Assembly: GCA_004431415.1 (NCBI GenBank)
Contig: QPMI01000395.1
Coordinates: forward strand, 248,001-312,000
From: Cyanophora paradoxa CCMP329
Taxonomy: Eukaryota; Plantae; Glaucophyta
DNA length: 64,000 bases
Direction of reading: 5' to 3'
The position numbers were made by a program, and so were the translations under genes. How positions within the stretch are numbered: the stretch's first letter is position 1; each line of letters begins with the position of its first letter. The notes beneath the pieces are model-generated. The model made no database searches. It was not told the DNA's origin and was given only the letters and a program-made list of their open reading frames with translations. This document shows positions 1-64,000 of this stretch, piece after piece.

Positions 1-1223
1 GGCGTACCTCGCTGCCCTCCGCGAGAACCTCCGGCCCTCCACACAGATCGGTGCGGCTTCATTATAACCTGTCCGCCTCTCAGAGTCTTCTTCTCACGCT
101 TTTCAGTGTTCTTCATCCTGCCGAAGAATGCGAAGGACAGCATGTACGAGGACATCAAGGGCGGGACGATCCCGACCTGCGGGGCCGTCACGCAGTGCGT
201 CAAGGCGGAGAGCCTGGTGCGGCCCTTCTTGCCTGCCTTCCCTCTTTTCGGTGCCGCCCCTGACGGAGGGCGCAGAGCAACCCCGGGAAGATCCTGCAGG
301 TCGTCCAGGGCATCATCCGGCAGGCGCGCCGGCGCCCGGGAGATCGAAGCCGCTCGGGCCGGGCGAGCGGGGGCGGTTGATCGAGATCGGGTCGCCTGCG
401 CAGGTCGTCTCCAAGTGCGGGGGCGAGGCTTGGCGCGCAGACCCCACGCGCACCATCGCCCCGCGCGGCCTCGGTGCGGCACTTTACTGAGCCTTAAAGC
501 AGCTTTTAAGCTTTAAAGCGGTTTTAAAATAGCAGTTATTCAAACTTCGACTCGGACTTTACGCAGGGGACCTGTGCGTCGGGCTGGCGACGTGCCGCTC
601 GACACGGCAGCCGGGGCACATCGTGGTCGCCGCCGTCTGCGTCGACGCCCGCACCTACAAGCAGTGCGCGCCCGCTCGCGCGCGCGCGGCCTCCATCCAG
701 CCCGCCGCCGACGGCGCGCGCGCGTCGCAGGCTTGCGTCGGACGTGCGGAGCGTGCCGGCGGACGCGGACCGCGATCGGCGGTCGGAGGCGGCGGCGGTG
801 GGCGAAGTCGTCGCCGCCGTCCTCTCCGACGCGGCGCTCAAGGCCGGCGCCCCGGCCGCCTCCGCCTCCGCCTCGGTGCGGGCCTTTATCTTCCGGCGGG
901 ACGTGGACCGCCGCCGGCTGCGCGACGTCGAGCTGCCCGCCGTCCGCGCCGCCGTCGGGCGGGAGCTCCCGGGAGCCCTCCTGGGGTACGCCGTCTCCGG
1001 CAAGGCCAAGCAGCGCGCGTACTTCGTGCCGGAGGGCGCCAGCGCCGCCGACCCCCGCAACATCCGGAACCCCCCCGGTGCGGGCCTGCACGAACCCACG
1101 TACCCCCTCCCCTGCGGTCCGAATTCGCGTACCCCCCGCAGCGGGCCTCTGCGTCACGGGGGCGGGGGCCCCCGCCGACCCCGACGCCGCCTCGAGCTTC
1201 CTCGTCACCCACAGGTGGACTGT

Positions 1224-1256
<33 letters not shown>

Positions 1257-1730
1257 CCCTTCGCCGCTCACCCTCCCCAGCTCGCTGCCCGAGTCGAAGG
1301 GAACGCCCATCCTCTCCCAGTACACAGTGCGCGCGCGCGCCCGCGCGCCGCGCCCTCCCCCTTCTCAATCCATCTATCTATCCATCTTTCTCCCGTCGCC
1401 GAGGCCGACCGGACCCACCCGCCCGCCGCAGATCCTGCAGGACGAAACAGGCCTCGAGAAGAAGGCGTGGGCGCAGCTGACCCAGAACCTCTGCTGCTGC
1501 GTGCGCCGCGCCCCGCCACGCCACGCCATGCCGCGCCTCGCGGCTGACCGGCAGCTGTACCCGGGCCGCTCACCCACCGCCCTGCGACGCAGTACCCCAA
1601 CCAGCCGAAGGCAATCAACGAGCCCGGGCCGCTGCGGATGGCGCAGCGGGAGGCCGAGCAGGTCGCCTCCTGCGTCGCCTCGGACGCCCCGCCCCACCCC
1701 AACCTCCTCGAGACCCCCTTTTACCTCTAG
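1..1730 (+). CDS. PIWI-clade Argonaute, 3' portion (MID-PIWI domains), multi-exon, 5' end outside window; slicer residues substituted
   Basis: Spliced translation: AYLAALRENLRPSTQIVFFILPKNAKDSMYEDIK..GAVTQCVKAESL..VVSKCGGEAW..LCVGLATC..RAFIFRRDV..RNPPG..SFLVTH..GTPILSQYT..ILQDETGLEKKAWAQLTQNLC..YPNQPKAINEPGPLRMAQREA..PHPNLLETPFYL* (TAG 1728-1730). Motif order and the C-terminus match Piwi proteins. Confidence 0.9.
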
Positions 1731-2207
1731 TCCGCCCTCGTTCCCGCGGTCCCGAACCCCTTCTCCCCCTACGGCCCTTTCCCGCTGCCCTCTTTCCTGC
1801 TTAGGCCCTTTAATTTCTTCAGCCCGGCCCTCTTTCGTCCCGTCTCAAGCCGCACACGGTCTTTTGAGTTTTTTCCTGTCCTGCTCTCTTAGCCTCCGGT
1901 TTTTTTTTTTGAAAATCAGTCAGATTACGTTCAGTCAATGAATCAATTGCAATACGTTTCTGAAGTCCTCTGAAGTCCGTTCCCCCTCACTTGGCCCCTC
2001 ACCGAAGCTTGAGCCCGAGTGCCCTAGGCCCTTTTATAATTAGCTTAAGCTTGCCTTTAAATTTGTGGTGTGGCGCAAAGTTTAGCTCTGGAAAATCGAT
2101 CGGTTAGCGGTTGCACTTGATCATAAGCGCTAGGTAATCCTACACATACTTTGGACCTGTTCCTACTGAGGCTCCTGAAAATATCGAGAGCATGCCAGCG
2201 ACTGCTT

Positions 2208-3706
2208 CTAGCACGGCGCGGCTGCAGCTGCGGCGCGGGCGGCGGCGGCGGCCTTCCTTGCCAGGATCAAGTTGCTTTTGGGGAAGCCGCGCCGCTTGCG
2301 CTCCAGCACGAACCAGGCTACGACCTGCAGGACACAGACCCTTAGCTGGAAAAACTTGAGGAGCGCGTCTCAGCAATAATAATGAAATCGCATAAACGTT
2401 AACGTAATCAAGCAAATTTCGCGGCGGACCTGCTGTCCCTTCTCGAGCCCCAGCTCCGCCGCCGCGGCGCGGGCGTTGGCCGCCGAGATACGCCCTTGGT
2501 GCTTGTCGAAAAGAGCTTGCAGAGCCTGTACCTGCGTCCGAAGTCGGCGAAGAGGCGAGCGGGATTTGATCGGATATCTAGATGCGATTTTCGAAGGAGA
2601 AGAGCGCTATAAAATCCCTGCCTGCTCGGCCGTCTTCTGGCGGGCGCGGGGCTGCCCCTGAGCCTTCTTGCTGAGCCGCGAAAGATACCTGCAAGCGAAA
2701 ATACAAGGACGTCGACGATATGAATCTCAGCGGCGGTGCGCGCGCACTGTCCGATCGTCTGAGAGCGAATGTGGAGCGCTAGAGGGAGTAGGACCAAGAG
2801 GCCGTCGAAAACCTTGCGGTACTCTTCTCCAAAGCGCTCCCAAATTCGCCGCACAACCTGCCAAGAAATTAGCGATTTCGAAGATGTTGGCATTGATCAT
2901 GAAGCTCGAGCGGATACCTGCTCTTCGTGGGACCCTTCCGGAAGGGCCATGCCTTCGAAATGATCTCGTTCGGGGTCCAGTTTACTCCAGAGAGTCTCGC
3001 CATTGAACGTCTTCAGCCCTTCGCCGACATAGAGAGACTCTCGAAGCTTGGGAATGCCTTCGATGGCTTTTTCGATAGAAGAAGCCTGGCAGAGATCAAA
3101 TTTAAAAGTGGCATATAAATAAAACGAAGGCACCTGGTTAATGGCAGCGAGGCTGGCTGCGAGCCACTGGTCCTTGCGGGCCTTGAGCTCGTCCTCGAGC
3201 CTGCGGCGCGCCGCGGGGCTGAGCTTGTCCGCCCCGCCGCCGATAGAGGGATCCCGCTTCCGCGCAGCGTCGATCACAGCCTTGCCCGCCTCGATTCTGC
3301 ACGCGGTTGATGTTACGTACGCTGAAATCGCAATTCTAGCGATCGGCAATTTTTCGCGCCATGGCCGGGCTGGCGCACCCTCTGCGCGCAACGCACTTCT
3401 TCACTGCCTCGTATACTTCGGGGGGAATTTGCATCGCCATGCAGTCAAAGCTGCGCGCCGTGGTGAAAAGGCGACTGAATTTCGGCGCGAGATCTCGAGA
3501 GCGCAGCCGCACGCGTACGTGCGAGAAAACTGGCGGCCCTCGGCATCCACGTTGTTGCTGCGCTCTGTGTTGCCGAAGAGCGCGGCATGGTGATTCCAGC
3601 GCGGCCGAAATGCGCACCTGAAAACTCCCGGCGGGTTCTCGGCTCCCATCATCTGCTGCTGGAGCAGGTAGTACGATCTCGTTTCGAGGTACGCGGTCAG
3701 CGACAT
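2208..3706 (-). CDS. Atypical homeodomain protein, paralog A (about 9 exons; 5' exon phase uncertain)
   Basis: The last three exons splice to KKAQGQPRARQKTAEQ|VQALQALFDKHQGRISAANARAAAAELGLEKGQQ|VVAWFVLERKRR, a homeodomain pattern (Q12, L16, F20, LGL, Q44-V45, W48-F49, R53). Exons are conserved with paralog B and show many synonymous changes. Confidence 0.7.
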
Positions 3707-4269
3707 GGCGCCCGGCGCCGTCGAAGAATTAAGCTCGTCGAATCGAGTATACGTAGGCTCGAGGGAGGCCGGCCAGAATTCGAATTTTGAAGTTCCGAGG
3801 AGCCTCGGAGATTACAATCAAAAGGGACTGGAGGATCCGGAGTACATGCAAAGTGCGCGTGCATGATCGAGAGAAAAGGAAAACTAAACTCTAGCCTCCT
3901 TGATCGGGGGGAAAGAAAGGAAAATATGGGAACGTGGCACGCATATGCTTCCCGCTCCGCGCGAAAAACGGCGACATAAAATCTAGAGGAGCCCCGGCCC
4001 GCCCCGCGCGCCCCCTTCCGACGGTCGACGTCGCGGGTTCCGACTGTCCCCGAGTCGGGGCTGACTCGGGGGTCCGACCGCCCCCCCCCCCCCCCCCTTC
4101 CCCCCCTGCCTCCCCTCCCCCTCCCCCACCCCGCCTCCCCGCCTCCTCCCCATCTCCCAGCCGGCCAGCTTGGCAGCGCGGCGGACTCGATACCGCTGTG
4201 CTCAACTCGGTTCAGCACTATAGCTAGCGGGCGGGCGGGCGGGCGGGCGGGCGGGGCCGCAGGGGCGCC

Positions 4270-4863
4270 CTACTTGGCGGCGGGGCCGGGGGCGGCGCCA
4301 GCGGCCGGTGCCCCAGCCGCCCGTCGGCGGGAGGCCGTACTCGAGCGACGTGCAGAAGGTCTCGTCCAGCACCATCGCCTCGTCGTCCCCGGCCGTCTGG
4401 CGGGAGGGGAACGAGTTAGAGAGGGCGGGGCGGACTAGAGGAGAGGCTAGAGGCCTAGGGCCTCCAGTCGGCTCCGGAGGCGGACTCGAGCGGCTCGGAA
4501 CGGATACTATCAGCGGATGGGATCGGGCAGATACTATCTATCGGCAGGGCGGGGCGGGGCGTATGCGAGGGGGTGGGGGTAGGATCGGAGTACAGATAGG
4601 CAGACTTCTATCACGAAAAGTATACGTACGATAGCTATCCGGAAGCTGAAGCTATCCGGAAGCTATCAGGGCCGGACCTTGTCCTTGGCCTGCTCGGTGA
4701 AGCGCTGGCGCTGCACGATCGGGTCGTTCAGCTCTGCGGAGGCGTCAGGGGGATAGATGGAAGGGGGGGAGAGGGGGCAGGCACCGGTGTAGGCGTTGCA
4801 GAGCTCGTGGCAGTCGATGAAGAGCTCGAAGCGCTCCGTCAGGTTCGGCGACTCCCGGTGGCT
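4270..4863 (-). pseudogene. Duplicated, internally deleted 3' fragment of the lysyl-tRNA synthetase gene
   Basis: Exons [45 protein letters not shown] and [27 protein letters not shown], with introns, match 18290-18775. They join directly to the AAPGPAAK* tail (18042-18080). The intervening coding sequence and the whole 5' part are missing. Confidence 0.85.
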
Positions 4864-5475
4864 GCCCTCACGTAAGACGAGGGAGCGGGGCGGGGGGGGG
4901 AAGAGCTTGCAAGAGGCAGAGCAGGCGGGGCGGGGCCGGGCGGGGCCGGCCTGGCGCCGCGGCGGATCGGACCTCTGCGCGGAGGTGGCAGGGGACGCGG
5001 GGCAGCCCGCGTGGCTACGGGAGGCCCTCCTCAAGCTCTCCTTCTCCGCCGCCTGAGCCTCGGAGCCGCCCCGCGCGCGTGCTCCTCTTTGTGTCTGGAA
5101 CCTTGTAGAATCGAAATTACGCGGAGCGGTATCCAGATCTGATCATGCATCCTTTTCAGCCTCGCGATCGCTTATCCTTACCTCATCCTTCCATCCCCCC
5201 CTCGCTCGAATTCCTCTCATCTCTTCGAATTCCCTCCTCTCTTTCGGATCCTCAAGTCACTGCTGAGTGCCTCCCTTCGAGTTCGAATTCGGAGCAGTGT
5301 CGATCGACGTCTCCTAGCTATAATTAACCCCCTCGATCCCGGAGTACGTCCGGCTCTCTCCAACTCTAGATTTATTTTTATCTCTCTAGCGCTAGCTCGA
5401 GCTATACCTCTTCTCGGCTTATACTCTCTCTTTCTTCTCATCGACGTTAATTGCCCCATCGACGTCGACGGCGCC

Positions 5476-7114
5476 ATGTCGCTGACCGCGTTTCTCGAAA
5501 CGGGATCGGGTTACGTGCTCCGGCAGCAGATGATGGGAGCCGAGAACCCGCCGGGAATTTTCAGGTGAATTTCACGCGCCGCAAAATTTTCTACACCGTG
5601 CGCCGCGACGACACAGAACGCAGCGACAACGTGGATGGAGAAGGCCGTCAGTTTTCTCGCACGTGCGGCTGCGCTTTCGCGCAATCGACCCCGTGCGCGC
5701 TATTTTCATGATTTACGCGCAGGTTCGACTGCAAGGCGCTGCAAATCCCCCCAGAATTGTACGAGGCAGTGAAGGCCATCGTTGCGCGCAGAGGGTGCGC
5801 GGGGCTGGGTTTGGCCGTGGCGCGAAAACCTGCGCGAAAATATAATCTACGCAAAAACCTCAAACAATTGCAAAATTTCTAGCGCACGCTTGCATGCAGA
5901 ATCGAGGCGGGCAAGGATTTGATCGACGCTGCGCGGGAGCGGGATCCTTCTATCGGCGGCGGGGCGGACAAGCTCAGCCCCGCGGCGCGCTGCAGGCTCG
6001 AGGACGAGCTCAAGTCCCGCAAAGACCAGTGGCTCGCGGCCAGCCTCACTGCCATTAACCAGGTGCCTTAGCTTCGCTGCAGCTCACGGAAGAATTCAAT
6101 TAAACGTCTGCCAGGCTCCTTCAATCGAGGAAGCCATCGAAGGCATCCCCCACCTTCGAAAGACTCTCTACATCGGCCAAGGGCCGTACACAGCCCACGG
6201 CGAGACCCTCTGGACGACTCTGGACCCCGAACGGGACGAGTTTGAAGGCGGCGCCCTTCTCGAAGGGTCCCATGAAGAGCAGGTCTGTCTCTTCGAGCTC
6301 GAGATCAGTTTTGCGAATTCGCAGCTTCAGAGGTCTTTCCTTGAACGAAATTTCGATTTAGAGCCATCGTCTGCTATTCACAATATTAATCAGCGTCGCG
6401 CAATCTCTCCTCCGGAGTCCGGACTCGGAACTCATGCATGCGCAGGTCGTGCGGCGCATGTGGGAGCGCTTTGGAGACGACTGCCGCACTGTACGCAACA
6501 ATCTATGGCTCCGAGTCCCCATGCATCTCCACATTCGCCCTCAGACGATCGGACAGTGCGCGGGCGCTGCCGCCCTAATTTGGCACCAGCATACAAATGC
6601 CTACCGATTGCGAGGCCTCGTACAATATATTTAGGTGCTTTCATCTGCAGGTACTTGTCGCGGCTCAGCAGGAATGCTCAGGGGAAGCCACGTGCCGAGA
6701 GAAAGACGGTCGAGCAGGCAAGCTTAAGCTAGATTTAATAAGCTTCCTTCTTATTTTCAGCCGGACGCTCAGGTGCAGGCGCTTGAAGCGCTTTTCGACC
6801 GGCACAACGGGCGGATCTCGGCGCCCGACGCCCGCACCGCGGCCGCGGAGCTGGGGCTCGAGAAAGGGCAGCAGGTCCGCCGGGGGCAGCTTATACAATT
6901 ACGATGAAAATCTGCCCCCCGGGGTCCGCCGGGGGCAGCTTAGTTTCATCGGGGCAGCCGGGGGTCTTAATCACGATGAAACTTGATTAATTTTTATGCC
7001 ATACAGGTCCTGTCCTGGTTCGTGCAGGAGCGCAAGCGGCGCGGCATGCCCAAGAGCAGCGTGGTGCAGGCGAGACAGGCTTCCCGCGCCCGAGCCGCGG
7101 CAGCGCCGTACTAA
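5476..7114 (+). CDS. Atypical homeodomain protein, paralog B (possibly decaying)
   Basis: Inverted paralog of 2208-3706: PRAERKTVEQ|VQALEALFDRHNGRISAPDARTAAAELGLEKGQQ|VLSWFVQERKRRGMPKSS...APY* (TAA 7112-7114). Same intron positions, including a GC-AG intron. The exon-3 donor appears altered. Confidence 0.62.
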
Positions 7115-7164
7115 AGCGCTGGTCTCGAGCTCGTGCGATCGTTTTTCAGGATGTAGGCTATAGC

Positions 7165-7520
7165 TATAGCTAGCTCATGAACTGACCGATCTGATATTAT
7201 GCCGCTTTCTGCTCGGTGCTCTTTCTGCGCGGGGCTCGAGCTCTGCCCGCCCTAGGCCTCGCTCCCCCCGTCGTCCCACTGCGTCAGCAAATAATCGGGC
7301 ATCGCCTCCGCCTCCGCCTCCCCCCTCCCCCTTCCCCAGCCGGCCCAGCCCCAGCCCCTTCCCTCGATGATCTACTTGTTCTAGCGCCCCGCGCCCCGCG
7401 CCCCGCGCCCCGCGCCCCCATCGCATGGCAGCACGCTGGAATCGATACGCGTACGTATACCGCCTATAGCTACTCGGTTCAGCGCTTAGCTAGCGGGCGG
7501 GCGGGCGGGGCCGTGGGGGC
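7165..7520. repeat. Dispersed copy of the LysRS 3'-UTR/downstream region (17625-18030)
   Basis: The block tatgccgctttctgctcggtgctctttctgcgcgg...cccatcgcatggcagcacgctgga occurs at both loci. Confidence 0.85.
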
Positions 7521-7629
7521 GAGTCGGGGCTGACTCGGGGGTCCGACCGCCCGCCCACCCGCCCCCCCTCCCCCCCCCCCCCCCCCGCCCCCCCCCTTCC
7601 CCCCCTGCCTCCCCTCCCCCTCCCCCCCC

Positions 7630-8245
7630 TTTTTTTTTGTTGCAAAAATGACGATATATTGACGGCACTACCACATCAATCTATCGGGCCCTTCCGAAAG
7701 TAGACAAGTCGAATCTACCTAAACCGAAGTTTACCAGTCTGCCTCGCTACGAAGTAGAAAGTAGCAAAACAGCTGGCCATGAGCCCACCCTAAGAGAGTC
7801 CTGTCAATAGACTGCGCGAGCAAGGTTTCTCGTTTTCCGATAGCCTGCCTATCCAGCGAACAGCCTACAACAGGATGCATAAGAGCACATCCGTCTAAAG
7901 AGAGTCAGGAAGCAGGAAAGGATCTGCGAAGAAACCCAACCTCAGAGTAAGGCGGCGATGAAAAAGAAAACGTAGCGTCGCGCGTGTCGCCTACTCCTAC
8001 GTATACTTCTATATCTAGGGCGAGAAAAAGAGAAAGGAGGGCGACTGCGGGTGGCGTGCTTCGCCCCCAACTCCGCCCGCGGCGACCCACGAGGGGCCGC
8101 CGCTGGAGCGGTTTGCCAGGAGCGAGCCGCCACCGCGCGCCGGAGTCCCTCATCCTCGAGCTCCCGCCGCAGTACGTGAGGATCGATGCGCCCCTCCGCC
8201 CGTTTTCCCCCCTCCTCCGCCCGTTCCGGCCCCCCCCCCTCCCAT
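7630..8245 (-). mobile_element. Probable short poly(A)-tailed retroposed insertion
   Basis: Begins with a T-rich tract at 7630. It interrupts a C-rich block whose uninterrupted version is at 4050-4200 (left half 7520-7629, right half resumes near 8245-8330). Confidence 0.45.
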
Positions 8246-9678
8246 CCCCCCCCTCCCCCCCCGCCTCCCCGCCTCCTCCCCATCTCCCCAGCCGGCCAGC
8301 TTGGCAGCGCGGCGGACTCGATACCGCTGTGCCGCGGCCGCAGGACTCGCCCCCGCGACCTCCGTGATAAGGCGAGAGCTGGCCGCCCTAGCCCGGCGGC
8401 CGGCCGCGGCTCCTCGGGCTTCCGCACCGCAGCCAATAATCACGCATCCGTAGGCCGCCGCCCCCGCCGCGCCCCGCACTGCGGCAGCGCCTCGCGGCTG
8501 ACCCACCGGCAGGAACAATTTCGGCAGCGCCCGGCCCGGGCCGCAGATGCCTCCTACGCACGAGGTGCCGCCCCAAGACCGCCCCCCCCCCCCCCCCCCC
8601 CCCGGCGCCCCCGCCCCCTCCCTCCCCCCCACTTCCCCCCTCCCCCCCCCCCCCCCCCCCGCGTTCCCAGCCCGCCGCCGGATCCGCCCCCCTTCCCCTT
8701 CTCTACCCGCGCTCGTCAGCTCCATCCCACTGCCCGATGACTGCCCCATCTGCCTCCAACCCCTCTCCCGCCACCGCCGACTCCAACGCGCTCCCCGCCC
8801 TCTCCTCCGAGGCTCTGCCCTCCGCCCTTCCACGTCCTGTTCCACTGCGGCGACATCATCCTCTCCCGGCCCAGCTCATCTTCGGACTCTCCCCGCTCGG
8901 CTACAAGCCCTGACACCGCTCGGGGCCTGCCCTCAGGATGGGTTCTTCGGGCCCGTCTGCAGACGGGCCCCGGGGGTCCGTCCTCGGACGGGCCCCCCGG
9001 CCCGCTGCTCCACGCGGGCAGCCTCCTCCCAGCCCCAGCTCCCTCCCCCCTCGACCTACCTGCCTCGGCGGTGCCGAGGCCTAGGAGGCTCCGGATTTCC
9101 CGGGGCTGCTCACGTAGTTTGAGAGCTTGGGTCAGCGTAGGGTTATCCCTAGGGGTTCGTCTAGTCGGAGGCCCACAAGTGGGGAAGTAGACTAGCGTGT
9201 TGTGTTTTTTGGTAGGCTTAGGCCTAGGGTAGTACGATGGCACTGTAATAGCAGCAGCTGTTGTGTACTCGGGGCTCCGTCCCCTAATTATAATACACTA
9301 CTACTAGGCTACAGGATTACGTAAAAAAAAGCCGAAGGAGCTGCAGGGGAAGTAGGGAAACAGCCACTGAGCAGCAAATCATTGAAATGAACCCCATCGC
9401 ATGCATGCACTCTCCTGCTCATGCAGATCCTTGCTCGGACACTCTCTGGCGCACCCAACCAGACACACTTCGGTCCCTTGACACTGCATGCTGTGACACC
9501 AGAACCCCGCCCCCACCCCCCCCCTCCCCCCCCCCCCCCCCCCCCCCCACGGGCCCAAATTTTAAAGGGCCTCCCCACCTGCACTCCGAGGCTCCCCGCG
9601 AAAACGAGGCGAAAGGCCAATCCTTGAATTCACGAGAGACTCGCGATCGATTTCACATGCGCGGAAGCCCGATCCGTC

Positions 9679-10169
9679 TTAGGCGACGAGGAGACACTCG
9701 TCGACGTCGACGGCGGTGGCCTCGGCGAGGGACGCCTCCTGCGCGTCCGCCTCGAGCTCCTCCTCGACCTACGCGAGGCGCCAAACGAGCGGGCGTCAGC
9801 GGAAGCTTAAGTATGCGAGTGCTCGGGGCGGAAGCTTAAGCGGCGCGGGCGCACGGCGGCGAGATCGTCTTCGGCGGCCGCGGCCTGCGTCGACGTCTCG
9901 TCGTCGAGCTGGTTTCGTCCGTACTGCACTCGGTAACAGCTGCCGCCTTGGAACGTATAGGACATTTTGGCGTTGTCCTTGCAGAATTGGGTTCCACCCG
10001 TGCGGGTGTCGGCGTAAGTGTCTATCGATGGCCCGGAACAGTCGTACGTCGACCAACACCGGACGTCTGATGTTTGATCATCGGATGCGCGCGCGCGCCT
10101 TGTGAGAATGCGGCAACTGCAACGGAGCGGATCGGAGGGCGGGCACGCACTGGAAGAAGTGGTTCCCAT
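9679..10169 (-). CDS. Small 3-exon hypothetical protein with N-terminal MGxxxS motif and acidic tail
   Basis: Spliced reading MGTTSS|DVRCWSTYDCSGPSIDTYADTRTGGTQFCKDNAKMSYTFQGGSCYRVQYGRNQLDDETSTQAAAAEDDLAA|VEEELEADAQEASLAEATAVDVDECLLVA* using GT-AG introns; coding-like codon usage. Confidence 0.6.
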
Positions 10170-10576
10170 GTCGGAAGAAGTTTGAATTCCTGAGAAGAAG
10201 AGAGCTCGAGTAAGGTATGCGCTGCACTGCGGCAGCTGCTGGGCGAGAGGCGCCGAGAGCGGACCCGGCGGGCCGGCGGCGGCGCCGGCGCCCCGCCGGG
10301 CGGGCCGGGCGGGCCGCGGCCGGGGCGGCCCGGGCGGGCCGGGCCGCCCGGGCGGCCCGGGCCCCGGCCCCCGGGCCCCGGCCCCCGGGCCCCGGCTCGA
10401 GCTCGAACTTCGGAAAGCGTCGTCGAATGCATATGGTCAGTGGTCAGTGGTCACCGACTCACCGTCACGGCGCGCGTATACGTACGCGTATACTTTCGTT
10501 TTTTTTTAGTACATGGTCACCGAGTGCAGGCTGCTCGGAGGCTTCGGAGCCTACTACGTATATAATTGCAAGGGGG

Positions 10577-10850
10577 GTCAGCTATGTATGGCCTAGCGGT
10601 TGAAATCACGGTGCGGTTGTGCGGATAACCCGGTTCGACTCCCCTCGGTGGGATTTCGAGCCATATAGGGCCCGCCGGGGCGAGCCCCCGTAATCCGTCG
10701 ACCCCGCTAAAGTGGCAACGTGGCCGAATGCACTGCGATGGCGCAGCCAGAGGGGGGAGCCTATAAAGGCCCCCTAACGCGTGGCACTCCTCGGTCGCGT
10801 AGATAGAGGAGTGCCTGTGTACCCAAAAGACCCCGGCGGGGTCCCCTCCG
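10577..10850 (+). mobile_element. tRNA-derived SINE-like element or tRNA pseudogene
   Basis: Pol III A box TGGCCTAGCGG (10589-10599) and B box GGTTCGACTCC (10632-10642). tRNA stems do not pair. Downstream hairpins such as gcactcctc...gaggagtgc. Confidence 0.5.
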
Positions 10851-10882
10851 GAACGGCATCGATATCGATATCGACGTCGATC

Positions 10883-11065
10883 GGGGCGGAGGCGCGGCGG
10901 GCGGCGGCGCGGCTCGGCAGGCGCGCGGGCGGAGGCGCGGCGGGCGGCGGCGCGGCGCCGGCTCGAGCTCGGCAGACGGGCGGAGGCGCGGCGGGCGGTG
11001 GCGCGGCGCCGGCTCGACGGGCGGGGCGGAGGCGCGGCGGGCGGCGGCGCGGCTCGACGGACGGG
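10883..11065. repeat. GC-rich minisatellite (unit about ggggcggaggcgcggcgggcggcggcgcggctcg)
   Basis: Tandem degenerate units of the same family as 15940-16535. Confidence 0.75.
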
Positions 11066-11269
11066 GCCGAGCCTTGGAGGCGCGGCGGGTGGTGCACGTG
11101 GAGCGGCACTGTGCACGTGGACGGGCGGGGGCAGCGGTGGGAGGCGCGCGGCCCGAGCGACGCCGCCGCCGCCATGCTCGCCCCGAGCGCCCGTGCGGGC
11201 CCCGCCCCCGCCCCTCCCACCGCCCCCAAGTCCCACCGGGGCGGGCGCGGGGCGGGGCCAGGGCGGCGC

Positions 11270-11852
11270 TGGTGCTGGCCCCCCCTGGAACCCGGCGGCC
11301 CCGCTGCAGCTCCTCCCCGCGCTGGCCCCGGCGGCGGAGGCGGCGCTGGCGCCCCAGGGGCGCGCCGGCGAGGAGGTCACGCTGGCGGGGCGGGGGCGGG
11401 GGCGATGCGGGGCCGCGTGGTGCGGCACGCGCACGGGCGGGTCCTCCTGGAGACCTTCGCCGCCGACCGCCAGCAGGCCCTCGACAGCTCCTTCCGCCGT
11501 GCCCGCCCCGCCCCGCCCCGCCCCGCCCGAGGCCCCCGCCCGAGGCCCCCGCCGAGCCCCGCGCCGCGCAGTGGTCCCGGGGCTCGCCTGCCCCGCCGGC
11601 TCCCCAGCCGCTGCCCCCTGCGTCTCGCTGTACGCCCCCTCGGCCGGCGGCTTCCTGGCGGCGGCGGCGGAGGGCGCGGGGCCCGTCTCCGCGCGCCGCG
11701 GGGCCCTCGCGGTGATCGCGCTGCGCGTGGAGCGGCCGCTCGCCGCCTGGGGCGCCGGGCCCGCCAACGTCTCCTGCGCCGCCGGGCCCACCGAGCGCGC
11801 CGCCTGCGCCCGCGCCACTTTCTTCCTCGAGCCCCAGGGGGCCCCCCCCTGA
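11270..11852 (+). pseudogene. Orphan fragment resembling an AbfB/CBM42-like beta-trefoil domain (GH127-type C-terminus)
   Basis: GRVVRHAHGRVLLETFAADRQQALDSSF..VVPGLACPAG..CVSLYAPSAGGFL..ATFFLEP* resembles AbfB repeats (xLRH...DATF.VVPGLA...VSFES). Frame changes, and no 5' exons. Confidence 0.45.
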
Positions 11853-12473
11853 CCCCGCTTCGGGCCCCCCGCAGCACGAACGCAGAAGCTGCACAGGCTC
11901 GAAAACCCTTTTGCTCGGATAGGTCCGGCCAGGTAGGTATACGTCGGGGGTGGTCCCCCTCCCAACACGCCGCTGTCTCCAGCGGCTCGGCCGGATCGTA
12001 GATCTAGAGCTGCATCATAGGCTAAAACTTGAAAGAAAACTGAACAAATGAAGATCCAGAGTAGACTACGAGGCTCTCAGATGCCATGCCACATCCGATG
12101 ATCCTGATCTAGAAGCCGCTGAGCTTGGTAATGCCTCAGTGCTTCCGAGTTGAGCCTTGAAAAGGCCCCCCAAACCGTTGAACTGGACACAGGATCGGAT
12201 AATGCTTCAATGCTTAAATGCTTTAAAAGTGCGGGGGGAGCTCGGAGCGCTAGCCGCTGAGCGCTAGCTCTCGTCGGAGTCGGTGCTCGTGCATGCTCGC
12301 GATCGGCTCCCAACGCGACCCAGCGCCAGCCCACGCGCACCCCTTGCAAATTGCTTTTGAACCTTTGAATTTACATGCGGACTTCGACCCATCTAGATTT
12401 GTCCCAGTGTTTGCAACAACTTTGCTATTTACAGCCCGGATCCCGGATGGCCCCGCCCCGGCCCGGCGCGTTC

Positions 12474-13335
12474 TCACTCCGGATCCGCACCGCCGCCTGC
12501 GCTGCTGGCCATGGTGTACCCGGACTCGATGTCCTCGTCCTCGGAGTCGACGTCCGCGTTGCCGGGGCTCGGGGGCGGGGGGCGGTGCCAGACCACGCGC
12601 GCCCCGCGCGCCTTGAGCTCCCGCAGCAGGCGCGGCCCCGACGCCTCCGCATCGCCCCCGCCCGCCAGGAACCTGCCGCCGCGCTCAGGTCGGGCGGAAC
12701 CTCGGTGGCGGGAGGAGGAAGCGCGGGGGCGCACTCTTCGAGCTGCTCGCCGCGCAGGCGCACACGTGCACGCCGCGTCAGTTGGAGTCACCGAGTCTGT
12801 GGAGTTGGGGGCGGGGCAGGCGGCACCTCGGGGCAGTCGTGGACGCGGAGGTGCTCAAGGGCGGGAAGGCCGGCGCGCGAGGAGGCCGGCGAGGCCCGGG
12901 GCCTCCTCCGCGCCGAAGCGGCACATGTCGAGGGAGAGGCAGCGCAGGGCGGGGATCGGGCCCGAGGCGCCGAGGGCCCCCAGCATGCGCAACGTGCACG
13001 CCCAGTCCAAATATTTCAACGACGGATGTGCGTTTACAGGGATATCGATGCACCGCGCGCCGCTCAGCGACAGCTGTGCATGCCTTTAGGCTGGTTTGAA
13101 TGCCCCCAGGGCGCGGGGGGGGTTGGGGGTTGGGGAGGGGGGGGGGTGGGTTGGGGGGGAGGGAGGGGGGGGGGGGGGGGGCAGAGGCCTAGGACGCCTC
13201 CGCGGCTCGGGGGATACGCGGGAGGGGCGCACGCTTTGCAGGGCGGCGGCGGCGGGAGAGGCGAGGAGGGCGGCCCAGCAGTCGAGGCGCACTGTTGAGG
13301 GGCCCCCGAGCTCGAGGATGCTCCAGAGAGGGTCC
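12474..13335 (-). pseudogene. Degraded leucine-rich-repeat (F-box/LRR-like) gene fragment
   Basis: Frameshifted pieces PSLEH/LELGG..LDCWAALLAS, PALRCLSLDMCRFG and PALEHLRVHDCPE, ending in acidic DSEDEDIE...ADPE*. Confidence 0.4.
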
Positions 13336-14865
13336 TACGAGTGAAGTTCAAAACACCGGTCGGGCCCAAAAACACTTCGGATCACCCTGTATCTTGGTGC
13401 AGTGATAAAACTACATGTAATAATGATTCTGGCTCAAAGAGCGCCTGCTGGGGCCAGCCAGTCGCCCAGGAACTCACTGGCTCACTGCAACTCATGAGCA
13501 ATCTCTGCTGGGGAAGCGCGCGCCAGGGCCGCGCTGCAGCCGCGCAAGCTCTATTCATGCGCTTACCGAATCGCGCTATGGCGGCCCTGCGAGCCCTCGC
13601 GGTGCTAAGCCTTTGAAGCGAGATCAAATTGCCCAGGTGCATACACGGCAGGAGCAGGCGACGATCGAGGCGGGCGCGCGCCAGAGCCACGGTGCATCCA
13701 CGCAAGCTCTATCAAAGCTAACATCGATTCGCGCTCCCGGCGGCCCGTCGCGCCCTCGCAGTTCGCAGCGGAATCGAATCGCCCAGGTGCCCCCGCTGGA
13801 GGAGGTGCCGCTGGCGGCGGGGGTGCATGCCGCTGCCCTCACGCGCGCTCGGCGCGAGATCTAGATGTGTCTCGTGGCCCTGGACATCTCAACCCGCACC
13901 GCCCCGCCGTTGCAGCCATGCCGCATGACATGCTTGATTGCACAAGAGAGCGCATCTGCCTGGGGCGCGGCGGGCCACGAAGCGGGGGTTTGGCGGGACG
14001 TCAGCGATGCAAGCAAGCGATGCGCGACCTCGGAGGCGGCGAAAGATGCCATGGCGACTCGAGGCCTGCGAGAGGCGGGGCTGGATCCAGTTAGGCCGGG
14101 GCGCGCGAGCGCGGCGGCGCGGGGCCTCGACACGCAGCGTTACGAGATGTTCATGTTATACATGAGTCTTCCGCATGGCCGCTGCGCTCCTGCGCTGCGG
14201 CGTGGCTGCGCTCGGATCAAGTCTCGCGAGAAGGACCTGCGCGTGCAGCTTAGAGTGCACGAATAGGCCTTACACGTTAGCTATGAGCACCTCTGCATGC
14301 CAGCGGGCCCGTTCACTGCCGCCGTCCGCTGCTGCAAGTTGTTAGGGAGAGCCTTCGGGGCGCTCGTTTGGGAAATCCCTCTCTACCGATCTTCCCATCT
14401 TGCGCCTATGGAGTCCATGTGATGCCCAAAGCTTATACTGCGAGTATGAAGCAAACGGTAGAGAGGGATTTCACGCACCAGCGACCGCTAACAAACTGGA
14501 TCTCGACAACGCGGTTCGTAAGGCGGCCCGTTCTTGAGCTCAAACGAAGCGCTATGATACAGAAGACATGTAGGCGCTATGAAAAGGGGCGCTTACGAAC
14601 CTACTTTTCACGCACCGAGGACCGGAAGTTCGGCGCTCCGTGCTCCGGGCTCTGGAGCTCGCTGTCGGGCGCCCAACGTACTCTCATACGCTTTAGCGAC
14701 CTTCATTGCTTGCTGGCTGATGCCGCCCGGCCGCCGTTGGCTGCGTCGGGCTGTCGCTCCTTCCTCGGGTACGGTCGTATTTGGGTCCCACCTCGAGGCG
14801 GGCTAGTTGCAACGAAAATAATATTCGATTTCCTTGTTTCAATTAACACAGGCCCCTCACGGCAC

Positions 14866-16706
14866 GCATGCGCAAGGCTTATTTTCTGGAACCATTTTCG
14901 ATCTATAGCTAGATCTGTAGCTGGCCCGCGGCCCGGCGCGGCCCAATATTAATATTAATGGGAACTGTAGCTGCATGCGCAGATGCTGTCTTAAGGCTTA
15001 AGGTTTGTTCATTGAGAGCCCACCTTATAATTACATTTCCTGAGACGCGTACGAAGAGGGAGCGGGGGCGAGTCGAAGACCTAGTATACCGAGCCGAGGG
15101 GTCGCGCGCGAAGCGCGCGACCCCGAGGGGAGGTAATAATTAGAACGGCATATGCATCGATATCGATATCGATATCGACGTCGATCTTCGCGATCGAATT
15201 CGAATTCGCGATCGCCGAGCTCGAGCTCGAGTCGGGTCACGGGCCGGGAGCCGCTAGCGCTGAGCCTCGAGCTCGGAGCTCGGACCGGATAGTACTTCTA
15301 GTACTTCACTCGCCCCCACTTCTAGTACTTCACGGAGCTCGCGATCGCGAGCTCCACTAGTACTTCGTTCGCCCCCACTTGCCATCGGCAAGAGGGCACT
15401 TGTACCCATATGCATATGCATGGCCGGCTGCTGGCCGGGCCGCGGCCGCAAGTCGAGCTCGCGTCGCCTCACGAGCGGCCGCCCCCGCGCGTCCGGAGAG
15501 GGCCGCTAGCGCTGCGATCTCCCGCTGCAATCAATCTCGCAAGTTAGAGTCGCAACCGCCGGGCCGGCCGCGACCGTCGCAACGGCCCGAACCGGCCGCA
15601 ACCGTCGCAGCGCAGCTCCCACTATATCTACTAGGCTAGCTCCTATTCTGGCGCGGGGCGCCGTCGCGCGCTCCGCGGCATCACATGGCCATGGCCGCGC
15701 GCCGCGCAATCGATACCGCAGCGACGGGCGATGGGCGGTCACAACTGCAAACGGTGCGCGTGCAGAAGACCAGGAGGCGCTGCGAGGCGGCCCGCCTGTG
15801 GCCCGCCTGTGGCTCGCCGGACGCTGCGCGGCTCGCTTGATGGGGCGGGGGCGCGCAGCGGGCAGCCGCGTGACTCGCCGGGCGGGGCAGAGCGCTGTGG
15901 GCCGCAGGCGGCTCGCCGAAGGGCGGGGCGCGGGCAACAATCGGTGCGGAGGCGCGGCGGGCGACGGCACGGCTTGCGGGAGGGGGCGGAGGCGCGGCGG
16001 GCGGCGGCATGGCTCTCTGCAGCTGGGCGGGGCGCAAGCGCGGCGGGCGGCGGCGTGGCTCTCTGGGCGGGGCGCAAGCGCGGCGGCCGCAGGCGGCGGC
16101 GCGGCTCGCCGGCGGGGCGGCGGCGCGGCGGGCGGCGGCGCGGCACGCCGCGGCCGGGCGGGGCGGAGGCGCGGCGGGCGGCGTCGGGGCTCGCCGGGCG
16201 GGGCGCAAGCGCGGCGAGCGACGGCGCGGCTCGCCGGCGGGGGCGGAGGCGGGGCTCGTCGGGCGGGCCGGAGGCGCGGCGGGCGGCGTCGGGGCTCGTC
16301 GGGCGGGGCGGAGGCGCGGCGAGCGACGGCGCGTCTCGCCGGCGGGGCGGAGGCGCAGCGGGCGGCGGCGCGGCTCGCCGGGCGGGGCGGAGGCGCCGCG
16401 GGCGGCGGCGCGGCTCGCCGGCGGGGCGGAGGCGCAGCGGGCGGCGGCGCGGCTCGCGGGACGGGGCGGAGGCGCGGCGGGCGGCGGCGCGGCTCGACGG
16501 GCGGGGCGGAGGCGCTGTGGGCGGCGGCGCGGCGCGCAAGGCTTATTTTCTGGTATATGTACCATTTTCGATCTAGATCTGTAGCTGGCCCGCGGCCCAG
16601 TGGGAACTGTAGCTGCAGATGCTGTCTTAAGCTTTGTTCATTTAGACCCCACCTTGCATTTCCTGAGACGAGCAGGGGGCGGGGGCGAGTCGAAGACCTA
16701 GTATAT
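14866..16706. repeat. Composite repeat: ~200-bp direct repeats (14866-15090 and 16533-16706) flanking palindrome-rich DNA and a GC minisatellite
   Basis: gcgcaaggcttattttctgg...gggggcgagtcgaagacctagtata is present twice. The internal gatatcgacgtcgatc block also occurs at 10855-10880. Confidence 0.7.
15940..16535. repeat. GC-rich minisatellite array
   Basis: Many tandem degenerate copies of ggcggggcggaggcgcggcgggcggcggcgcggctcgc. Confidence 0.85.
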
Positions 16707-16795
16707 ATAGCTAGCTTGCAGCCAAAAAAGTTGCAGGCTGCTTGGAGCCTTGGAGCCTTGGCCCTTGGTCCTGGCTTGAGCCCTTGAAACTTCAA

Positions 16796-17256
16796 CTTTG
16801 ACTGTCCTTTTGCCTGCTCTTGATCCGCCTGCTCCGCCTCCTGTGTCCTCCTCGACCTTGTGCCGTAGCTCTGCCCTTTCGCGTCGTCCTGCTTCGCCTC
16901 CGCCTCCGCGTCGTCTTGTTGTTCCTCTTACTTGTCTGCTTCCTGTTATTTATCTTTCTCAAATTTGTCCTCCGCTTCTTAGTGATGTAATTCCTTCCGA
17001 TATTGATGGTATCTCTAGCTCTGGCTCTTCTTCGTGTCAGTCATCCTCTGTCCCTAGATCTGTTCGATTTCTCGTCTCTTCTCGATCTGTCTCGAGCTCC
17101 GTGTCTTTTCTTTTTTATTGTCGATTTTGGCTCTTTGTCTTCTCTTTCTTCGTGCTCTTGTCTTAGTTATTTTGCTTTTTTGTCTTTATGCCCCCTGGGC
17201 AGCCCCCGCAGTGCTGGTGTCTAGAGACTGTGGCCGGTAATTCACCAAAAAAAAAA
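16796..17256 (+). mobile_element. 5'-truncated copy of the L1/Tx1-type LINE
   Basis: Near-identical to 52135-52601 and ends in poly(A). tcaactt flanks both ends (16792-16798, 17257-17263), consistent with a TSD. Confidence 0.92.
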
Positions 17257-18041
17257 TCAACTTCGCGCGGATTATCAGAAATTGGGCCGGAAATTGGCCC
17301 CGAAATTAGGGCGCCGGCCCAATTGCAAATCCGGAATCCGAATCCGGGCCGCGGCCGCCGGCCGGGCCCCGCGGCCGGGCCCCGCCGCGGCGCCGGCGCC
17401 GGGTACAGTTCTTCCTAAGGCTTTTGTTGATGTTCTGTCGGAGACGGTCGGACCCTAGGCCTAGCCTAGTAGGCGAGATCCAGGACTGTACACAGTGTAC
17501 ACTGTACAGTATATATTAATATATTCGTGAACTCAGCCGCCAGAGTGCAGTCGCGTGGGATTCGGGGTACATCGGTTCTGGCCCAGTGGGAATTAGCTAG
17601 CTATATACTAGTACTATACTATGATAGCTAGCTCTTGATCATGGTTTAAATTTGAACTAATTGACCGACTCGGCGATCTGATCATGATATTATCATATTA
17701 TGCCGCTTTCTGCTCGGTGCTCTTTCTGCGCGGTGCTCGAGCTCTGCCCGCCCTAGGCCTCGCTCCCCGCGTCGTCCCACTGCGTCAGCAAATAATCGGC
17801 CCGGCGGGCATCGCCCCCGCCTCCGCCTCCGCCTCCCCCTCAGGGCCCTTCCCCAGCCGGCCCAGCCCCAGCCCCTTCCCTCGATGATCTACTTGGTTCT
17901 AGCGCCCCGCGCCCCGCGCCCCGCGCCCCGCGCCCCCATCGCATGGCAGCACGCTGGACTCGATACCGTAGTACCGATGTTCTCTACTCGGTTCAGCGCT
18001 GTAACTAGCGGCCGGGCGGGCGGGCGGGCCCTGGGTGCGCC

Positions 18042-22402
<4,361 letters not shown>

Positions 22403-22485
22403 CGTGGCCTGTCTTCGGCTTGGAGCCGCGAACGTAGTGTACCCGGGAAGTCGGCGAGTCACGAGTGCCGCTGGTCCAGCGACCG

Positions 22486-23201
22486 ATGCAGCCGCCGGCG
22501 GCCGGACCGGACGACCCCGTGCCAAGAACTCCGCAGCCTCCGCTCAAGCGCACGTTCCAGGAGGTGCGCCGTGCCGATTCCCGGCGCATACCCGCCCAAC
22601 GCATGCCTGACGCGGCGCAGTGCGGCGCAGAGCTCGAGGAGTATGCAGAGGTGCCAGAGACGCCGTTCCAGACGCGCCGCGCCTCACTCTCGATCGCAGT
22701 GCGTCGTCGCAAACGCGGACAGCTGGGACTCGGCCTGCGCGCGAGAGAAGCGCGCGACGATGCGATGCGCGGAACAGTTGTGAGTGCTCTGTTGCGCGCT
22801 CTCCGCCGCCGCTGACCGCCCCGCAGCCTCTCAGGCGTCGGGCGGCTTCGCGCCGAGTGTGCCGCGCAGACGGCGCTGTACGAGCAGTGCCTGAAGCAGA
22901 ACGGAATGCAGCCGACGAAATGCGAGGCGTCTTTCGCGGCTCTCTGGAACTGCGCCCGCGTGATCCTCCGCGCACCGCCCGCCGGCGCCGGGGACGGGGA
23001 CGGCCCCGCGCCCGTCCACCCGTCCTCCGGCCCCTTCCGACCGACCCCCGCCCTCGCCGCTCCCCACGCCGACGCCCACGCCGGTCCGTCCGCGCGGCGC
23101 CCTTCGCCTCTTCTTTCGGACTGTGCCGCTGAGCCTTCGCGTGTCCGGCAGGCGCGAGCCGCGACCACAGTTCCGAACGCGGGGCCGCCGCGTCACCTTA
23201 G
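22486..23201 (+). CDS. Four-CX9C (CHCH) mitochondrial intermembrane-space protein, CHCHD5/Mix14-like
   Basis: Spliced exons give CGAELEEYAEC, CAREKRATMRC, CAAQTALYEQC and CEASFAALWNC. The 3' end is inferred through one further intron. Confidence 0.75.
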
Positions 23202-24072
23202 ATTCCCATTAAGAGATAACGACATCCCACTGCGCATCTCGTTCCCACCGATCGGCAGAGGGCAGAGGGTACGCCCCGCCGCGCGTACCCCCCCCGCCCC
23301 CCCCCCCCCCCGCCCCCCCCGCCCCCCCCCCCCCCCCTTCCCTTCTGCTAAGCTCGCCCGTTCAACTAGGCTACGGTGGGCCTGCGCCCCGCGGGCCCGC
23401 GGGACCCCGGCCCGCCGCGCCCGCGGCTCGGATCGGAGGCCCCGAGCTCGCTACCGGGCTATCCCAGCAGCCTGTTGGCCATGGAGGCTTGGAGCAATGG
23501 GGGGGGGGGGGGGGGGGGGGGCAGCTTGGCCCACGTGCACCGTGCAGCCCGGTGGAGGCGCGGCGGGCCGCGGGCAGCGGCGCGGCGGGCGGCGCAGCGG
23601 CAGCACGGCTCGGCGGGTGGAGCGCCGGTGCACGTGGAGACGCGGCAGGGCAGCCGAAAGGAGGCGGAGGCGCCGCGGGGACCGCGGCCGCCGCTAGGGG
23701 CTGCGCTGGGCTCGCCCTTAGGCCGGCGCCTGAGCTCGAGCTGGCCTGATATAAAACCATTCACGTGTTCAGCTTTCGAGTTTACCCTTCGAATTCTTTC
23801 ACCAGTACTTGCGCTTCCGCGGCCCGGCCGAGCCGCTGGAAGCAGCGGCGCGTACGCGTGGGGAAGGGGGACCGAACCTACAGCTATCCGAGTCAGTGTG
23901 TGTTTTCTTTCAATTGTGCTTCGAAAACGTCGTGAGTCATGGCTGGTTCGCTGTGTAACTGCACTTCTTGCAATTGTATGAGCTACTTGCATACAGAGGG
24001 GCGGGGGCAGAAGGTCCAAGGAGAGAAGAAAGCGAGTACGCGCGCGCCGAGCTCGCGGATCGAGTCTCGAGC

Positions 24073-27000
24073 TTAGCGGAGGAAATAGCGGTACGCGGGG
24101 TTCTCGGTTTCGTCGAAATAGCGGTACCCGATCGAGTCCAGGAAGTTGTGGAACCGTTCTGCGGTTCGAATACGGTCGGGGCCCCTTCAAAGGAGAAGCG
24201 AGGGGCGAGGAGAAGACGAAGAATTGCGTACCCATCTGGTGCTCGGGGACCTGGATGCCGCAGAGTACCCGTCCGACGTCGGCGCCGTGGTTCCGGTAGT
24301 GGAACATCGAAATGTTGAAAACTGGGGAGGGGAGGGGAGTCGGCGGGGGTACGCGCATTGCAAAATTAAATGAGGGGGGGGGGGGGTAACCGTACCGGGG
24401 GGTAGCTCGTTGAGGAAACGAAGGAGGGCGCCCGGGCGCTCGGGGAACTCGAACCGGAACACGATCTCCTTCTGGGGGTACCGGGCTCGAAGCGCGGCGG
24501 GGAGGGGGGCGTACACGAGGCGGCAGCGGGGGGTGGGGGGGGTACGCAAACGAGCGCACGGGGAAGAGGGACTGCTCGGCGGTGGGCACGGCGCGACCGC
24601 CGACCTGAGGGGGGGGGGGGGGGGGGAGGGAGCGGGGTCAGACAGATTCGATCCGAGCGAGGCGCAGATCAGATTCGATCCGGATTCGATCCGGGCGGCT
24701 TCGGCGGACCATGTGGCGGACGTGGAGCTTGGCCATCTCGTTGTCGGTGAGGTCCAGCGCGTCAAGCCCGGCCTGCCGCAGCCGGCGCCGTCGGACGGGG
24801 GGGGGGGGGGGGGGGGGGGAGGGGCGCACGGCCTGGAGGTCGGCGAGGGTGGCGTCCACCTCCGTCCGGTCCTTGATCTGCGAACGAAGCGGGGCGGGGC
24901 GCCCTCCTCAGCGCGGGGGCGGGGCGCGGGGGGGGGGGGGGGGGGGGCATAGGGGAGGTAGGCGGGCTAGGCCCGCTCGAGGGCCTAGCATGCACTGGAT
25001 CGAGGGCACTGGATCTAGCATGCACTAGAGGGCACCGGGCGGGAAGGCCAAGGCTAGGCTCGAGGGCCTAGCCCGCCAGGCCGTTCAATAGAGCCTCCCT
25101 TGCTCTAGACCTACAGCGCTCCAAGACGGGAGTACGGACCTGGATCCCAACGAACACGTTCGCCCGATCCGCCGACGAGTACCTGGGCGGGGGGGGGGGG
25201 TAGGAGGTCAGAGGGGGGGAGGGGGTTGGCGGGGGGGTACGGGGGTACCGGTAGTTGAACTCGGTGATGTTGCGGGTGCCGAGGACGCCGCAGAACTCCT
25301 TAAAGGCCCCAGGCCGCTCCGGGATCGTCACCGCCAGCCTGAGGGGCGAGGAGGAGGAGGAGGAGTGGGTACAGGGGAGGAGGGAAAGGAGTGTAGGGAC
25401 GGCGTTCGCGCACACTGCCTCGCGCTTCTCGCCGAGCTCAGAGCGCTCCGAGACGTAGCGGAGCACGTCGAAGTTCATGTTCGCGCCCTGGGAGGGGTAC
25501 GAAGGTCAGGGAGGAGTACGTCAGGCCGCAGAGGTGAGGGCCGGGGGCCGCGTCGTCGCACCGACGTCACGGCAACGAGCAGCTCGTTCTTGCAGCCCTG
25601 CGCACGAAGGTCGGGATGGGGGGGGGGAGGGGAGGGGGGTACGGCGCACGGTCAGCTTGGCGTACTTCTTGGCGCCGGCGACGCCGAGGGAGCCCGCCGG
25701 CTCCAGGATCGACCGCGTGTCCGCGAACACGTCCTGGGGGTACGCGGAGGATCCGATCAGGCCAGGAGGGGCCCTCCCGGCAGCGTACCCCGCCGGCCGC
25801 CCCTCCCGCCGCCCCTCGCCCGCCCGCCCGCCCGGCCCCCCCTCTCGGCGGGGGACGAGCCGGCCCCTCCGCCCCTCCCGCCCCGCCCCGGGCCCGGCGG
25901 ACCTTAATGGCGGCGCACATCTCGTCGGTGTCCACCAGCACGATCTCGTCCACCAGCGGCTGCCGGGGGGGTCAAAGGGAGGAGGGGAGAGGGGTACAGA
26001 TCCCTCCGATCTCCTCCCCCTGGCCCGGGTACCTTGGAGACGTTGAACGTGTGCTCCCCGCACAGCTTCACCGCAACGCCGTCGGCGAACAGGCCCACCT
26101 GAAGAGGGGCGGGGGGTAGAGGGTTAGAGGGGGGAGGGGGGGAGTGGGGTGGGGGGGTAGGGGAGGGGAGGACCTGGTCCAGGAGGACGCGCTCCCCTGC
26201 CGCCAGGCTCGCCTGCGCGGGGGGTACGCGTGAGAAGGGGGGAAGGAGGAAGGGGGGGGGGGGTGATCGCTGCTCGCCTGCATGCAGTTCGAGTCGGTGG
26301 GCTCCACCCCGATCACCTTGACCTAAAAATAAAAGCCTCAGAAAGAAAGAAGAAAGAAAGAATATGGGAGAGGAGGAAGCTTAAGGGGGTTACCTGGGGG
26401 TGGACGGCCTTCACGTAGGCTGCGATGCCGGCGACGAGGCCGCCGCCGCCCACCGGCACGAAGATCGCGTGCGGCGCCTCGTTCGAGCTCTGCGGGCCGG
26501 ATCGGGTCAGATCAGATCTGAGGGCCCAGCGTGGGACCGGCCCAGGTGGATGGCTCGGCCTCGGTTCAGGCCTCGGATCAGATCGAAGGGCTCGACCCTA
26601 GCCATAGGGCGGATGAAACAGAGAACGGATGGCATCGATCTCAAGCTAGCAGCGCATCGCTAGGCCAGGCCGATCCGCCCCGCCTATTCCCCTCGGGCCC
26701 TCCCTCCTCCCTCCCTCGACCCCGCCCGCCCCCCGCGGACCTGCCGGAGGATCTCCATGCCGACGGTGCCCTGCCCCGCGATCGTGTCGGGGTCGTCGAA
26801 CGGGTGCACGAACGTCAGGCCCTCGTCCTTCTGCAGCTGCGCCGCGTACGCTGCGCCCGAGCGAGCGAGCGTGAGGGCGGCTCGAGCGGAGCGGAGCGGA
26901 CGTGCAGCATAGGAGGCGCACCGGCGGCGCCGTCGTAGCTTTCGCCGGAGAGCACCACGCGGCCGCCCAGGCGCTTCACAGCGGCGACCTGCACGCGGCG

Positions 27001-28000
27001 GCGGACGGCGACCGACGGTCAGCGGCGGAGCGGAGCGGGGCCGAGGAATGGCTCGCGAGCCTTGATCTCGGGGGTTGTCTGGGGCATCACGATCGTCGCC
27101 TGGCAGCCGAGCGTCTTCGCTGCGAGCGCCACGCCTGCGCGCACGGAGGAGCGTGAGGCGGGAGGAGAGCGCGGCGCGGCGCGGTTCGAGGGAGGCGCAC
27201 CCTGCGCGTGGTTGCCGGCGGAGCACGCGACGATGCTGAGAAAAGAAAAGAAGAGAGGAACGAGCGTCAGGACGCGTGGTGACGGGCGGCGCGTGCGCGG
27301 GGCCGCACCCGACGGCGCGCTCGACCTCCGTGAGGTTCGCCATCTTGTTGAAGGCGCCGCGGAGCTTGAAAGAGAAGACCTGCTGCATGTCTTCGCGCTT
27401 CAGCATGATCCGGTTGCCGGAGCGGGCGGAGAGCGTCGGCGCCAGCTCGAGCGGGCTCTCGATCGCCACATCGTAGACCTTGGCGCGAAGGATGCGCAGC
27501 AGGTAGTCCTCCAGCATCTTCTTCGTCTCCTCGCTTTGGGCGCCCTCCGGCTCGTACCACGGGTTGATGCCGGGCCGGGCCGCCGAAGGGGTGGCGGCGG
27601 CGACGCCGTTCGGCGAGGACGCGAGGTCCGTGAGCGGAGCGCGGAGGTCGTTGGAGAGCCCGTCTTGCGAGCATGACGCGGCATGCCGCTGGCTGGGCCC
27701 GTCCGCCCGCGTCTTCGGCCGCTGCTGCGTCCGCTGAAGGCTCGCGCCGAGCCACGAGGAGCGCTGGGAGGCGCCGACGGACACTCCACTCTGTCCCGCG
27801 CCCCGGAAGACTGACTGTGTCACGTCGGGGCTGTAGCTGAAGCGGCTCGCCGGGCGCGCGGAGGCACACGCGCCGGCGCGAGCCTCACGCGACGGAGCCA
27901 CATTGAGGAAGATCCCCTCAGGCGCCGCATGTGGGAGCACGGCGTGAGCCGCCCCGCGGAGCTGCAAGGGGGCCCCGAGTGCGAAGGCTGCGGTCGCCAT
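24073..28000 (-). CDS. ilvA: Threonine dehydratase (biosynthetic) with N-terminal organellar, probably plastid, transit peptide
   Basis: KVYDVAIESPL, LKREDMQQVFSFKLRGAFNKM (PLP lysine), SAGNHAQG, VHPFDDPDTIAGQGTVGMEI, VPVGGGGL, ITEFNYRY, FEFPERPGAL, ISMFHYRNHG, C-terminus DETENPAYRYFLR*. Confidence 0.96.
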
Positions 28001-28295
28001 AGCTTAGGGCGCTCTAGCTGCCGTCTAGAGCTACAGATCGCGACGGAGATGCGGGAGAGAGACGCGGGCAACGCGGATGCTCGCCGATTCTCAATCCTTC
28101 TCGTACCCCTGAGCCTAGCTTGTCACTGCTGCTTGTGTCGGCTATCCCCGCAACACGCGGCCTCTCCGGCGCCTTTTCGGGATCCGGGAGCTGTAGCCCT
28201 GTCGATTTGAGCCCATCGGAGCCCGCTCCTGGGCATCGAGTATCCGACACTCGACGCCCGACGCCTCTCGCGACGCGTAGCGGAAGCGGGTCGAG

Positions 28296-30619
28296 ATGAG
28301 GGAGATCTACAAGATCCCGCAGAAGCACAACTACGAGCCGCCGCTCCTCCCGCCGCAGCGCGGATCGTCGGGCGACGGGCACGCCGGAGGGGCGGCGTCC
28401 TCCGGGGCCGCCGGCAAGTCGGCGTTCTCGCCCGTCCGCTCGAACCCGTCCTCGGCCCACGCGTCGCCGGCATCGCTCCGGAAGAAGCTGCCGGCGAATG
28501 CCTTCAGCTACGAGGCGCCGGCGGACCCGTCCGCGAGCGGCGGCGCGAGGCGCAGGCTCGATATGCACGGGCAGGAGCCAGAGCTCGAGGCCTCAGGCTC
28601 CCCGCACCGGAGCCCCGGCCTCGGCACGCGCGCCACCTTCTCGGGCCCCGCAACCTCCGCCTCCGCGGCGGCCGCGGCCGGCACGGCGCACAGCTTCGCG
28701 CCGGGCGACTACGCCTCGCGGCCGCTGGCGCCGCCGCGGACTTCAGCCTCTGCAACCGGCTCGGGGTCCGGCGCCCTGGCGCCGGGCGAACGCGAGCGCT
28801 ACGAGGCGCGCATCCGCGAGCTCGAGGGCGAGGTCTCCGCCCTCCAGGGGCGGGTACGCGAAATGGAGGACGCCGCCCTCGCCCTCGAGGACCAGGTGCG
28901 CCTACCCCACCCCCCCGGGGGTACCACCTCACGGGCGGCGGGTACCCCCCAGGTCCGGACGTCGCAGCGGTCTCTTGCGGGGCTGATGTCGCCTTCCCGC
29001 GACGGGCCCGAGACGCCCTTGCGGCCCCGGAGGGAGGGCGGCGCTGCGGAGGCGCGCGAACCCCGTACCCCCCTCCCGCTCCTTCCACCCCCTAACCCCC
29101 TCCCCGCAGGCGCGGGCGGCGGTCCTGGAGGGGGAGCTGAGGCATCTGGGGGCCCAGGTGCTGGGGGGGGTACAGGTCCTTCCCTTTTTCGAGGCTCAAG
29201 GGGGGTACGCGCAGCTGGACGCGCTGAGGGAGGAGAGCGACGCCGTGAAGGCCGATCCGGACGGCCCCGTCGACTTCGAGGGCGAGGTGCGCGTACCCCC
29301 TCCAATCGTCTTTGGCGGTACCGGTTGCCGACGAGCCCGCCGCGCAGCTCAACTCTTTGATACGCGAGGCGGGCCTACGCACCCTCCTTCCGACCCCCTT
29401 CCCGTCCCCGCTGACGCGGTACCCCTCGCCGCAGGTCGCAGCCCAGCGGGAGGTCCTGGCCGTGGTGCGGGTCCCCCCCCCCTTGCCGCGTACCCCCGTC
29501 GAGCCGCCGGGGGAGTAGAGGGAGGCGGAGGCGGGGCGGCTGCGGGCGGAGCGGGAGGCGGCGGAGCGGCGGGCGGCGCGGGCCGAGGCCGAGCTGGCCG
29601 AGGCGCGCCGGGCCAAGAAGCCGGAGCAGGCGCGTCTTATTTTAGCTCACCGAGCTTCGAGCTCGGGATCCGTCTGACTGGCTGCGGGCGGGCGGGGGCG
29701 CGCAGACGCCAGCGGGTTGGCGCGCCGAGCAAGAGAGCCTCGCGGCCAGGAACCAGGTGAGCGAGATCCGTACTTATCCCGAGATCTAATTTTGCGCGGT
29801 CTGATTCGCGTACCCCCCGCAGGAGCTGCAGGCGGCGCTGCTCGAGCAGCGGGCTCGCTTCGAGGCGCGCGTCTCTGAGGCGGCGCGCCTCCTAGGAGAC
29901 CTCCAGGCTCGCCCCGTACCCCCCGGCAGACCCGCCTACCCCCCCTGACCCCAGGGGGGTACGGCAGGCCAAGCAGACGGCCGCGCTCCGGGACTTCGAA
30001 GCGGCGTCGGAGGCCGCCGACGAGCGGATCGCGGTCCTCTCCGCCCAGGCGCGCCACGTACCCCCATCTGGCTCCTTCCCCCTGACTCCGGGGGGGTACC
30101 GGCAGGTGGCGCGGCTGGAGGGGGAGAAGGCGCGTCTGGCGGCGGAGGCTGCGGACCTGAAAGAGCAGCACGCCACGCAGGTACCCCTCCCCCCCGAGTC
30201 AGATCATATGAGATCGGCATCCACCGCTCAGATCTCATATGAGCTGCTTTTCCCCCCAGGTCCGGTTCCTGTCGCGGGAGCTGAGGCGGCGGGAGGCGGG
30301 CGAGCCGCCGGCGTCGCCTTTCCTGCGGAGCCCGCGGTTCGGGCCCGCCGGCGGCCCCGGGGGGGTAGACGATTCCGGAGACGGCCTCGCCCCCTCCCCC
30401 TCGGTCCTGCGCTCGGTCGGGCTCCTGGAGGCTTCGTCCCCCCCCGGGCCGCCCCTCCTCTCCCCCCCCCTCGGCCCGCGGGGCCCCTCGCCCCGCACCG
30501 TACCCCCGGCCGGCGCCAGCCCCGTCTCGCCGGCCGCCGGCTCGAGCTCGAGCGCGGGGGGTACGCCGCCCTCGCTGGGGCCGCCCCCGCGCCGGCCGTT
30601 CCGCGCCCTCCCCGCCTAA
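28296..30619 (+). CDS. Hypothetical multi-exon coiled-coil protein with Ser/Pro-rich termini
   Basis: Long first exon from MREIYKIP. Heptad-rich exons (ERYEARIRELEGEVSALQGRVREMED; VARLEGEKARLAAEAADLKEQH) are separated by short GT-AG introns. Confidence 0.7.
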
Positions 30620-31138
30620 TAATCTGAAGGGCCTCTGGCTCCCCGGAGCGCCCCGTAGTAAATTTAGTAGGGGACTTCAAGGCGCTATCCGAGTGAAGAG
30701 GCCGAAGCTAAAGCGTGCCGCCCCAGCGGATGCCTCAGGCAGGCGCGCCGCGCGCGCTGCTGTACAATCTGCAGCTGGTCGGCGCGCCACTCTAGATGCT
30801 CTATAGATCAAAATTGAATCCCCGAGGATGCTAGCTTGCTGGCCGCCCGAGACTGCCCGAGGACGCGGCGAGATGCTCTAGCTCAAGCGCAATCGCTCTC
30901 CGCATCTTTAGCTGCTGTCCCATTTACTAGTGCACAAGTTCGTTCGTTCGTTCGTTGCAAGCCCTAGGCCTGCCCCTCCCCGCGGCCGCGGACATATGCA
31001 TGCACAGTTGGAGACTTATTAATACAATAAATGACACATGTATACGTAGAACAAATGCAACTCTTGCACTTGGACTTCTGCAACCAAACTGCATTCAAAA
31101 TATTAAGCTATAGCTAGGTAACAACCAGCCAGCGCCAT

Positions 31139-34100
31139 TTAAAGAGCGATAGATTTCACGTGGGGTGCAGATGCAGGCTCGTCGCCTCGATCCGGCGTCG
31201 TTGCCCTCAAGCGAGCGGCCTCAGACGGAGTTAAAGACGCGACCGGCTCCGGCATTGTCGTGCTAGCTATAGCTGTAAAGCATTCGAAAGACTGGGGATG
31301 AAGATCGGAGACTCGTTCCGGAGCAGCCTCTGTTGGCCCGATGAAAGTGAACGAGGTCTTGCGAACAACGCCAGCTCTAGATCTGTCGTCGACGTCCCTC
31401 TCGTTCGCGGGGTAATGTCCAAGAGCAGGGGCGTCGTTCTCGAGTTCGACGTCATGCCGTCTCTGCACACGCGCGCTGCAGCCGGGGCCAACATGAATTT
31501 TGCAGTGTTTTGCGTGACGCACTCTCATGATAAGGCCTCGGATGGCGAGGTACAGGGCGAGAATCTGTCCAACAGCCTCGATGGCTCCGCTTCCAAGCGC
31601 GAAAACATCCGCAATCTGTGTGTCCAATCAGCCGGGACAATTGACGCGCAAGAAATCAAAAAACAGGCGCACCGCGTCTAAGACCGTGGTTCGCGTAATG
31701 CGGTCGACAAGCAGGTAAACCTGATTTTTCAAATTTCTTGGACGCTGGAAAAGCAGGGCGAACAGGAACACAGCACCTGGCTGGGTTTGAAGAGGACACG
31801 AAACTGGACCATGGCCTCTGCGCACTCCACTACTGGCCGACCGGGCGGGCAAACGACCTGCAGACGAAGGCCCCGCTGAGAAGGGATGGCGATAAACCAG
31901 ATGCGCAAACCCAGTACATACGAAGGTGGAAGGATTGCGCTCGGACAGTTCCGTGTCAGCGGCCGAGACAGCCGCGAAATATCGCGGATTTCCATCCAGC
32001 GATGATGTAAAGTGCATCGCTGATGTAGATAATACCAATTTAAATAAATAGCATCAAATAGCGCTTAACACTGTATAAATATTGCTGCATTGAAGGCTTC
32101 CACGCACGGGTCAGGTCGACGGGAAGGTTCACGGTGTCTTTGCCACGGAAGACTGAACTCTCCGTCCCAGTTGTAAATGCGCCCTCGAGCGCCACATACT
32201 CTGGAATCTACGAAGGGCATTGACGTCGCATGAGCAGCAGTTGATGATGCAGAGGCCGGCAATTGCAACCGCATCGCATGGCGCATACCTGCACAGCATA
32301 CGCAATGGAGACGGCGAATGCACGAGAAGATCGCAAGCGCATCCCAACAAAGGTGCCGTCTTTGGCTGAGAGACGACACCGATCGCACACCCAAGAGACG
32401 CTGCAAGCCGCGGCCATGTTGCAAAGAACGCGGTCGTCATGCTCAAGCTTGAAAGCAATGCCGGCAAACGCGGCACCTGCACGAGCGCCCGCTGTCCGCT
32501 TGCTCGTACGAGATGGCATCTACCCCCGAAATTCCAGCCCGCTCGTAGGCAACGTCGCTCGCACTGCACGGACCTAATCGGCGGGTTTGAGATTCGGAAT
32601 AGATCTGACCGGCAGTCTTGGATCAGCATGCGGAACCGGTACCTCCGTAGCCGCGGAACGTAGCCTTGATGCCGAAACGTCCATCGATTGAGCTCTCTGA
32701 AGGGCTGGTCCCGGGATTCTGACGGCGATTGTACATGTGTTGGCATTATGATCATTAATATTGAATTTAAATATGAATAGTTAAAAAATGAAGCGATATC
32801 GGCTTACCAATGACTGAACCACCTGTTTATGCGAGAATTGAAGTTTAAAGATTAGCACCATTGTGTACAGGGACAGACGTCGACGTCGACCTAGAACAGA
32901 CAGAAATCTCTAATCGAACCGTGTAATTCGCCATCCAGAACTGGACTGCCACAAAGCTCACTGCAAGTCAAACGCCCGGCTCGTGTAAGAGCTGGCGGGA
33001 TACACGTGTGGCATGATCATGAGCCTTTAGAGCATGTGCGCACCAGCCACAATGATGCCGGCGACACCTGCAATTGTAAAGAATGATCCCGTCACAGATC
33101 GCGTGTCCGGCTTTTCCTCCCCGCGGCCATCAACGTTTCTTCCACCCTCAAAGGCTATCGGCTTCTCGTCCTTGGCGTTCGAAAGCTCTGGTCTGTGCTG
33201 CGCTGACTCTGCTCGCGAGAGCAAAGACAGAAAGTAATTGGCGTGGTAAAATGGGCGCGAGAGCAAAGGCAGACAGGGAGTGGCACCTCTAAAAAGGAAG
33301 TGCAAGCGCCGGAGCTGCCGCAGATGAGCTCTACGCGCATCGAGCGACCCCGAGAAGACGGTTATATACAAGAAGAAAACGAGCGCTGTCAGAACGAGGA
33401 AGATGCCCATTACAATTCCGATCCACATGAATGCCTGTCGTGTATTTTAGTTTGCCGCCGAATTCAGAGTACATGCACGCGGCAGAAAGCGATCGCGCGA
33501 ACCCTGAAAACGTTGTCGAGAAGTCCCCTCTCCGTTTTCACGACGGCCTGCGTTATGCTCACAGCGTTGCGGCCGTATCGGAACTCCTCGGTCTGTGTCT
33601 CAATCCCCGAATCCGCCCCCGAGCTGCCCGCCTGCAGCAGCTTGCGGACGCGACCAAGAAGCCTCCGGGTGGGGGTGGTCTGCCCCTGGGTTCCGGACTG
33701 CGGTGAAGCGCGTTCGAGGCGCAGCCCCATATTGATCGGTTGGGAGGTCGCTGCAAGAAACGGTCGCAAGTTTTGTTTAATTATAAAATTAGATGTAAAG
33801 CCCTCAAGGCAATTATCTCGCACCGACTGGGCAGAGCATTCCGCTCGGGCATGGTAGACAGATGCGTGCTCCGCTTTCGGGAGAGTATGTGCTGTACGGG
33901 CTGTGCGAAAAACATTCATTGAATGAAGCGTGGCTTATATAATTATAGAAGGTCGCTCGCACCAAGGCATGCAAGCATCGAGCGTCGAGTTTCTGAACGT
34001 GCCAGGCTCACATGCCTTGCATTCAAGGCTGTCCTCCGAGATGTGGCCCTCGTCGCAAGCCGCACATCGGAAGCTGCCAGCTACAGCGCGGGCATTTAGA

Positions 34101-37100
34101 GGGCACTGCAGGCACTCCGAGCTGCCAGCCGGAGCGTATTTGCCGGCAGGGCAGGCCACCTGCGCTCGGTTTCAGGCCACCTGCGCAAATCGGAGATAGT
34201 CCTTGCGGCGTGCGCACGCATTGTACACGCTCGGAATTGGCCACGCTCCCGGCATTGCAGGGCTTCGCAGCATTCAATATTAAGTTCGAAAAGCAAAGGC
34301 GGATTCACGAACCTGGCACTGAGACATGCCCTCTTCCGATGCCGTCGAGTTGCCCGGGCACAACAGGCATTTGGTGCCGGATTCGTCGGGAATGCGGCCC
34401 ATCCCGCACGCTGATTGTGTAATTAGGAGCGGCGTTAGCTATAGAACTACACATTTTTGGAGAAGCGCAAAAGAATGTTTTGATTTTGCTGCAGCAATAT
34501 AACTGCTTGCGCTCAACGAACCAATGCATGTCACCCTGCGCATGCGTGCAGAATTAATATTACGTATACAAATCTCATGATTGAGTGCATCCAAGCGAGG
34601 TTGTCTCACCGGTCTTCTCTTGGAATCTTTCCAGTGGGGCTGCAAGGACTAGTAAGGCCCTTGAGCATGCCGAAAAACAGCTAGAATGAGCATGCAAACC
34701 AGCGAGAACACTCTTTACTTCCAACCCTGTCCGAGTAGAGACCCGGGGGACAAATGGCGCAGAAAAGCATCGACGTATTACGGTACGTTCCCTGAAAATA
34801 GGCAATAGATGTCGGATAAAACACAAGCGAAACCGTGCTGGAATAGCCACATATGCATTCACCGTACTGCATGGATCGCAAGCGGAAAAATCTGCCCGAG
34901 AATAGCGGCCCGGAGGGCATGCTGTGCATTCCGCGACCTTGCCAAGCTCGTCCGAATACGTATTTTGAGGGCACTGCGCATGGAATGCGATATAGAAATT
35001 AAATTGAAGCCCTCGATAAGATCGGAAAGCCGAAATAGTATTATTTTTCAATTCAGACCTGCTCGCAGGTTCTGCTCCCGTTCCGCATGAATGTGCCACG
35101 CTCGCAAGGGACGCACGTTGTGCTGCGCGGATGAGACATTACCCCGCGCGCTAGACCGATATCATAGCTATAGCATCGACAGGCAGACCCATCGGCGGAC
35201 GAAACGGTGCCAAGAGGACAAGGGGGGCATTCTTTGTACGTCTTGCGTGGAGAAACGTAGCCCTGAGGTCGCCAATAGTCATTAGTCAGCCGTTGATCAA
35301 TCGTTGCAATGCAAAACAAACGTACACTCTTGCATGGGAAGCAGTTGTTCTGCAGTGCAATCGGGAGCAACCAGGTGTAGAAGTGAGCGAACAAAATTCA
35401 ATTCTAACGCTGAGACCGCTGATCGGACCTGATCTTCGGGCTGGTAGGTACCGGCTTCGAGTTTATGAGCATATGCATGTGAGAACATCGCATATGCATA
35501 TCGCGGCGCGGGCTGTTTGGAAAAAGTCCGTCTTACCAGGGCAGTCAGCGCAACTCGTTTGATCGTCGTTGGCGATTTGTCCCTGTTTGTTGTCATCAGT
35601 TTACGTTGTGCAGCGTGTCTTTGTATACTTGAGCTGCAACTCCGGTCACTTTTTCGCATGTTTGACACTTTGTGCTACCAAGCGTGGAGCTGATTTGTCC
35701 CTGTATCCCGCGTTGATATGATAAGAGCAATAGCATGCGCAGGGCAGGGTAGAAGCACATTTGGGCAGCGCCAGCAACGGCCATCCTTCTCGAAGTAGCC
35801 AGGAGAGCACGGCCTGCGCTTCATGAGCTGAAAACGAAACGCCGTCGCCATCAAACCATCAGCGTATTTGTGCGCCTGCATTCCGTTCGGTCGTCTGAAC
35901 TCTCGCTTCCAGGTTCACTGGAAAAACGGCCATGAATGAATAAGTCCATGCATATGGCCGATGGAAAAGAAAGAGATATTAATACCAGGGAATGCATTCG
36001 GCCGCTCCAGCCGCTCTTGTGTAGAATCGAAAGGGGCACTGTTTTGTAAATAGACGCTTACATATCAGGCGGTTGCAAGTTCGATCGCGAGTACTCTAGC
36101 GGAAAGTAGAACGAATTACTGACAGAGACACATGTCTTGTTCTGCTCTGACCGGTAGCTTCCTTGAGGGCACGGCTGGCGAAGAATGTGTCACGTGACGT
36201 ACGCGTGTCTGCAGTTCAGACACATTTCAAGATACCATGCAGTTCTGCCGGTCCATGGACGCGACATATCCGGGATTGCACGGTTCGCAGCTCGGGCTTC
36301 CAGAGAAAGGAGTCACCGAGTTGATGGGGCACCTAAAAGAGACGGGTGCTGACAAATTAAACATTGTCGTACATGCGCATGCATTTATAGCCGCAAATAA
36401 CGAACTCGACGCAGCTGCCATCACGAACGGAGAACCCTGGCCTGCAAGCTTCGCAGGCTGTTCGTTCGACATTTGAGATGCGGCCGTCTGGACAAGGACT
36501 GCACGCCTTTGCGCCACTGCTGCTGAAGTCCCCGAAGGCGCACATCATGCACTCGCTCATCCCAGTCGCCCTGTAACGGCCAGCCAAACAACTGCAGCAG
36601 GAGAGCCAATCAATGTTAGAATTCTGGTTTAAAACTTCCAGCTCTGGAAGACGGCTCACGGAAGACAGCTCTGTTTGTCTTCGCTAGCCACAGAGCCCTC
36701 CTCGCTGCGACTTTATATCAATAATTGTGTTAACCGGGTCTAGATCGTGTTTCAGAGCGAACCACTCAATGCACGACAAAGCGGTCGGATACGGATTGTA
36801 GGTGTTGCCGAGACACAGCCTGCACGTTCCATTGTCCGCAAACGCTCCCTTGCCTGTGAGCAAGAGTCGGAATAGCGCTTTTTGCTCAGACCAAAACCAA
36901 AGTAGACAGTAGAAGCACCGCAAGGAGAACAGAAGGATCCATCTGAACTGGGGACCTCCCCACCGGCACAAACTGAGAACATTGCACTACCCTCGAGGGC
37001 CACTGCGCCAGTCGGAACAGAAGAGCAAGATGTCATTGTGCTGTTCCGGTAGGTACCACTCTTGCACGCTGCAGAATATGTATGAAGCGTAAATATGAGC

Positions 37101-40100
37101 TTCGGTGGAACTAATAAGCTGGAGAATGCTCACGCAAGCAAGCCTGATTGTCAGGAGACGAGACCGAGCCGACGGGGCACCGTGTGCAATTCGTCGACCC
37201 GAGCAGAGGGGCGACCTCGTTAATCCCACAACTGCAGCTCAACGTATGTTAACGTTTGTACCTTTTGAATATTCATGACGCTTCAAAACTCTCACCTCTC
37301 GCAGAAGTCGTCTAACTGGAATTTCCCTCGGGGACACTCCAAGCATTCGCTCAGGCCCGCCCTGGGCACCCATCCGGGTTCGCAAGGCGTGAAGTTGAAA
37401 GATCCCTCCGGGGCGACGGCTCGAGGCGGCACGGCCTTGCAGTATGTCATGTTTTCGCCACGGTACGTGCCCGAGCCGCACTTCACGCAAAGCTGAGCGT
37501 CGGCCGTAGCTGCCTGCCCCACTTCACACTCCGTGCAGAAGTCGGACGCCTCGGTAGGCGCGACCCAGTTGAGTGGACACCTACGACAGAAAGATCAGTA
37601 AAGGCGTGCACGGGGCCGCCGTCGGCGTCTCCGCAGCTGCAGCTGCGCGTGCGGTGCGCACCGCTGGCACGACTCGCCCTTCTGGTACGTCCCTGCGGGC
37701 CGCGGCCGTCAGGAACGACGTGCGTCTCCCCGAAAACGATAGCTGAAGCGACCGGGCGGATGGCAAATATCAGCGAATCGCGTTAATGACCCACGCACCG
37801 GCCGGGCATTTGGTGCAGTCGCTCCTCGCGAGGTTTGGCACCGAGCCGTTTGGGCACATCGAGTAGTTCGCGGAGCCCTCCGGCGCGTACGCTCTCACCG
37901 GCACCGGCCCGCAGTAGGTCATGCCCTCCGCGCGGTACGTCCCTGCACATGCGGGCGCGCCGCGTGGAATTCAGCGGCCCTGCCGAGCGGCGGAGGCCGA
38001 TGGCTGTGGTCCCGGGTGACGCACCCGGGCTGCACTTCACGCAGTTCTGCGAATCCGACGCAGCGATCTGCCCCAGCGGGCACGCCTTGCACTCCACCGA
38101 CGCGGGACCGTCCGAGATTGTGTTCAGCTTGCACCTGCGGTGTTCGGCGGCATCCCCGTCAAGCCATCCTCTCGGCCCCGCGTGCATCGGCCCCGCGATG
38201 GGTCGCACCGGAGGCACTCGCGCCCCGACGGCGACTTGTATGTGCCCGCGGGGCAGTCCACGCACTGCGCCCGCAAGTCGTCCGGCACCCGCCCCGCCGG
38301 GCACGGAAGGAACAAGGCCGCGCCGCGCTTCGCGGCAGCCCCCAGAGGCACGGGCTCGCACGCCGTCATTGAGGCGTTGCGGTACGTCCCTGCAGCGCGC
38401 CGGCATGCCATAATCAGTGACGGGTCGACACGTTCACGCGGTGCACGTGGGGCAGCCCCGCAATCGCAACCGCAAGGTGCGCACCGGCCTCGCACGCGAC
38501 GCAGGACTGGGCGTCGTCAGCGGGCACCATCCCCTCCGTGCACTCCTTGCACTCGACGCTCCCTTCCCCCTCCGCAATCTTCAGCCCCGAGCACCTGTCG
38601 TAGCCCCGCGTCAGCGCAGGAGCGCTGCAGGCGGTGCGGTGCGCGTGGATGCCCGCGGCTGCCGTCGGCGTCTCCGCAGCTGCAGCTGCGCGTGCGGTGC
38701 GCACCGCTGGCACGACTCGCCCTTCTGGTACGTCCCTGCAGGCCGCGGCCGTCAGGAACGACGTGCGTCTCCCCGAAAACGATAGCTGAAGCGACCGGGC
38801 GGATGGCAAATATCAGCGAATCGCGTTAATGACCCACGCACCGGCCGGGCATTTGGTGCAGTCGCTCCTCGCGAGGTTTGGCACCGAGCCGTTTGGGCAC
38901 ATCGAGTAGTTCGCGGAGCCCTCCGGCGCGTACGCTCTCACCGGCACCGGCCCGCAGTAGGTCATGCCCTCCGCGCGGTACGTCCCTGCACATGCGGGCG
39001 CGCCGCGTGGAATTCAGCGGCCCTGCCGAGCGGCGGAGGCCGATGGCTGGGGTCCCGAGTGGCGCACCCGGGCTGCACTTCACGCAGTTCTGCGAATCAG
39101 AAGTAGATACGTGTCCCGGAGGACAGACCTCACAAGTCGTCATGCCCTCCTTCGATGTTTTGGCATTGACAGGACATCTGGAGAAACGTTTAACGTCAAA
39201 TAAAGACATGCTTTTTGTAGAATTGCATTGAGTTCGCTGACCGTTCACACATTGTCTTGTTTGCTGACAAGAATGTGCCTTGTGGGCTGACGAAACGATT
39301 ATATGGCATGTCATAAATAAGATCTAGACATGTTCAAACGAACCACTTGGAGCATGCGGAAGTAGCTCCTGCAGAAACCTCGCCAGCAGGACAGCGAGTA
39401 CAGTTGCGAAAAGCACCTGCCGATCATGATCACCTCTTATACACATGTACACGTGCACTTTCTGAACGAGCTCGAGATGAATAAACTGAAATGCACCAAA
39501 ATCTTTGGAATAAGTCATTGGAGGGCAAGCGGAGCAGAGAGAGGCTCCGGGGAACGGAAGGAAGTATCCAGGAGGGCACGCTTGAAACGCAGAATGCAAG
39601 GCATTAGAATTCGGTGTGTTGCAGGAACCCCATTCGGTGTGTACGCGCACTTTTGCACTTTTCCGTCCACCCGACTGACTCTGTGAAGCCGTTCTCATCG
39701 CAAGGAGAGCATGGTTCGCCGTCGCGCCTGGAGAAGGTTCCAAGTGGACACGCTATGAGCGAAATGCGCAGTTAACACGATAGTGCAGCATTCGTTGACA
39801 ACTAAAAACTGCACGGACCGTAGCACGAGTACTTGTCTGGCCCAGTGCCCTCGCGGCTGAAGGCGCCCGCCGGACACTTGGTACCTGTATATGGCCAAGC
39901 ACTCTCATAATCTAGATCTGTAGCTTACACGAAGTTAAGACGGCGTACAGTTTGTCGCTCCTGGTCCCGAGAAGGTGCCATTTGGGCAAAGAGGCGCCTC
40001 TGTCTCATTTAGAAGCCTGCCCAGAGAGCTATAGCGGCCTGAAAGAAGACATGGTTATGCAAGGCAAAGAGCGGCTAGGATAACACAACTCACCGGCGGG

Positions 40101-43100
40101 CAAAGGCAGGCAAGTCGTTCCACTTTCGATATCATTCACCAACCCGGAGTTATAATACTTGGAGCGCGATACGTGTGAGCATTAAGATGATGACTTCAAC
40201 GCAATTTAGGCCGCTGTACCTGTCCAGCCGGGCATTCGGTGAAAACTTTATACACTCTGGCACTGGCAGCGGTTGCGATTGCAATTGGTTAGTAATATTA
40301 GAGCGGCTTTCATAATCATGGCTTTCAGAATAGCTTTCATATTGGCGATTGGCTTTCATAATCATGTAGAAACGCACGGGCTGCTTGTGTAGAACAGAAT
40401 GAACGGAGCTTCCGGAAACGGAGAGGAGTAAGTGACGTCGAAACCAGACATACTAGTCTGAAAAGCGCCGAAAGAGCTCATCCATCTGCCGCAGTGCGTC
40501 GATCTGCCGCAGAGCTTGAAATGCGCGTAGAGTGTCAAACTTACGAGTCGTAGTCTGCAATTGAGATACTCCCGCTGCGATTGTATTTTTGCGAAGATTT
40601 AGCGCTCGATGTAGTGTGCGGCAAGCAGACTGGTCGACGTCGAACCTCACTCGCTGAGGAATCGAAGAAATAACGATCTTCACTTCCTTATTGCTGATTC
40701 CAGCGGGATCCTCAACATTATCGATCTGTCTCAGTATTAATTTCAATCAAGAGCTGGTTAACGTCGCTCCTTGGCAAGCCCGAGACGCGTGCTCGAATCC
40801 CGGACGTGTTATTACGTGGGGAGCGCGGTCCGAGGCTGGGTTAACGTTCATATCCCACCAAGTGCAATAGCGACCCACTCGTCCTTAAACGGACAGCCCA
40901 AGCCCAGCGAGGCAGTATCCGCGATGGCCGCGGGGGAGTGACCCAATGGGTGGCGCCTACGCGCCGGATCTGACCAGGTCTCTGTCCGTCCCAGTGGGCG
41001 GGGGGACCGAGTTGGCAGTGAACACCGTGGGGGCGATGCCCTCACCCCTCCCAAAAAAAAGAGCTATATAGCTAGCTCGTGCTTATAATTACATAATAAA
41101 AACGGCCTCGGCACCTTGAGCAGAATGGCCGATGGCACTTTGGACCGAAAAATATTCTTGCGCAAACGAGATGGCTTCCTGAGGCTGAATGTATCCCGTG
41201 TCCAGGCGAACTGGCTGATAGTGTTCTCCTCGGTGTGTCTACGATCGCGAGAAAAAATAAGACAAGTACACGAGCTTCTCACGAGGCTAATTATAAGGCA
41301 ATAAGGCGAGACGAGAGCGAGGCTTCTCACGAGCCTCTCACGAAAAATGTACAAGGATCCTGTCCGGGCCTCTTCCAATCAGCCGCAGCGGCAGATCAAA
41401 TAGATGCGAAGGCCCTCAAAGCTAAAAACAAGCACCCGCTTTATATGAGACGGCCGGCACTGAAAACCATTCGTTGTAGTTCAGTTCGGAAGGATTATTA
41501 GCACTACTGCACGGCAGATTTGTGTAATAACGACAGTTGTATGGTCGCAACTGCAGTCGGTCTTTTGCTTCTGGGGCTGTGCTCATAGCACTTTGGAATC
41601 GGCTCGGCCGCCTGGATGCAATTCAATGCGGTGATAGAGCGCTCAGGCGCTCACCATGAAGCGCTCAACATGAACACGCACCTCATGCGAATAACCTGCG
41701 GCGGTCACCGGATCGAATAACGATCTGAATGAACTTGAAGTATATAGAATTGAATGCACCTCGTCACCAAGAATGAAAAAGCCGTAGTCGCGTCCATCCA
41801 CCCACTTTCCTTCCAACGCCTTCAAGTGTATGAGAAGCGAGAAGTTGTGCAAGTGATTATGCAGAAACACCAGTTTGAAACGCACCCCGATACCAGCACC
41901 GGCAGACCCAGTAAACCCGTTTTGGATAATGTGCGTAGAGTCCACGATTACGTCTCGCCAAGTAAGGACGATTGGAGCCTTTGCAGGCAAAACGGTAGAA
42001 GTTTCCTTGTCTATATTCCATGTCCAAGCCGAGATGACGTGTCGATATTTCCGCCCGTATGTCGTATATCCTACAAAGAACGGAGCACTATCGGTTTCGC
42101 AACGCCAGTCAGTACTTTTTCAAAACGCTTATGGCTGATTATCATGATAATACAGCTTTGATTCTAAATACCGGAGAATGGCGTGGTAGGCAAGAGGCCC
42201 GCCTTTCGAGGTCCGACCATCCGATGCCATAGCGAGAACCGCGGAGCCTGGAATGAATCTGCTTGTTTTAATTGTTTCACTTCTGATAGCGATCAGGCCT
42301 GGCTCTCCCCAACCTAAGGGGACCTCTCCTCCAACGTTGCTTGCGATGCTGCTAAGATTACCATAGATTTCGAGCTCCAGAGATGTGGCCGGACCCGCAG
42401 AGACGTCACTCAGGCGGCAGAGACGCAATCTCGGGACCGATCGATTTCCGTCGTCCAGTTGCTCGTAACTAAAATAAGAACCGAAGTACGCCGTTCCACT
42501 GCCCGTGTACATGTGCGAAGCGAGCTCGAGCGGTAAGCGAACTAATTTATAATTAGCGGAAACAATCCAGGGAGATGATGCACCGTTGCCAGAACGAAAA
42601 GTGCCGTAGATCCATTAAAAACGCCGGACCAAGAAACCCTGGCTTGGAAGACCGAACAGGCTCGTCGGCCCCTGTTCGATAATGTTAATATTGTTAAAAA
42701 ACGCGAGACAAGTGATATGCGCACAAATTGGACAGCCCAGCGCGGAGCCAGTGTCGTGCTGGAAAGCTAGTTTTGTCTTCAAATCCTCTTCGAGCGCCCG
42801 GAGTTTCGCGGGCGGCACATTAGAGGTCTCCCCACGTCTCAAAATCGCACCAAGGACATTTGCCTATTTTGTGCACGCGAAGCTGAAGGTCAAGCAGCGT
42901 AGATCCAGAGTAATATAAGATCTTACGTGGAACAAATACGATTGAGAGGCGGCAGGCCTCGCATCGATCATGAACATGTTGTCGACCAACCACCTCCACT
43001 TGAACCTGTGGAGGTCGAAAGGCTCGCAAAGTTCGAGCTAGTGATGAGTCGAGGGCAGCGCACATAGATACATCCGGTACATCATTGTTCACGAATGGCA

Positions 43101-44542
43101 CAGTCTCCCGGTCAGCGTAATCCTTTGTGTTTGATATTACGTCGTCAAATATTCCGAGGGCTGACAAATACGTCTTTAGTTCGAAAACGGGTGCGACCCA
43201 TCTGGTGCGAGAATTCAGATCCGAATTGAACTAGTACTGTTTCGCGAACCTGGGATCGGAAACGTTGTTCTTCACAAAGTTGTACGGGTCGCACTGACAT
43301 TTGAGACTTGACAGCAGCGAGTTACGACATGGCAGAGGACGGGTTTGGTCGAAAGACATTGCGACTTCTTTTCCCCACACGGTTGCGATCCCCGTTGCAG
43401 TATCGAAACCTGTCCCTTCCGGTTGCGCCTCACTGATTATCGGCTCCCCTGGACAATCTACCCCCTCCCCCGAGAACCCCCGAATCGTAAGTCAAGGATT
43501 TACAGAAAATCGAGCGGCCAACGTGGGCGATCAAGCGCACCAAATATGATGTTTACCAATGCCGATGCATAGTAGTTGCGGCAGTCCGCGTATACGGCAA
43601 CTCGGTTCTGGAAACGCGCATTGCAGGCTGTGGTCGAGGAGCAGTAGAAACCGTAAGTAGAGGCAGATGAAACATGTGCTGGATTGTAAGCTTGAAAGCC
43701 AGTTGCTCTCAGTATTCCAGCGTCAATTGCGCCAGTCCCTGCGAGCCCCTGCAAATAGACAGAAACTGGCTGAAGTGCCCCGGAAGCGTTTTTGGAAGCC
43801 CACGACTGAGGGCCCGCCAAGTAGCATGTGTCGGTTACATAATCTCCGCGCAGGTCAAAGTCCTACGCAGCTCGCATTTAGCATCAAAATTAATGCCACA
43901 CAATGCCACGATGAATCGGATCCCAGAGCGTTCGCTAGCGCACTCTGCCCGGAAAAGGAGTAAAAGTCGAAAACGAGAACTCATTGGGGGAGAATGTCGA
44001 GTTCGCGAACTGCGCATGTGCACGCGTGGCGGCGCGCATTTGTGAGCTTAAAGCTGCATTGAAACTCATGGTCTGAGTACTGTAGCTAGTGCACCGCGGC
44101 CATCTCCGAGAACTCGACGGCCGATGCACAAATGTCGGACTTGAGGTCATACTCGCCTGCAGCATGTGAACGCATATGAACGAGGCTGCGTCAGCCTTCG
44201 CATGCAGACATCGACGACATGCGTACGCACAGACAGCCCAGACGCCGCTGGCCGTGCGGCCGACCACCGCGAGTCGCGTTGCGCTGGTGCCGGGCGTCTC
44301 GCCGCCGAGTGGTCCGAGCTGGACGGCGAACGCGATCTCTTTCAGCTTGCCGCGCAGGCTAACGTCCCCTGCGCCAATGCAGTATTGATGTCAGCCTGTA
44401 GGTTGCAGGCGGCCGCGGATCCCTAGATCGGTCTAGATTCTGTCTAGATTTAGAGCTGGAGCAGCGAGCGAGAGGGAGCACCGGCGGCGACTTGCACAGG
44501 GCGAGCGAGGAGGAGAACCCAGCAAACGATCATGACGACCAT
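31139..44542 (-). CDS. Giant membrane protein with signal peptide, many CxxCPxG (GCC2/GCC3, ephrin-receptor-like) Cys-rich repeats and about 3 TM segments
   Basis: Signal peptide MVVMIVCWVLLLARPVQVAAG|DVSL. Many C..C(P)xG(T/Y) repeats over 33900-40100. RRLL/RKLL motif near 33650. Hydrophobic WIGIVMGIFLVLTALVFFLYITVF, FFTIAGVAGIIVAG and ALGSGAIEAVGQILALYLAI. Not all exons resolved. Confidence 0.75.
37617..39098. repeat. Intragenic direct repeat, ~440 bp (37617-38055 and 38660-39098, offset 1043 bp)
   Basis: Exons and introns are nearly identical between the two copies. Confidence 0.9.
40756..41060 (+). mobile_element. tRNA-derived SINE in an intron of the Cys-rich gene
   Basis: Starts with tRNA-like ggttaa...ttggcaa...gctcgaatccc (B-box-like) and ends in A8. 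aagagct is duplicated on both sides (40749-40755, 41059-41065). Confidence 0.7.
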
Positions 44543-44875
44543 GAAGCGTATACGTACGGCTGCAGCACATTGCAGGCCATGAACGTTCGTGCATGGACGC
44601 ACATGCATATGCATGCCCTGCATACTTTGCCCTGCCAGCTGTAGGCGCTGCGGCCAGCGTTCGGCCTTCGCCGTCAACGGCGCCCTGGCCCGCCCCGGCG
44701 TCTGCGGTATACGCTGTATACCGTACTACGGTATACGTATACGTACTCGCGATCGGCGGCGAATACCCGGTATACGTATACGCTGTATACGTCTACGTAC
44801 GGCTAGACGAGACTTTACCCCCCTGGGGTGCGATCGCCTTGTCTTCCACCTTCCTGCCTCCCCAGCCTCAGCCAC

Positions 44876-46153
44876 ATGTTAGCTTTCGTCCCCGGTGTGT
44901 CCCCAGCGGCCCGTCGTCCGGGAGGCGGGCCCGCCCGCGGCCCCATGCGAAGTCGTCCGACTTTTCGGCCCCCGGTAGCTGCGGCCGCGGCAGTATTCGC
45001 CGCCCAGTTCCCTAGTACCATCAGCCCCGAGCTGTTCGAGGCCGAATCGACCCCCGCGCAGCTTTATAGCCAGACGGTCAGATATTTCAGCTTGACCGCC
45101 CCGACCTCTCAGTCCAACGCCCTCCGCGCGCTGTCCGAGGGGCCCAGCAGAACCCAGATTCGTCACAGCGTAGCCGACTGCTTGGCTAGCCTCGACCCCC
45201 CCGTGGCAGTGTGCTGCTACGGGAATAGCGCACTCCTGCTCACCATCGAGGCGGTGCACGGTGATGCAGCCGAGAAGCTGCTCCGCAAATCAGCGCTCCA
45301 GTACCTTCCCGTCCTCGACTTCACTCAGCTTCCGGCCGATGCGAACGGCGCCCCCCCGCCGCCTCTGGATTCGAAGGCCGCGCGCGAGGCCGGCTTCCGC
45401 GATCCCTCCGTCAGCTTCGGCCCTTTCTATTCAGCTCCCTCCAATGCGCATAGTGTCTTTTCCAACTGGCTCGTGCAGCGCGGCTTCAGCCCGTCCAAAG
45501 TTCATCGCATCAATGGCAACAGCGTCTGGATCAAAGTGTTTCTCTCGGAGGTCCCGCCCGTCGCCAGTCAGGCGCGGTTGCCTTTCTCTCACAAGTTCGG
45601 CAATGAGACAGTTCAGATCAGCGGCAGCTGGGCGTTCTGCAACCGGCCGGGCTGTCACAGCGCGCAGCATTCCGAGCACGCCCCGCACACCCGCACGGGC
45701 GTCACGATCAGCGGCCGCTCGCGCTCCCTGGAGCAGTACAACGGCGAGAACTGGACCGACCAGACCGGCCCCAGCGCGATCATGCGCCGGCCTAACGACC
45801 CCATCAACTTCGACATCATCTTCCCGTGGAAGGAGGACCTGCAGCGCGCTGCGCAGGTTCGCTTTTGCAATTCGTACTCTCGATGGCCTCATGGCCTTTT
45901 CCGGCCTCATGGCCCGCCCCTCGCAATCGATCCGATCTCCTCTCTTTCTCTCTTGCATGACTTTCTCGATCTTGCAGGCCGCTGCTGCGTCCCCCTCGGG
46001 ATCGGCGTGAGGCGTTCGGGCCCCCCATCGATTCCCGCTGCGTATCGCGGCGGGGTTGATCCCTCGGCCCTCCCCTCGCCCCCGGCCCTCGTTTTCTCTT
46101 CCGGCTCTTGGCTTTGTCCCTCGAGCTGCACCACCCCCGTAAATGACGTTTAG
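44876..46153 (+). CDS. LINE ORF1 protein
   Basis: Open ~425-codon frame whose stop overlaps the ORF2 start. Contains the Cys/His cluster CNRPGCHSAQHSEH. Confidence 0.65.
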   Translation: MLAFVPGVSPAARRPGGGPARGPMRSRPTFRPPVAAAAAVFAAQFPSTISPELFEAESTPAQLYSQTVRYFSLTAPTSQSNALRALSEGPSRTQIRHSVADCLASLDPPVAVCCYGNSALLLTIEAVHGDAAEKLLRKSALQYLPVLDFTQLPADANGAPPPPLDSKAAREAGFRDPSVSFGPFYSAPSNAHSVFSNWLVQRGFSPSKVHRINGNSVWIKVFLSEVPPVASQARLPFSHKFGNETVQISGSWAFCNRPGCHSAQHSEHAPHTRTGVTISGRSRSLEQYNGENWTDQTGPSAIMRRPNDPINFDIIFPWKEDLQRAAQVRFCNSYSRWPHGLFRPHGPPLAIDPISSLSLLHDFLDLAGRCCVPLGIGVRRSGPPSIPAAYRGGVDPSALPSPPALVFSSGSWLCPSSCTTPVNDV

Positions 46154-49100
46154 GTTTCTTTCTCTGAACGTAGCAGGCAAACTAGATCGAGCTTTTCATG
46201 ATGTATTAGGCAAATCTTATCGTTCTTTTCTCTTTGATTGCCTCCGCGATAGTGCGCGGCATTCAGCTGTGTTCCTGCAGGAGACTCATGTTTCTTCTTC
46301 CTCATTATCCAAGCGCCTCGCGCGCGCCTGGGGATCGGCCCCCTCTTTTTGGTCTCATAACCCTAGTGGTCAGGCCACTCAGGGGGTCGCCGCTCTCTTT
46401 CCTGGTGATTCCCCTTTTCAAATTCGGTTGTTGACTCCAGCTGATAGTCCTCGACTTCAACTTTTCTTGTTCGAGACCAAATTTGGTCCCATTTATTTTT
46501 GCAATGTATATGCTCCTACAGATGATTCCGAGCGTCGCGGTTTCTATGAAACTCTTCTTTATACTCTCGAGTCCGTGGTTCCTTTCGACAGCCGCCTCAT
46601 CTTAGGAGGAGATTTTAATTTCCACGAGCTCCCCTCTGATGCTCCCGGCCCTAGTCGTGGAACCCCTCCCCCGACGCCTTTGAGTTGATCCGAGCTCGTT
46701 ATGGCCTTTTCGATGCCGGGCCTCACACTAGAGCGTGCTTTAAAACCTGGAGCCGGCCGCGGCCGGCGGGCGGACGATTGAGTCCCGGCTCGATTATTTT
46801 TTCCTCTCGTCCTCCCTCCGCGATTGGGCCGTCTCGCTTCGGCCGTGGACGGCTTACTCTGCAGTCGGCGAGCCACGCAATTCTGATCATATAGGCATCT
46901 ATCTCACACTTAAAGCCCCCGGAATCTCTCGCCGTGGCCCCGGTCGCTGGCGCATGAACTGGGCGGCGTATGGCACATGCCCGGAATATTCTGGTTTCAT
47001 TTCTACTATAATTCGTGACTGGCGCGCCGCGTGGCCATTAGTTACAGATCGCGTCCGTCGGTGGGACGCCCTCAAATCCGAGCTCCAGCGTCGTGTTCGG
47101 GCCTGGGAGCTTGATGAGAAGCGCAGGCGGAAGGACGCTTACATCTCCGCTGTTCGAGCTCTCGAGGCTCTCATCCGTCGCCACGCCGCTGGCTCTATTG
47201 ATGATGTCGCTTTCCGTACACTGCGCACTTCTATGATGCGCAGCTTGAATTCGCTTGTGTCTGACTATGCCAGACAGCATTCACGCAAAGAAATTCGTTT
47301 TGCCGCAACTCAAGATGGACGGTCTAGTAAAGCTTTTTTGAGCATTATTTACCGGATTCTCATGCTCAGTTCACGGAGGGGCTTCGGGCCCTCGACACCG
47401 AAGGCCCAGAGGCCGCGTCGGACGACCCCCGCACTTTGCTCGAGCTTTCTTCCGCCTATTACGCTCAACTATATGACGGCGCTGCAGCTCAGGCCGTGGT
47501 TGATCGGTCGCTAGCTGAGCGGTCTGGCGTTGCCTCTCTCTATTCCCCTCACCGCCTGCTCCCTACTGAGTCTGCTGATCTTGACTCTGACTTATCGTCT
47601 GGAGAACTATTTCGTGCTTTTAAGGAGATGTCTGGCGGAGCCAAGTCTCCTGGCATCGATGGTCTCCCTGCTGAATTCTACGTTCACTTTTTTGATGAGA
47701 TTGGCCCCGATTTCTGTGCTTACATCGCTGCTATGTATGAGTCTGGGCAGCCGTCCGAGTCTTTGCGGCACGTCCTCATTACTCCTATTACTAAACCGGC
47801 AACGGACCCTACTTTGATTGCAAATCGCCGCCCAATTTCTCTCTCTAATGTCGAAGAGCGTGCAGTCGAGCGCGCCCTCTCCAACCGCTTAACGCCACTC
47901 ATGTCTGGTCTTGTATCCCGCTTTCAGTCTGGCTTTATTCATCGTCGGTCCGCAGTGCACCAGGTTATGCTTGTTTATCTTCTCATGCATTACGAGGGCG
48001 GTAATCCTGCACTCGAACAGCTGTGCTTCGGATTTCTTGATTTTTCAAAAGCCTATGACCGCGTTAACTGGAGCTTCCTTTTCTGGTCGCTCGAACAGTT
48101 CGGTTTCGGGTCCCAATTTATCAAGTGGGTCCGCCTGCTCTACTCTGATCTGCAGGGTTCTGTTCACATTAACGGCTGGACCTCCGCCCCTTTCCCCATT
48201 CGATGCGGTGTACGTCAGGGTGGCCCCCTTTCGCCCTATCTATATAATTTGTGCACACACCTTTTAGCCCTTTTGATTAATGCTGATGCTCGTATACGAG
48301 GTGTCCGCTTGTCCTCTAGCTCTCTTTGCAAGGTGCTCCAGTTTGCAGACGACACTGTTCCTTTAATCTCGTCTTTTACCGAATTGCCTTTCTGGAAAGA
48401 GTGCTTTGATAAATACTGCCGGCTCTCTGGAGCTCTTATTAATCTCGAGAAATCTAGCCTTCTTCCACTCCGCGATATCCCCGCACATGCCTGGCCTAGC
48501 GTCGAGGACTGCCCCTGGCGGCGTCTTCAGGTGACGGATCTCCCTCCCGCTGAAAAAATTCGAAAATACCTGGGCTTTCCACTAGAGCCCGATCTGTCTC
48601 GGTTCTGGCGGAAAAAGAACGCTGCTCTTGATATCCGTGTCCAGCAAGCGAAGACTTATCGCATGCCGATGCGTTCCGGCGTTCTCCTTGCCTGGGCTGT
48701 ATTTATTGGGTCCCTACATTATGCTCTATATTTGCTTGACCCCCTGATGCTCAGTATTCGACATGGCAAGAGAAGCTTCGCGCTTTTGCTGGCGTGAGCG
48801 GGCAGCTTTCGAAGTATATTTCTCCTCTGCCGTGGCGTCAAGGTGGTCTCAACTGCCCGGATATTCGAGCTTTTTCGTTATCGCTGAAAATGAAGTGGGT
48901 GGCCTTGCTCGCTGACCCCTCTTGTTCGGCTCCTTGGAAGGAGTACCTCTTGAGCAAACTGGACGCTCAGCTGGCACCTTTTTCCTATGGCCCCGCCCTT
49001 GTCTCGCTCCGCCTCCCACTTGACAGACTTGACTTGCCTCCTATTTGGAAGCAGACTCTCTCCGAGTGGGCTCAGCGCCAGGGCGTGTGTCAACCTCGTA

Positions 49101-51303
49101 ACTCTCCCGAAGTGTTATCCCAACCTCTTTTCTTCAATCCTCTGTTCAGTACTCCCGGCGACGAGGTCGACTGGAGTCGCTGTGCACGGTCCGGCTTGCT
49201 GCGGTCTGCGATATCTGGGATTGTGCTGCCCGGGGTTCCGGGCTCCAGCAGCTGCCTCCTCCGCCCTCCACTCCTTTTTCCCTAGTCTGTGCTCTGCGCT
49301 CCCGGCTACTTGGCGCCAGGTTCTCGAGGCCCTGCACCGCCGCCTCAGCATCTCTGGTGGTCCGGACCGGACGCCTCGTTTGCTCTCCTTCGAGGCCCAA
49401 GTGGTACTTTTGTTGCCTTCCCCGTTCGCGATAACCAGATAATTCCACGGGTGCTGGACTACGTACCGCGCGTTCCTTGCCGCCCTGCGGCTTCCCACCC
49501 TGTGGGCCTATCCTCGAGCTCCAATTCAATTCTGTCCCGTTTGCTCCCGCTGCATGTTTGCTTCAGCGCTGTCTTCCTCTCTTTTCGTCGCGGGACCCTG
49601 CCTGGCCTTTTTGTTCTTGGCGCAGGTCCTTCGGCCTTTCTTTCTCTTGATAATCTTGCGTTCACTTTCGCTCGTATGCTCCCTCTCCGCCTCTCCTCTG
49701 TTCGTCGCTTCTACTGCCTTGAGGTCCAGCGGCTTCGCGATGTGTCTAGCCACGCTCAGATGCCCGATGCTAAGTGGGGTTTCCCGGCGCCTTGTCTCCG
49801 TCCCGTCTTCCTAATCTTGTCGTCCTTCAGTGTTTCCCGATGCTTTGGATCGATGCTCTTTACCGTTTGCATTTCAAATTGTATCGTTTGGGCGAGCAAC
49901 AGTCGCCCCGCCGTCGTTTCTGTCGGGTTTGTAATGACGGATCTGCTCGCTCTCACGCGCACGTTTTCTCTGAGTGCCCGCTTTCTCGTTCGTTCTGGGA
50001 TTTCATTCGTGAGCGCCTGAATTTCTGGGCTTCTACTCTTCCACCGGATGAGCGTGAAGAGGTCGCAGTGCCTGACCTCTCTCTCTTCCACATCCTCTCG
50101 GTTCCGGATTTATCTGGACCCATTTTGCGCAGTAAAGTTAACCCCGCCTTCTGCCTTCGCTCACTTGGAGCGATCCTTGCTGGCGTATTTTCCATCCAAC
50201 AGGTTGCTCGCGCTCGGTGCGATCTTGAGGAGGCTGACATTGATGCACCTTCTTACAACCGCGCCGCGCTTGTTGCCGCCTGGGACAGAAATATGTCGTA
50301 CCTCGAGTTCACCCTTCCGCAGGCTTCGGCCTTGTTGGAGGAGCGGCGCGCTCGCTTGGCTGCTGCTGACGCTGATGATCAGGCTGCCTCGGATGATGAC
50401 GCACATGATTCAGAGTCTGGTACCGGTTCTCATCGTTCTAGTTCAAGCTCTGATTCTGACTCGTCCGGCGCTCCTTCTTCGGGCGGTGCTGACAACCTCG
50501 TCTCTTCGCGTGACATCGATTCTGTCCTCCGGAATCCTGCGGAGTTTGCCGTTCGTGGGAATGTCCCGTTGGGGATCCCTGGTGGTCGCCCGCCTCCTGC
50601 GCCGTCCCCTCCTGCTCTGGCCCCTGTAGTGACCCTTGGGCCCATTCCTATTCCTGCTCTCGCTGCCCCTCTCGACGCTCCTTTCCCCCCATTCCCTGCG
50701 GTCCCGATCCCTGTGCTCCTTGGCCCTCTGGCCCCGCCTCTGCCTCCTCCCTCCTTACAACTTGCTGTCACGGGGCCTCTTCACTTGCCTGTTCCCCGGC
50801 AGGTCCCTGGTCATCTTGCAGCTCCATACCCCTTCTTACCTCTTCCCCTTGCTCCTCCACTTCCGCCCCTGCGAGGCCCTCTTTCTGACGTCCTCCTGGT
50901 TCAGCCCCCTCTTCAGCCCATCCTTCTTGCCCCCGCTTCTGCAACTGTGACGCTGGGCGGCACTATCTTTTTGCATGCCCCTACCGCCTCTACGTCCCCG
51001 GTCTCTTTGCATCTGCATCCACTTTCCCGGATCCGCTTGCAGGCCCCTCGCCTCCAGAGCTCGCCATCACTTCGGCCTCCCTCGCCTCCGCTCTCGATTC
51101 TCCATACCCTTCGAATAGCCGCCTTCTCTCTCCTCCTCCGCCCTCCCTCCCCCCTCGAGCTCCGGGTCCTCGGCCTCTGCCCCGCTTCCGAGTGTTGGCG
51201 AGACTGTCCTCTTTTCGGTCTCCCCGTCATTCCGGCTCCCTGCTCCCCCTTCGGCGCCTCGGGTCCCATATGCGGGTCCTATCCCGCTTCCTGGCGCTCG
51301 TGA
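46143..51303 (+). pseudogene. LINE ORF2 (APE endonuclease, reverse transcriptase, CCHC zinc finger), split by several frameshifts
   Basis: SLNVAG, FLQETH, NVYAP, LGGDFN, SDH (APE); KSPGIDG, RRPISL, QSGF, LDFSKAYDRV, GVRQGGPLSP, QFADD, KYLG (RT); GGLNCPD; CRVC..HVFSECP. Confidence 0.9.
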
Positions 51304-53858
51304 GATTCGCCGCCGGCGCCCTCGTCGGGCCCTTGCGCCCTCGAGCTCGTCTCTCTCTGCGCCGCCCATGGCCATGACCTCCGTGTCATCTGATCCGGCG
51401 CCACCCGACCTTTCTCCAGCTTCGCTGCCCTCTCTTCGGCGCCGGCAGCGATCCCCGTCACCTGCTCGCGGCCCTTCCCCTGCCTCCGACCCTTCCTCGG
51501 CCCCTCCTCGCCTAGGCCTCTTCCGTCTCGTCGGCCCCCGCCGCATTCCCGTCGGCGGATCTCTCGATCGACCCTGGACTCTCCGCCTGCCACTGTCTGC
51601 GGGGTACCTCCGCCGCCGTGTTCGGCGCCGGCTGTCAGTACTTTGCTCGGTAGCTCCCCCGTCGTGGCTCCTCGGGGGCCTCTTCGTCGTCGTCGTTCGC
51701 TGGGTTCCGGCTCCGGGTCAGATTTCTCGCCGGGCTTACCTTCTCCTGGCTCTGCTCCTGGGCCCTTAGCTCCGGGACCGGCTTCCCCGATCTCCTCCCG
51801 GACTCGTGGTCGTACCCGTCGCCGGCTTGCCGAGCCTGCGGCTCCTTCTACTTCCCCCCGGCGGTTTGCCGGGCCGGACCCTCCGGCCTTTGTTCTTGAT
51901 ACCGGACTGCCGCCTTTGCCTTCGTCTTCTGCTTCGCTGGTCGCGATCGTATCCCGCCGGCGCCGGCGTACTTCTTCGTCTTCTAGTTTAGTTCGGTCTG
52001 GTTCGGATTCTGATCGTAGTGTTGATGCTAGAGTTAGTTTCAATACTAGCTATAGTCCTCGTGCTCGACCTGTTGTTCGCCGTCGTTTGCAGTTCGATTG
52101 CCCGCCTCGACCCTGGCCGGCTTTAGTGATTCCTTTGACTGTCCTTTTGCCTGCTCTTGATCCGCCTGCTCCGCCTCCTGTGTCCTCCTCGACCTCGTGC
52201 CGTAGCTCTGCCCTTTCGCATCGTCCTGCTTCGCCTCCGCCTCCATGTCGTCTTGTTGTTCCTCTTACTTGTCTTCTTCCTGTTATTTATCTTTCTCAAT
52301 TTTGTCCCCCGCTTCTTAGTGATGTAATTCCTTCTGATATTGATGGTATCTCTAGCTCTGGCTCTTCTTCGTGTCAGTTATCCTCTGTCCCTAGATCTGC
52401 TCGATTTATCGTCTCTTCTCGCTATCGATCTGTCTCGAGCTCTGTGTCTTTCCTTTTTTATTGTCGATTTTGGCTCTTTGTCTTATCTTTCTTCGTGCTC
52501 TTGTCTTAGTTATTTTGCTTTTTTGTCTTTATGCCCCCTGGGCAGCCCCCGCAGTGCTGGTGTCTAGAGACTGTGGCCGGTAATTCACCAAAAAAAAAAA
52601 ATAGACTGGGCTAGTCCGACGGTCGTCGGCCCGGCGGCCGGCTACTATACGTACTATACCGTACTACGGTAGTACGTATACGTAATACGTATACGCACTA
52701 CTACCCACCTGACGGCCCCGACCGACGTACCGTAGTATACGTACCGGGGCCGGGAGTCGCCGAGTCGACGTCGGCCCCTGCGCATGCGGGGCCATTAATA
52801 TTGCGGGCCCGGCGCCGGCGCCGGCGGGCCGGCGGCGCCGCGGCGGGCCGGGCCCGGCCCGCCCGGGCCCGCCGGGCCGGCCCGCCGCGGGCCGCGGCGC
52901 GCGCGCGCGGCCCGGCTGGCCGCGCCGCGCGCGGCGGCGGCGGGCCGCGCCGGGCGCCGCGGCCTTTTGAAGTTCGCCGGTACCGGGCCGCAGGGCCCCA
53001 GCGGCCCAGCCTGCCCCAGGGCCCCAGCCTGGGCCGCCGCCGGCCCGCCGGGCCCAACGGGTGGCAACGGCCAGGCCGGGGCCAGGCCCCCAGGGCCGGG
53101 GGCCCGGCCCTACTAGGCTAAATCGGGAAATATTTAGTATACTGGATATTTATAGTACCAAAGTTTTAAATTTGAGGCCCAACTACTAAAGATTTATATA
53201 ATTATCGTATACTAAACCTGAGGTCCCGGGTGCGGAGGGGGTACGTAGCGCAGCCGTGGTTGCAGGCTTAACTTGCAGCGCGAAAGAAGCTTATAATTAA
53301 GCTAGCTAAAGTGCAAGGGGGCTCCCGTCTCCTCCAACAGATCTAGCTAGAGTCTGCGAGACCCCCTAGCGCGCGCAGCCCCCACCCTTTAGGCCCTTCT
53401 AGGCCCTTCTAAAGGCCGCTACTAAAGCGCTCCGCGCGGCCAACTCTTAATTATTTTCAGCCTACTAGTACTAAACCGACCAAACTCCGGGATTACTAAT
53501 TATAATTATTTTGGGGTATTAAATATTACCCGAATATTACAGTGGGAGTCGGGCTTATCGATATCCGTAGTGGATCCGGACGGACCGTCAGCCTCGGGTC
53601 ACCTGGTCGGTGGGTGACCAAGAGGCTTCTCTTTTCACGGTCATGTTGTCTGTCGCCGGTTAACAATGCTTCATTATCAATCGCAATCGCAACGGTTTGC
53701 TTATTTAACAATCGGTCTTCCAAGTCATTGGCAATGGTTTACAATCAATTGTAAATAAATTAAATAACATAATAATTAAAGTATTAAACTCTATATATAT
53801 AGCGTACATATATAATTAATGAAAATTCGCTGAATAACCTTATATAAATTAATTATAT

Positions 53859-55733
53859 ACAAGATCCGTGCTCCTGCGGAGCACTAAGTACGGCGAAGCC
53901 TCGCGGACGCCCTCGCGGCTGTCACAGTAGGCCTACAGGGCACTCACCGACTGCCAGGCTGGCCAGCGGCCTGGCCGATCGCGAACAGCTTTCTGGCTGG
54001 AAGCTGGCTGGCTGACGGCCAGTCCAGCTAGCGCTGGCCGGCTAGAGGAATATTAATGTACTGAGGAAATAAAGGGTGGAGCAGATTGAGAGGAGATTAA
54101 TAATATAATATTGTTGGGAAGGAGGCCCGGGAGGGGCGAGGTTCTCGCGGCCAGGCGCATGCACAGATCTCGCGAATCGCTTAAACAGAATCTCGAATTC
54201 GAATTCATATAGCATCGATGTGTAGGGCTGCGGAGGCGAGGGCGCGCGGAAAGATGTGCAGGCGTGGCCAGGATCGAATTTTTGCGTCGGCTGGATTGCC
54301 GCGCCCTGTTGCGTCCGCAGAGCTTGCGAAAGGCTTTTAAAACATCTCTGATGAATATTGTAGCGATGCCCGTGCGTGAGGATGCGAGGGCGCGCGGAAA
54401 GATGTGCAGGTCTGTCCAGGATCGAATTTTCGGGGTCGGCTGGGTCCCGCGGCCCGGCGCATCCGTAAAGCGAGCGGAAGGCTTCTTCTACATCTCAAAT
54501 GCTTATGCTATTGTTCCGCGCATGCACCGCGGCGTGGGCGCGCGGAAAGATGTCCGGGTCCGTGCAGGATCGAATTTTTGCTGCCGGCTGGGTTCTCGTG
54601 CTCTTTCGCGTCTTCGAAGCTTGTGGAAGGCTTTGATAAAATCCCAAATGAATATAGTAGCGATGTGCTTGCGTGAGGATGCGAGGGCGCGCGGAAAGAC
54701 GTGCAGGTCCGTGAAGGATCGAATTTTCGGGTCGGCTGGGTCCTCGCGGCCCGGCGCATCCGTAAACCGTGCGGAATGCTTTGTCTACATCTCAAATGCT
54801 TATGCTATTGTTCCGCGCATGCGCCGCGGCGTGGGCGCGCGGAAAGATGTCCGGGTCCGTGCAGGATCGAATTTTTGCCGTCCGCTGGGTTCTCGTGCTC
54901 TTTCGCGTCTTCGAAGCTTGTGGAAGGCTTTGATAAAATCTGAAATGAATATTGTAGCGATGCGCATGCGCGAGAATGCGAGGGCGCGCGGAAAGATGTT
55001 CAGGTCCGTCCAGGATCGAATTTTCGGGGTCGGCTGGGTCCTCGCGGCCTGGTGCATTTAGAGACCGTGCGGAAGTCTTCTTCTACATCTCAAATGCTTA
55101 TGCTATCGTTCCGCGCGTGCGCCGCGGCGTGGGCGCGCGGAAAGATGTCCGGGCCCGTGTGGGATCGAATTTTTGCCGTCGGTACCTTCCTGCGCTGTTC
55201 CGGCTCCGAAAAGCGGATTTCGGGGCGCGCAGGCCCTGCTATGTCTATACGCGCCAGTACGCATCGATTGCGCGCATCGCGGGACCGGCCGGAACCGGGA
55301 GGATCACCGAAATCGAGCTTGCGGCGATGCGCTCGCCCTCGCCCGTCATTCTGTATCGTTCTGGGGCGTCCCTGGCGCGATTTCGTCGCGGGACCGGGCG
55401 GGACCGGGTCCCACCTTCTGACTCGGACTGTGTTTGTCGGGGTTAAGTTCCGGAATTGATCCAGAGGGAAATTCGATGTTCGCGCGACGTCCACGGGGGA
55501 GCGGTCGTCTTAGGGGAGCCAGGACGCTAAAAATGGATCTAGAGGGGTCTGTGGCGGTTCGGGCAACTGTGTAATGTCCATCAATCGCGTCCGTGTCGAG
55601 GCAGAATTAATAATTCTGCCTCGAGGGAGTGTGACACGGAAATTATTTAGCAGGGGGGATCTCGAGTGGAAAAAAAGGTTAAAAAAGGAATTTCGCTCGG
55701 CGGTTTTTGGGTTTGAGAAAGAGGCTTCGCCTG
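53859..55733. mobile_element. Helentron/Helitron2-like non-autonomous element with internal satellite (second copy 57276-59147)
   Basis: ACAAGA start, hairpin gtgctcc-tgc-ggagcac, asymmetric subterminal IR ggcgaagcctc (53892-53902) / gaggcttcgcc (55721-55731), terminal hairpin aggc-ttc-gcct, AT-rich flanks. Confidence 0.5.
54225..55190. repeat. ~148-bp satellite, about 6.5 monomers in alternating A/B higher-order dimers (copy at 57640-58600)
   Basis: The anchor gcgcgcggaaaga(t/c)gt recurs near 54243, 54390, 54538, 54687, 54835, 54984 and 55134. Alternate monomers resemble each other more than adjacent ones. Confidence 0.9.
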
Positions 55734-58700
55734 ATATATACGTTAGATATATACAATATAACCAGATAATAAATAAATTAAACAAGTTATAATAACCATG
55801 TATACTGTACCCTCCTCCAGCGAACGACCGTGTAGAACAGTCGTTCGACGTGGACCGGTACCCGTTTCGAGCTCCCTCCTCCCTGAAGGTTTTTTAAACG
55901 ACCAGTGATAGCTATAGAATTATATATAAGTCTGCGCCAGGGTACGTAGGCCTGCCTGCGGCTGGCCTGCTAGCTTTGTAGCGGCTACTACCGGCTAGCT
56001 ATATAGCCTTCAAGCTCAATCAACTTATGTACCCGGTAACTTCCAAAGGTTCGAAAAAATTCGGTGAGCCGAACCTGTTGGCCAGCAATTGCTATCATAG
56101 TATAGAATTATAAGGCTGCGCCAGGGTAGGCCTGCCTGCCGCAGTGCGGCTGGCCTGCCAGCTTTCTAGCGGCTAGCGATATAGCCTGCTAGCTCTATAG
56201 CCTTCAAGCCGGCGCCACCCCAGTGACCCGAGGCTGCACTGCCCCAAGGGCAGGAATGTTTTACGGTCCGTAGACTCCGTACGTATATACCGGTACTACT
56301 ACCGTACTAGAACTATTGCTGTACTTTCGAATGAGCGGCGTCCAGCCGTCGACGTCATCGCGTCACCGTCCAGCGTCACCGTCCAGAAATCGGCAAGCTA
56401 GAAAGGGTTGCCAAGTTGAATGAAGTTTTCATTGAGCTCGTTACCTCTGTACCCCAGTTCTTGAGGTGACATCACGGACATGACAGTTCAAGGGTCTCGG
56501 AGAGTTACGTTTACATGTGCACGTGTACCGTATAGTACGTACACGATACTACGATATACCCCGGGTACGTAGAGATCTCGCCGCCGGGCGTGGACGTGGT
56601 CCAGTCTAAGAGCCTTCTCATCGCCGGGGCGATTGCTTGGCCGAGTACCGGGTACGCGCAGGCAATCGCCGACATGAACCGAGTTCGAGCGGACGCGATG
56701 ACGGCGATCGCTGTGAAAAAAGGATCTTGCGCGTGCGGAAGTACCCCCTGCGGGAAGCTTGCGGGGGAGCTCCACGCGCGAGCGAGCGTCGCGCGTAGAC
56801 CTTCTGAAGCGATCGCGCGCGTCGCGGAGGCCCTCGCAGCGGCCTGGGCCGAGAGCGCCGGGAGCCCGGGGTACGGCCTCAATGGTACTAAACCGACCAA
56901 ACTCCGGGATTACTAATTATAATTATTTTGGGGTATTAAATATTACCCGAATATTACAGTGGGAGTCGGGCTTATCGATATCCGTAGTGGATCCGGACGG
57001 ACCGTCAGCCTCGGGTCACCTGGTCGGTGGGTGACCAAGAGGCTTCTCTTTTCACGGTCATGTTGTCTGTCGCCGGTTAACAATGCTTCATTATCAATCG
57101 CAATCGCAACGGTTTGCTTATTTAACAATCGGTCTTCCAAGTCATTGGCAATGGTTTACAATCAATTGTAAATAAATTAAATAACATAATAATTAAAGTA
57201 TTAAACTCTATATATATAGCGTACATATATAATTAATGAAAATTCGCTGAATAACCTTATATAAATTAATTATATACAAGATCCGTGCTCCTGCGGAGCA
57301 CTAAGTACGGCGAAGCCTCGCGGACGCCCTCGCGGCTGTCACAGTAGGCCTACAGGGCACTCACCGACTGCCAGGCTGGCCAGCGGCCTGGCCGATCGCG
57401 AACAGCTTTCTGGCTGGAAGCTGGCTGGCTGACGGCCAGTCCAGCTAGCGCTGGCCGGCTAGAGGAATATTAATGTACTGAGGAAATAAAGGGTGGAGCA
57501 GATTGAGAGGAGATTAATAATATAATATTGTTGGGAAGGAGGCCCGGGAGGGCGAGGTTCTCGCGGCCAGGCGCATGCACAGATCTCGCGAATCGCTTAA
57601 ACAGAATCTCGAATTCGAATTCATATAGCATCGATGTGTAGGGCTGCGGAGGCGAGGGCGCGCGGAAAGATGTGCAGGCGTGGCCAGGATCGAATTTTTG
57701 CGTCGGCTGGATTGCCGCGCCTGTTGCGTCCGCAGAGCTTGCGAAAGGCTTTTAAAACATCTCTGATGAATATTGTAGCGATGCCCGTGCGTGAGGATGC
57801 GAGGGCGCGCGGAAAGATGTGCAGGTCTGTCCAGGATCGAATTTTCGGGGTCGGCTGGGTCCCGCGGCCCGGCGCATCCGTAAAGCGAGCGGAAGGCTTC
57901 TTCTACATCTCAAATGCTTATGCTATTGTTCCGCGCATGCACCGCGGCGTGGGCGCGCGGAAAGATGTCCGGGTCCGTGCAGGATCGAATTTTTGCTGCC
58001 GGCTGGGTTCTCGTGCTCTTTCGCGTCTTCGAAGCTTGTGGAAGGCTTTGATAAAATCCCAAATGAATATAGTAGCGATGTGCTTGCGTGAGGATGCGAG
58101 GGCGCGCGGAAAGACGTGCAGGTCCGTGAAGGATCGAATTTTCGGGGTCGGCTGGGTCCTCGCGGCCGGCGCATCCGTAAACCGTGCGGAATGCTTTGTC
58201 TACATCTCAAATGCTTATGCTATTGTTCCGCGCATGCGCCGCGGCGTGGGCGCGCGGAAAGATGTCCGGGTCCGTGCAGGATCGAATTTTTGCCGTCCGC
58301 TGGGTTCTCGTGCTCTTTCGCGTCTTCGAAGCTTGTGGAAGGCTTTGATAAAATCTGAAATGAATATTGTAGCGATGCGCATGCGCGAGAATGCGAGGCG
58401 CGCGAAAGATGTTCAGGTCCGTCCAGGATCGAATTTTCGGGGTCGGCTGGGTCCTCGCGGCCTGGTGCATTTAGAGACCGTGCGGAAGTCTTCTTCTACA
58501 TCTCAAATGCTTATGCTATCGTTCCGCGCGTGCGCCGCGGCGTGGGCGCGCGGAAAGATGTCCGGGCCCGTGTGGGATCGAATTTTTGCCGTCGGGTACC
58601 TTCCTGCGCTGTTCCGGCTCCGAAAAGCGGATTTCGGGGGCGCGCAGGCCCTGCTATGTCTATACGCGCCAGTACGCATCGATTGCGCGCATCGCGGGAC

Positions 58701-60003
58701 CGGCCGGAACCGGGAGGATCACCGAAATCGAGCTTGCGGCGATGCGCTCGCCCTCGCCCGTCATTCTGTATCGTTCTGGGGCGTCCCTGGCGCGATTTCG
58801 TCGCGGGACCGGGCGGGACCGGGTCCCACCTTCTGACTCGGACTGTGTTTGTCGGGGTTAAGTTCCGGAATTGATCCAGAGGGAAATTCGATGTTCGCGC
58901 GACGTCCACGGGGGAGCGGTCGTCTTAGGGGAGCCAGGACGCTAAAAATGGATCTAGAGGGGTCTGTGGCGGTTCGGGCAACTGTGTAATGTCCATCAAT
59001 CGCGTCCGTGTCGAGGCAGAATTAATAATTCTGCCTCGAGGGAGTGTGACACGGAAATTATTTAGCAGGGGGGATCTCGAGTGGAAAAAAAGGTTAAAAA
59101 AGGAATTTCGCTCGGCGGTTTTTGGGTTTGAGAAAGAGGCTTCGCCTGATATATACGTTAGATATATACAATATAACCAGATAATAAATAAATTAAACAA
59201 GTTATAATAACCATGTATACTGTACCCTCCTCCAGCGAACGACCGTGTAGAACAGTCGTTCGACGTGGACCGGTACCCGTTTCGAGCTCCCTCCTCCCTG
59301 AAGGTTTTTTAAACGACCAGTGATAGCTATAGAATTATATATAAGTCTGCGCCAGGGTACGTAGGCCTGCCTGCGGCTGGCCTGCTAGCTTTGTAGCGGC
59401 TACTACCGGCTAGCTATATAGCCTTCAAGCTCAATCAACTTATGTACCCGGTAACTTCCAAAGGTTCGAAAAAATTCGGTGAGCCGAACCTGTTGGCCAG
59501 CAATTGCTATCATAGTATAGAATTATAAGGCTGCGCCAGGGTAGGCCTGCCTGCCGCAGTGCGGCTGGCCTGCCAGCTTTCTAGCGGCTAGCGATATAGC
59601 CTGCTAGCTCTATAGCCTTCAAGCCGGCGCCACCCCAGTGACCCGAGGCTGCACTGCCCAAGGGCAGGAATGTTTTACGGTCCGTAGACTCCGTACGTAT
59701 ATACCGGTACTACTACCGTACTAGAACTATTGCTGTACTTTCGAATGAGCGGCGTCCAGCCGTCGACGTCATCGCGTCACCGTCCAGCGTCACCGTCCAG
59801 AAATCGGCAAGCTAGAAAGGGTTGCCAAGTTGAATGAAGTTTTCATTGAGCTCGTTACCTCTGTACCCCAGTTCTTGAGGTGACATCACGGACATGACAG
59901 TTCAAGGGTCTCGGAGAGTTACGTTTACATGTGCACGTGTACCGTATAGTACGTACACGATACTACGATATACCCCGGGTACGTAGAGATCTCGCCGCCG
60001 GGC

Positions 60004-62200
60004 GTGGACGTGGTCCAGTCTAAGAGCCTTCTCATCGCCGGGGCGATTGCTTGGCCGAGTACCGGGTACGCGCAGGCAATCGCCGACATGAACCGAGTTC
60101 GAGCGGACGCGATGACGGCGATCGCTGTGAAAAAAGGATCTTGCGCGTGCGGAAGTACCCCCTGCGGGAAGCTTGCGGGGGAGCTCCACGCGCGAGCGAG
60201 CGTCGCGCGTAGACCTTCTGAAGCGATCGCGCGCGTCGCGGAGGCCCTCGCAGCGGCCTGGGCCGAGAGCGCCGGGAGCCCGGGGTACGGCCTCAATGGC
60301 AATGAGCACCAGCCAACCTAGGCAAAAGTGCAAGCAGGGGGCCCGCACGGCATTGATACAGCCCTCGCGCATGTTGAAGACTTGATTTGCGCGCAAGTCC
60401 GAGGTCCGCACGCTCCAGCTTCCGATCCCACAGGACCGTTAACGTTGGGGGGTGGGACCGTTGGGGGGATACATACTCAGATTGGCATCGGGCACGATGC
60501 TGCTCGCAGAGCGCTCGTCTACGCTCCTGCAGCAGCTCTTGAGCCGGCACATCGTCGTCGTCCGCGCCAAGCACGCGCAGTTCAGCGCTCAGCCGCCCGC
60601 GCAGAGAGGAACGTCGCCGTACGCTCCGGAGCGCGGCCCGGGTCAGCATGTGCTCTTTCTTTCATCTCTTGAGCAGTCTGGTGCGTCTCGGGCAGCGCCT
60701 CGTCCCCTTTGGCTGCGCTCTAAGCCGCGCACCGAGGTCTCTTCGACGAACTGGGCGCAAGGCTCACTGCCTGGTCGCCGAGTCACCGCAACAACGTCAA
60801 GGCCACCGATACGGGTCGTCGGCTTCTTGATCTTCTGCGGAAAGAGCCCTGGAAGCTCGCGGTTTGGCCTACGTCCGCGTTGCGCACTTCTTTCCAAGGG
60901 CTCTGTGCCCGCTTTTCGCTTGCGCAGTTCAACAGCTGGTCACCGGCGACGACGAACGTGCAGAGGGCGGCGGCTTCGCGGCGGCGGAAGCGGGCGAGCG
61001 ACCTGGCAGCCGTGCCGGTGGCCACGCAGGCGCTGCATGGCGGCCGTGGGCGCGAACCGCTTGCGTACGCGGGTCTACTACTTCTTCTCCTTCGAAGGCT
61101 TAACGGTTCGCCCTTCCTCGCCTCGCCTTGGGGTCGCTTCCGTTCTGACCGTTGTTTCCCTCCTTCTCAAGCTCTCTTTCGGGCGAGATCTTCCGTGCGG
61201 AGCATGCGGGATGCATCATCCTGTGCGGTGAGAAGGCTCTGCAGTTTCTTCTCGGTCAGGTTCGCGCTGCCGTTCTTTTCCGCGATTCCGCCGCCGTACG
61301 CGACACGCAGTCGCAGGCACCTGTGCGCTGGACTGGGCTCATTATGAACATCTGCATCAAAGGCACGACGACGAGCGGCCGCGCGGAGGCGTGGAAGGCG
61401 TTCCGGGCGAGGCGGGACTGGGTAAGCGTCCCCAAGGACGACCGCTTGCAGATCCCAGGCGGGCAAGCACCCGACTACAGCTTCGTGCTCGAGCTTCTGA
61501 CGATCACTGAGAAGGACGCAGTCGTGCGCGTGCTCTGCCTGAGTTTTCCGCACGCGCGCTCGGCCGATTCTCACAGAACGCGTGCAGAAGTGCGGGTTGA
61601 AGGGCCCGCGAGCGACCTCGGACCTCGCTGGTCGCCTGGAGTGGAGTGCACAGGTGCGAAGCGCCCGCTGCGCTGCCTCGCAGGCTGCTTCTGACCCCGC
61701 ACGCGCACGTACGCAGGAGGCTGTCCGGCGCTGCCTCGCGGAGGACGGCGCGGCCAGCGAGGACGTGCAGCGCATCCTCCTAAACTCGCTCACTCTCGAG
61801 AAGAACGTCGAGCAGCTGACGTCGAAGGACCCGCCGCCGCGTCAGCGCGGCATCATCTCGGTGGCCGGCTTTTTGAATTCGCCCGCGGCCTGTGCGTACG
61901 CCTGCTGACTCTGCCTTGCGCAGGTTCTGGCCTGCGTTTGCCTCGCAGAGCGCCTGCCGAGCGCCGCCTTCCCGCGCTGCGCGAACGCGGGCATAGGCTC
62001 TGGCGTCGCACTTCGGCCTGGGACGCCGCCTGGTGTGCAGCTTCTCAATGCGCACGGCTGCGCGTATCTGATTCCCGCTCTGCAGGACGCGATCTCAGCG
62101 GATCTGGGGCGGGTCGCCCCGCCGGCAATCCCGGCGCCGGCGGATCTCGGCGTCCCTTCACCTACGCAAGCGTACGCGCCAGCGCCCCGTAGCCCCTCTT
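60004..62200 (+). pseudogene. Possible degraded multi-exon gene of unknown family
   Basis: Coding-like segments (GLFDELGARLTAW..RRLLDLLRKEPWKLAVW; EAVRRCLAEDG..ILLNSLTLEKNVEQL) separated by GT-AG-like gaps, with in-frame stops. Confidence 0.25.
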
Positions 62201-63671
62201 AAAAGCCCGCCCCCAACTGTTTCTTTACGAATCTTCAGCCTAGCGTTCTCTAAAAAACAATACCAGCATTCTTTCCAATGCGCGCGGCCACTGGCGAGCG
62301 CCCCGGGGAAGGAGCTTTGCATGCGCACGCACACGTATATAGATATACAGGAATCGAACAGATCGAGAGGCGGGCGAGCCTCGGAGCCCGAGCTAGCAAG
62401 CGCCGAGTTTCCGAGCCGCCCGCGCCGTGTCGACGTCGAGCTGGGCGACGAGAGCGGGGCCGCCGGCGGGCGACGAGCGCGGGGCCGCTGGCCGGCGCCG
62501 CGGCCTCCCCGAGCTGCTGATGCTGCTACTGCTGCGAACGCGGGCGCTACGTCGCGTCGCCGCCGCCGCAAGCCGCGCCGCCCCGGCCCCACAGTCGCCT
62601 GGCTGCCCGGAAGCGAGCGCGCATCTGCGAGAAAGCGTGCGTCCGCGCGTACGCGTTCAGGAGCGATTGCCTTGGGACGAGGCGCTTCGCGAACCTGAAG
62701 AGCGCCCCACGGGGCGCGGGAAGCCTCGCCGGGAGCCTTAGAACGAAGCGCGTGCCTGCACTGGCACGTGCCTGCCAGGCGAGTGCGCGTATAAGCACTG
62801 ATTTCCGAAAGCGAGCGGAGCGGCCGCACCGTATTCGAGCTCCCGGCCGCCGCACAGAAGCCTGGGAGCGAGCGCGTGCCTGCGAGACGATCGCTCAAAA
62901 GCGATTCCAGAGAGCGATAGCGAGAGGGCGTCCCTGCGCACCTGAAGCCGGCGCGGGCGACGGTGGGAAGCTGCCACCGCACAGCTGCCACTGAGGCCGA
63001 AAGCGGCCGCCGCACCTGCGAGAGTATGCAGGAGAGACGATAAGAAGCCAAGAAGCCACAAAGCGAAGGCAGGTTTACCTGAAGCGCGGTGGGGTTCAAC
63101 GGACTCAACGCCGTGAGCCTGGCGCGGGCGACGGGCGGCCGCGAAGGTAAGCTAAGCTCTACGCTTCATCTGTAGAGCCCTCTCAGCCGCCCAGCAACCT
63201 CCGAACTCCGCGCCGCGCTAGCTGGACGCTGCCTGGCCCCGGAGTGCTGCTGGCGAAGAGCTCCAGGCATCTGACGACGCTTCTGGTCGAGTAGCTACCG
63301 CCGAGCGCGTGGCGGCTTCTTGGCTGCAAAGGCTCGGTCGCAGCTGCTGCGTCGATTTGGCACTGGTACCCTCCGATCCCCTGCCCCCCCTCCAGCCAGG
63401 CGCGGCCCGGCAGCCCCGATCCGGCGGTGCCTGGCGATCGCCTGATTTCCATTCATAACGAACCGGCGATCGCTTCGCCAATGAGAAGACCGTGACGCGA
63501 TACGTCACCGGCGACCGCAGAAACGAGAACACGCAAGCGATCGCTTTGCGGAGGCTCCTTGTTAGGGCTCGATTCCGATCGGGTACCCTTACTAACCGAG
63601 GCGATCGCTGGAGAAATGAGAAGGCTCTAACCGTCCAGACCGTCCAGTGGAATATAAATGTGCAACTTATA

Positions 63672-64000
63672 TTTTATTTTTGGTGAATTACGTATACCGG
63701 TACCGGCCGCAGCCTCTAGACACCAGCACTGCGGGGGCTGCCCAGGGGGCATATACAACAATTGCAAAGAGAACGACTGAAATAAGAAAACTAAGGCAAG
63801 AGCACTATAGCTAAAAGCAACAAGACAACTTGGCGCTCGAGAGAAGCTTGCCCCGATTCTCCGCTGCAGCTGGCTCCAGCTTGCAATTGAGCGCCGGCCG
63901 CGGGAACGCAACCTTCCCTCAGATCTAGACGACCCCACCTCCTGGCCGCTTGCATCGGCCACCAGGTACTACGGTACCCCATCCCCGAACAACGGGACCG
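63672..64000 (-). mobile_element. 3' end of a diverged relative of the L1/Tx1 LINE, continuing beyond the window
   Basis: The reverse complement carries the same tail atgccccctgggcagcccccgcagtgctggtgtctagag...aattcaccaaaaa, with weaker similarity upstream. Confidence 0.75.

What the first reader, a model, noticed from the sequence alone, without database searches (positions are those of the whole stretch)
1..1730. PIWI-clade Argonaute with intact guide-binding pocket but no slicer tetrad, in an apparently plastid-bearing alga
Seen: the MID 5'-phosphate pocket residues are kept (Y and K in MYEDIK, Q in TQCV, K in SKCGG). The catalytic positions read GLATC (for GIDV), FRRDV (for YRDGV) and MAQRE (for YAHKL). 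The 'TQIVFFILP..KD.Y..IK' segment and 'YPN..AI..P.P...PH..L...FYL' tail resemble Piwi more than AGO. Established: plants and fungi generally lack PIWI-clade proteins. Inference: a non-slicing Piwi in an archaeplastid-like genome rich in LINEs/SINEs may point to an unrecognised small-RNA silencing pathway.
Basis: partly seen in the sequence, partly recalled or inferred. Interest (0 to 1): 0.75.

Follow-up and report, generated by a model that had tools for sequence, protein, structure and literature searches.

The report
Non-cutting PIWI protein in glaucophyte alga
The alga Cyanophora paradoxa, a distant relative of red algae and green plants, carries an intact, spliced gene for a very diverged PIWI-type small-RNA protein that keeps its guide-RNA pocket but has lost three of its four RNA-cutting residues; it likely silences by binding rather than cutting, next to a second, conventional PIWI, in a lineage that may have kept the Argonaute type that plants lost.

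Summary
Observation confirmed. Window 2-1730 holds the last 10 exons (residues 544-891) of an 891-aa protein that the collection lists as Cyanophora paradoxa P010154. Spliced contigs from 6 study codes confirm the introns. It is PIWI-clade: 145 of 149 hits are PIWI-like, and nesting inside AGO is rejected (AU p about 1e-4). A published supplementary alignment already holds another C. paradoxa PIWI with an intact D-E-D-H and a Gloeochaete PIWI. The alga's small RNAs were described in 2013: 21 nt, weak 5' bias, no cleavage signature. Non-cutting PIWI paralogs are known in ciliates. Best reading: a non-slicing PIWI paralog acting in a Dicer/RdRP-type pathway, not a piRNA pathway. What remains notable is the lineage: one survey lists no AGO-clade gene in this alga, so glaucophytes may run PIWI-only RNAi, the mirror image of red and green lineages. 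I found no text saying so, and could not test it.

The parts
2..50 (+). First exon in the window (cut by the window start), MID domain, from residue 544
   Evidence: contigs run on 125 nt upstream
107..216 (+). Exon, MID pocket: Y573 (145-147), K577 (157-159), Q589 (193-195)
   Evidence: joints 49>106 and 215>275
276..323 (+). Exon ending in Q612 (321-323), the column that is Q in PIWI rows and K in 4 rows
324..403 (+). GC..AG intron, 80 nt
   Evidence: 80-nt skip in X1, X3, X6, X19, cut ambiguous over 5 letters
404..473 (+). Exon, K616 (413-415), end of MID
567..663 (+). Exon, first PIWI strand; catalytic position 1 is A643 (587-589)
731..1077 (+). Exon, PIWI core; position 2 E687 (786-788), position 3 R724 (897-899)
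1142..1214 (+). Exon, PIWI
1281..1326 (+). Exon, PIWI; the 66-nt intron before it is shown by adjacent contig pieces 1141-1211 and 1278-1326
   Evidence: table 8
1432..1500 (+). Exon, PIWI
1593..1730 (+). Last exon; position 4 is Q864 (1644-1646); short PIWI-type tail, C-terminal L891, stop TAG
1731..2199 (+). 3' untranslated region; spliced contigs end at 1889-1897 (4 runs), 2133 and 2199 (1 run each); contigs cannot fix a transcript end

Best explanation
This is an intact, spliced Cyanophora paradoxa gene for a full-length PIWI-clade Argonaute that keeps the 5'-phosphate pocket and lacks three of four slicer residues, and it likely works as a non-cutting small-RNA effector beside the host's conventional PIWI. 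Steps: (1, shown) the gene is spliced into an open frame. (2, predicted) the protein folds into the six-part N-L1-PAZ-L2-MID-PIWI Argonaute. (3, inferred from conserved residues) it anchors a 5'-monophosphate guide in the PIWI-type, metal-bridged MID pocket. (4, inferred from the lost residues) it cannot cleave targets. (5, inferred, weakest) its guides are the host's 21-nt Dicer/RdRP products rather than animal-type piRNAs, and it represses by holding the target and recruiting other proteins (RdRP, decay, translation or chromatin factors), as proposed for non-catalytic ciliate PIWIs.
For: Open frame and splicing: (6 of 8 runs laid show intron-skipping joints, from study codes P1, P2, P3, P4, P5, P9; the other 2 runs show none and read through introns). 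PIWI clade: all 11 PDB sequence hits at E<=1 are PIWIs although that library holds many AGO chains and HrAgo1; 145 of 149 collection hits score higher with PIWI than AGO references; AGO rows split from P0001 plus PIWIs at 98 SH-aLRT (72 rows) and 100/100 (31 rows); two nestings inside AGO rejected (p 9.7e-5, 1.2e-4), three inside PIWI not rejected (p 0.22, 0.15, 0.16); equal-depth profiles favour PIWI in 25 of 25 draws for PAZ and for the whole protein, 23 of 25 for MID and for PIWI. Fold: pLDDT 81.7, pTM 0.85; Z 40.3, rmsd 6.5 A, 688 aligned to Drosophila Piwi, model residues 20-891 spanned. Selective retention: MID keeps 12 of 14 conserved columns (9 of 9 at the stricter cut), the PIWI domain 29 of 60. 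Host context: 21-nt exonic small RNAs, four RdRP loci, no match between small RNAs and degradome peaks (PMC3700990); second PIWI with D-E-D-H.
Against: No guide, partner or location was observed. PAZ keeps only 12 of 24 and the PIWI domain 29 of 60 conserved columns, below every other row for PIWI (minimum 0.58), so binding beyond the 5' end may be weak. The free tree puts P0001 on a long branch (1.9-2.5) at the base of the PIWI side with no sister and no prokaryotic outgroup; its composition is flagged as atypical. N-L1 scored higher with PIWI profiles in only 1 of 25 draws and L2 in 13 of 25, at near-zero scores. The model was built from a PIWI-only alignment, so its closeness to PIWI structures (top 16 rows, then AGO2 at Z 36.0) is partly circular. 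Only 5-6 AGO rows were available. The lack of cleavage signal in 2013 is a negative bulk result, and the host has a tetrad-bearing PIWI that should cut.
Confidence: 0.62

Rival explanations
1. A paralog that has left target silencing: it holds only the 5' end of RNAs (sponge, sorting or quality-control role, or scaffold), or is decaying under relaxed selection.
For: PIWI domain 29 of 60 and PAZ 12 of 24 conserved columns kept; at most 24% identity to any row; no close relative found: best non-self hit 66 bits among 1.84 billion representatives, only itself among 7,985 candidates.
Against: Open 891-residue frame with nine clean introns in the window; 9 of 9 strict MID columns kept at about 22% background identity; spliced RNA in 6 study codes; whole Argonaute fold predicted. 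No dN/dS could be run.
Confidence: 0.2
2. Nuclear effector of an animal-like piRNA pathway against LINEs, like Drosophila Piwi.
For: Non-slicing PIWI plus a slicer-type PIWI is the fly arrangement (own knowledge); a LINE with a 96-98% truncated copy is in the window; 83% of small-RNA reads come from 305 contigs, which could be cluster-like.
Against: Bulk small RNAs peak at 21 nt within a 16-32 nt selection, with only slight 5' A/U bias, and map largely to mRNAs; HEN1 column empty for this alga in a plant-query search (weak, since that row also lacks the largest polymerase subunits). Zucchini not tested.
Confidence: 0.13
3. A highly diverged AGO-clade protein, or a stem Argonaute outside both clades, that only looks PIWI-like through ancestral features.
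For: In unrooted trees it joins between AGO and the other PIWIs (81/79 support); PIWI shares ancestral traits with prokaryotic Argonautes (PMC12477606 section 34); a 4-row AGO profile also aligns (hhalign probability 99.2); 4 of 149 hits are AGO-like.
Against: AU tests reject nesting in AGO; its junction is 0.12 from the PIWI crown and about 0.8 from the AGO crown; HrAgo1 is in the PDB set but not hit at E<=1; PAZ scores with PIWI in 25 of 25 draws.
Confidence: 0.05

Closest known systems
Paramecium Ptiwi07 / Tetrahymena Twi8 (PMC3105430, passages)
   Same: Most divergent PIWI of its genome, catalytic triad mutated (IDQ in Ptiwi07), small-RNA-end residues reported conserved in most of the family, found in a protist whose RNAi uses PIWIs; these ciliates have no AGO-clade member.
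   Different: Different supergroup; ciliates have up to 15 PIWIs and nuclear dimorphism; orthology was not tested; guides and location are known for Twi8, unknown here.
C. paradoxa PIWI EP00741_17219 (PMC11217426 supplementary datasets)
   Same: Same host, PIWI clade, full length.
   Different: It has D, E, D and H at the four positions (read by eye from the printed alignment) and typical PIWI motifs; ours has A/E/R/Q. Their relationship could not be put on a tree.
EP00274_7213 (same dataset)
   Same: PIWI with positions 3 and 4 changed (S, Q); shares three short features with P0001, two in MID and one around position 4; 2, 1 and 0 of 149 hits carry them, none all three (patterns chosen after seeing both).
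   Different: Keeps the first aspartate and is far less eroded. Its species was not mapped by any search; that it is a glaucophyte is recall plus numbering next to Gloeochaete (EP00276).
Mouse MIWI and Drosophila Piwi (PDB 9s0z, 6kr6)
   Same: Best sequence match (E 1.4e-19) and best structural match (Z 40.3); fly Piwi is a non-slicing PIWI (own knowledge).
   Different: About 19-22% identity in the structural alignments; germline piRNA context; no Piwi_N or PAZ Pfam hit for P0001 at E<=1.

Membership tests
Long Argonaute | N-L1-PAZ-L2-MID-PIWI architecture | tested here: met
   891 aa; model spans 20-891 on PIWI/AGO structures; PAZ-L2 region aligns to MIWI by sequence. Pfam PAZ itself not hit.
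Long Argonaute | MID 5'-phosphate pocket residues and C-terminal residue in register | tested here: met
   Y573, K577, Q589, K616, L891; binding itself not assayed.
PIWI clade | Groups with PIWIs, not AGOs | tested here: met
   unrooted, 5-6 AGO rows, long branch.
PIWI clade | Position inside the PIWI crown relative to HrAgo1 and prokaryotic Argonautes | tested here: inconclusive
   No outgroup obtained; nesting in PIWI not rejected, not shown.
PIWI clade | Uncharged residue (Q) where AGO has K in the pocket; short C-terminal tail | tested here: met
   Q612: Q in 96, K in 4 of 101 rows; tail length as in PIWI rows. Mapping to metal-dependent recognition is my inference.
Slicer-active Argonaute | DEDX tetrad (X = H, D, K, N) | tested here: not met
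   A643/E687/R724/Q864.
AGO clade | Nests among AGOs | tested here: not met
   AU p 9.7e-5 and 1.2e-4.
Animal-type piRNA pathway | Guides 24-32 nt, 1U, 2'-O-methylated, Dicer-independent | not testable with these tools
   No IP data; bulk RNAs are 21 nt with slight A/U bias, which leans against.
Animal-type piRNA pathway | Hen1, Zucchini, GTSF1, Tudor partners in the genome | not testable with these tools
   No genome held; HEN1 column empty in PMC7994812 data S3.
Short or PAZ-less PIWI-like proteins (TrypPIWI, Med13, pPIWI-RE) | No PAZ lobe or no 5' pocket | tested here: not met
   PAZ region scores with PIWI profiles (median 19.8 bits) and is modelled at pLDDT about 76-96; RNaseH_pPIWI_RE hit is below cut-off.

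The most novel reading that the evidence does not exclude
Cyanophora, and perhaps all glaucophytes, run small-RNA silencing on PIWI-clade proteins alone: one slicer-type PIWI and one non-cutting PIWI that belongs to a glaucophyte-wide dead subfamily, both fed by Dicer and RdRP. Red algae and green plants kept AGO instead, so the first plastid-bearing ancestor had both clades and its descendants lost opposite ones.
Probability: 0.45. Interest if true: 0.65.

Novelty: new member of a known kind. Interest (0 to 1): 0.45.

Why it matters
'Plants lost Piwi' is a stock statement (PMC3105430 abstract). PIWIs in glaucophytes narrow it to red algae and green plants and give a culturable alga in which to ask what PIWIs did outside animal germlines and ciliate nuclei. 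A two-gene set, one cutting and one not, would be about the simplest system in which to separate slicing from non-slicing roles, and might explain the 2013 puzzle of abundant exonic small RNAs with no cleavage signature. The protein alone is one more non-cutting PIWI; such proteins are common among its relatives (26 of 101 other rows lack aspartate 1 or 3, a count that includes a few truncated or AGO rows).

Tried and rejected
Pfam on 7 unspliced frames found no Piwi. My first splice coordinates were off by a base or more at several junctions and were corrected; an alternative donor at 1497 broke the frame. Single-sequence folding failed (pLDDT 35.6). Full-length homolog search returned only the query; the AGO-profile search returned 4 proteins, hence the thin AGO set. 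Attempts to get a prokaryotic outgroup failed: alignment not usable, no plasmid match, 175 pattern matches but none confirmed. The Atlas returned mixed PAZ/Piwi clusters at 0.94-0.96, which does not separate clades. No run was on record as RNA; expression rests on intron-skipping joints. Joints 876>1634, 1357>2230 and 1361>2223 have sides of 20-22 letters in GC-rich low-complexity sequence and were set aside. A 1-base gap at 1070 in one contig of depth 2.4 was treated as an error. The other glaucophyte PIWIs are not among my stored proteins (7 short motifs, 0 matches), so they are missing from my trees; tree files in the supplement are cut. Two motifs of our protein were not found in that supplement (gaps in the alignment could hide them). 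EP00274 could not be mapped to a species. Rows dropped: set, 47 kept 102 of 163 proteins (690 aa or more, cluster duplicates removed); tree used 72 rows (every third canonical PIWI kept); tree used 31 hand-picked rows with other long branches removed, under LG+G4; alignment A2 held 116 rows, no AGO. Literature searches; none listed a paper that states PIWI presence or AGO absence in glaucophytes; subscription papers and bioRxiv supplements were not visible and may state it. Earlier-findings look-ups were empty.

Full report
Observation. Window 2-1730 (+) splices through nine introns of 56-105 nt into 348 codons and a stop. The largest exon retrieved one protein, P0001, 891 aa, 100% identical, whose residues 544-891 equal the spliced frame. 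The collection lists it as EP00741_Cyanophora_paradoxa_P010154, gene tig00020510_g9829.t1, a cluster of one. The host is thus the glaucophyte C. paradoxa; a table in PMC12517565 (supplement passages only) gives the same id-to-species mapping. Pfam Piwi matches residues 559-871 at E 1.2e-17.

Expression. Of 8 runs laid, 6 hold contigs that skip the introns (X1, X3, X6; X11, X12, X19; six study codes from 2019, 2020 and 2024, of which same-year ones may be one campaign). Eight of nine introns appear as joints; the ninth (66 nt, over a poly-C run that the tool skips) is shown by adjacent pieces. X17 and X18 read through introns and show no joints. Contigs give no level, strand or ends.

Clade. 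All 11 PDB sequences hit at E<=1 are PIWIs, best MIWI at 1.4e-19; the same library returns dozens of AGO chains and HrAgo1 for an AGO query. An exhaustive search gave 157 hits at E<=1e-3, 150 listed, best non-self 66 bits; 145 of the 149 score higher with PIWI references and 4 with AGO. Named ones include animal, amoebozoan, metamonad, foraminiferan and ciliate proteins. Trees separate the AGO rows from P0001 plus PIWIs at 98 (72 rows, LG+C20) and 100/100 (31 rows, LG+G4). Because the trees are unrooted and P0001 attaches near the base of the PIWI side on the longest or second longest branch, I used constraint tests: two placements inside AGO are rejected (p about 1e-4), three inside PIWI are not (p 0.15-0.22). 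With five-row profiles, PIWI beats AGO in 25 of 25 draws for PAZ and the whole protein, 23 of 25 for MID and PIWI, 13 of 25 for L2 and 1 of 25 for N-L1, the last two at low scores. No outgroup could be fetched. PIWI membership is well supported; the position within PIWI is unresolved.

Anatomy. With a 116-row PIWI alignment the model reaches pLDDT 81.7 and pTM 0.85. Its top 17 Foldseek rows and top 16 VIA rows are PIWIs, with AGO2 close behind; the ranking is partly circular. The pocket residues Y573, K577, Q589, Q612, K616 and terminal L891 are kept; the tetrad reads A643, E687, R724, Q864. Using approximate domain limits of my own, P0001 keeps 12 of 14 conserved MID columns (others' median 0.86) but 12 of 24 in PAZ and 29 of 60 in PIWI, the latter below all other rows (small register errors in loops will inflate the losses). 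Selection thus seems to hold the 5' pocket and the fold and to have released the nuclease face. Loss of slicer residues is common among its relatives: 57 of 101 other rows are DEDH and 26 lack aspartate 1 or 3.

Host context. Gross et al. 2013 (PMC3700990; parts 1-3 of 4 read) report one Dicer hit, two Argonaute-like contigs found with an Arabidopsis AGO1 query, four RdRP loci, and small RNAs of mainly 21 nt with slight 5' A/U excess, mapping to about 75% of coding sequences; they found no correlation with degradome peaks and suggested that these RNAs may not direct cleavage. They did not assign clades. Bastiaanssen et al. 2024 (PMC11217426; passages, and supplement file 3 passages plus parts 1 and 12) drew 454 PIWIs from EukProt and kept 100. 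Their alignment holds EP00741_17219, a C. paradoxa PIWI with D, E, D, H; EP00276_9263 from Gloeochaete wittrockiana (mapped; D, N, D, R by eye; a transcriptome, so contamination is possible); and EP00274_7213 (unmapped). In the number-ordered PIWI block these two EP0027x entries are the only ones between EP00160 and EP00299, a range that includes Arabidopsis (EP00260). The main text has 0 occurrences of 'glauco', 'Archaeplastid' or 'algae'. Wang et al. 2021 (PMC7994812; passages and data S3) list one Dicer and one RdRP but no gene in any of four AGO columns and no HEN1 for C. paradoxa, while 3 of 4 red algae have AGO entries; the word PIWI is absent from their main text. That row also lacks the largest RNA polymerase subunits, so its blanks are weak evidence. 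Two Argonaute contigs in 2013, two PIWIs now, and no AGO in 2021 fit together, but I could not search the genome.

Mechanism. Shown: intact spliced gene, PIWI affinity, residues kept and lost. Predicted: full Argonaute fold. Inferred: 5'-phosphate guide loading, no slicing, action through recruited factors on 21-nt Dicer/RdRP guides, in a division of labour with the tetrad-bearing paralog. The closest precedent is Paramecium Ptiwi07 and Tetrahymena Twi8 (PMC3105430, passages). I give 0.62 to this reading, 0.20 to a sponge, scaffold or decaying role, 0.13 to a fly-like piRNA effector and 0.05 to AGO or stem placement. The first three share the core claim (non-cutting PIWI), which I hold at about 0.95.

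Known versus new. It works like known non-slicing PIWIs and is a member of the PIWI clade; it fails the slicer test. The protein is annotated in a public proteome, and a PIWI from this host already sits in a published dataset. Ten literature searches listed no paper that remarks on glaucophyte PIWIs or on this paralog; closed-access papers and bioRxiv supplements were not visible. Also consulted: PMC12477606 (outline, section 34, term search), the EukProt preprint (term search, 0 hits), PMC12026948 (passages, nothing relevant). Earlier scan notes describe similar dead PIWIs in foraminifers and PIWIs in diatoms (unchecked), which lowers the surprise of 'PIWI in an alga', and a split Dicer-like locus in this genome (unchecked), a lead that this RNAi system is unusual in other parts too.

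Verdict. Real and correctly read. As a protein: new member of a known kind. As a lineage fact it is modestly surprising and cheap to test: PIWI-only RNAi in glaucophytes, probability about 0.45. Interest 0.45.

Noticed in passing
window 2200-3800 (-) and 5480-7115 (+): Divergently oriented, spliced paralog pair, 76% identical over 850 bp; their C-terminal exons look by eye like a homeodomain third helix (untested).
   Followed up: partly
window 1731-2210: PIWI transcript contigs reach 2133 and 2199, next to the stop of the opposite-strand gene at about 2208; the 3' ends converge and may overlap, a possible source of double-stranded RNA.
   Followed up: no
window 18100-22400 (-) and 4270-4880 (-): A gene that reads by eye as lysyl-tRNA synthetase, with a 90-92% copy of its late exons near 4300-4880 (D15, D17); flanking pieces are also repeated at 7194-7298.
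   Followed up: partly
window 24000-28000 (-): Gene that reads by eye as threonine deaminase, with a long Ala/Ser-rich N-terminal extension like a glaucophyte plastid transit peptide.
   Followed up: partly
window 44800-52600 (+); 16796-17256: LINE-type element with RVT_1, coding region split over several frames; a 96-98% copy of its 3' end sits 35 kb upstream, suggesting recent activity.
   Followed up: partly
window 53468-59956: Near-identical tandem duplication with a 3.4-kb period that contains arrays of a 148-149-bp unit.
   Followed up: no
window 32000-40500 (-): Lower-GC, intron-rich region encoding Cys-rich repeats, with a 99% duplicate of about 1 kb period at 37607-38949.
   Followed up: no
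proteins P0013, P0024, P0030, P0035, P0044, P0047, P0051, P0054, P0061, P0062, P0087, P0103, P0155: A starred clade of 13 protist PIWIs (100 SH-aLRT), all lacking the third aspartate; several come from MMETSP/JGI transcriptomes, taxon not determined. A separate, larger family of probably non-cutting PIWIs.
   Followed up: partly
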